Assembly: GCF_042660085.1 (NCBI RefSeq)
Contig: NZ_JBHSTI010000008.1
Coordinates: 630,001 to 662,000 of the forward strand
DNA length: 32,000 nt
Reading direction: 5' to 3'
Source of the DNA: Longivirga aurantiaca
Lineage (GTDB): Bacteria; Actinomycetota; Actinomycetes; S36-B12; CAIYMF01
Shown: in pieces, positions 1 to 32,000 of the stretch
How the letters are laid out: each line of letters starts with the position of its first letter
Numbering within the stretch: position 1 is the stretch's first letter
The notes under the pieces: model-generated
What the model saw: the letters and a program-made list of their open reading frames with translations, nothing else
What the model was told of the DNA's origin: nothing
Database searches by the model: none
Made by a program: the position numbers and the translations under genes

Positions 1-822
1 GCGACGATGTGGAAGCACTCGCACAACGAGCTGCACCACACGTACACGAACGTGCTCGGCCGCGACAACGACCTCGGGTACGGGATCATGCGCGTCGACG
101 AGGACCAGCGCTGGAAGCCGGGCTACATCGCCCAGCCCGTTTGGAACTTCGTCAACATGTGCTTCTTCCAGTACGGCATCGCGGCGTACGACCTCGAGGT
201 GGGCAAGTACCTCGCGGGCCGCAAGGACAAGGACCAGTTCTGGGCCGAGGCCCGCGTGGTGCTCGCCAAGATCCGCTCCCAGGCGACGCGCGACTACGTC
301 GTGCACCCGCTGCTGTCGGGCCCGTCGTTCGTGCCCACGCTCGCGGCCAACGCCACCGCCAACTTCGTGCGCAACGTGTGGACGCACTCGGTCATCATGT
401 GCGGCCACTTCCCCGAGGGAGTCGAGACCTTCTCGAAGACCTCGATCGAGGGCGAGAGCCGCGGCGAGTGGTACCTGCGCCAGATGCTGGGCTCGGCCAA
501 CATCTCGGGCGGCAAGCTGCTGCACATCATGAGCGGCAACCTGTCGTTCCAGATCGAGCACCACCTGTTCCCCGACCTGCCGAGCAACCGCTACCAGGAG
601 ATCGCACCCCAGGTGGAGGCGCTCTTCGAGCGCTACGGCCTCACCTACACCAGCGGCCCGATGGTGAAGCAGGTCGCGTCCGCGTGGACGAAGGTCGTGC
701 GGCTCTCGCTGCCGAACCACTTGCTGCGCAAGGCGTCCCAGGGCGTCGCCGCGGCGACGTCGCTGCCGCGCAAGGTCGTCGCCGCCGTGCTGCCCGACGT
801 CGCGACGAGCGCCGCGGCCTGA
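1..822 (+). CDS. Membrane fatty-acid desaturase, C-terminal part (5' end lies outside the window)
   Basis: The frame of ORF 7..822 is open back to base 1. Histidine boxes HNELHH and QIEHHLFP are typical of di-iron acyl desaturases. TGA at 820-822. Confidence 0.85.
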   Translation, partial: ATMWKHSHNELHHTYTNVLGRDNDLGYGIMRVDEDQRWKPGYIAQPVWNFVNMCFFQYGIAAYDLEVGKYLAGRKDKDQFWAEARVVLAKIRSQATRDYVVHPLLSGPSFVPTLAANATANFVRNVWTHSVIMCGHFPEGVETFSKTSIEGESRGEWYLRQMLGSANISGGKLLHIMSGNLSFQIEHHLFPDLPSNRYQEIAPQVEALFERYGLTYTSGPMVKQVASAWTKVVRLSLPNHLLRKASQGVAAATSLPRKVVAAVLPDVATSAAA

Positions 823-825
823 CCG

Positions 826-1212
826 TCAGACGCTGCGGCCCCGCAGCCGCTCGGTGATCCGGCGCTCCTTCTTGGTCGGCCGGCCCGACCCGCGCTCGCG
901 CACGATGGGCGCCGCCCGCTCCTCCTTCGGGGGAGGGGGCGGCGTCCTGTCGTCGTAGTTGAGCGCGGCCAGCGTCGCGCTCGTGCGCTTCTCGATCAGG
1001 CCGGTCACGACGACGATGCGCTCTCCGCCGGGGGTGTAGGCGCGGACCGTGTCGCCGATGCGCACCGGGGTGGCGGGCTTCGCGGCGGCGTCGTTGACCT
1101 TCACGTGCCCGGCCTTGCACGCCGCGCTCGCAGCCGATCGGGTGGGGTAGAGGCGGATCGCCCACGTCCACGCGTCGGCGCGGACGCTCGACGGCGGTGG
1201 CGACGCGGGCAT
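826..1212 (-). CDS. Small S4-domain RNA-binding protein (Hsp15-like)
   Basis: 128 aa ORF with an ATG start. The segment RADAWTWAIRLYPTRSAASAACKAGHVKVNDAAAKPATPVRIGDTV matches the S4 alpha-L motif pattern, followed by a basic C-terminal tail. Confidence 0.7.
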   Translation of the reverse strand: MPASPPPSSVRADAWTWAIRLYPTRSAASAACKAGHVKVNDAAAKPATPVRIGDTVRAYTPGGERIVVVTGLIEKRTSATLAALNYDDRTPPPPPKEERAAPIVRERGSGRPTKKERRITERLRGRSV

Positions 1213-1352
1213 GACGTCAGCCTAGGCGGGCCGCGGCGTGGTGCCGGAGACGTTCCGCGGGCGTCGTTCGTCGGACCTGTGCCGCCCCGGGATGCCCGGG
1301 CGGCGCGCATGCCGTTCGATGGCCTGGTGGGGACGACGCGAGGGGGCGAGGC

Positions 1353-3914
1353 GTGATCGGCTGGTTGCGGTCGTCGCGGGCACGGACTGCCGCGGCGGTG
1401 CTGGGCGTGGTCGCGCTGCTCGCCGCCCTTCTCCTCTGGGTCGTCCCTGTGCTGACCGCGGGGCCGACGGTCCGCGAGGAGGCGCTCCGCGTGCCGGTGG
1501 GCGCCGAGCCCGACGGCACGGCGGTCGAGCTCGACGTCGCGGTCTACACGTCCGACGGCGCCACGGCGCCCGCCCCGGCCGTGCTGCTCGCGCACGGGTT
1601 CGGGGGCAAGCGCCAGGACCTCGTCGCACAGGCACGCAGGCTCGCCGCCGAGGGGTACGTCGTCCTCACCTGGACCGCCCGCGGCTTCGGCGAGTCCGGT
1701 GGGCGCATCCACCTGAACGCACCGGCGTACGAGGTGGCCGACGCGAGCGCGCTGGTCGACCTGCTCGCCGCACGCGACGACGTCCAGCTCGACGCCGACG
1801 GCGACCCGCGGGTGGGCATCGCCGGCGGTTCCTACGGCGGCGCCATCGCGCTGCTCGCCGCGGGCTACGACCAGCGGGTCGACGCGATCGCGCCGCGGAT
1901 CACCTGGAACGACCTCGCGGCCTCGCTCTTCCCGCAGTTCGCCACGACGGGCGATCCCAGCACGGCTGCGGCGTTCGACCCCGTCCCCGACCCCGGCGTG
2001 TTCAAGCGGCTCTGGGCGGGCGTGTTCTTCGGCAGCGGCTCGGCGTCCGCCGACGACCCGACCATCTGCGGCCGGTTCGCCGAGGACGTGTGCGACGCGT
2101 ACGGCGCGAGCGCGGCGACCGGCGTGCCGACGCCGGAGATCCTGGACCTCCTCGCCGCCTCGAGCCCGGCGTCGGTGCTCGACCGGATCGAGGCGCCGAC
2201 GCTGCTGCTGCAGGGTCAGGCCGACTCGCTCTTCCCGCTGTCGGAGGGCGACGCCAACGCACGGGGGATCGCAGCGGCCGGCACGCCCGTGAAGCTCGTC
2301 TGGTTCGCCGGCGGCCACGACGGCGGCGACCAGGAGGACGAGCGGCTCGACGCGCTGACCCTCGCCTGGTTCGACCGCTACCTCCGCGACGACGGCACAG
2401 CGGCCGACACCCGCTTCGAGGCGACGGGGCAGGCGGCGTCGCTGTTCGGCGCGCGGACCGGCGCCGACCCGCAGGTGCTCGCCGCGGACGCCGCGCCGGG
2501 CCTCGGCGGCACCGACGTGGTGCGGCGCGAGGTGCCGCTGTCCGGCGGCGCCCAGACCGTGGTCGCCCCGGCGGGCGGCAACCCGGCGCAGGTGTCGAGC
2601 CTGCCGGGGCTCGGCGCCGTCGTGTCGACGCTGCTGCGCGGCTCGCAGCGCGCGCTGCCCGACATCCCGGGCCAGTCCGCCGTCTTCGAGACCGAGCCGT
2701 TCACCGAGACCTTCACGCTGGTGGGCTCGGCGACCGTCGACGTGCGCGTGCGCACCACGGCACCCGACGTGACGCTGTTCGCGCGGCTGCTCGACGTCGG
2801 CCCGGGGGGCAGCGAGGCGGTGCTGCCCAACCGGCTCGTGACCACGGTGCGCCTCGACGGCGGCGCCGACCAGACCGTACGGGTGGTGCTGCCGGCCGTC
2901 GTGCGCGAGCTCCAGCCGGGTCACGCCCTCCGGCTCGTGCTGACGACGACCGACCAGGCGTACGCGATGCCGCCCGATGCCCGCACCTACGACCTCGAGC
3001 TGGCCGGCTCGCGGGCGCTGTCGCTCCCCGACGTGCCGGTCGCGCCGCTGCCGTCGGACAACGCGGGGCTGGTGGCCGCGGCGGTGGTCGTCGGTCTGCT
3101 CGTGCTGGGCCTCGGGGCGCTGGCCGTCGTGGTCGGGCGGCGCGGGCGCCATGTGGCGCAGGACGTCGAGGCGGGGCTCGAGGAGGTGCCGCTGGTCGTG
3201 CGCAACCTCGGGAAGTCATACGCCGGCGGCTTCCGCGCCGTGTCCGACGTGAGCTTCCGGGTGGAGAAGGGCCAGGTGCTCGGCCTGCTCGGCCCGAACG
3301 GTGCCGGCAAGACGACGGTGCTGCGGATGCTGCTCGGGCTCATCCGGCCGTCCGAGGGCGAGCTGCTGGTCTTCGGCCACCGCATCACGCCGGGCGCGCC
3401 GGTGCTGTCGCGGCTCGGCGCCTTCGTCGAGGGCCCCGGCCTGCTCCCGCACCTGTCGGGGCGCGCGAACCTCGAGCTGTTCTGGCGCGTCACGGGACGG
3501 CCGGCCGACGAGGCGTACCTCGACACCGTGCTCGAGGTGGCCGGGCTCGGTGCCGACGTCGACCGCAAGGTGCGCACCTACAGCCAGGGCATGCGCGCCC
3601 GCATCGCGATCGCGCAGGCGATGCTCGGCCTGCCCGAGCTGCTCGTGCTCGACGAGCCGACCAACGGTCTCGACCCGCCTCAGATCCGCGAGGTCCGCGA
3701 GGTGCTGCGCACGTACGCCGAGACCGGGCGCACGGTGGTGGTCTCGAGCCACCTGCTCGCCGAGGTCGAGCGCACCTGCACGCACGTCGTGGTGATGCAC
3801 CGCGGCGAGCTCGTGGCCGCCGGCCCGCTCGACCAGGTCGTGGCCGCGGACGCCGACGACGACTCCGCCGCCGACCTCGAGTCGGTCTTCCTCGGCCTGA
3901 TCGGAGCGACATGA
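1353..3914 (+). CDS. Fusion protein: TM helix, CocE/NonD(S15)-type alpha/beta hydrolase domain, TM helix, ABC transporter ATP-binding domain
   Basis: GTG start after a GAGGGGG RBS-like run. N-terminal TM AAVLGVVALLAALLLWVVPVL. Hydrolase motifs LLAHGFGG and nucleophile elbow GGSYGG, plus a beta-rich C-terminal hydrolase subdomain. Second TM LVAAAVVVGLLVLGLGALAVVV (nt ~3064-3138). ABC motifs: Walker A GPNGAGKTT, signature YSQGMRARI, Walker B LLVLDEPTNGLD. Confidence 0.85.
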   Translation: MIGWLRSSRARTAAAVLGVVALLAALLLWVVPVLTAGPTVREEALRVPVGAEPDGTAVELDVAVYTSDGATAPAPAVLLAHGFGGKRQDLVAQARRLAAEGYVVLTWTARGFGESGGRIHLNAPAYEVADASALVDLLAARDDVQLDADGDPRVGIAGGSYGGAIALLAAGYDQRVDAIAPRITWNDLAASLFPQFATTGDPSTAAAFDPVPDPGVFKRLWAGVFFGSGSASADDPTICGRFAEDVCDAYGASAATGVPTPEILDLLAASSPASVLDRIEAPTLLLQGQADSLFPLSEGDANARGIAAAGTPVKLVWFAGGHDGGDQEDERLDALTLAWFDRYLRDDGTAADTRFEATGQAASLFGARTGADPQVLAADAAPGLGGTDVVRREVPLSGGAQTVVAPAGGNPAQVSSLPGLGAVVSTLLRGSQRALPDIPGQSAVFETEPFTETFTLVGSATVDVRVRTTAPDVTLFARLLDVGPGGSEAVLPNRLVTTVRLDGGADQTVRVVLPAVVRELQPGHALRLVLTTTDQAYAMPPDARTYDLELAGSRALSLPDVPVAPLPSDNAGLVAAAVVVGLLVLGLGALAVVVGRRGRHVAQDVEAGLEEVPLVVRNLGKSYAGGFRAVSDVSFRVEKGQVLGLLGPNGAGKTTVLRMLLGLIRPSEGELLVFGHRITPGAPVLSRLGAFVEGPGLLPHLSGRANLELFWRVTGRPADEAYLDTVLEVAGLGADVDRKVRTYSQGMRARIAIAQAMLGLPELLVLDEPTNGLDPPQIREVREVLRTYAETGRTVVVSSHLLAEVERTCTHVVVMHRGELVAAGPLDQVVAADADDDSAADLESVFLGLIGAT

Positions 3915-4825
3915 GCAGCACCTCGACGACGCGCGGCGTGCACGACCTGCTGAGGTCTGCGCCCCCGCCCCCGACTGCCGCCGCCGACGGCTCGGCCGCC
4001 GGATGGTCGGCCGGCCGCACGCTGCCGCTGCGGGTCGAGCTCGTGCGCCAGTGGCGGCGCCGGCGTACGCAGCTGGTGCTCGCCGGGCTCGCGCTGTTCC
4101 CGCTCGTGCTGGCCGCGCTGTTCGCCCGCAACCGCGAGGGCGTGGTGACCGGCGGCACACGGTTCGTCGACCTCGCGACCGGCGGCGCGGTGAACTTCGC
4201 GCTGTTCGTGGTGTTCGCGTCGTCGACCCTGCTCATCGTGGTGGTGGTCGCGCTCTTCTGCGGCGACACGGTGGCGAGCGAGGCGGGGTGGTCGTCGCTG
4301 AAGTACCTGCTCGCATCGCCCGTGTCGCGGTCGCGGCTGCTGCGGCAGAAGCTCGTAGTGTCGTTCGGCCTCGCGCTGACCGGTCTCGTGATCCTGCCCG
4401 TGTCCGCGTTGATCTCGGGCGGAATCTTCTTCGGCTTCGGCCCGGCGCGCACTCCGCTCGGCAGCGTGATCCCGACCGGTGAGGCGCTGTTCCGCCTGTC
4501 GATCGTGATCGGCTACCTCGCCGTCTCGATGCTGTTCGTCGCGTCGCTCGCGTTCTTCCTCGGGGTGCACACCGACGCCCCGCTCGGTGCGGTGGGTGGC
4601 GCGGTGATGCTCGTGATCATCTCGACCATCCTCGACCAGGTGGAGGATCTCGGGCCGGTGCGGGAGATCCTGCCGACCCACTACATCGGGGCGTGGGTGG
4701 ACGCGTTCAACGACCCGGTCGTATGGCAGGACATGGGCCGCGGCGCCGTCCTGTCGGTCGCGTACGCCGCGGTGCTGCTCGCCCTGGCGTGGCGCAAGTT
4801 CCTGCGCAAGGACGTGCTCTCGTAG
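3911..4825 (+). CDS. ABC-2 type transporter permease (partner of the 1353..3914 ATPase)
   Basis: ATG at 3911 overlaps the upstream TGA (ATGA coupling). The 304 aa protein has several hydrophobic segments (LVLAGLALFPLVLAALFA, FALFVVFASSTLLIVVVVALF, and others). It is the last third of the otherwise spurious ORF 1238..4825. Confidence 0.8.
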   Translation: MSSTSTTRGVHDLLRSAPPPPTAAADGSAAGWSAGRTLPLRVELVRQWRRRRTQLVLAGLALFPLVLAALFARNREGVVTGGTRFVDLATGGAVNFALFVVFASSTLLIVVVVALFCGDTVASEAGWSSLKYLLASPVSRSRLLRQKLVVSFGLALTGLVILPVSALISGGIFFGFGPARTPLGSVIPTGEALFRLSIVIGYLAVSMLFVASLAFFLGVHTDAPLGAVGGAVMLVIISTILDQVEDLGPVREILPTHYIGAWVDAFNDPVVWQDMGRGAVLSVAYAAVLLALAWRKFLRKDVLS

Positions 4826-4868
4826 CGGTGCTCCGACACGCGGCCGTCCCTCTGCCAGACTGCGGGCC

Positions 4869-6254
4869 GTGAGCCCCGACCTGCGTCCCGGCCCGGCCTC
4901 GTTGTGGCGCGCGACCGTGGACGGGCCGCCACCGACGTACCCGCCCCTCCCGGGCGATCGCGACGCCGACGTCGTGATCGTCGGCGCCGGCTACACAGGC
5001 CTCTGGACGGCGTACTACCTGGCCGAGGCCGACCCGTCGCTCCGGATCGTCGTGCTCGACAAGGAGTACGTCGGGTTCGGGGCCTCCGGCCGCAACGGCG
5101 GCTGGTGCTCGGCGATCTACCCGGCGTCGATGCGACGGGTGTCTGCCCTCGCGGGTCGCGATGCCGCGATCCGCATGCAGCGGGCGATGAACGGCACCGT
5201 GCTCGAGGTGGGCGCGGTGGCCGAGGCCGAGGGGATCGAGTGCGGCTTCCGGGCCGGCGGCTACGCCTCGGTCGCGCGCAACGAGGCCCAGCTCGCGCGT
5301 TCGCAGGCCGAGGCGGCCGGCTGGGCGGCGTACGGGATGTCCGACCAGCTGACGCTGCTGGGCCAGGTGGAGGCGTCGAACCGCGTCAGGGCCACGGGCG
5401 TGCTCGGCGGCACCTACACCCCGCATTGCGCCGCGCTGCAGCCGTTCTCGCTCGTGGTCGGTCTCGGAACGGCGGTGGCCCGACGCGGCGTGACGATCCA
5501 CGAGGGCACCGAGGTCATCGGGATCGAGCAGGGGCGCGTCACGACGACGCGCGGCGTGGTGCGCGCCGACGTCGTGGTGCGCGCGACCGAGGGCTTCACG
5601 CCGACGCTGCCCGGCGTGCACCGGTCGGTGGTGCCGATGTACTCGCTGATGGTGGCGACCGAGCCCTTCTCGGACGACCTCTGGGGGCAGATCGGCCTCG
5701 CCGAGCGGGAGACCTTCAGCGACAAGCGGCACCTGAGGATCTACGGGCAGCGCACCGCCGACGGGCGCATCGCCTTCGGCGGGCGTGGGGCGCCGTACCA
5801 CTGGGGGTCGAGCGTGCGTCCCGAGCACGACGTCGACGACCGGGTGCACGCGATGCTGCGGCGCATCCTCGTCGAGCTGTTCCCCGCCCTCGGCGGCGTG
5901 CGGTTCACGCACGCCTGGGGCGGCAACCTCGGGATCCCGCGCGACTGGACGCCGTCGGTCACGTTCGACGCCGCGACCGGGCTCGCCCAGGCGGGCGGCT
6001 ACGTCGGCGACGGGGTCGCGACGGCGAACCTCGCGGGCCGGATGCTCCGCGACGCGATCCTGCGCACGTCCGGCAGCGAGCTGCTCGACCTTCCCCTCTA
6101 CGGCCACCGTTCCCGAGCCTGGGAGCCGGAACCCCTGCGCTGGACCGGCGTCAACGCGGTCACGGCGCTCTTCTCCGCGGCCGACCGCACCGAGGCCCGC
6201 ACGGGTCGGCCGTCGCGCGCGGCCGCCCGCTTCTGGCGCACGCTCGGCCACTGA
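4869..6254 (+). CDS. FAD-dependent oxidoreductase (DAO family)
   Basis: 461 aa with a GTG start. N-terminal dinucleotide-binding motif VVIVGAGYTGLWTAYYLA followed by GASGRNGGW, typical of the DAO/glycine-oxidase-like family. Confidence 0.85.
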   Translation: MSPDLRPGPASLWRATVDGPPPTYPPLPGDRDADVVIVGAGYTGLWTAYYLAEADPSLRIVVLDKEYVGFGASGRNGGWCSAIYPASMRRVSALAGRDAAIRMQRAMNGTVLEVGAVAEAEGIECGFRAGGYASVARNEAQLARSQAEAAGWAAYGMSDQLTLLGQVEASNRVRATGVLGGTYTPHCAALQPFSLVVGLGTAVARRGVTIHEGTEVIGIEQGRVTTTRGVVRADVVVRATEGFTPTLPGVHRSVVPMYSLMVATEPFSDDLWGQIGLAERETFSDKRHLRIYGQRTADGRIAFGGRGAPYHWGSSVRPEHDVDDRVHAMLRRILVELFPALGGVRFTHAWGGNLGIPRDWTPSVTFDAATGLAQAGGYVGDGVATANLAGRMLRDAILRTSGSELLDLPLYGHRSRAWEPEPLRWTGVNAVTALFSAADRTEARTGRPSRAAARFWRTLGH

Positions 6255-6258
6255 CGGC

Positions 6259-6295
6259 GACGGCCCACCGGGAGCGATGCTCCCGACGGGCCGTC
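6259..6295. terminator. Bidirectional terminator-like hairpin between convergent genes
   Basis: GACGGCCCACCGGGAGC-GAT-GCTCCCGACGGGCCGTC. 15 of 17 positions pair. It lies between the stop at 6254 (+) and the stop at 6323 (-). Confidence 0.6.
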
Positions 6296-6322
6296 CCCGG
6301 TCCTGCATGTGTCAGAGAGAGG

Positions 6323-8296
6323 TCACGTGCCGGTGATGATGCGCGGTGCGGTCATGGTGTCCTGGCCGTGCATGTAGTTGGCCGGTACGTAGACGCGGTA
6401 CTCCCACGTGCCGGGCTGCACGACGATCTTGGCCGTGATCGCGCCGGTGGTCTGGGCGGTGCCCTGCCAGAGGTTGGAGTAGCTGCCGGTCGTCCCGACC
6501 TTGCGGGCGATGACCCACACGGTCCGCTGGTTGCCCGGCGTCACCGAGATGCCGTCGAGGTAGGTCCAGCCCGCCGCGACCGTCGACGTGGTGGTGTCGA
6601 AGCCCGAGACGGTGGTCTTCGCCGAGACGGTGCGGACGGCGGAGCCCACCGGGCCGTACGTCTTCCACGCCGGGGCGTACACGCGCCACTCCCAGATGCC
6701 GACCAGGACGCTGCCGGTGAACGGGATGCTGCAGCCGACGTTGGTGGTCTGGGTGGTCACGGTGTACCAGCTCGTCGCACCCTGCAGGCGGCGCTGCAGG
6801 ACCGCGGGGCGACCCGACTGGCTCCCGCAGGTGACGGCGACGGTCGAGCTGAACGTGCCGCCGCTCGCGGCGGTGAGGGAGGTGGAGGCCCAGCCGCTGA
6901 TGCTCGACGGCGCGTACGGCGTCACGGCGGCGGCGAAGGACGCGGGGCCGTCGCCGAGCGCGTTGAACGGGACGACCTTGACGGTGGCGCTGGCGCCGTT
7001 GGTGGCGGTGACAGCCGCGCTCGTCGTGGTGACGATCTTCTTCTGGACGCCGTTGACGTACACGCGGTACGACGTCGCCCCCTCGCCGGCGGGCGCCGCC
7101 ACCCAGGTGGCGTTCACGGTGGCGTTGCCGGCCTTCGCGGTGAGGCCCGAGACCGCACCCGGGACCGCCTTGGCGGCGGCGGAGATGCTCGTGGGCAGCG
7201 AGTCGCCCTCGCTGTTGACCGCGACGACGCTGAACTTCTGGACGACGCCGTTCGTGAGCCCGGTGGCGGTGAACGAGGCGGCGTTGGCGGGGAGGTTCAA
7301 GGCGAGGCCCTTGTCCGACGTGACGCGGTAGCCGAGCACCGGAGCCCCGTTGGTGGACGCCGGCGGCGCCCAGGTCAGGAGCACCTTGCCGTTGTACGGC
7401 GTCGCCGCGAGGCTGCGCACGGGCGTCGTGATGTTGCGGACGGTCTGCGACCAGGTGCCGCTGACGGAGTAGCCGACCGCGGTGCCGCCGGGCGTCGCGA
7501 TGGAGAACGCACCGCTCGAGACCCCGGTCTTCGTCGGGAGCGCGAGGGTGCCGGCCGCGGTCGACCAGTCGGCGGTGTCGTCGCTGCCGTTGGTGAAGGA
7601 CGGCACGCAGGTGGGGAGGCCCGACAGGCAGATGTAGCCGCCGCCGAACACGTCGTTGTCGTCGTCCCACATCACGAACCGCAGAGGCCGGTTCTGCTGC
7701 GCCCCGGCGATCGAGTGCGTGCGCGCGGTGCTGGGCACGGAGTAGGTGCCGCCGGTGCTCCAGGCCCAGTAGGTGCTCGTGGCGCCGAGCTGCCGGTAGG
7801 CGCCCAGCTCGGAGGTGCTGACCTTGGAGCCCATCCAGTAGAAGTCGCCCGCACCGGTGGAGTCGGAGTCGTTCGTGAGCGACACCTTGTCGAACGTGAC
7901 CGTGAGGTCGCGTCGCGGCGTGCGCAGCGTGCCCTCCTCGGTGCGGACGTTGCCGAACGAGTCGGCCGCCTTCACGACGTAGCGGTACCAGGCGCCCTGC
8001 GAGAGCCCGGTCTGCATGTCGTAGCTGCGGGTCGAGGTGAGGGCAGATCCGGCGGCCGGTGCGAACGACTTCACCTTGGTGGCGCCGAAGTAGATGTCGG
8101 CCGACACGAGGGTCGGGCTGCTGGTGGACACGTCGAGGCGCAGGCCGTCGGGGTACGGAGTCGCCGTGATGGCGCTGATGCAGTCGGTCTGGCACGGCGT
8201 CGCGGCGGACGCCGACGGCGCGACGGCGAGCGTGCTGCCGAGGATCGCGGCGGCGGTGACGCCGGCGGCTGCGGCGCGGCGTGCGGTGCGGTTCAT
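6323..8296 (-). CDS. Large secreted protein with fibronectin type III repeats
   Basis: Signal peptide MNRTARRAAAAGVTAAAILGSTLAVAPSASAA, with an RR that may indicate Tat export. Two Fn3-like modules (LLTWAPPASTNGAPVLGYRVTS...VVAVNSEGDS and VNATWVAAPAGEGATSYRVYVNG...VVPFNALGDG). AGGAGA RBS 7 nt upstream of the ATG. Confidence 0.8.
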   Translation of the reverse strand: MNRTARRAAAAGVTAAAILGSTLAVAPSASAATPCQTDCISAITATPYPDGLRLDVSTSSPTLVSADIYFGATKVKSFAPAAGSALTSTRSYDMQTGLSQGAWYRYVVKAADSFGNVRTEEGTLRTPRRDLTVTFDKVSLTNDSDSTGAGDFYWMGSKVSTSELGAYRQLGATSTYWAWSTGGTYSVPSTARTHSIAGAQQNRPLRFVMWDDDNDVFGGGYICLSGLPTCVPSFTNGSDDTADWSTAAGTLALPTKTGVSSGAFSIATPGGTAVGYSVSGTWSQTVRNITTPVRSLAATPYNGKVLLTWAPPASTNGAPVLGYRVTSDKGLALNLPANAASFTATGLTNGVVQKFSVVAVNSEGDSLPTSISAAAKAVPGAVSGLTAKAGNATVNATWVAAPAGEGATSYRVYVNGVQKKIVTTTSAAVTATNGASATVKVVPFNALGDGPASFAAAVTPYAPSSISGWASTSLTAASGGTFSSTVAVTCGSQSGRPAVLQRRLQGATSWYTVTTQTTNVGCSIPFTGSVLVGIWEWRVYAPAWKTYGPVGSAVRTVSAKTTVSGFDTTTSTVAAGWTYLDGISVTPGNQRTVWVIARKVGTTGSYSNLWQGTAQTTGAITAKIVVQPGTWEYRVYVPANYMHGQDTMTAPRIITGT

Positions 8297-8345
8297 GGCT
8301 GTCTCTCCTACGTGGGGACCGGGTGTCCCGTCACGTCAGACGCTC

Positions 8346-8402
8346 GTGCCTGCGGTGGGTCCCGCACCTGAGCAGCGACTACTCACCTTCGCTCCGGCGC
8401 TA
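8346..8402 (+). repeat. Degenerate junction-repeat copy upstream of the first HNH gene
   Basis: It begins GCTCGTGCCTGCGG (compare GCTCGTGCCTCCCACG at 13033) and ends TCCGGCGCTA (compare ACCGGCACTA). The match is weak. Confidence 0.25.
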
Positions 8403-8501
8403 CCTAGGCAGCCGGGCTGGTGGTCGCTTCACGGGAGGCCTGCTCGCCGACGACCAGTTCTGGTGGTGGCCGGATTCGCCTGTGGTTGCTGTGGATTTCT
8501 C

Positions 8502-8542
8502 CTGTCGGTGGTCGGTGCATTGTCGGAGGTGGTTGGCATGAT
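8502..8542 (+). promoter_or_regulatory. RecA-NDp/PafBC-type DNA-damage promoter motif(s) in front of the HNH gene
   Basis: CTGTCGGTG at 8502-8510, GTCGGTG at 8511-8517, then TTGTCGGAG (8520-8528), an 8 nt spacer and CATGAT (8537-8542). The ATG at 8549 lies 7 nt after the -10 element, implying a leaderless mRNA. Confidence 0.45.
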
Positions 8543-8548
8543 GGGGTC

Positions 8549-10024
8549 ATGTCCCAGGCCACCTTCGTCGATCCGGCGGTGGAGTTCGCGCGCCTGGTCG
8601 CGGGTGCGCGGGGTCTGCTGGGCGAGGCGTCGGTGCTGGCCGGTTCCGGCGCTGTGTCTGAGGTGCAGCTGGCGGGTCTGCCGGAGCTGACGGCGGAGCT
8701 GTTCGCGGTCCGCGACGCCGCCCACGCCCTGGGCGTGGTCGCGGTGGACCGCCTGGACGCCTCGGGGGTGCTGGCGTCGGCGGGGTTCGGGTCGACGACG
8801 GCGTTCCTGACCCAGCGCACCGGCATGGCCCCGGGCAGGGCCGGCAGCGTCGTCTCGGGTGCGCGGACGCTGCGCTCGTATGCCGCGACGCGGGTCGCGC
8901 TGGTCGCGGGCCGGGTCACCCCGGACCTGGCGGCTGCCCTGGTGCGCGGCAGCGAGGCGGCGATCGCGGACAGGACCGCCGACGACCGGGTGCAGTGGCG
9001 GGCGTTCTGCGAGGACTACCTCCTCCCGATCGCGGAGCAGGGGTCGGTGGAGGAGGTCGCGGGCGCTGCCGCGGTGCTCAAGGAGATCCTGGACCCGGAG
9101 GCCGCGGCCCGGCGCAAGGAGGAGTCGATGGCGGGCCAGTTCCTCACCGTGACCCGGGTCGGGGACCAGTTCGTGATCAAGGGCGCCCTGACCCTGGAGG
9201 ACGGCGCCGCGCTCAAGGTGCTGCTGGACCGGATGCGCGACGCGAAGTTCCGCACGGGATCCCTGACCCCGGACGAGCAGCCCACCGGCGACGCCGCGGT
9301 CGACGAGCGGCGGCGCCGGATCGCCGCGGCGCACCAGGACGCCCTGTCGTTGAACCACCTCGTGCAGCTGTGGCTGGCCGGCGGCATGGTCGGCCGCGCC
9401 CACGGGGTCCGCCCGCACGTCACCATCGCGACCACGGTCGACGACCTCGACGCCGGGTTCCCCGGCGAGATGACCGTCCCCGGGATGTCGTCCCCGGTGC
9501 TGGTCAACGCCGAGACGGTGAAGCGGATGCTGTGCGACGCGTCGGTGACCGAGATCGGCGTCATCGGGTCCGTCCCCGACCGGCACGCGCACCACCACGG
9601 CGGCGTCCCCTGCCACGGCGCTGCCCACCGGGGGCGACACGGCCACGTCCACGGCGTCGGCGGCTGCGAGCTGCACCCCGGCTCGGCGCGGTTGCTGCGC
9701 CGCCGCCATCACGTCTGGGACGAGGGCCGCCGCTACCGCACCGTCCCACCCCGCCTGCGTCGGGCGCTGGACCTCCGCGACCAGCACTGCGCGTTCCCGG
9801 GCTGCCGGATCGCGGTCGGGTGGTGCGAGGCCCACCACATCCTCGAGTGGGAGTACGGCGGCGCCACCGACCTCGACAACCTCACGTTGTTGTGCGCGAA
9901 GCATCACCACGCGGTGCACGAGGGCGGCTGGACCATCGTGAAGAACCCCGGCATCGACCCGGGATGCCCGACCTGGCTCGCCTTCGACCCACCCGACCCC
10001 GTCCCCGTCCGAACCCGGCCCTGA
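8549..10024 (+). CDS. DUF222 + HNH endonuclease domain protein (REP13E12-type)
   Basis: Start chosen at ATG 8549 (MSQATFVDPAVEFARL) rather than the ORF-track start at 8420. C-terminal HNH region RRALDLRDQHCAFPGCRIAVGWCEAHHILEWEYGGATDLDNLTLLCAKHHHAVHEGGW. The long helical N-terminal region is typical of actinobacterial DUF222 proteins. Confidence 0.85.
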   Translation: MSQATFVDPAVEFARLVAGARGLLGEASVLAGSGAVSEVQLAGLPELTAELFAVRDAAHALGVVAVDRLDASGVLASAGFGSTTAFLTQRTGMAPGRAGSVVSGARTLRSYAATRVALVAGRVTPDLAAALVRGSEAAIADRTADDRVQWRAFCEDYLLPIAEQGSVEEVAGAAAVLKEILDPEAAARRKEESMAGQFLTVTRVGDQFVIKGALTLEDGAALKVLLDRMRDAKFRTGSLTPDEQPTGDAAVDERRRRIAAAHQDALSLNHLVQLWLAGGMVGRAHGVRPHVTIATTVDDLDAGFPGEMTVPGMSSPVLVNAETVKRMLCDASVTEIGVIGSVPDRHAHHHGGVPCHGAAHRGRHGHVHGVGGCELHPGSARLLRRRHHVWDEGRRYRTVPPRLRRALDLRDQHCAFPGCRIAVGWCEAHHILEWEYGGATDLDNLTLLCAKHHHAVHEGGWTIVKNPGIDPGCPTWLAFDPPDPVPVRTRP

Positions 10025-10150
10025 AGAAGGGCAGGCCGCACTCGGGACCGATCAGCACCGCAGGCAGACCGCACCACCCGACAGGGCGCGGTCCCCGTGG
10101 CATGTCCGGACACAGATCACACCGCGAGAAGTAACCGGCAATCGGCATCG
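10025..10150 (+). repeat. Junction repeat R0 (long form) directly after the HNH stop codon
   Basis: The left part GAAGAAGGGCAGGCCGCACTCGGG resembles GAAGTGCCCGGTGGTGCACTCGGG at 13772. The right end GAGAAGTAACCGGCAATCGGCATCG (10126-10150) matches GAGAAGGAACCGGCACTAGACATCG at 12341. Confidence 0.4.
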
Positions 10151-10154
10151 CGCT

Positions 10155-10466
10155 GTGGGGCAGGATCAGACCGTGCCGACTCGCGCTGATCGACCCGACG
10201 TACCCACCCTGTGCCTTGTCTGCGGGTTCGACTACGACGGGTTCGATGACGTTCTTCCGTGGGGTCCGGATGGCGACAGCCCGACCTACAACTTCTGCCC
10301 GTGCTGCGGCGTGGAGTTCGGTTACGGAGACTTCGCGATCGAGGGTGCGAAGCAGTGGCGAGCCAAGTGGCTGGCAGGCGGCGTCGAATGGTTCGACCCC
10401 AACGAGCGCCCCGTCGATTGGGACGTGTCGGTCCAACTCTCCCGCCTGCCCGAGCGCGTGAGATAG
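10155..10466 (+). CDS. Small cysteine-rich (zinc-ribbon-like) protein
   Basis: 103 aa with a GTG start (alternative in-frame GTG at 10173). Two Cys pairs, CLVCG...CPCCG, and no recognisable family. A junction-repeat left-end-like string lies at its 5' end. Confidence 0.55.
   Translation: MGQDQTVPTRADRPDVPTLCLVCGFDYDGFDDVLPWGPDGDSPTYNFCPCCGVEFGYGDFAIEGAKQWRAKWLAGGVEWFDPNERPVDWDVSVQLSRLPERVR
10173..10199 (+). repeat. Short junction-repeat-like copy overlapping the 5' end of the Zn-ribbon ORF
   Basis: GTGCCGACTCGCGCTGATCGACCCGAC. Compare GTGCCGATCGCGCTCG at 10474 and GTGCCGTTCGCGCTCGTATTTGATCGG at 16481. Confidence 0.3.
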
Positions 10467-10473
10467 CGCAGAC

Positions 10474-10521
10474 GTGCCGATCGCGCTCGCTTCGTCCTGA
10501 GAAGCTCGGCATTGGGCATCG
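10474..10521 (+). repeat. Junction repeat R1
   Basis: GTGCCGATCGCGCTCGCTTCGTCCTGAGAAGCTCGGCATTGGGCATCG. The ends GTGCCGA and TCGGCAT are inverted repeats. It starts 8 nt after the stop at 10466. Confidence 0.55.
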
Positions 10522-10563
10522 TCGACTTGCCCGAGGACGAGCACCCGGTGCGACGCTGGAGGG

Positions 10564-11004
10564 GTGACAACAGCGTCCCGGTGGGGCCTGACGCCTCGCC
10601 AGAGCGTCGAGCGGGAGGCCGCTCGGCGTGGGAGCGATGCGGTGATCGAGGGCTGTCGGGCCTTGGTCCGGGGCGAGGACGGGGATGCGGCGCTGGTTCT
10701 CGTTCTCGGTGGCCCTCCCGCCCGCACGTTCCTCGACGGTCAGCCCCACGTGGATGACTACTGGCTCAGGGTGTGGGGTCTGCGCGGGTTGCTGTGGGTG
10801 TGGTCGCCCGTCGCGATCCCCGAGCTTCGGGTCGCTCTGACTGATCCGGCGTGGAGAGTCCGGGAGATGGCCTTGAAGGTCGCCGCACGCAACCGGGTGG
10901 AGGACGTGGTCGAGGTGGCCGCGCCGCTGCAGAGCGATCCCGTGGCGAGGGTGAGACAGCAGTCGCACCGATACCTGATGCAGGTTGTTGCAGACGGCAC
11001 CTGA
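10564..11004 (+). CDS. HEAT-repeat-like protein
   Basis: 146 aa. LTDPAWRVREMALKVAARNRVEDVVEVAAPLQSDPVARVRQQSHRYL has the PBS-lyase/HEAT repeat pattern. The GTG at 10564 sits too close to GGAGG, so the in-frame GTG at 10642 is an alternative start. Confidence 0.55.
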   Translation: MTTASRWGLTPRQSVEREAARRGSDAVIEGCRALVRGEDGDAALVLVLGGPPARTFLDGQPHVDDYWLRVWGLRGLLWVWSPVAIPELRVALTDPAWRVREMALKVAARNRVEDVVEVAAPLQSDPVARVRQQSHRYLMQVVADGT

Positions 11005-11014
11005 CCGCACCGAA

Positions 11015-11055
11015 GCGGCCGTTCTGACTCCAGTTCTCGGTTCGGTACCGGCAGG
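11015..11055 (+). repeat. Junction repeat R2
   Basis: GCGGCCGTTCTGACTCCAGTTCTCGGTTCGGTACCGGCAGG. It shares GAAG + CCGTTCTGACTC with R3, R4 and R7. The right end is GTACCGGCA. It lies between the stop at 11004 and the ATG at 11065. Confidence 0.55.
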
Positions 11056-11064
11056 CTGTCCCGC

Positions 11065-11526
11065 ATGTTGATCGAGATCCGCGAAGCCACAGCCGAAGAT
11101 CTCCCTGCCCTCGCGCGGCTTCGCTGGGAGTGCCACACGGAGCGCCAACCGGCTGACGAGCATGACTTCGACGCCTACCGTCTCGGCTTTGCTCAATGGT
11201 GCTCGGCGCGGCAGGGCAGATGCCGCGCAGTCGTGGCCGTAGACGGTTCCCACGTCGTGGGCATGGGATTCCTTGTCCTGGTCGACCGCGTCCCCAGCCC
11301 CGGCTCGCTGGATCGCCATCATGGCGACATTCAGTCGATGTACGTAACACCCGCACACAGGAACCACGGGGTTGGATCGAAGATCGTTCGACGACTACTC
11401 GACCTGGCACGCGACGCAGGATGCGAGCGGATCGAGGTCTACTCAGGAAGCCGCGCGGTCACCTTCTACGAACGATCAGGGTTTGAGCACGTCGACCGAC
11501 TCCTGAATCGGGTCCTCGGGCAGTGA
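11065..11526 (+). CDS. GNAT family N-acetyltransferase
   Basis: 153 aa with an ATG start. Acetyl-CoA binding motif A region MYVTPAHRNHGVGSKIVRRLLDLARDAG, and C-terminal FYERSGF. Confidence 0.8.
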   Translation: MLIEIREATAEDLPALARLRWECHTERQPADEHDFDAYRLGFAQWCSARQGRCRAVVAVDGSHVVGMGFLVLVDRVPSPGSLDRHHGDIQSMYVTPAHRNHGVGSKIVRRLLDLARDAGCERIEVYSGSRAVTFYERSGFEHVDRLLNRVLGQ

Positions 11527-11543
11527 TGACGCTCCCGACCTCT

Positions 11544-11586
11544 GTGCCGTTCTGACTCGGATCTCGGAGCAAGGATCCGACACTAG
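11544..11586 (+). repeat. Junction repeat R3
   Basis: GTGCCGTTCTGACTCGGATCTCGGAGCAAGGATCCGACACTAG. The first 16 nt are identical to R7. There is an internal 6-bp stem CGGATC/GATCCG. Confidence 0.6.
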
Positions 11587-11702
11587 GTGGCGGTGGCGAG
11601 GCCAGGCTGTCGCGCCGCCGGACCACTCCGTTGGCCAGGCCACCGGGCGAGGTTGCGTCTAGCGTGGAGTTGCACGGGAACCTCCACCGAGGGGAGGCCG
11701 CC

Positions 11703-12212
11703 ATGACTGAGATTCCGGAGCCGTCCAGCACGAGGCGGTGGGGCCGTGGGGGCCTGGTCATCGCAGTGCTCGGTGCTCTGGCCCTCGTCGGATCCGCGCT
11801 CCTGGGCTTCCTCCTCATGCAGGGTCCACGTGATCTGTCGCCGGTGGCGTACGGGGAGCGGCTGACCGTCACCACGGAGCGGAGCTCCTCGGTCGCGGTG
11901 TACACGCCCACGGGCCTGGAGGCACCGCCCGCGTGTCAGGTGGCCACGTCAGCCGGTGCGGACGTCGAACTCGGCCCGGTCGAGCGCTACTCCCAGGCGA
12001 GCGGTCTGGAGACCACCTACTCGTTCGCCACCGCTGGGGGAGTTCCCTACCAAGTGTCCTGCGGGACGGTCGGTGAGACCGGCGAGTTCGCCGCCGCAGA
12101 GACCCGTCGCGTGTCAGTGCCACTGATCGTCGCCGTGGGCTCGATGGGGCTGGTGCTCCTCCTCGGAGGTCTCGTCCTCGCGCGTCTCAGCGGCCGCTCG
12201 ATAGTCGGCTAG
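11703..12212 (+). CDS. Two-TM membrane-anchored protein of unknown function
   Basis: ATG at 11703 follows a GAGGGGAGG RBS (the ORF track starts earlier, at 11631). Hydrophobic helices GLVIAVLGALALVGSALLGFLLM and PLIVAVGSMGLVLLLGGLVLA flank a ~100 aa domain containing 2 Cys. Confidence 0.6.
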   Translation: MTEIPEPSSTRRWGRGGLVIAVLGALALVGSALLGFLLMQGPRDLSPVAYGERLTVTTERSSSVAVYTPTGLEAPPACQVATSAGADVELGPVERYSQASGLETTYSFATAGGVPYQVSCGTVGETGEFAAAETRRVSVPLIVAVGSMGLVLLLGGLVLARLSGRSIVG

Positions 12213-12220
12213 GGCTTCCA

Positions 12221-12259
12221 GCCGAAGATCCCTCGAGCGACCGGATGGCGAACCGAGCC
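12221..12259 (+). repeat. Degenerate junction-repeat copy (R3b) abutting R4
   Basis: GCCGAAGATCCCTCGAGCGACCGGATGGCGAACCGAGCC. The right part resembles CTCGAAGAGCGAACCGGAGCC of R7. Confidence 0.25.
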
Positions 12260-12262
12260 GAA

Positions 12263-12358
12263 GTGCCGTTCTGACAGTGCGGGCTCGATTCCCGTCACCC
12301 GCTCCGCTGTGATTCGTTGTGACACAACGGCAGACAGGCGGAGAAGGAACCGGCACTA
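12263..12358 (+). repeat. Junction repeat R4 (long form)
   Basis: The left end GTGCCGTTCTGAC and the right end GGAACCGGCACTA can pair as 9 bp with one bulged G. It contains the 53-bp core shared with R5 and the palindrome GTTGTGACACAAC (12316-12328). Confidence 0.65.
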
Positions 12359-12462
12359 GACATCGCGTCCCACCGGGGGCGGGGCCCCGTTCCAACCCCG
12401 GCGCGACACGCGCTCTTCCGAGCGGCGGTGGCGTGCGCCGCCGTCCGCGCACCGGCGACGGG

Positions 12463-12999
12463 TCAGCAGAGGTCGACGAGGGCGAGCAGCGTGCGCCAGT
12501 TGCGCGCGGTGCCCGTGGTGGCCAGTCGCTTGAGGATGGCGCCGTGCTGCAGCCGGCTGTCGTGCATCGTCTCGCCGTACGCGATGACGATCTCGAGCTC
12601 GCGCGCGGCGACGAGGTCGGCGCCCCAGTCGGTGCTCAGCAGCGTGGCGAGCGCCGTCGCGTCGGGGGCGGTGTCGAGGTGCAGCACGTGCACCGACGCC
12701 GGCCGCTCGGCCGCCTGCTCGGCGAAGGGCGACCACTCCGCCACCGCGCGCAGCTGCCTCGGCGTGCGCACCAGCACCGGGGTGTCGATGCCGAACGACG
12801 CGCGCAGCACGTCGCCGACGCCGCTCGCCACCTTCCCCGGCGTCCGGACGGGCGAGGAGAGGATGACGTTGCCGCTCTGCATGTACGTGCGGACGTCGGC
12901 GTAGCCCGCCTCGGCCAGCGCGGTCCGCAGCGCCGGCATGCTCACCTTGTTATGGCTGCCGAGGTTGACCGCACGCAGCAGGGCCACCCAGGTCGGCAT
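12463..12999 (-). CDS. DUF1697 family protein
   Basis: 178 aa. The N-terminus MPTWVALLRAVNLGSHNKVSMPALRTALAEAGYADVRTYMQSGNV matches the characteristic DUF1697 start as I recall it. Confidence 0.75.
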   Translation of the reverse strand: MPTWVALLRAVNLGSHNKVSMPALRTALAEAGYADVRTYMQSGNVILSSPVRTPGKVASGVGDVLRASFGIDTPVLVRTPRQLRAVAEWSPFAEQAAERPASVHVLHLDTAPDATALATLLSTDWGADLVAARELEIVIAYGETMHDSRLQHGAILKRLATTGTARNWRTLLALVDLC

Positions 13000-13036
13000 G
13001 CCCTGACCCTAGCCTCGGAGGCGACCACCGGCGCTC

Positions 13037-13103
13037 GTGCCTCCCACGATGCTGTGATTCGTTGTGACACAACGGCAGACAGGCGAAGAGAGAACCGGCA
13101 CTA
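13037..13103 (+). repeat. Junction repeat R5
   Basis: GTGCCTCCCACGAT followed by the 53-bp core (13051-13103), which matches 12306-12358 at 50 of 53 positions. It includes GTTGTGACACAAC (13061-13073) and the right end GAACCGGCACTA. Confidence 0.65.
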
Positions 13104-13115
13104 TCGCTCGTGTGG

Positions 13116-13691
13116 TCAGGTGCTGGAACGGCCCACACCGATGCACCAGATCAGCAGCAGCATCGACCCGATGTACGCCAGGACCTGAGGCGCGACGAGG
13201 CCGGCGCCCGCCGAACCCCAGTCGTCGATGCCGGAGAGGATGCCCGGCAGCACCGCGAGGCCCACCACGAGCAGTACGCCGGCGATGACGCCAAGCCAGC
13301 GCAGCCACACCGGCCAGCTCGTGCTGCCGAGAATCGTCAGCGCGAGAATGAGGAACCACACGCCGAGGACGCCCCACCCCAGGGCGGACCACAGTCCGGC
13401 GAGATACCAGTCGGTGCGTCCGGTCAGGACGAGGACCGAGCCGATGACGATCAGAATCGCGCCCAGGACAGCGGCGGTAAGTGCGAGCCAGCGCGGCACG
13501 ATGCCGTCGGGCAGCAGGTCGCGCGCCGCGAAGGCCAGCAGCATCGCCAGGACGCCGGTGGCCGCTCCGAGCACGTCGTTGACCGGTCCGAGGAAGCCGA
13601 GACCCACGGACATCAAGACGAGGGCGGCGAGAGCGACTATGCCAACGAGGGCGGTCCACAGCGCCAGCGACCTCACCGAGTCCGTGACCAT
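13116..13691 (-). CDS. Polytopic membrane protein of unknown function
   Basis: Start chosen at the ATG at 13689-13691 (MVTDSVRSLALWTALVGIVALAALVLM). About 6 hydrophobic segments. The upstream part of ORF 13116..13934 is Arg/Ser-rich and not protein-like. Confidence 0.6.
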   Translation of the reverse strand: MVTDSVRSLALWTALVGIVALAALVLMSVGLGFLGPVNDVLGAATGVLAMLLAFAARDLLPDGIVPRWLALTAAVLGAILIVIGSVLVLTGRTDWYLAGLWSALGWGVLGVWFLILALTILGSTSWPVWLRWLGVIAGVLLVVGLAVLPGILSGIDDWGSAGAGLVAPQVLAYIGSMLLLIWCIGVGRSST

Positions 13692-13768
13692 GCGCACCTC
13701 GTACCAAACGATGCTCGCTCTCCGCGATGATCCCGCGCACAACATGGCAGGGCAATGGTCGGCGGAGC

Positions 13769-13871
13769 GCAGAAGTGCCCGGTGGTGCACTCGGGTCTGG
13801 GCGTTGGGGCTGGTTCGGTCGTAGCGTCCTGATGTCGCCGGGCTGACTCGCGAAGTGCCTGCCGTTGCTGG
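13769..13871 (+). repeat. Junction-repeat left-end copies (R6) with no matching right end before the IS110 fragment
   Basis: GCAGAAGTGCCCGGTGGTGCACTCGGG (13769-13797) shares GCAGAAGTGCC with 15853-15863. A second left-end copy is CGAAGTGCCTGCCGTTGCTGG (13851-13871). Confidence 0.35.
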
Positions 13872-13912
13872 CCTGCTAACGAACTGTCGCTCGGCGGCGT
13901 CGACCGCGGCAT

Positions 13913-14939
13913 GACTCAACAGAGGCTTGGCCACCCCGCACCGGGACTGTCTGCCGCGTTCCTTTCCCTCGAGTGGTTGTAGCGGGCAGATGCAGGTGAT
14001 CGGAGTCGATCCTCACAAGGGATCCCACACGGCAGTGGCGATCGGTGGCGACGAGAGCGTGATCGCCTCAGTGCGTATCGCGGCGAGCCGGCGCCAGGTC
14101 GAACGACTGCTGGTGTTCGCGGCCGCGTGGCCGGAACGGGTCTGGGCGGTCGAGGGCGCGCAGGGCGTGGGCCGGATGCTCGCCCAGCAACTGGTGGCTC
14201 GGGGCGAGCGAGTGGTGGATGTGCCGCCCTCGCTCTCGACCCGGGTCAGGGTGCTGTCGGGCCGGTCTGGTCGCAAGACCGACGCGCACGACGCCCGCGC
14301 TGTCGCGGTCGCTGCCCTACGCCAACCCAACCACACGATCGTGGCTGCTGAGGACTTCAGCAGGAGCCTGCGGTTGTTGTCCGACCGCCGCGCGCAGCTG
14401 ACCGCCGCCCGCACCCAGGCCGTCACGCGACTGCACGGACTGCTCGCCGAACTCGTGGAAGGCGGTGCACCCCAGTCGCTCTCAGCCGAGCAGGCAGCGG
14501 CGATCCTGCGCCGGATCCGACCCGTGAGCGAGGTCGACGTGATCCGCAAGGAGCTCGCACGCGACCTGCTCGGAGACCTGCGGCGCCTGGACGCCAAGCT
14601 CGCCGCTAACGCGACCAGGATCGCCGAGGCCGTTCATGACAGTGGCACTACCCTGACCGAGATCCAGGGCATCGGGCCGATCACCGCAGCCCGGATCATC
14701 GGTCACAGCGGCAACCCGGCCCGCTTCCCGACCCGCGGGCACTACGCCTCCTACGCCGGCACCGCACCCATCGAGGCATCCTCAGGAACGGTCGAACGCC
14801 ACCGCCTGTCCCGGCGCGGGAACCGGCAGCTGAACTCGGCACTGCACGGCGTCGCGATCACCCAGATGCGCCACCCCGGCCCGGGTAAGGACTACTACGA
14901 ACGCAAGATCGTCGCGTCGCTTGACACACAGAGGCTTCG
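13913..14939 (+). mobile_element. IS110-family insertion sequence remnant (boundaries uncertain)
   Basis: Bracketed by the imperfect 17-18 bp direct repeat GACTCAACAGAGGCTTGG (13913-13930) and GACACACAGAGGCTTCG (14923-14939). It contains the truncated transposase ORF. Confidence 0.45.
13990..14913 (+). pseudogene. IS110-family DEDD transposase, 3'-truncated (~308 codons, no stop codon of its own)
   Basis: MQVIGVDPHKGSHTAVAIG, VWAVEGAQG, KTDAHDARAVA and LTEIQGIGPITAARIIG...IEASSG...RRGNRQLNSALH are IS110 N- and C-terminal domain signatures. Similarity stops after DYYERKI, about 40-60 codons short. The frame then runs on into the next gene. Confidence 0.75.
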
Positions 14940-15066
14940 TTTGCGCACGTTGCGGCCTGGCGGCTGCCGGCGAGCCTTGCCGCCTAGAGCCGGGTGCACG
15001 AATGCTCTGCCGACCCGCTCCAGACTGCGGGCGACACTGCGCTGGCGCCGCCGTATCGTGGCCGCG

Positions 15067-15732
15067 GTGTGCTTCTCGCCCCAGGCGGATCTGGTCGGCG
15101 GCGCTGTTCTCGTCGTGCTCGGCGTCGATGCGCTGCGCCACGTGCACGAGCGGCGTGACCACGTCGCGCTCGCGGCGCTGCCGCTACTCCTCGCCGCGCA
15201 CCAGGTGATAGAGGCATTCGCGTGGTGGGGCCTGCAGGGAGTGGTGACCCCTGAGGTCGGGACGGCAGCTGTGTGGGCCTACCTGTTCATCGCGTTCGTC
15301 GTGCTACCCGTCTACGTGCCCGTCTCGATCCTCACGATGGAGCCGCCAGGCTGGCGACGCCAGGTCATCTGGGCATTCGTCGCCATGGGCGCCGTCGTCG
15401 CGGCCGGCCTGCTCGCCGGCATGCTGCGCGGTCCGGTGACGGCCGCAGTCGAGGGCTGGCACCTCGCTTACGGCACGGGCACGACCGCCGGGGGTGCGCT
15501 CGCAGTCGTCTACGTCGTCGTCACTTGCGGATCGGTGCTGTTCTCGGGGCGGCCCTACCTCATGGCGTTCGGGCTGCTGAACCTGCTGGCCGTCGCGTTC
15601 CTTGCCTGGTTTGAACTCTCCGGCTTCGCGTCGCTGTGGTGCGCGTGGGCGGCGCTCACCGCGGGCGGCATCGCCGTATACATGCGGATCGATCATCGCC
15701 CCCGCGTCCGGACGTCATACGCCGTGCCGTAG
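15067..15732 (+). CDS. Polytopic membrane protein (DUF6629-like)
   Basis: GTG at 15067 gives MCFSPQADLVGGAVLVVLGVDALRHV, followed by about 6 hydrophobic helices. It is in frame with the upstream IS110 remnant, so the ORF track merges them as 13927..15732. Confidence 0.6.
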   Translation: MCFSPQADLVGGAVLVVLGVDALRHVHERRDHVALAALPLLLAAHQVIEAFAWWGLQGVVTPEVGTAAVWAYLFIAFVVLPVYVPVSILTMEPPGWRRQVIWAFVAMGAVVAAGLLAGMLRGPVTAAVEGWHLAYGTGTTAGGALAVVYVVVTCGSVLFSGRPYLMAFGLLNLLAVAFLAWFELSGFASLWCAWAALTAGGIAVYMRIDHRPRVRTSYAVP

Positions 15733-15836
15733 CCGCCCGCGCCGGTCCGCGACGTTACCGACTGGCGACCCCGCACGCCGCGCGCTCTGGTCCAGTCCGT
15801 TGGCGACCGGCTGCGCAGCGGAGGTGATTGAGGGGG

Positions 15837-15855
15837 GCGTGCCTCGGGGGCACGC
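15837..15855 (+). repeat. Perfect 7-bp hairpin GCGTGCC-TCGGG-GGCACGC immediately before R7
   Basis: A minimal GTGCC...GGCAC inverted repeat about 105 nt after the stop at 15732. It may be a terminator. Confidence 0.4.
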
Positions 15856-15859
15856 AGAA

Positions 15860-15903
15860 GTGCCGTTCTGACTCGCTTCTCGAAGAGCGAACCGGAGCCA
15901 TCG
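15860..15903 (+). repeat. Junction repeat R7
   Basis: GTGCCGTTCTGACTCGCTTCTCGAAGAGCGAACCGGAGCCATCG. The preceding GAAG gives the exact 16-mer GAAGTGCCGTTCTGAC, also present at 12260. Inner stem TCGCT/AGCGA; outer stem CCG-TTC/GAA-C-CGG with a bulge. Confidence 0.6.
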
Positions 15904-16070
15904 CTTGCCCGTAACCGGTCAACGCCGTCTGTCTCACGATGTGAAGCCACGAGCGACTTGGACAAGGGCGGCGCCAGCTGACCGGATGCGCCTTAGCCTC
16001 ACCTTCGAGGTCCTCTGCCTCGAGCGAGTCAATCCTCGCCGACCCACCACATGATCAGCATGGAGGAGCC

Positions 16071-16436
16071 ATGGCCCAGAAGGCCGTCGTAAGTCTCACC
16101 ACGGGACTCGAAGACATCGAGAAGGTGACAGTGGCGTTTCTCGTCGCGGTCGGCGCTGCCGAGACGGGGCGCGACACCCTCGTGTTCCTCACGCAGGAGG
16201 CCGTGCGCCTTGCCCTTCCTGGGGTGGCGACCGGCATCGGCTGCGACGGCTGCCCTTCCCTTGAGTCGCTCGTGGAGCGCTACCACGCTGCTGGCGGTCG
16301 CTACTTCGTCTGTCCGATCTGCGTCGACTCGCGCAAGATCGACGCCGCGACACTGATCGACGGCGCGGAGCTCAACGGGACCATCCCCATGTGGAACTGG
16401 ATCGGCGACGACGGGGCCACGACTTTCAGCTACTGA
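16071..16436 (+). CDS. DsrE-family (DsrE/DsrF-like) small protein
   Basis: 121 aa. ATG follows a GGAGG RBS. MAQKAVVSLTTGLEDIEKVTVAFLVAVGAAETGRDTLVFLTQEAV and the later CPICV fit the DsrE-like fold pattern as I recall it. Confidence 0.55.
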   Translation: MAQKAVVSLTTGLEDIEKVTVAFLVAVGAAETGRDTLVFLTQEAVRLALPGVATGIGCDGCPSLESLVERYHAAGGRYFVCPICVDSRKIDAATLIDGAELNGTIPMWNWIGDDGATTFSY

Positions 16437-16480
16437 CTGCTCCGCGGTGCCGAGAGCGTGCCGCATAGCGGCGCGGAGAT

Positions 16481-16514
16481 GTGCCGTTCGCGCTCGTATT
16501 TGATCGGGCAGGGC
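16481..16514 (+). repeat. Junction repeat R8 (short form)
   Basis: GTGCCGTTCGCGCTCGTATTTGATCGGGCAGGGC. The left end matches R1 (GTGCCG-A/T-TCGCGCTCG). The right end GATCGGGCAGG resembles GTACCGGCAGG of R2. Confidence 0.45.
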
Positions 16515-16577
16515 TGGCCCGCGCCGAGCCGCCGCACGATGCCTTGATCGGCTAGGTCGGCCGGCCCCGTGTTCTGT

Positions 16578-18263
16578 CTAGAACGGGGGCTGGTCGATCT
16601 CGACGGCGAGGGCGTGCACGGTGTGCGGGCGGGGGAGGTTGGGGCGTGCGGGGATGCGGACCGTCTGTCCGAGGGCGGTGTTGAAGGTGGCGGTGCCGTC
16701 GGGTCTGGAGTCGGTGATGTCCAGGAGGCCGGCGGTCTTGCGTTGGTGGCATTCGGTGCAGAGGGCGCCGCAGTTGCCGGCGGTGGTGGGGCCGTGGGGT
16801 GCTTCTTCGGCGTGGTCGATCTGCAGGTAGCGCTGGGCTTTGCGGGTGCAGCCGGGTGATCGGCAGCCGCCGTCGCGGGCGATGCAGTGCCGGCGCAGGG
16901 CGGGTGGGACGCGGACGGTGGTGCCGTGGTCCTTGACCCAGCCGTCGACGGGGTCGGTGACCACGCGGCGCAGGAACGTGGCCCAGGCGGCGTGGTCGCG
17001 GGCGATGCCGGCGGGGGCGGGTTGGCCGTTGATGAGGGCGACCCGGTCCTGCAGCCCCTGCAGGGTGTCGGCATCGATGACGACGTCGGTGGTGATGATC
17101 GTGGCGGCGGCGCGGTCGAACGTCACCTCCCCGTCGGGGGTGACGGTGCCGAGGATGCGGGCCATGAGGGCGTCGGCGCGGGCGGCGTCGGCGCGCAGGT
17201 CGGCGTCGGACCACACCGGCTCTGTGGCGCGGTCGCTCTCGGCTGCTGCGGCGGCGGCGGCGGTGTCGTTGTCGCGGTGGCGCTGGTCGGCGATGGCGTC
17301 GCCGTCGCGGCGCAGGGTGTCGTAGATGGCGTCGATGACGGGGGTGTCGTGGGTGAGGCCGAGGAAGGACATGCCGTCCTTGCCGCGGCGGATGTAGAGG
17401 CCGCGGTCGTCGTGGGCCTTCTGGTGGCGGCGGACGGCGTCGGGGTCGAGCTCGGTGATCAGGGCCTGCAGGTGGGTGCGGAAGTCCGCGACGACCATCG
17501 TGCGGGCTGCGGGCAGGGCCAGGCGGCCGATCACCTCGAGGGTGTCGGGGTCGGTGATGTTCAGGCACTCGCTGATCAACGTCCGGCAATGCCAGTCGGA
17601 CACCTCACCCTCGAGGAGGGCGTGGCCGAAGGGCGCGAGCTCCCCGAACAGGGACCGCGCCGTGGAGATGTGGTGGGCGGCGGCGTCGATGGACATCCCG
17701 ACGGCGATCGCGACCTCGTGGGCGATCTGCCGGTCGTTCTCCGACGACACCGCCCCTCGCGGGTCGGGGATCCCGGCGATGGCGGCGAGGGCTGCGTAGC
17801 GGCGGCCGTGGGCGCGGTCGACGTCGCGATCGAGGCGGGTGAGGTCCTCGAGCAGGTCGGGGGCGGCGACGGGGGAGTTCAGGTCCTGAGCGTCGACCAG
17901 GCCCAGGGCCAGGGCCCACATGCGGGAGGAGTCGGTGCCGGGCACGAACCGGGCCTCCACTTGCTCGCGCAGCGCGGCGGCGCGCGCGGCTCGCCGCTGG
18001 GCGAGCCGCACTGCGCGCTCGTCCGGCTCACGCACCGGGGCAGGCTCAGGCTCGCCGACAGTCCGGGCCGGGCGGCGGTGGCCGGGCACGTCCACGTCCA
18101 GCTGCAGCGACCCGAGCACCGGCGACCACGCGGCGGGCCGCGCGTAGTCGGCCTCCAGGCCCTCGACGACGAACCGCTCCAGGCCCTGCACCAGCCCGGC
18201 CAGCAGCGCGTCCACCGCGGACACGACGGTCTCCGAGGTGCTCGAGCCGCGGCTGCTGGACAT
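16578..18263 (-). CDS. DUF222 + HNH endonuclease domain protein (REP13E12-type), second copy
   Basis: 561 aa with an ATG start. C-terminal VPPALRRHCIARDGGCRSPGCTRKAQRYLQIDHAEEAPHGPTTAGNCGALCTECHQRKTAG is an HNH/Zn-finger region. Long helical N-terminal region. Only distantly similar to the 8549..10024 protein. Confidence 0.85.
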   Translation of the reverse strand: MSSSRGSSTSETVVSAVDALLAGLVQGLERFVVEGLEADYARPAAWSPVLGSLQLDVDVPGHRRPARTVGEPEPAPVREPDERAVRLAQRRAARAAALREQVEARFVPGTDSSRMWALALGLVDAQDLNSPVAAPDLLEDLTRLDRDVDRAHGRRYAALAAIAGIPDPRGAVSSENDRQIAHEVAIAVGMSIDAAAHHISTARSLFGELAPFGHALLEGEVSDWHCRTLISECLNITDPDTLEVIGRLALPAARTMVVADFRTHLQALITELDPDAVRRHQKAHDDRGLYIRRGKDGMSFLGLTHDTPVIDAIYDTLRRDGDAIADQRHRDNDTAAAAAAAESDRATEPVWSDADLRADAARADALMARILGTVTPDGEVTFDRAAATIITTDVVIDADTLQGLQDRVALINGQPAPAGIARDHAAWATFLRRVVTDPVDGWVKDHGTTVRVPPALRRHCIARDGGCRSPGCTRKAQRYLQIDHAEEAPHGPTTAGNCGALCTECHQRKTAGLLDITDSRPDGTATFNTALGQTVRIPARPNLPRPHTVHALAVEIDQPPF

Positions 18264-18270
18264 GGATCAC

Positions 18271-18293
18271 AGAATAGAACACACATACGACAG
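18271..18293 (-). promoter_or_regulatory. RecA-NDp/PafBC-type DNA-damage promoter in front of the second HNH gene
   Basis: The minus strand reads CTGTCGTAT-GTGTGTTC-TATTCT-GTGATCC-ATG, which is TGTCG, an 8 nt spacer and a perfect TAnnnT. The start codon lies 7 nt after the -10 element, implying a leaderless mRNA. Confidence 0.5.
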
Positions 18294-18437
18294 TGACTCA
18301 TACCCTGGAGCGAGGAATCGCCGGAAAGTGTTCAGCCGCAAGCGAACACAGCCGGATCCGAGCGAGGCTCGGAAGCACATGACGTGTGATTGGGGAGCTG
18401 CCGGGTGGACGAGCACGAGCGAGCCGCGGACGACGGA

Positions 18438-18505
18438 CCGATCTGCCCCCGGATCCGTCGTGACGTCACGACAGATCGGTCGTGACGCGACAGTTCCGGG
18501 GGCAG
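18438..18505. repeat. Nested inverted repeats and palindrome cluster
   Basis: CTGCCCCCGG (18443-18452) pairs with CCGGGGGCAG (18496-18505). CCGATCTG (18438-18445) pairs with CAGATCGG (18472-18479). There is a perfect 16-bp palindrome GTCGTGACGTCACGAC (18457-18472), and GTCGTGACG recurs at 18479-18487. Confidence 0.6.
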
Positions 18506-18523
18506 GATGCCGTCAGTGCTGGG

Positions 18524-19120
18524 TCAGGAGAGGGCTAGGAGCCGGTGCCCCACCGTGAGCGGGTGCGTGGCAAGGAGGTCCGCGAGCGCCTCGCCCATGG
18601 CGGCGACCGACGGCCCGTACATGTACAGCGCGGTGTCGGCAGGGCCTTCCCAGTACGACTGCAGCGCGCCGGTCTCTCCCAGAGCGATGTGGATGCGGTC
18701 GAGGAGCTCGTTGATGTCGTGCGCGGCGTACACCTCGGGAGGGAGGCCGGTGCCGTCGAGGTAGAGCGCGAGGCCGTCGGTGGACCCGAAGAACCGGGCG
18801 TCGTCGTGGTCGATGGCGAGGCTGGAGCCGCGGGGCGCGCCCTGGGCCTCGAGCAGCTCGACGACGGCGTCCGCGATGGCGGTGCGGTCACCCACGACGT
18901 CGGCGTCGATCGCGCACGACAGCGGCTCTCCGTCGCCGGACACCAGCGTGCCGCCACCGGTGACGGCGCTGCCGGGGAAGTCGCGCTCGAGGAGGAACGC
19001 GAGCGGGTCCTCGTAGCGGTCGCCACGGTGCACGGGCTGCACCCGCGCGTTGATGCGCACCTCGAGTAGCGCCGCAGGGCCCCCCACCTGCGCGCGGCTG
19101 TCCTGCCCCACCCGCGTCAT
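18524..19120 (-). CDS. Hypothetical protein, no recognisable domain
   Basis: 198 aa with an ATG start and protein-like composition. It starts 25 nt downstream of the polymerase-like gene on the same strand. Confidence 0.55.
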   Translation of the reverse strand: MTRVGQDSRAQVGGPAALLEVRINARVQPVHRGDRYEDPLAFLLERDFPGSAVTGGGTLVSGDGEPLSCAIDADVVGDRTAIADAVVELLEAQGAPRGSSLAIDHDDARFFGSTDGLALYLDGTGLPPEVYAAHDINELLDRIHIALGETGALQSYWEGPADTALYMYGPSVAAMGEALADLLATHPLTVGHRLLALS

Positions 19121-19145
19121 GCTGCCATGACTTCCCCGGGACGGC

Positions 19146-20891
19146 TCACTTCGCCTCGGCCCAACTCGCCGCGATCGTCGTGTCGGTCACGAAACGGACG
19201 CCGCTGCCCGCGCTCCACCACGCCGCGGTCCGGTCCAGCGACCTGCCGATCACCTCGACGACGGCCTCGGCGTGCTCGTGCGGCGTCTCGACGAGCAGCT
19301 CGTCGTGCAGGCACAGCACGATCCGCGCGTCGAGGTCGGCGAGCCCGGCCCGCACGGTGGCGGCCCAGGCCTTGAACAGCTCGGCCGCCGCGCCCTGAAC
19401 GACGGCGTTGCGCGCGAACCGGCCGTAGGAGTGGGCGACGTTCGAGTCGGGGCCTGCGTCGGCGAGGGCCTCCGCGAGGCTCGACAGCCGCAGCAGCCGA
19501 CCGCCGTACGTCCGTAGGTCGACGCCGCGCCGTCCGGCGTCCTCGGCCTCGCGCAGGAACGCCATGGCAGTGGGGTAGGCGCGGTCCATGTCCTTGAGCG
19601 CCGCACCGGCAGGGCCCGAGGTCTGGCCGTACATGGCCGCGAGCACGGCGACCTTCGCCGTCGGGCGGTCGCTCTTCAGCGCTGCGGCCACCGGGGAGTA
19701 CATATCGTCCTCGCGGGCGGCGCCGGCGAGCGCGCGGTCGTGCGAGACGGCGGCGAGCACGCGCGGCTCGACCTGCCCGAGGTCGGCGCGCACCAGGGTG
19801 CGTCCCGGCCGTGGGCGAACTGCTGGGCGCAGCTCCGCGGGCAGGTTGTGCAGGCCTGCCGACGCCGTCATCCGGCCGGCGCCCTCGGCCGCACCCCAGA
19901 CGCCGCGCAGCCGGTCGTCGTCGCCGATGTCGTTCTCGACCCAGCGCCAGCCGTACGTCGTCGCGATGCGCTCAGCCTTGCGCCAGTGCAGGAGCGCCGC
20001 GACGCCGGGCGAGGATTCGGCGTACGGCTCGAGGCGCCACGAGCGGGTGTCGGGCACGTCGATCCCGTTGCGCGCCAACAGGTCTCGAACGGAAGCTGGG
20101 TTGCGCAGGTCGACCGGCTCGCCGGGGAATGCGCTCCAGACGGGCTGGTCGCGCTCGCGCCGGGCCGCGATCTCCTCGGCCTCCGTGCGCGGCCTCGGGC
20201 CGATCGTGCGGACGAGCATCTCCTCGAGCACCGCGCGGTCGACCGGCAGGCCGTCGACCTCGAGCTCGATGCACAGCAGCGCCGCCATGCTCTCGCTGAG
20301 CGCGACGAGGTACGCCAGCGGTGTCGGACCGGCGGCGGCGCGACGGTCGGGCAGAGCACGGACCGCGGCCTCCTGCCGCTGCTGCAGGTCGAGCGCCAGC
20401 TCGGCCCAGCGTCGCGTGCCGCGGAGGCTCTCGGCCCACGACCCGCGCAGCCACTCGCGGCTGAGGTGGCCGTCGTCGCGGACGGCGTCGTCGCTCTCGC
20501 CGTGCAGGTCGAGCAGCGTGAGGCCGCCCTCGGCGAGGTCGGGGGAGTCCAGGCCCGCCTGGGCGGCCCAGACCGCCCCGGCGTCGTCGCGGCCGAGGCC
20601 GTGCAGCAGGCGGCCGACGGCGCCGAGGTCCCAGCAGGCGCGGGGGCGCAGGCCGGCCTCGACGAGCGGGAACGCCGTACCGCGGGCGGACCACCACACC
20701 CAGCGCGGCGCCAGCGCCGCCTCGAGCTCGGTCACCGCGGCGACCGTGTCTGCGGTGGCCAGAGCGTGCGTGCCGCCAGCGTGCGCGACGGCCAGGCCCC
20801 GCCCGGGCGCGATCGCGAGGGCCAGCGGCGTACCGCTTTCGACCCCGGACGCCGCGAGCTCCTCGGCGAAGGGGGGTGCGGTCGAGGTCAC
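19146..20891 (-). CDS. Family A (PolA-like) DNA polymerase without a 5'-3' exonuclease domain
   Basis: 581 aa with a GTG start. Pol I motifs: A ADLGQVEPRVLA, B RPTAKVAVLAAMYGQ, RFARNAVVQGAAAE, and C LCLHDELLVE. The N-terminal ~250 aa occupy the position of the 3'-5' exonuclease domain, but I could not see a DxE ExoI motif. Confidence 0.75.
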   Translation of the reverse strand: MTSTAPPFAEELAASGVESGTPLALAIAPGRGLAVAHAGGTHALATADTVAAVTELEAALAPRWVWWSARGTAFPLVEAGLRPRACWDLGAVGRLLHGLGRDDAGAVWAAQAGLDSPDLAEGGLTLLDLHGESDDAVRDDGHLSREWLRGSWAESLRGTRRWAELALDLQQRQEAAVRALPDRRAAAGPTPLAYLVALSESMAALLCIELEVDGLPVDRAVLEEMLVRTIGPRPRTEAEEIAARRERDQPVWSAFPGEPVDLRNPASVRDLLARNGIDVPDTRSWRLEPYAESSPGVAALLHWRKAERIATTYGWRWVENDIGDDDRLRGVWGAAEGAGRMTASAGLHNLPAELRPAVRPRPGRTLVRADLGQVEPRVLAAVSHDRALAGAAREDDMYSPVAAALKSDRPTAKVAVLAAMYGQTSGPAGAALKDMDRAYPTAMAFLREAEDAGRRGVDLRTYGGRLLRLSSLAEALADAGPDSNVAHSYGRFARNAVVQGAAAELFKAWAATVRAGLADLDARIVLCLHDELLVETPHEHAEAVVEVIGRSLDRTAAWWSAGSGVRFVTDTTIAASWAEAK

Positions 20892-20916
20892 CCCGCGACC
20901 CTACGGGTCGCCCGGG

Positions 20917-21108
20917 TCAGTCGAGGTCGAGGTCTTCGTCGTCGTCGTCGAGGCGGGCGAGGTAGACGGCGAGGCGCTCGACGGGGATCTCGAACTCCGG
21001 GTGCAGGTCGACGAAGGTCCGCAGCCGCTCGGCGAGCCAGGCGACGCTGACCTCCTCCTCGCCTCGACGCTTCTCGAGCTCCTCGATACCGCGGTCGGTG
21101 AAGTACAC
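20917..21108 (-). CDS. Small acidic conserved protein
   Basis: 63 aa: MYFTDRGIEELEKRRGEEEVSVAWLAERLRTFVDLHPEFEIPVERLAVYLARLDDDDEDLDLD. It is tightly packed between kgd and the polymerase-like gene. I recall similar small proteins next to kgd in other actinobacteria, but this is unverified. Confidence 0.6.
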   Translation of the reverse strand: MYFTDRGIEELEKRRGEEEVSVAWLAERLRTFVDLHPEFEIPVERLAVYLARLDDDDEDLDLD

Positions 21109-21117
21109 GGTGACCTC

Positions 21118-24100
21118 CTACGCGAAGGCGGCGGCGACGAGCTCGGCCTGCTCGCGCTCGTGCACCTTGTGGGTGCCCACGGCGGTGGTGGCGGCGGCCG
21201 GGCGCGAGACCCGGCGCAGCGCGCGGCCGTCGAGCGTGGGGAGGTTGAGCACGACGAACGGCCAGGCGCCCTGGTTGGAGGGCTCCTCCTGCACGAACAC
21301 CAGCTCGGCGTCGGGCGGGAAGGCCGCGATCGCCGCCGTCAGCTCCTCGACCGGTAGAGGGGCGAGGCGCTCGAGCCGCACGATCGCGACGTCGGTGCGA
21401 CCGGACTTCTCGCGCTCGGCCAGCAGGTCGTACGTGACCTTGCCCGTGCAGATGAGCACGCGGCGCACGCCGGTCGGGTCGACGGCGTCGTCGCCGATGA
21501 CCGGGCGGAAGGTGCCGGAGGTGAAGTCCTCCTTGGCCGAGCCCGCGGCCTTGAGGCGCAGCATCGATTTCGGGGTGAGGACCACGAGCGGCTTGTGGTG
21601 GGGCGCGATGGCCTGCCAGCGCAGCAGGTGGAAGTACGAGGCCGGCGTCGAGGGCATGGCCACGGTCATGTTGTCCTGCGCGCACATCTGCAGGTAGCGC
21701 TCGATGCGCGCCGAGGAGTGGTCGGGCCCCTGGCCCTCGTAGCCGTGCGGCAGCAGCAGCGTGACGCCGGAGGTCTGGCCCCACTTCTGCTCGCCCGAGG
21801 TGATGAACTCGTCGATGATCGTCTGCGCGCCGTCGGCGAAGTCGCCGAACTGCGCCTCCCACAGCACGAGGGCGTCGGGGCGGGCGACCGAGTAGCCGTA
21901 CTCGAAGCCCATCGCGGCGTACTCCGACAGCAGCGAGTCGTAGACGAAGTAGAAGCCCTGGTCGTCGCTCAGCTTGGCGAGCGGCGTGTGCTCGGCACCC
22001 GTCACGCGGTCGACGATGACGGCGTGGCGCTGGCCGAACGTGCCGCGGCGGGAGTCCTGGCCCGCGAGGCGCACGGTGCGCCCCTCGAGCAGCAGCGACC
22101 CGAACGCGAGCGTCTCGCCCATCGCCCAGTCGATCGTGGCGTCCTGCACCATCTGCGCGCGGCGCTGCAGCTGCGGCGCCAGACGGGGGTGGACGGTGAA
22201 GCCGTCGGGCATGTTCAGCTGGCTGTCGACGATCCGCTTGACCGTGTCGTCGCTGATCGCGGTGGTGACCACGGCCGGGAACGGCGGCGGCTCCGGGTGA
22301 TGCTTCTCGGTCGGGTGCGCCAGGGCGTCGCGCGTCTCGGTGAAGACCCGCTCGAGCTGCTCCTGGTAGTCGCGCAGCGCCTGCTCGGCCTCCTCGACCG
22401 AGATGTCGCCGCGCCCGATGAGCGCCTCGGTGTAGAGCTTGCGGGTCGAGCGCTTGGCGTCGATGAGGTTGTACATCAGCGGCTGCGTCAGCGACGGGTC
22501 GTCGGCCTCGTTGTGGCCGCGCCGGCGGTAGCAGACCATGTCGATGACGACGTCCTTGTTGAACCGCTGGCGGAACTCGAACGCCAGTCGGGCCACCCGG
22601 ACGACGGCCTCGGGGTCGTCGCCGTTCACGTGGAAGATCGGCGCCTGCACCATGCGCGCGACGTCGGTCGAGTAGACCGACGAGCGCGACGACTCCGGTG
22701 CGGTGGTGAAGCCGACCTGGTTGTTGACGACGATGTGGATCGTGCCGCCGGTGCGGTAGCCGCGCAGCTGCGACAGGTTGAGGGTCTCGGTCACCACGCC
22801 CTGGCCGGCGAACGCGGCGTCGCCGTGCAGCAGCACGGGCAGCACCGAGAAGACCTTGCCGCGGGGGAGCATGTCCTGCTTGGCGCGGACGATGCCCTCG
22901 AGCACCGGGTTCACGGCCTCGAGGTGCGAGGGGTTGGCCGCGAGGTAGACGGGGATGGTGGCCCCCGACTCGGTCGTGAAGGTGCCGCTCGTGCCGAGGT
23001 GGTACTTCACGTCACCGGAGCCCTGCACCGAGCCCTCGACCTCGAAGTCGCCCTCGAACTCGCGGAAGATCTGGTCGTACGACTTGCCGGCGATGTTGGC
23101 GAGCACGTTCAGGCGGCCGCGGTGCGGCATGCCGACGCAGGCCTCGTCGAGGCCCGCCTCGGCAGCTGCGGTGATGACGGCGTCCATGAGCGGGATGACC
23201 GACTCGGCGCCCTCGAGCGAGAACCGCTTCTGGCCGACGTACTTGGTCTGCAGGAACGTCTCGAACGCCTCGGCGGCGTTGAGCTTGCGCAGGATCCGCA
23301 GCTGCTCGTCGCGCTCGGGCTTGTCGTAGCGGCGCTCGACCCGCTCCTGGATCCAGGAGCGCTGCTCCGGATCCTGCATGTGCATGTACTCGATGCCGAT
23401 CGTGCGGCAGTAGGCGTCGCGCAGGACGCCGAGGATGTCGCGCAGCTTCTTGAACGGCTTGCCGCCGAAGCCGCCGGTGGCGAACTCGCGGTCGAGGTCC
23501 CAGAGGGTGAGGCCGTGGCTCGCGACGTCGAGGTCGGAGTGGTGGCGCTGCTTGTACTCGAGCGGGTCGGTGTCGGCCATGAGGTGGCCGCGCACGCGGA
23601 ACGCGTGGATCATCTCGTGCACGCGGGAGGTCTTGTCGAGGTCGTCGTCGTGCGCGGTCGCGATGTCGGCGGCCCAGCGGATCGGCTCGTAGGGGATGTG
23701 CAGCGCGCGGAAGATGTCGTCGTAGAAGCCGTTGTCGCCGAGCAGCAGGCCGTGGATGTAGCGCAGGAACTCGCCCGACTGCGCGCCCTGGATGATCCGG
23801 TGGTCGTACGTCGAGGTCAGTGTCGTGACCTTGCTGATCGCGTGGCGCGCGATCGTCTCGATCGCGGCACCCTGCCACTCGGCGGGGTAGTCCATCGCGC
23901 CGACGCCGACGATGAGGCCCTGGCCCGACATGAGGCGCGGCACGGAGTGCACGGTGCCGATGCCGCCGGGGTTGGTGAGGCTCGCGGTGGTGCCGACGAA
24001 GTCGTCGACGACCAGCTTGTTGCCGCGGGCCTTGCGCACCATCTCCTCGTAGCTCGACCAGAACGTCGCGAAGTCCATCTGGTCGGCGCCCTTGATGCTG

Positions 24101-24825
24101 GGGACCAGCAGCTGGCGCGTGCCGTCGGGCTTGGCGAGGTCGATCGCGAGGCCGAGGTTGATCTGCTGGTTCTTCACGACGGCCGGCTTGCCGTCGACCT
24201 CGGTGAAGCCGTAGTTCATCTCGGGCATGGCCTTGAGGCCCTGCACGACGGCCCAGCCGATGAGGTGCGTGAACGACACCTTGCCGCCGCGCCCGCGGGC
24301 GAGGTGGTTGTTGATCACGATGCGGTTGTCGACGAGCAGCTTCACCGGGATCGCACGCACCGACGTGGCGGTCGGGACCGTGAGGCTCGACTCCATGTTG
24401 GTGACGACGCGGGCCGCCGGGCCCTTGAGCACCGTGGGCTCGACGCTGGCGACCGCGACCTGGGGGGCTGCGGGCACGGGCACCGCGGCCGGAGCGGCCG
24501 GAGGAGCGGTGGGCTTCGGGGCCACCTCCGCCTCGGGCTTCATCGGCTGCGGCGCGTCGTGCGCGGCCACCTCGACGTCGAGGGCGACCTCGGCCGCCTC
24601 GGCCTCGGCGCGGGCCGCGGCCCGGACGGCCGCCGACGCGGCCACGAGGTCGGCGCCTGCGTGCTCGGTGGGCACGTAGTCGGCGAAGAAGTCCCACCAC
24701 GCGGGGTCGACGCTCTTCGGGTCGGTCAGGTACTGCTGGTAGATCTCGTCAACCAGCCACTCGTTCGGACCGAATGCAGCGAGCCGGGCGCTCTGGTCCG
24801 ACGGTTCCGACGTCGACATCGACAT
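21118..24825 (-). CDS. kgd: Multifunctional 2-oxoglutarate decarboxylase/dehydrogenase E1 with fused E2-like succinyltransferase domain (Kgd/OdhA type)
   Basis: Start at the ATG at 24823-24825 ([33 protein letters not shown]). Ala/Pro-rich linker, acyltransferase core [16 protein letters not shown], and E1o regions [16 protein letters not shown] and [24 protein letters not shown]. 1235 aa, the usual size for the actinobacterial enzyme. Confidence 0.95.
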
Positions 24826-24835
24826 CCCTTGTGAG

Positions 24836-24874
24836 AAGACACTGTTAAGACACGGACGGCCCGGTGTTACCGGG
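24836..24874. promoter_or_regulatory. Possible operator in the kgd/SDR divergent intergenic region
   Basis: Direct repeat AAGACAC at 24836-24842 and 24847-24853 (11-bp register), followed by the hairpin CCCGGT-GTT-ACCGGG at 24860-24874. Confidence 0.25.
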
Positions 24875-25011
24875 TCGTGTTCATGCGGCCAGCGTACGCC
24901 GTTCGCACCCCTCGTCCTCGCACGGACCACGCGGGTTCCGCCGTACGGCACGTACGCCGCGCCGAGCGGCGGGCGCACCCTCTCGGGGCGCTCTCGCCCG
25001 GGGTGCGCGTG

Positions 25012-25797
25012 ATGGCGTCCGACCTCAGAGTGGGGAGCATGGACCCCGACCACGTGCTGGACGACGTCGCACCCGACGCCCTCGAGGGCAGGGTCGCCCT
25101 CGTGACCGGCGGCTCCCGCGGGATCGGCCTCGCGGCCGCCCACGGCATGGCCAGGCTCGGCGCCACGGTGGTGCTCGTCGGCCAGGACGCCGGCCGCGCC
25201 GAGGCCGCCGCGGCGGCGCTGGTGGCCCAGGGGCTCGACGCCGTCGGCCGCGGCTGCGACGTGGCCGACCCGGCCTCGGTCGCCGCCCTGCACGACTCGC
25301 TCGGGCCGCTGGCCGACGTCGACGTCCTCGTGCTCGCGGCGGGAGTCATGAGCGAGCGCACGGCCAAGACACTGCGGACGACCCCGGAGGAGTGGCGGCG
25401 GGTCATGGGGGTCAATCTCGACGGGGTCCACCACGTGGTGCAGGCCTTCGCGCCCGGCATGGCCGCCCGGCGCGACGGGCGCATCGTGACGGTGAGCGCG
25501 TGCCTCGGCCGGATGTCCGGGCCGGGCACAGCGGGCGGGCTCGCGGCGTACCGCGTCAGCAAGGCCGCGGTGAACGGCTACACCAAGAACCTTGCGGCCG
25601 AGCTCGGAGGCGGACGCCGCGGCGTGCTGGTCGACGCCGTGTGCCCTGCCCACTGCCGCACCGACATGGGCGGCCCGGACGCGCCCCGTAGCGCGGAGCA
25701 GGGGGCGGCCACGGCCGTGTGGCTCGCGGCGCGCCCCCTGCTCGACGGGGTCGAGACGGGCGTGCTGTGGGAGGACCGGGAGGTCGTCCCCTGGTGA
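25012..25797 (+). CDS. SDR family oxidoreductase
   Basis: ATG at 25012, in frame within ORF 24877..25797. Cofactor motif [13 protein letters not shown] and catalytic YRVSKAAV (YxxxK). Confidence 0.85.
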
Positions 25798-25803
25798 GCG
25801 GCG

Positions 25804-26601
25804 TCAGGTGACGTCGCGACGCTGGGTGGTGAGTGCGGCGAGCGCGCCGAACACCACGGCGTACCCGATGAGCACCAGGGATGCGGCCCACACCGGGAGG
25901 TACTCGGTGCCGCTGAACCCCGTGGTCTGCAGGACGCCGAAGAGCGCGCCGCCCGGCAGCCACTTGCCCACCGCCGGGAGGAACACCACGACGAGCTGCT
26001 CGATCAGCAGCACCCACACGAGGATGCCGAGGATCGCGGCGATCTGGTTGCGGATCAGCGTGCCGAGGGCGACGCCGACGACGGCGAAGAGCGCGCACCC
26101 GAGGATCGCGCCACCAGCGATCTGCCAGAGCGCGTCGGCGGGGACCGCCGCGTGGTCCTTCAGCGGCAGCAGGGCGAACGCCAGGAGGTAGCCGAAGGCG
26201 ACGCCGACCGCGCCGTAGATCGCCCCGATGACGCCGTACGCCGCCATCTTCGCGATCATCACCTTGTTGCGCCTCGGCTCGGCGAGGAAGGTCGAGGTGA
26301 GCGTCTGGTGCCGCAGCTCCTGGGTCATGCCGAGCGCGCCGAGCACGATCGCGAACACGTAGGCGCCGCCCGCCTGGGCGAACAGGTTCCGCATCCCCGG
26401 CTCGGTCTCGAGCGTGGGCACGTCCACGCCCGGCTGGGTGGGCGCGAAGATGCTGGCGATGACGCCGATGCCGATGTAGAGCACGACGCCGATCAGCATC
26501 GCGAGCCACATCTTCGTGCTCGTGACCTTGAGGATCTCCGCCGAGACGAGGCGCTGACGGGGGGTCGACGCCTGGGCAGGGGCGGTGAGCGTGGCGGTCA
26601 T
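25804..26601 (-). CDS. ABC-2 type transporter permease
   Basis: ATG at 26599-26601 (MTATLTAPAQAS...) overlaps the upstream stop (ATGA). 265 aa with about 6 hydrophobic helices. The rest of ORF 25804..27363 is an Arg/Pro-rich artefact. Confidence 0.8.
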   Translation of the reverse strand: MTATLTAPAQASTPRQRLVSAEILKVTSTKMWLAMLIGVVLYIGIGVIASIFAPTQPGVDVPTLETEPGMRNLFAQAGGAYVFAIVLGALGMTQELRHQTLTSTFLAEPRRNKVMIAKMAAYGVIGAIYGAVGVAFGYLLAFALLPLKDHAAVPADALWQIAGGAILGCALFAVVGVALGTLIRNQIAAILGILVWVLLIEQLVVVFLPAVGKWLPGGALFGVLQTTGFSGTEYLPVWAASLVLIGYAVVFGALAALTTQRRDVT

Positions 26602-27548
26602 GAGGTGGCTCCGTCCGTGGGTGCGCTGGTGAGCGCGAGGAAGACCTGCTCGAGGTCGTCGACGCCGGGTCGCAGCTCGTGCAGCTCGATGCCGGCGCCG
26701 AAGGCGATGCGGCCGACGTCTGCCGACTCGAGGCCGTCGACGAGCACCTCCTCGTCGGTGCGGTGGACCGTCGAGGCCGGCGCCGCGGACGCCAGCGCAG
26801 CCACGAGCTGGTCGGTGCTCGGGGTGCGGACGACGACGTGCGCCCGCCCGGTGGTGAGCTCGGTGAGGGGGCAGGCCCGGACGAGGCGGCCGTTGGCGAT
26901 GATCACGACGTCGTCGACGGTCTGCTCGACCTCGGACAGCACGTGGCTCGACACGATGACCGTGCGGCCCTGGCCCGCGAGGTAGCGCAGGAACGAGCGC
27001 AGCCAGGCGATGCCCTCGGGGTCGAGTCCGTTCGCGGGCTCGTCGAGGACGAGCACTCCGGGGTCGCCGAGCAGCGCGGCGGCCAGCTGGAGCCGCTGAC
27101 GCATGCCGAGGCTGAAGCCCCCGACGGCGCGGCCGGCGGCGTCGGCCAGGCCGACCGACTCGAGCACGACGGGCACCCGCGCCTCGTCGAGGCCGCCGGA
27201 GCGGGCGAGCACGCGGAGGTGGTTGGTGGCGGTGCGACCGGGGTGGAAGCCGGTGGCCTCGAGCGCCGACCCGACGACGCGCATCGGGGCGTGCAGGTCG
27301 TGGTAGCGCTTCCCGCCGATGGTGGCGCTGCCCGATGTCGGCTCGACGAGGCCGAGCAGGCATCGCAGGGTGGTGGTCTTGCCCGCGCCGTTGGGCCCGA
27401 GGAAGCCGGTGACCCGGCCGGGGGTGACGGTGAAGCTGAGGTCCTGGACGGCGTGCACGCCGCCGAAGTGCTTGGTGAGGCTCGTGACCTCGATGGGCGC
27501 TCCGACGACCGTGCCCGCGGGGGTGCCGCTGGTGCTGGTCTGCGTCAT
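26598..27548 (-). CDS. ABC transporter ATP-binding protein
   Basis: Start at the ATG at 27546-27548 (MTQTSTSG). Walker A GPNGAGKTT, signature FSLGMRQRLQLAAAL, Walker B VLVLDEPANGLD, H-loop SSHVLSE. Confidence 0.9.
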   Translation of the reverse strand: MTQTSTSGTPAGTVVGAPIEVTSLTKHFGGVHAVQDLSFTVTPGRVTGFLGPNGAGKTTTLRCLLGLVEPTSGSATIGGKRYHDLHAPMRVVGSALEATGFHPGRTATNHLRVLARSGGLDEARVPVVLESVGLADAAGRAVGGFSLGMRQRLQLAAALLGDPGVLVLDEPANGLDPEGIAWLRSFLRYLAGQGRTVIVSSHVLSEVEQTVDDVVIIANGRLVRACPLTELTTGRAHVVVRTPSTDQLVAALASAAPASTVHRTDEEVLVDGLESADVGRIAFGAGIELHELRPGVDDLEQVFLALTSAPTDGATS

Positions 27549-27643
27549 GCCTCCACCCTGCCGCGTGCAGGAGCCGCCGACCACCGGTTATGCCCTCGAC
27601 GCAGCCCTGAGCCGTCCCGGGGTCGACCCTGAGCGACGGGTGG

Positions 27644-28489
27644 TCATCGCTGCGTGAGCAGGGTCTCCAGGCGCGCGATGGTCTGCTGCTGCTCGGCGAG
27701 CATGCGGTGCAGATCGTCGACCTTGTCGTGCAGCTCGGCCCGGCGGTCCTCCTCGGCCGCAGCGGCGCTCTCCTCGGCCGCGACGTCGTCCGCAGACTTC
27801 CTCGGCGCGATGAACGCGTTGGCGAGGAAGCCGGTGAGCGTGCCGAAGATGCCGACCCCGAGCACGATGATGCCGACCCCGAGCACCCGACCGAGGTTCG
27901 TCACGGGGAACTGGTCGCCGTAGCCGACGGTCGAGATGGTGACGAGGACGTACCAGAGGGCGTCGGACGCGGACGTGATGTTGGCGCCCTCCACCGGTTG
28001 CTCGATCCGCAGCATCGCGAGGCTGCCGAACTCCAGCACGAGCACGGCGATGAGCAGCAGGAGGAACAGCGCGGTCTCCGCACGCTCCTTCACGAGGGCC
28101 GTCAGAAGGCGCTTGGTGCCGTAGACCTTCGCGAGGCGCCACACCTTGATCAGGCGGAAGACGCGCAGGACCTTCAGCTGGGGCAGCGGCAGCGAGGCTC
28201 CGAGGTCGGCCCAGCCGAACTCGCGCCAGAAGTAGTGGCCCTTCACCGGCGCCTTGCGCATCCGGTAGAGGAAGTCGAAGAACAGGACGAGCGAGAGCAG
28301 CAGGTTCATCGACTGCAGCACGTACTCGAGCGCCTGGTCCTCGACCATGAAGATCAGGACCAGGTTGATGATCGACAGGATCGACAGCGCGGCGACGAAG
28401 ATCTCGTAGCCCGTGTTGTCGATCATCGGCACGGGCTCGGTGCCGCGCTGCGCCTCGGTCGTGGCGATGCCCTCGGGCTGGGTGCTCAT
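27644..28489 (-). CDS. Voltage-gated-type (6TM) potassium channel
   Basis: 281 aa. S4-like segment LKVLRVFRLIKVWRLAKV with a basic residue at every third position. Selectivity filter TVGYGD. C-terminal helical tail ELHDKVDDLHRMLAEQQQTIARLETLL. Confidence 0.85.
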   Translation of the reverse strand: MSTQPEGIATTEAQRGTEPVPMIDNTGYEIFVAALSILSIINLVLIFMVEDQALEYVLQSMNLLLSLVLFFDFLYRMRKAPVKGHYFWREFGWADLGASLPLPQLKVLRVFRLIKVWRLAKVYGTKRLLTALVKERAETALFLLLLIAVLVLEFGSLAMLRIEQPVEGANITSASDALWYVLVTISTVGYGDQFPVTNLGRVLGVGIIVLGVGIFGTLTGFLANAFIAPRKSADDVAAEESAAAAEEDRRAELHDKVDDLHRMLAEQQQTIARLETLLTQR

Positions 28490-28565
28490 CGGTGCCTCCT
28501 CGCGACCGCCCGCGCGGTCGTCCCGGTAGGGAGTATGGATCTCCGGCAGGGCGAGGTGCGGGAGG

Positions 28566-29180
28566 TCAGTAGCGGGGCGGTACGCCGTCGGGTATCCGCA
28601 CGGGCTCGCCGAGCTCGACCTCGACCTCGCGGAGGCCGTCGGCGTACTCGTCGCGGATCACGGTGCCGGCCGCCAGCATCATGCGGTGCGAGGCCTCGTT
28701 CTCGGGCGAGATGACGGCCGAGAAGCGGCGGATGCCCTCGTCGTGGGCGCGTCGTGCCAGGGCCAGCATCATCAGGGTGCCGGCGCCCTGGCCCTGGATG
28801 TCGTCGGCGATGGTGACGGCGACGTCGGCGCACTCCGGGTCGGCCGGGAGGCGGATGAACCGGGCGTCTCCGAGCAGGACGTCGGCCTGCGAGTGGCGGG
28901 TCCACCAGAGCGCGAGCGCGACGTGGTCGTGCTGGTCGACCTGGTCCACGAGCTTGTCGAGGCCGCGGGAGGAGAGCACGCCCTTCCCGGTCAGGAATCG
29001 CAGGTACTTGCTGCGGTCCGAGAGCCCGACGAAGCCGTCGGCGAGCGCCTCCCGGTCGTGGGGGTGCAGGGGCCGGATGACGAGGTGCAGGCCGCTCTTC
29101 AGCGTCACCCGCATGTAGATGTCGGGGCGCTCGGGGTCGACCTCGCCCAGCGGGTCGACGCTTATCTGGCCCTCGCTCAT
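28566..29180 (-). CDS. GNAT family N-acetyltransferase
   Basis: 204 aa. Motif A region VTIADDIQGQGAGTLMMLALARRAHDEGIRRF. Confidence 0.75.
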   Translation of the reverse strand: MSEGQISVDPLGEVDPERPDIYMRVTLKSGLHLVIRPLHPHDREALADGFVGLSDRSKYLRFLTGKGVLSSRGLDKLVDQVDQHDHVALALWWTRHSQADVLLGDARFIRLPADPECADVAVTIADDIQGQGAGTLMMLALARRAHDEGIRRFSAVISPENEASHRMMLAAGTVIRDEYADGLREVEVELGEPVRIPDGVPPRY

Positions 29181-29205
29181 GCAGCCAGGATGCCGTACGC
29201 CGGGC

Positions 29206-30279
29206 TCAGCGGTTCCCGAGCCCCGCCAACGTCGCGGCGACCAGCTCGCCGATCGACTCGAGGTGGTAGCCGCCCTCCTGGACCGCGAGCGTCGGCAGCC
29301 CGAGCGTTGCGAGCCGGTCGCCGGCCGCGCGGTGCGCCTCGACGCTGACGTCGAGAGGGGACTCGGGGTCGGCCGCTGCGGAGTCGACGCCGAGGCTCAC
29401 GACGAGGGCGGTCGCGCCCGACGCCTCGACCTTCTCCACGAGGCGCGACACGGCGTCGAGCCACGCGGCGTCGGCCGTGCCCGGCGCCAGGGGGATGTTC
29501 AGGTTCGCACCGACGCCGTCGCCGCGGCCGGTCTCGTCGGCGAACCCGGCGTAGTGCGGGAACCACCCCGCACCGGGATCGACGTGCAGCGACGCGTAGA
29601 GCACGTCGGCCCGGTCGTAGAAGAGCGCCTGGGTTCCGTTGCCGTGGTGGGCGTCGAGGTCGACGACGGCGACGCGCTCGTGCCCCGCGTCGCGCAGCGC
29701 CTGGGCGGCGATCCCCGCGTTGTTGAGGTAGCAGGACCCGCCGTACGCCGACCGCGTGACGTGATGGCCGGGAGGGCGGACCAGGGCGTACGCGAGCGGG
29801 GTGCCGCCGACCACCGCGTCGACCGCCGTCAGCGTGACGTCGACCGCGGCACGGGCGGCGGTCCAGGTGCCGGGTCCGACGAGCGTCATCGTGTCGTAGC
29901 ACCAGCGGCCGGCCGCGGCGTGGACGGCCGTGGGCTCGCGCTCGGGCAGGCCGTCGAGCATCCCCGCTGTCGGCATGAGGTAGGGCACCACGCGGTCCTG
30001 GCCGGGCTCTTCGGGGAACCCCGCGGCGACCCAGCGGTCGTAGACGGTGCGGAGGTGCTCGACGAGGCGCGGGTCGTGGACGCGCAGCAGCACGTCGTCG
30101 TCGTGGGCCGCGGCGTCGCGCACCTCGTGCCCGCGGGCGACGAGCTCGGCCTCGATCCGTGTGGCCCGCTCGGGCAGCTCGGTGCCCGGCGTACGGACGC
30201 CGACCCAGATCTCGGCCGTGGGGACATGCAGCAGGCAGTCGGCCGATCGCACGACCAGAGCGTTCATGTGGGCGAGCAT
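29206..30279 (-). CDS. Histone deacetylase family protein (acetylpolyamine/acetoin-utilisation deacetylase-like)
   Basis: Motifs LVRPPGHHV, VVDLDAHHGNGTQALFY and EGGY. The start is uncertain: MLAHM at 30279 or MNALV at 30267. The longer ORF to 30852 is rejected. Confidence 0.8.
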   Translation of the reverse strand: MLAHMNALVVRSADCLLHVPTAEIWVGVRTPGTELPERATRIEAELVARGHEVRDAAAHDDDVLLRVHDPRLVEHLRTVYDRWVAAGFPEEPGQDRVVPYLMPTAGMLDGLPEREPTAVHAAAGRWCYDTMTLVGPGTWTAARAAVDVTLTAVDAVVGGTPLAYALVRPPGHHVTRSAYGGSCYLNNAGIAAQALRDAGHERVAVVDLDAHHGNGTQALFYDRADVLYASLHVDPGAGWFPHYAGFADETGRGDGVGANLNIPLAPGTADAAWLDAVSRLVEKVEASGATALVVSLGVDSAAADPESPLDVSVEAHRAAGDRLATLGLPTLAVQEGGYHLESIGELVAATLAGLGNR

Positions 30280-30316
30280 GCCAGCGCGGAGGTCGGGGGT
30301 CGGGCAGGATCGGCGC

Positions 30317-31405
30317 ATGACGACGCTTGCTGACCTCGGAGTCAGGATCGGGACGCTCCCGCGGGGTTCCACGAACTCGGTGATCGACGTCCCGGGTGCG
30401 GGCCTCGGCCACGCCACGGTGGTGTACGACGAGCCCAACCCGCCGGAGGGCCGCGGCCTCGCACGCACCGGCGTCACCGTGGTCGACCTCGGCGGCGACC
30501 CGTTCCTGGAGCCGGTTCCGGCGGGCGTCGCGCTGCTCAACGGGGCGGGCGAGCTCACCTCGCGCTCGCAGATGGACGAGTGGGGAGTGGCGGAGACGCC
30601 GGTGTTCCTCACCTCCACGATGCAGGTCGGGCGCGTGTACGACTCCGCGTGCCGCCTGCTCATCGAGGAGCAGCCGCGGATCGGCGTCGACGACTTCCTC
30701 ATCCCCGTGGTCGGCGAGTGCGACGACTCGTGGCTGAACGACGCGCGCTGGATGCACGTGACGCACGAGCACGTGCGCGACGCCCTGGCCGCGGCCCGCG
30801 CGTCGGTGGGCTCGGGCATCGCACCCGACCAGGGCGCGGTCGGGGCAGGCACCGGGATGTCGTGCTACCAGTGGAAGGGCGGCATCGGCACGTCGTCGCG
30901 CGTGCTGCCGGCCGGCCACGTGGTCGGCGTCGTGCTGCTGTGCAACTTCGGCCAGTGGGACCGGCTCACGATCGCGGGCGTCCCTGTGGGGCAGCTGCTC
31001 GGACGCCCGGCGCACGTGCCCCCGCCGCCTGCCGGCTCGTGCCTCGGCGTCGTCGTCACCGACGCCCCGATCGACCACCGCGGCTGCGAGCGGCTCGCCA
31101 CGCGCATCGGGCTCGGTCTCGCGCGGACCGGCTCGACCGCGCACCACGGCAGCGGCGAGATCTTCATGGCGGCGGCCACCGGGCTGCGCGCACCGCGCGG
31201 CACGGCGTCGGCGAAGGCGCCGCTCACCGGCCGCGAGCTCGACCCGTACTTCGAGGCGGTGGTCGATGCGTCGGAGGAGGCGGTCGTGAACTGCCTGCTC
31301 TCGGCGCACGACGTCACCGGCGTCGGAGGCAAGACGGTCCCCGCGCTGCCCCGCGAGGCCGTGGCCGAGCTGCTCGACCGCCACTACGCCGGGCCGCGCG
31401 CGTGA
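30317..31405 (+). CDS. P1/S58 (DmpA-type) aminopeptidase family protein
   Basis: ATG at 30317 (MTTLADLGVRIGTLPRGSTNSVIDVPG). GAGTGMSCYQWKGGIGTSSR and ARTGSTAHHGSGEIF are typical of the DmpA/Ntn family. Confidence 0.8.
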   Translation: MTTLADLGVRIGTLPRGSTNSVIDVPGAGLGHATVVYDEPNPPEGRGLARTGVTVVDLGGDPFLEPVPAGVALLNGAGELTSRSQMDEWGVAETPVFLTSTMQVGRVYDSACRLLIEEQPRIGVDDFLIPVVGECDDSWLNDARWMHVTHEHVRDALAAARASVGSGIAPDQGAVGAGTGMSCYQWKGGIGTSSRVLPAGHVVGVVLLCNFGQWDRLTIAGVPVGQLLGRPAHVPPPPAGSCLGVVVTDAPIDHRGCERLATRIGLGLARTGSTAHHGSGEIFMAAATGLRAPRGTASAKAPLTGRELDPYFEAVVDASEEAVVNCLLSAHDVTGVGGKTVPALPREAVAELLDRHYAGPRA

Positions 31406-32000
31406 CCTCGCCGATCCTGGAGGGCACCAAGGTCGACGCCTGGATCCCCATGAGCGACGGCGTGTTCCTCGCCATCACGCTGTACGTCCCGAACGCCGCG
31501 CACGGGCCGCAGCCGTGCATCCTCGAGGCGCTGCCCTACCGCAAGGACGACATGACGTCGTCGTACCGGCCTGAGTACGTGCGGCTGCGCGACGAGCACG
31601 CGTACGCCGTCGCGCGGCTCGACGTACGGGGCACGGGCAGCAGCGGCGGCCGCGCCACCGACGAGTACCCGGAGGCGGAGCAGCGCGACCTCACCGAGGT
31701 GATCGCGTGGCTCGCGGCGCAGGAGTGGTGCGACGGCAACATCGGCATGTACGGCACGTCATACAGCGGCTTCAACTCGCTGCAGATGGCGTGCGAGCGC
31801 CCGGCCCACCTGAAGGCGGTCATCGCGATCTACGCGACCGACGACCGGCACACCGACGACGTGCACTACATGGGCGGCCTGCGGCGGTGGATCGACCTCG
31901 TCGACTACTGCCACTACATGACGCCGATGAACGCGCTGCCGCCCGTTCCCGCGGTGTTCGGGCCCGGCTGGCGCGAGGAGTGGAAGGCGCGGATCGCCGA
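31402..32000 (+). CDS. CocE/NonD (S15 X-Pro dipeptidyl-peptidase-like) hydrolase, N-terminal part (continues past the window)
   Basis: Not in the ORF track because it has no stop in the window. GTG at 31402 overlaps the upstream TGA. My translation gives VTSPILEGTKVDAWIPMSDGVFLAITLYVP...LPYRKDD...ARLDVRGTGSSGG...NIGMYGTSYSGFNSLQMA, with a GxSYxG nucleophile elbow. Confidence 0.8.
   Translation, partial: MTSPILEGTKVDAWIPMSDGVFLAITLYVPNAAHGPQPCILEALPYRKDDMTSSYRPEYVRLRDEHAYAVARLDVRGTGSSGGRATDEYPEAEQRDLTEVIAWLAAQEWCDGNIGMYGTSYSGFNSLQMACERPAHLKAVIAIYATDDRHTDDVHYMGGLRRWIDLVDYCHYMTPMNALPPVPAVFGPGWREEWKARIA

Follow-up and report, generated by a model that had tools for sequence, protein, structure and literature searches.

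DUF222-HNH nuclease genes of Longivirga aurantiaca bracket a cassette array and share its junction half-sites

The window analysed here is a 32,000-nt stretch of the genome of Longivirga aurantiaca (NZ_JBHSTI010000008.1:630001-662000), and all coordinates are positions within it. It contains two DUF222-HNH genes, as revealed by a Pfam search: HNH1 (8549-10024, plus strand, 491 aa) and HNH2 (16578-18263, minus strand, 561 aa). For the DUF222 domain (PF02720), the scores are 51.3 bits (HNH1) and 45.1 bits (HNH2), above the cut-off of 24.4, and the HNH domain (PF01844) exceeds the curated Pfam cut-off in both. A first-pass annotation of this DNA had described the two genes as convergent across a cassette array and only distantly related, and this description holds: both genes are intact, and only 67 aa of their products can be aligned, in the HNH region, with 38% identity. 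A composite transposon, already excluded in that annotation, is rejected, as the two genes have no nucleotide-level similarity and so represent no paired insertion sequence. GC3 is 0.93-0.94 in both HNH genes and 0.80-0.84 in the array ORFs between them, save for the DUF1697 gene (0.98). The genome encodes 14 DUF222 paralogues (13 Pfam matches and one divergent copy), and with 14 genes in 3.67 Mb about 0.04 pairs within 10 kb would be expected by chance.

An alignment of 63 HNH sequences shows no variation at C414, C419, H429, H430, C449, H452, H453 and H457 and almost none at N444. HNH1 was modelled with AlphaFold2 (pLDDT 86); the fold of the HNH domain matches that of McrA-type nucleases, and a search of the PDB for a structural relative of the helical DUF222 part returned no match. 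An RNA-guided HNH nuclease of the IscB/Cas9 type was considered and rejected: Pfam detects no RuvC domain, and only the HNH domain is IscB-like (E ~1e-3). Nor is a structured guide RNA apparent, since the tail that follows HNH1 shows neither excess folding energy (z = 0.58) nor covariation.

HNH1 is a multi-copy mobile unit. It lies in a 1.7-kb repeat (8447-10151, plus strand), the limits of which were set by a blastn comparison of the locus with the other paralogue loci (locus positions 3258-4962, corresponding to 8447-10151 of the window). The repeat is one of seven nucleotide copies in the genome, which are ~91% identical and have sharp ends; the encoded paralogues share 90-95% identity. 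Directly 5' of the unit, a comparison of the seven aligned 5' flanks revealed an imperfect hairpin (8417-8457, plus strand), which, according to a genome-wide list, is a diverged form of the REP-like hairpin found before five other HNH1 copies. Past the stop codon, the unit continues as a non-coding 3' tail of 127 nt (10025-10151, plus strand), which recurs in four of the other six copies, with one more truncated by a contig end, and is conserved across species in an alignment of nine tails from three species.

HNH2 is a single-copy gene, ~40% identical to three other paralogues, and has an orthologue in genome G033 (63% identical) beside the same kgd-PolA-p198 genes. Its product ends with Pro-Pro-Phe-stop; among 39 HNH2-type relatives in the genus, 33 end with PPF and three more with a PP[Y/V] variant. 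The codons of this terminus overlap or resemble the core of the L half-site of the junction repeats described below. Six of the 39 genes have a same-strand R box, the other half-site, between +34 and +52, compared with none in three control windows. The palindrome GTGTTCGCTTGCGGCTGAAC (18330-18349, minus strand) is located 5' of HNH2 and is conserved ahead of each of the genome's four HNH2-type genes.

The array is opened by the R half-site GAGAAGTAACCGGCA (10126-10140, plus strand), which closes the HNH1 unit. L boxes were scored with a matrix trained only on genomes other than this one, and all the array features listed here are on the plus strand. An L box follows cassette A (10474-10489, score 32.5), a degenerate one with two mismatches to the 13-mer follows the HEAT-repeat cassette (11016-11028), and a further one follows the GNAT cassette (11544-11559). 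The next junction (12263-12355) consists of an L box, a long spacer and an R box (12341-12355), and includes the first of two copies of a 53-nt direct repeat; the second copy (13051-13103) is 94% identical to it, and the two flank an inverted DUF1697 gene. A truncated IS110-family transposase gene (13990-14910) is fused in frame to a DUF6629 gene, as detected with Pfam, and the L box after the DUF6629 cassette (15860-15875, score 38.6) is the best in the genome. The last L box, after the DsrE cassette (16481-16496), is separated by 82 nt from the HNH2 stop codon; seen from the strand of HNH2, it forms the R-type half of a junction that both convergent units have in common. This geometry recurs at paralogues D01 and D02: with protein identities of only ~40% among them, these two genes and HNH2 each have an L box 78-105 nt past the stop codon.

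At 33 array sites from eleven loci, a stop codon is located 0-10 nt before the L box, and the R box is an inverted L box with one extra base. Compared by eye with the consensus of the attC core (RYYYAAC / GTTRRRY), the conserved boxes, GTGCCGTTCTGACTCG and GAACCGGCA, showed no fit. The palindrome of the junction is imperfect and has a bulged base, and precise hybrid joints, in which the right half of an L box comes after an R box, were also seen. These two features point to a putative site-specific recombinase acting on the folded site. Such joints are not predicted by a repair-based homing mechanism.

The L and R half-sites at the ends of the HNH genes bear out the earlier proposal that these genes belong to the same repeat framework as the cassettes, and several details of that proposal can be made precise. 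The junction repeat supposed to start right after the HNH1 stop codon does not do so: the segment is the 3' tail of the unit, and only its last ~15 nt, the R box, are a junction half-site. The degenerate repeat copies reported upstream of both genes are family-specific palindromes, namely the hairpin and the palindrome given above, and do not score as L boxes. The left-end-like motif noticed over the HNH2 stop codon is real and corresponds to the family-wide coding sequence for the C-terminus. Nor are junction repeats missing near other paralogues, which would have spoken against the proposal: at least eight of the 14 have L or R boxes within ~350 nt of a gene end. The seven genome-wide matches of the R pattern comprise four HNH1-family tails, one site in the array and two sites beside other DUF222-HNH genes; four of the seven HNH1 copies have the R box at the end of the unit.

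The junction repeats are non-randomly associated with HNH genes. In this genome, five of the six L-box loci lie within 1.6 kb of a DUF222-HNH gene, and these neighbourhoods make up 1.8% of the genome; across six genomes, such a gene is found no further than 6 kb away from 13 of the 74 L loci, compared with 3.8 expected. Rows of cassettes continue outward from the HNH gene's 3' end, and at three loci the arrays start where the HNH1 tail stops. The orthologous site of paralogue D09 differs among four species: it is empty in G025 (42 nt between the aligned flanks), is occupied by the HNH gene only in G033 and by the HNH gene with one cassette in G000, and contains the HNH gene with three co-oriented L boxes in G022. 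The arrangement of an HNH gene followed by cassettes recurs beside the DAO gene in G033, and a second, non-syntenic array in G031, between mnmA and an AMP-binding gene, likewise has a DUF222-HNH gene on either side. The link holds only in part: there are arrays with no HNH gene nearby (L016, L012 and G000:C8:1289-1291 kb) and most HNH genes have no array. Thus, L016 has eight L boxes and no HNH gene within 7.5 kb on one side and 4 kb on the other, and a strong L box follows only five of the 39 HNH2-type genes of the genus at a distance of up to 2.4 kb. The association is also uneven, with no L locus out of 14 near an HNH gene in G029 and two out of 11 in G031. The only other enzyme gene recurring near arrays is that of the IS110 family.

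In M. tuberculosis, the REP13E12 genes of this family are DNA-damage-induced. Motifs resembling the RecA-NDp promoter (PMC2897130, PMC6789036) were found upstream of 12 of the 14 paralogues, compared with 0.36 expected. The motif of HNH1 (8521-8542, plus strand) consists of TGTCGG, 10 nt and CATGAT, and the ATG follows 6 nt later, so that the transcript would be leaderless. That of HNH2 (18271-18292, minus strand) consists of TGTCGT, 10 nt and TATTCT, with the ATG after 7 nt. Judging by these motifs, HNH1 and HNH2 are probably induced by DNA damage.

The genes resemble the '13E12 repeat family' (REP13E12) of Mycobacterium tuberculosis in the pairing of DUF222 with HNH, the actinobacterial host, the multiple near-identical nucleotide copies, the RecA-NDp-type promoter motif and the lack of a known function. 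REP13E12 loci have been described as recombination-prone gene-conversion hotspots of undefined function (PMC13061034). Unlike them, the genes studied here carry defined junction half-sites common to neighbouring single-gene cassettes, and cassette rows run from their 3' ends; neither feature was found for REP13E12-type genes in the literature searched. In phiRv1 integration, which depends on a large serine integrase, a DUF222-HNH repeat likewise serves as the docking place for foreign DNA. However, large serine recombinases are missing from the present genome, single genes rather than a prophage are inserted, and the insertion site is at the 3' end of the gene or beyond it instead of within the gene.

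With integrons and CALINs, the arrays share mostly co-oriented rows of single genes without an evident promoter and an imperfect-palindromic site directly 3' of each gene, with conserved outer boxes and a variable centre. They also share an entry site adjoining an enzyme gene, and the existence of arrays without that gene. In contrast to integrons, the neighbouring enzyme gene encodes a nuclease and is co-oriented with the cassettes, not divergent from them, and the boxes are unlike the attC core; no Phage_integrase domain, indicative of an IntI-type tyrosine recombinase, was found in the scanned ORFs of the window. A 2016 integron census reportedly included no complete integrons from this host phylum. 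The free-standing HNH homing genes of phages (the nicking I-HmuI; mobE and seg of T4) are similar in being selfish and in their presence/absence polymorphism at a fixed intergenic site, as seen here at the D09 site. In both cases neighbouring DNA moves or turns over along with the gene, and a nick or break is the expected trigger. The present genes differ in their large helical DUF222 region without a solved structural relative and in being chromosomal, present in many copies and flanked by defined palindromic junctions, and their cleavage specificity is putative.

With moderate confidence, we favour the explanation that the HNH genes are selfish, cassette-like units which anchor the arrays, the nuclease being likely to open the junction. 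The first-pass annotation had raised the idea that the nuclease genes are selfish cassettes themselves, and this fits best with the seven near-identical HNH1 units, their sharp ends and the empty site in a related species. HNH units and cassettes obey a shared grammar, in which a gene is followed by an L-type half-site at or after its stop codon, a spacer, and an R-type half-site standing before the next unit. Co-oriented cassettes would accumulate from the R half-site that ends the HNH1 tail, and an HNH2-type gene would close the array from the opposite side in inverted orientation, which it could do because its last codons contain an L half-site and because the junction is a near-palindrome. 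DNA damage would induce the nuclease, which would then most likely nick or cut the junction, and host repair or a further recombinase would complete the insertion or exchange of a cassette. No HNH nuclease is known to perform strand exchange. The chemistry, the anatomy of the junction, the arrays without an HNH gene, the many HNH genes without an array, the uneven association and the cross-genome counts given below all speak against this explanation.

It is possible, if less probable, that the HNH genes play a passive part, as cargo or landing pads in an integron-like system with a recombinase that is encoded outside the window and acts in trans. One candidate is a tyrosine (Xer-like) recombinase that works on the folded junction; another enzyme is also conceivable, and the nuclease itself might serve, for example, selfish homing or DNA-damage repair. 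The junction is attC-like in having two inverted half-sites, one extra base, a variable hairpin-capable spacer and a stop codon directly before it. The precise hybrid sites, the arrays that lack an HNH gene and the 53-nt duplication round the inverted DUF1697 gene, an expected trace of insertion by site-specific recombination, agree with such a system, and the use of REP13E12 as the phiRv1 attachment site provides a precedent (PMC9317374). However, the arrays have no recurrent recombinase gene in their vicinity: the tyrosine recombinases beside L016 and L010 share only 27% identity, none of the seven tyrosine recombinase matches of the genome lies in the window, and large serine recombinases are absent from this assembly (96% complete). 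Passive HNH genes would also leave unexplained why three loci have arrays that start specifically where the HNH1 tail ends.

An incidental co-location, in which HNH genes, cassettes and IS110 elements pile up in permissive variable regions with no functional link and share motifs through common descent of neighbouring DNA, seems improbable. In its favour, both HNH genes are situated exactly at synteny breakpoints, the homology with G033 breaking off where HNH2 has its stop codon and where the HNH1 unit ends. The numbers of HNH genes and of L boxes also both grow with genome size, the removal of which abolishes most of their correlation (partial rho 0.38), and the association is not significant in several genomes. 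Mere accumulation does not account for a placement precise to less than 110 nt at D01, D02 and HNH2, for an R box exactly at the end of the HNH1 unit, for the concentration of L loci in 1.8% of the genome, or for an ordered series at one site from empty to an HNH gene with three L boxes. Least probable of all is recognition of the junction repeat by IS110-family (DEDD) recombinases with the HNH genes as unrelated neighbours: IS110/IS1111 elements do target palindromic repeats and integron attC sites, and relatives occur in five array loci (the window, L002, L007 with two copies, L008 and L012), but IS110 elements move themselves and not unrelated cassettes, the window copy is truncated, and the D09, DAO and G031 arrays have HNH genes and no IS110.

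The explanation of the HNH genes as selfish anchoring units could be extended, rather doubtfully, to the proposal that Actinomycetota possess a non-integron system of gene capture with DUF222-HNH nucleases as its enzyme. The selfish nuclease gene would be induced by DNA damage and would open the near-palindromic junction at the end of its own 3' tail, where single-gene cassettes would be captured. More remotely, the strongly conserved 95-nt tail might, as RNA or DNA, serve as a cofactor in choosing the target. The present findings link the large uncharacterised DUF222-HNH family to integron-like gene capture and make this link testable. If the proposal of a capture enzyme is true, the 'REP13E12' family would be a functional counterpart of the integron integrase.

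The two genes that bracket the small-cassette array, HNH1 (8549-10024, + strand) and HNH2 (16578-18263, - strand), both encode proteins with Pfam DUF222 and HNH domains scoring above the curated cut-offs. Alignment of the two proteins is confined to 67 residues in the HNH region, with 38% identity, and a search for a nucleotide repeat joining the two genes found none, which rules out a composite transposon. The window (C8:630001-662000) is part of a high-GC actinobacterial chromosome, where the third-position GC of HNH1 and HNH2 is host-like (0.93-0.94) and that of the small ORFs between them is 0.80-0.84, with the exception of an inverted DUF1697 gene (0.98). The array region is flanked by core genes, on the left encoding an ABC-hydrolase fusion, a DAO oxidoreductase and an fn3 protein, and on the right a 198-aa protein (p198), a PolA-like protein and kgd. 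The Pfam domains, the short alignment, the lack of a nucleotide repeat and the surrounding genes thus confirm the description in the first-pass annotation of two distantly related DUF222-HNH genes. The fn3-domain gene (6323-8296), located between DAO and HNH1, is missing at the syntenic place in the related genomes G033 and G022, where an HNH1-type gene directly follows DAO.

No integrase gene, tRNA gene or Rfam match was found within the window, and duplication of a tRNA or tmRNA attachment site was rejected for want of the latter two. Docking of a serine integrase, as with phiRv1, was rejected because the genome under study (G000) has no large serine recombinase. A tyrosine recombinase shared by the arrays was also rejected, as the two found near arrays show no relationship with one another. 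For HNH1, AlphaFold2 gave a confident model (pLDDT 86). Relatives of HNH1 were recognised only through the HNH domain: McrA-type in the fold comparison, and IscB-type and group II intron maturase-type in the sequence comparison; no solved structure in the PDB matched the helical DUF222 part. A search for related loci with HNH2 alone returned nothing, and only distant relatives were found with an alignment as the query.

Each cassette ORF has its stop codon 0-10 nt upstream of a conserved L box, GTGCCG[T/A]TC-NNN-CTCG, which is followed by a variable spacer, often able to form a hairpin, and then frequently by the R box, GAACCGGCA, an inverted L box with one extra base. Within G000, the exact 13-mer of the L box occurs at this locus only, and in 63 genomes of the family it has 23 matches, often clustered, versus 4 for the reversed control. 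This indicates that the junction repeat is a genus-wide signal of arrays and not a general REP element; the REP-like hairpin found beside HNH1 units belongs to a different family. Immediately after many R boxes comes the right half of an L box, and such hybrid sites point to a fixed crossover position. A 53-nt direct repeat (12306-12358 and 13051-13103, 94% identical) flanks the single inverted DUF1697 gene with its host-like GC3, which looks like a recent insertion at a junction.

G000 contains 13 Pfam DUF222 matches and one divergent HNH2-like copy (C2:137736-139067). HNH1 is one of seven paralogues with 90-95% protein identity and about 91% DNA identity, and it is a mobile multi-copy unit. 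The DNA common to the copies (8447-10151 for HNH1) ends 127 nt past the stop codon and, in four of the seven copies, terminates in GAGAAG-N-AACCGGCA, the R half of the junction repeat. The stretch after the HNH1 stop codon, earlier taken for the first junction repeat, is therefore the 3' tail of the HNH1 unit itself. About 95 nt of the tail are conserved in two other species, and a block of about 35 nt (10065-10100, GAGACCGCACCACCC ... GCGGTCCC) is near-invariant over the three species (matching tails at loci L145, L151 and L152), whereas the units as a whole are 77-82% identical. A structured RNA in the tail was not supported, as neither excess folding energy nor covariation was found.

A family of REP-like hairpins with the arms TTGGTAGTGG / CCACTACCAA is present in roughly 25-30 copies in G000, mostly directly 3' of stop codons (for example, C8:30186-30239, C8:55490-55550 and C2:203759-203863). 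Such a hairpin lies 5' of five other HNH1 copies; that of HNH1 itself (8417-8457) is a diverged version, in which the changes retain pairing at nine of the ten stem positions. It also occurs 3' of two HNH1 units as part of an R-hairpin-L module of about 105 nt. A decayed HNH1-type copy (C8:82887-84135) is 64-72% identical, and its end module is 91% identical to that of the paralogue D09, so that the module has been kept or renewed during gene decay. Another R-hairpin-L module stands alone (C2:203467-203863), with a truncated tyrosine recombinase fragment about 120 nt away.

With an L-box matrix trained on sites from other genomes only, the ten best matches in G000 fell in the array (four), in the flanks of the DUF222-HNH paralogues D01, D08, D09 and D14, and in one small locus at C8:1289-1291 kb. 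For five of these six loci, a DUF222-HNH gene is no more than 1.6 kb away, and the regions this close to one make up 1.8% of the genome (binomial probability about 1e-8). Junction repeats and HNH genes are thus associated far above chance. The sixth locus (C8:1289100-1290823) is a small array of two strong L boxes 1.7 kb apart; it has no adjoining nuclease gene, none of the DUF222-HNH genes being closer than 9.6 kb. By the first-pass annotation, a lack of nearby junction repeats at other paralogues would have refuted its reading; L boxes in fact flank D01, D02, D08, D09 and D14. In three HNH2-type genes (D01, D02 and HNH2, some pairs of which are only about 40% identical), a reverse-strand L box lies 78-105 nt past the stop codon; this geometry recurs in only one of 39 other HNH2-type genes and was rejected as a family-wide feature. 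Between about codon 80 and 110 nt beyond the stop codon, the DNA of D01 (C8:~1861200-1862763) and D02 (C8:1278273-~1279850) is 93% identical; the two have unrelated N-termini and promoters, and such a mosaic would be consistent with gene conversion.

An array of at least five L boxes in G031 occupies a different chromosomal place, with mnmA on one side and an AMP-binding gene on the other, and it too has a DUF222-HNH gene at either end. At the site orthologous to that of D09, four species form a series: in G025 the site is empty, the aligned flanks of two conserved genes being 42 nt apart; G033 has only an HNH1-type gene; G000 has this gene, an R-hairpin-L module and one cassette; and in G022 the gene is followed by three co-oriented L boxes (scores 16-34) with ORFs of 72-104 codons. 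At the DAO site of G033, two L boxes likewise follow an HNH1-type copy. Cassette rows run co-oriented from the end of the HNH1 tail, and the place of docking is at or past the 3' end of the gene rather than within it.

The HNH2-type genes are linked to the repeat through their own 3' ends. The protein ends in PPF-stop in 33 of 39 HNH2-type genes of the genus and in a PP[Y/V] variant in three more. The end codons CC-N-CC-N-TTC-TGA reproduce the L core, where GTG-CCG-TTC-TGA reads Val-Pro-Phe-stop, and in one gene (L136) the ORF passes straight into a full L box. An R box is present at +34 to +52 in six of the 39 genes and in none of three control windows. HNH genes and cassettes are units that share one repeat grammar, as the first-pass annotation had proposed. 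About 100 nt 5' of each HNH2-type gene lies a conserved palindrome, GTGTTCGC-N-TG-N-GC-NN-AAC (window 18330-18349; C8:1861097, 1279949 and 2002187; L018:10853), which may serve as an operator or mark the unit's 5' boundary.

The HNH2 orthologue of G033 (63% identical) adjoins the same kgd-PolA-p198 genes, and the HNH1-type copy beside ABC-DAO lies on a different contig. The homology between G000 and G033 ends exactly at the HNH2 stop codon and at the end of the HNH1 unit. This indicates that both genes mark edges of variable DNA and that a rearrangement brought them together in G000.

It seems an even chance that the HNH gene serves both as the anchor of a cassette row and as the source of a nuclease that would open the junction. 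This reading is favoured because no recombinase recurs near the arrays and because the arrays begin at the end of the HNH tail. The same two observations weigh against the main rival, in which a site-specific recombinase moves both cassettes and HNH units and the HNH gene is cargo or a landing pad; the attC-like anatomy of the junction and the precise hybrid joints speak for it, and it is possible but distinctly less probable.

Mere coincidence of HNH genes and arrays is improbable given the association in G000, though the link has its limits. Among the 74 L loci that a regex defined in six genomes, 13 have an HNH gene no more than 6 kb away (3.8 expected); the figure is none of 14 in G029 and two of 11 in G031. 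No HNH gene is within reach of the eight L boxes that make up the array of locus L016, nor is one near L012 and part of L002, although contig ends restrict the view. Among 39 HNH2-type genes, only five are followed within 2.4 kb by a strong L box. The correlation of HNH and L-box counts across genomes (rho 0.71) drops to 0.38 with genome size removed and was set aside as confounded.

Least probable is the action of an IS110 enzyme on the junction, even though this family inserts into palindromic repeats and relatives are present in five array loci (the window, L002, L007, L008 and L012); the IS110 genes in the last four are related to the window copy and 43-95% identical. At 13990-15732 the window copy, a truncated transposase gene, forms an in-frame fusion with a gene for a DUF6629 membrane protein.

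Few uncharacterised multi-copy genes in Actinomycetota are as abundant as those of the DUF222-HNH (REP13E12) family, of which HNH1 and HNH2 are ordinary members. The family is also present in M. tuberculosis, where its genes form recombination hotspots of no assigned function and where 13E12 genes are induced by DNA damage. The motif TGTC[AG][GT]-N10-NAnnnT stands at promoter distance in 12 of the 14 paralogues (0.36 expected), and the start codons (ATG) of HNH1 and HNH2 are 6-7 nt past the -10 element. It matches the PafBC-dependent RecA-NDp promoter (PMC6789036, PMC2897130). REP13E12 loci are among the strongest gene-conversion hotspots of M. tuberculosis and have no defined function (2026 preprint, PMC13061034), and this would be consistent with a nuclease that acts where it is encoded. 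Literature searches found no paper tying DUF222-HNH genes to cassette arrays or to an integron-like cassette system. Complete integrons are not known from Actinomycetota.

The DUF222-HNH family gains a concrete, testable DNA substrate: half-sites shared with cassettes, rows running from the 3' end of the gene and an empty site in a related species. Even if the nuclease turns out to be no more than a landing pad, a cassette system not found described in the literature searches is still defined by the junction repeat. The results point to a gene-capture mechanism in Actinomycetota.

Follow-up and report, generated by a model that had tools for sequence, protein, structure and literature searches.

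The window analysed here is the whole 32,000-nucleotide stretch of the Longivirga aurantiaca genome, in which an array of short genes lies between two convergent DUF222-HNH genes. The array comprises eight or nine cassettes, and the sites at their junctions consist of two core-type boxes about 32 bp apart, with a fixed length of about 45 bp. Box 1 has the consensus (GCGC[AC]GAn)-GTGCCG-([TA]TCkCGCTCGC) and box 2 the consensus (GAA)-CCGGCA-(nTAGGCATCGC). The boxes are built like dif/lox-type sites, short arms enclosing an invariant 6-bp centre, with an inner CGAA...TTCG symmetry. Pfam agreed with the gene calls of a previous sequence-only reading for both DUF222-HNH genes and for the HEAT, GNAT, DUF1697, IS110 remnant, DUF6629 and DsrE genes. 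Pfam and further searches found no recombinase or integrase gene in the whole 32-kb window. The features are, in order:

8549-10024, + strand: DUF222-HNH gene 1 (HNH1; Pfam), flanking the array.
10126-10151, + strand: s1, an attI-like (integrase-proximal) junction relic, GAGAAGTAA-CCGGCA-ATCGGCATCGC, with box 2 at 10135-10140.
10141-10479, + strand: cassette 1, with a Zn-ribbon-like ORF at 10173-10466 (GC3 0.80).
10466-10522, + strand: junction site s2, with box 1 GTGCCG at 10474-10479 and box 2 TCGGCA at 10506-10511 (profile E=2e-6).
10480-11021, + strand: cassette 2, with a HEAT-repeat ORF ending at 11004 (Pfam HEAT_2, below gathering score).
11003-11064, + strand: junction site s3, with box 1 variant CGGCCG at 11016-11021 and box 2 CCGGCA at 11048-11053 (spacing 32 nt).
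11022-11549, + strand: cassette 3, with a GNAT ORF at 11065-11526 (Pfam Acetyltransf_1, E=5e-19; GC3 0.71).
11530-11593, + strand: junction site s4, with box 1 at 11544-11549 and box 2 variant CCGACA at 11577-11582 (spacing 33 nt).
11550-12268, + strand: cassette 4, with a two-TM protein ORF ending at 12212.
12249-12366, + strand: long junction site s5, with box 1 at 12263-12268 and a 53-nt segment at 12306-12358 that contains box 2 CCGGCA (12350-12355).
12463-12999, - strand: DUF1697 gene (Pfam E=1e-34; GC3 0.98, host-like).
13051-13115, + strand: second copy (94%) of the 53-nt module-end element, with box 2 at 13095-13100.
13116-13691, - strand: polytopic membrane protein gene, with its cassette end GCGCAGAAGTGCC at 13767-13779.
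13780-14937, + strand: IS110-family remnant (Pfam DEDD_Tnp_IS110 and Transposase_20), inside the 6-bp centre of a junction site.
14938-15865, + strand: DUF6629 cassette (ORF end 15732), starting with the right half-site TTTGCGCACG; box 2 variant CCGGCG at 14967-14972.
15846-15908, + strand: junction site s7, with box 1 at 15860-15865 and box 2 variant CCGGAG at 15892-15897 (best profile match in the window, E=1.6e-8).
15866-16452, + strand: DsrE-like cassette, with its ORF at 16071-16436 (Pfam DsrE).
16447-16522, + strand: extra box 1 (16447-16452), 34-nt gene-less mini-unit (16453-16486) and terminal site s8, with box 1 at 16481-16486 and box 2 variant CGGGCA at 16505-16510 (profile and box comparison).
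16578-18263, - strand: DUF222-HNH gene 2 (HNH2), flanking the array.

The long exact matches between junctions that had been listed previously are all present in the window sequence. GTGCCGTTCTGAC is exact at 11544, 12263 and 15860 and has two mismatches at 11016, always on the + strand; GAACCGGCACTA occurs at 12347 and 13092, and GTGCCG[AT]TCGCGCTCG at 10474 and 16481. A profile HMM made mainly from sites of other genomes gave six matches in the 32-kb window at E<0.2, all inside 10466-16500 (next best E=1.2) and all on the + strand, in agreement with the single orientation described before. It found no copies in the other ~25 kb of the window, the housekeeping flanks. The repeat family of the window is real, non-random and confined to the island. 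The presumed weaker copies at 8346-8402, 18328-18349 and 16569-16578 gave no match with the profile HMM. Nor is the middle of the site freely variable, as had been suggested: the box 2 end lies 32-33 nt after GTGCCG in six of the eight window sites and in 27 of 33 short sites of other genomes, and the copy at 12263 is the only long site of the window (87 nt from GTGCCG to the box 2 end). The two site ends are inverted repeats of each other, as described, but they are also direct paralogues (GAA-GTGCCG-TTCGCGCTCGC and GAA-CCGGCA-nTAGGCATCGC). The first junction (10126-10151) is of another, integrase-proximal type. Arm pairing was found in 79% of cells, compared to 80% in shuffles, which gives the proposed bulged hairpin no covariation support; RNAalifold found no consensus structure of the sites, and self-complementarity and hairpin potential of single sites are only modestly raised.

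Near-identical metagenomic contigs (98.6-99.7%) differ in gene content, and all of the breakpoints fall on repeats. Contig L001 matches the window at 99.7% identity on either side, but an unrelated 180-aa gene replaces the Zn-ribbon-like cassette 1, with the left breakpoint in the s1 relic directly after CCGGCA and the right one in s2 at GTGCCG. Contig L003 (98.6% identical) has other upstream content, without IS110; its homology to the window begins at 14938, with the switch between GTGCCG and TTTGCGCACG, and it carries the uninterrupted form of the site that is split by IS110 in the window (GCGCAGATGTGCCGTTTGCGCACG), where the remnant is fused in frame to DUF6629 (Pfam). The DsrE-like cassette is also present in MAG loci L119 and L052 (protein 94% identical, DNA 81-86%), with different neighbours and with homology that stops at the sites; presence or absence of the 34-nt mini-unit is independent of the neighbours in these two loci. 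The junction copies mark cassette boundaries. The differences between strain variants comprise entire units, with the breakpoints lying inside repeats, which supports both the cassette-array organisation and the suggestion of a different cassette-shuffling system. Such site-bounded differences could in principle also arise by homologous recombination, with the repeats as short homology. GC3 of the cassette genes was 0.71-0.89, compared to 0.94-0.98 in host genes.

Among the matches listed in a genome scan, the same site family was present in Actinomycetota MAGs, including Ca. Nanopelagicales. There, the sites flank a module of about 1.05 or 1.69 kb that encodes a conserved tyrosine recombinase of Xer-like type, often, though not always, accompanied by a DUF7711 protein; the terminal inverted repeats of the module measure 20 bp or more and end in CCGGCA (box 2). 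The absence of a tyrosine recombinase and of attI, as read from the window, was correct for the recombinase within these 32 kb; elsewhere the Xer-like module adjoins the same sites, and an attI-like relic lies at 10126-10151. The linked integrases are 74-100% identical to one another. Variable, cassette-start-like sequence lies outside the module ends on both sides, and an array of cassettes extends outward from each end; the non-redundant box 1 sites all face away from the module (51 of 51, p about 1e-15). The modules of L101 and L156 are 99.8% identical over 1704 bp with both flanks unrelated, and the identity ends with the terminal 6-mers, at their outer edge. The units between sites have a median of 567 bp (about 0.25-2 kb for cassettes in complete form), and no Pfam family was assigned to most of the tested cassette proteins. 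Of the 67 integrase loci with usable flanks, many of them on very short contigs, only 30 have a strong box 1 site.

The module ends left traces in the window. Positions 10133-10151 are identical (19/19) to the junction beside the L081 integrase module, and the s1 relic also matches the same module-side junction in L101, L160, L162-L164, L166 and L192. The end of s5, GGAGAAGGAACCGGCA, matches integrase-module ends of L081, L168 and L211, while the second 53-nt copy matches integrase-module-end junctions of L145, L162, L168, L169 and L179; the two copies flank the DUF1697 gene in direct orientation. With s1 and the ends of the two long elements corresponding to module-end junctions of other loci, the window appears to hold three module-end relics.

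We consider it likely that Actinomycetota have an integron-like gene-cassette system with the junction repeats as its recombination sites, and that the Longivirga aurantiaca window carries an orphan array of this system. The linked recombinase would act on these sites, either double-stranded or as a folded single strand, with strand exchange in the invariant 6-mers or beside them. Circular cassettes would be inserted at the module ends and later excised or reshuffled between box 1 sites; one module-end insertion followed by one deletion between two box 1 sites reproduces the swap of the first cassette that was observed. In the window, the recombinase module would have been lost, leaving the three relics, and an IS110 element has landed in one site of the array. 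The orphan array would now change only by a recombinase acting in trans or by homologous recombination. The integrase module could also be a separate mobile element with these sites as its target, like IS110, and not the builder of the array.

The boxes might instead be dif-like targets of the host XerC/XerD, as in pdif modules, the neighbouring Xer-like gene being incidental. The arm / 6-bp centre / arm boxes with their inner symmetry are in accordance with this, as is the fact that XerD and XerA are the nearest relatives with a solved structure for the linked recombinase. The pdif modules of Acinetobacter plasmids are likewise discrete gene modules with Xer-type sites of this architecture; they use the host XerCD and their sites alternate in orientation, whereas the orientation here is direct. 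To our knowledge, pdif modules have neither a dedicated recombinase module nor an ordered array pointing away from a recombinase. The presence of a dedicated recombinase within inverted repeats of the same box, the strict orientation rule and the score of the linked protein (118-121 bits, far under the XerC/XerD equivalog cut-offs of 330-335) make this explanation unlikely.

It is also quite unlikely that the repeat is a REP- or MITE-like selfish element which colonised the spacers of one island, with strain differences generated by homologous recombination between copies; this alternative had been raised together with the array. The copies are indeed short, imperfectly palindromic and intergenic, one is long (99 bp) with its 53-nt segment duplicated nearby, and the modest hairpin potential of single sites would fit. 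A selfish repeat does not explain the single orientation of all copies, nor that of the sites relative to the integrase module elsewhere, the conservation of the site across distinct lineages along with a specific recombinase, breakpoints exactly at the 6-mers or the lack of copies in the housekeeping flanks and in the syntenic loci L235 and L236.

A regulatory or terminator motif (an operator or RNA structure) in horizontally acquired DNA, with no role in recombination, is very unlikely. Four upstream genes have box 1 at 8-18 nt past their stop codons, box 2 precedes the following gene, and the fixed 32-33 nt spacing suggests protein binding, but no intrinsic-terminator-like or sigma-70-like signals were found in the island and the junction repeat has no Rfam match. 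Such a motif would leave the breakpoints at sites, the recombinase linkage and the IS110 remnant at a site centre unexplained.

The two HNH genes bracket the array, and that these endonucleases drive cassette exchange is highly improbable. They share 39% identity over just 67 aa, GC3 of both is host-like, and the sites of other loci have no HNH gene nearby. A related species retains the flanking synteny including HNH2 without an array downstream: in L235, which has no array after it, the HNH2 orthologue occupies the same position, and L236 keeps this orthologue too. A DUF222-like N-terminus similar to HNH1 follows the DAO gene in other relatives (L240-L246; by eye, at contig ends). HNH1 is probably a backbone gene and HNH2 appears, from these comparisons, to be a backbone neighbour, both outside the cassette system; the DUF222-HNH link proposed previously was not upheld.

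A classical integron remnant, that is a CALIN of attC sites for IntI, can be practically dismissed despite the formal layout of a cassette array without integrase: the RYYYAAC...GTTRRRY pair is absent on both strands of the window, with the integron-integrase model the linked recombinase reaches 71.5 bits (cut-off 265 bits), it aligns to IntI4 only over the last ~75 residues, and arrays lie on both of its sides. The locus is thus not a classical integron, as the sequence-only reading had already suggested. The R156-to-Y280 spacing of the linked recombinase is 124 aa; it is also 124 aa in XerD and about 166 aa in IntI1, owing to the extra I2 segment.

In the preferred reading, an integron-like cassette system, a tyrosine recombinase adjoins arrays of short cassettes, as in integrons. 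Likewise, most cassettes hold a single gene, their functions are unrelated or unknown, they are separated by structured sites whose ends are conserved, and insertion presumably takes place beside the recombinase gene; the window array resembles CALINs in having no recombinase. The system differs from integrons in that the recombinase is Xer-like and not IntI, the sites have no RYYYAAC/GTTRRRY cores, are fixed at ~45 bp with two direct-paralogue boxes and lie mostly upstream of their gene, not downstream, the recombinase sits inside an inverted-repeat-bounded module with arrays on both sides, and a folded substrate has no covariation evidence. As in IMEX (CTX phage), an imperfect palindrome mimicking a core site could be the substrate of a Xer-type enzyme, since GTGCCG-TTCG can pair with CGAA-C-CGGCAC with a one-base bulge; unlike IMEX, folding has no covariation support here and the phage context is absent. 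The IS1111-attC group inserts into attC sites of integrons, and the IS110-family insertion into a site of the window array is a further likeness to them. Its position in a 6-bp junction centre recalls the IS110/IS1111 targeting of repeated sites (attC, REP), but as a mechanism this differs, the window IS110 being a secondary invader and not the array builder.

We found no earlier description of such an Actinomycetota gene-capture system in the literature. Actinomycetota have been reported to be without complete integrons (PMC9024848), and the hosts here belong to this phylum. The system would represent integron-style gene capture in a phylum reported to have no complete integrons, seen in Longivirga aurantiaca minus its recombinase.

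The gene content that the sequence-only reading had assigned to the segment between the two DUF222-HNH genes of the window (HNH1 and HNH2) was confirmed by Pfam, as follows.

8549-10024, + strand: DUF222-HNH gene 1 (HNH1)
Array genes: Zn-ribbon-like ORF, HEAT, GNAT and two-TM protein
Array genes, - strand: DUF1697 and polytopic membrane protein
Array genes: IS110 remnant fused in frame to DUF6629 (the remnant ORF continues into the DUF6629 ORF); DsrE
16578-18263, - strand: DUF222-HNH gene 2 (HNH2)

GC content was 64-70% at 10.0-16.5 kb vs. 72-76% in the window flanks (high-GC actinobacterial DNA), and GC3 was 0.71-0.89 in the cassette genes vs. 0.94-0.98 in the host genes. The DUF1697 gene was the sole exception in the array, with a host-like GC3 (0.98). 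The remainder of the window is housekeeping DNA (fatty-acid desaturase, a fused S15-peptidase/ABC-ATPase ORF, DAO, fn3, a PolA-like gene, 2-oxoglutarate dehydrogenase, ABC transporter, ion channel, deacetylase and S58 peptidase), and no recombinase gene was found outside the array either (32 kb examined). The fn3 gene (6323-8296, between DAO and HNH1) is missing from relatives of ~85% identity, in which 80 bp of its 3' part are the sole remainder (11399-11478 in L240, a contig of such a relative); the variable region may therefore begin, on its left side, at about 6270 instead of 10025. The DAO protein matches with 100% identity a protein listed by NCBI under Longivirga aurantiaca (family Sporichthyaceae).

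All of the exact repeats quoted from the first inspection are present in the window. When a profile HMM derived largely from sites in other genomes was run on the window, six matches had E<0.2, each of them on the + strand and within 10466-16500. No match was better than E=1.2 in the ~25 kb outside the island, and the weak copies proposed near the HNH genes were not detected by this search. The consensus of the core site (72 distinct sites) is (C)GCGC[CA]GAn-GTGCCG-[TA]T[CA]kskCTCGC[CT], with GTGCCG as the centre of a first box (box 1). The second box (box 2) reads (G)A[AT]-CCGGCA-nT-AGGCATCGC; its end lies 32-33 nt beyond GTGCCG in 27 of the 33 short sites, and likewise in most window sites. 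Boxes 1 and 2 are partial inverted repeats with one bulged base (GTGCCG-TTCG vs. CGAA-C-CGGCAC) and, at the same time, direct paralogues that share the layout GAA / 6-mer / nTnnnCnTCGC.

The bulged hairpin that had been proposed from these arms gained no support from covariation: RNAalifold found no consensus structure for the sites, and 79% of the cells were paired in an explicit pair count (27 sites) vs. 80% in column shuffles. Single-site DNA folding gave a mean z of -1.16, and the variable inner ~27 nt gave a z of -0.89 vs. -0.18 for random 27-mers of the same loci (p=0.004). As covariation is absent and the excess of inner self-complementarity is small, palindromy is modest, and the substrate may be either a two-box site in double-stranded form or a folded one. 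Terminator-like and sigma-70-like signals were not found in the island, and Rfam gave no relevant family match. The 16-mer GAAGTGCCGTTCTGAC was found in phage contigs (L006-L021; viral scan, 16 matches), mostly at stop-codon-proximal ...EVPF* gene ends; judging from their context, these are presumably single-stranded-DNA-binding protein (SSB) genes. The viral matches were rejected as copies of the repeat, being an unrelated coding coincidence that contaminates naive scans.

Differences between the window and other loci are bounded by the sites. The GNAT protein, looked up by exact match, led to L001, a short Logan contig that shares 99.7% identity with window 10066-10140 and 10466-12335; between these stretches L001 has an unrelated 180-aa gene in place of the Zn-ribbon gene. 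A look-up of this kind was unsuccessful for DUF1697. The left switch point is directly after GAAGTAACCGGCA and the right one falls between GCGCAGA(A/C)GTGCCG and ATCGCGCTCG. L003, from the same sample, is 98.6% identical to the window from 14938 on; upstream of a switch point between GCGCAGATGTGCCG and TTTGCGCACG, it has a PALP gene along with other DNA and lacks IS110. The DsrE cassette (window 15866-16452) is also present in the MAG loci L119 and L052 (protein 94%, DNA 81-86% identical), where its neighbours differ and homology stops at the sites. Upstream of DsrE, L119 and L052 are alike only from box 2 onward, and this comparison suggests that box 2 may also be a crossover point. Across L001, L003 and DsrE in L119/L052, the cassettes are discrete site-bounded mobile units, as in integrons.

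In L052 and L119, a short unit that holds no gene (32-34 nt; window 16453-16486) varies in its presence independently of the neighbouring cassettes. It has the form ATAGCGTGCCGC-nnnn-GCGGCGCGCAGAT-GTGCCG, lies between two box 1 centres with a GC-rich hairpin inside, and is like an empty mini-cassette. The units between consecutive sites had a median length of 567 bp (range 34-1969), and most of the cassette proteins tested had no Pfam family. A one-cassette difference between two further loci, L149 and L146, was rejected after BLAST (99.9% identical), and no crisp boundary was found for a cassette common to loci L081 and L111. Cassette gene orientation by longest ORF was left out, the count being unreliable in high-GC DNA.

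The IS110-family remnant occupies window 13780-14937, with flanks at 13767-13779 and 14938-14950. As L003 is uninterrupted across the switch and lacks IS110, the remnant interrupts a site within its 6-bp centre. In its 5' non-coding part, GCGAAGTGCCTGCCGTTGC (13849-13867) is a repeat of the target flanks, and it may serve as a bridge-RNA guide directed at the junction sites. A second IS110 fragment lies inside the array of another locus (L145, 7389-7781).

Genomes were scanned with a degenerate site pattern of 14 fixed bases, which gave mostly chance or coding matches. True homologous sites were found in about 9 of 119 stretches among the matches listed, all of them in MAGs of Actinomycetota, including Ca. 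Nanopelagicales. The locus L101 has five sites in 8 kb, among them a 303-aa tyrosine recombinase adjoining a DUF7711 gene, and the recombinase of L081 is 84% identical to that of L101. The recombinase was located in more than 85 further loci by homologue search and inspection of gene context. In nearly all loci with at least 74% recombinase identity, the gene is contained in a bounded module (~1.05 kb with the recombinase alone, ~1.69 kb with DUF7711), the bounds being inverted repeats of at least 20 bp that end in CCGGCA; one of the two repeats ends ~90 bp upstream of the recombinase start codon. The sequence outside both module ends is variable and usually opens, directly at the boundary, with a cassette-like start (TTCGCGCTCGC, TTCTGACTCGC, [GC]TATCGCTCGC or ATAGGCATCGC), of which L001 shares TTCTGACTCGC. 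L101 and L156 carry modules of 99.8% identity (1704 bp) between flanks that are unrelated on both sides, and the similarity breaks off at the outer border of the terminal 6-mers. Box 1 sites in the vicinity of modules, 51 after removal of redundancy, all point away from the module (51/51), and five loci have arrays on both sides of it. The view that the system has no recombinase was thus not upheld, since Xer-like recombinase modules are flanked by the same sites in other Actinomycetota.

In 31 loci, DUF7711 (L101 4421-5110; L146 10923-11576) lies beside the recombinase within the module, and the short module lacks it; this protein of unknown function is a candidate accessory factor. In L146, a 162-aa cassette and its site are duplicated in inverted orientation (96.5%) on both module arms (9000-9571 and 11947-12526). 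The L146 platform adjoins argS and a tRNA gene (recognised by eye), with a HipA/HipB pair nearby.

In the window, 10133-10151 (AACCGGCAATCGGCATCGC) reproduces without mismatch the junction next to the L081 module and has a close match in at least 7 other loci. A long element (12263-12358) and its partial duplicate (13051-13103) have ends that match those of modules elsewhere. A module-end relic thus opens the array, which holds two more. Platform sites, defined as composites of box 1 and box 2 about 32 bp apart, in one orientation and starting at a module-end junction, were found at junctions s2-s4, s6 (right half), s7 and s8 of the array, together with a relic at 10126-10151. All window sites point rightward, away from where the module would have been, and tblastn with the linked integrase found nothing in the window. 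With no recombinase module in cis and module-end relics alone, the window holds an orphan array of the proposed platform, by analogy with CALIN. The DUF1697 gene lies between two copies of a 53-nt element in direct orientation (12306-12358 and 13051-13103; 94%), each with GAACCGGCACTA at its end; the pair may have been left by a lost recombinase module, or by host-gene capture.

An integron-like cassette system that has left an orphan array in the window is, with good probability, the explanation of these observations. The comparisons show directly the site anatomy, the site-bounded differences, the linkage to the recombinase and the common orientation of sites. We infer that the Xer-like recombinase would recombine the sites at their invariant 6-mers, inserting circular cassettes at the module ends and deleting or reshuffling cassettes between box 1 sites. 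The cassette swap that separates the window from L001 would follow from one module-end insertion and then one deletion between two box 1 sites.

Gene capture and shuffling is the textbook role of integrons, which require an IntI that passes the family model. The linked recombinase scored 71.5 bits on TIGR02249 (cut-off 265) and 29 on PRK15417 (vs. 435); its best PDB relative was XerD, while IntI4 aligned to residues 219-293 alone (the C-terminal 75). When compared through IntI1 numbering, its R156-Y280 spacing leaves no room for insertion of the I2 segment of IntI. No attC pair of RYYYAAC (R'') and GTTRRRY (R') 35-130 nt apart was found on either window strand. Moreover, an integron has a single array read from Pc beside one attI, whereas here outward arrays occur at both module ends and most of each site is upstream of its gene. 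The likeness to CALIN (at least 2 attC without IntI) is one of analogy only, because the window is a recombinase-less site cluster but its sites are not attC. Site-bounded differences, together with the failure to find attC or a recombinase that passes as IntI, bear out the central point of the sequence-only reading, namely a cassette-shuffling system other than the integron. The linked recombinase also scored below the XerC/XerD models (118-121 bits vs. cut-offs of 330-335). In pdif/Xer modules, dif-like 11-6-11 sites of alternating orientation are recombined by host XerCD. The platform sites have the arm / 6-bp / arm layout in common with pdif but, unlike pdif, are all in direct orientation and are accompanied by a dedicated linked recombinase module.

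The HNH genes had also been implicated in the system. HNH as the cassette enzyme was rejected: no HNH homologue was found near the sites in other loci, and an HNH2 orthologue is kept where no array follows. This is the case in L235, a locus of a related species (89% nucleotide identity in the housekeeping region), in which synteny begins at the GNAT gene (Acetyltransf_3; window ~28.9 kb), spans the PolA-like operon and the orthologue (L235 13359-14960), and ends at the HNH2 stop codon; no sites or cassettes were found in the 6.8 kb beyond that stop codon. In other relatives, an HNH1-like N-terminus follows DAO (read by eye; L240 11612-11701) and the contigs break inside it. Taken together, these three observations indicate that the HNH genes appear to be backbone neighbours of the variable locus and not part of the cassette system. 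HNH1 and HNH2 are distantly related (39% identical, over 67 aa only) and bracket the locus convergently, the position of HNH2 being conserved in relatives. Both genes interrupt the metagenomic contigs of relatives, a pattern that suggests they are multi-copy. REP/MITE-style dispersal, the other alternative proposed for the repeats, would place copies at intergenic positions genome-wide, regardless of arrays; in the regions covered, no copy was found in the ~25 kb of the window beyond the island or in L235 and L236, two loci with the same synteny.

Beyond the window, we lean towards the broader view that Actinomycetota own an independently evolved counterpart of the integron. It would consist of an Xer-like recombinase with or without DUF7711, insertion sites at both module ends, and bidirectional arrays of promoter-proximal cassettes joined via two-box sites with invariant 6-bp centres; it would be distinct from IntI/attC in enzyme, site and architecture, and widespread in freshwater and soil lineages. 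No description of such a system or of DUF7711 was found in a literature search, although other papers may exist. IntegronFinder 2.0 found no complete integron in Actinobacteria, and integrons are reported to be essentially absent from this group, for a reason described as unclear (PMC9024848). If the broader view is true, a second platform with another tyrosine recombinase and other sites would help to explain this gap, and would be a second, independent example of the evolution of cassette systems. It would make testable whether such systems require a folded single strand or whether a double-stranded two-box site suffices, and would offer a compact (~45 bp) site/recombinase pair for engineering high-GC Gram-positive bacteria. 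It would also mean that abundant environmental Actinomycetota hold a large reservoir of uncharacterised cassettes.
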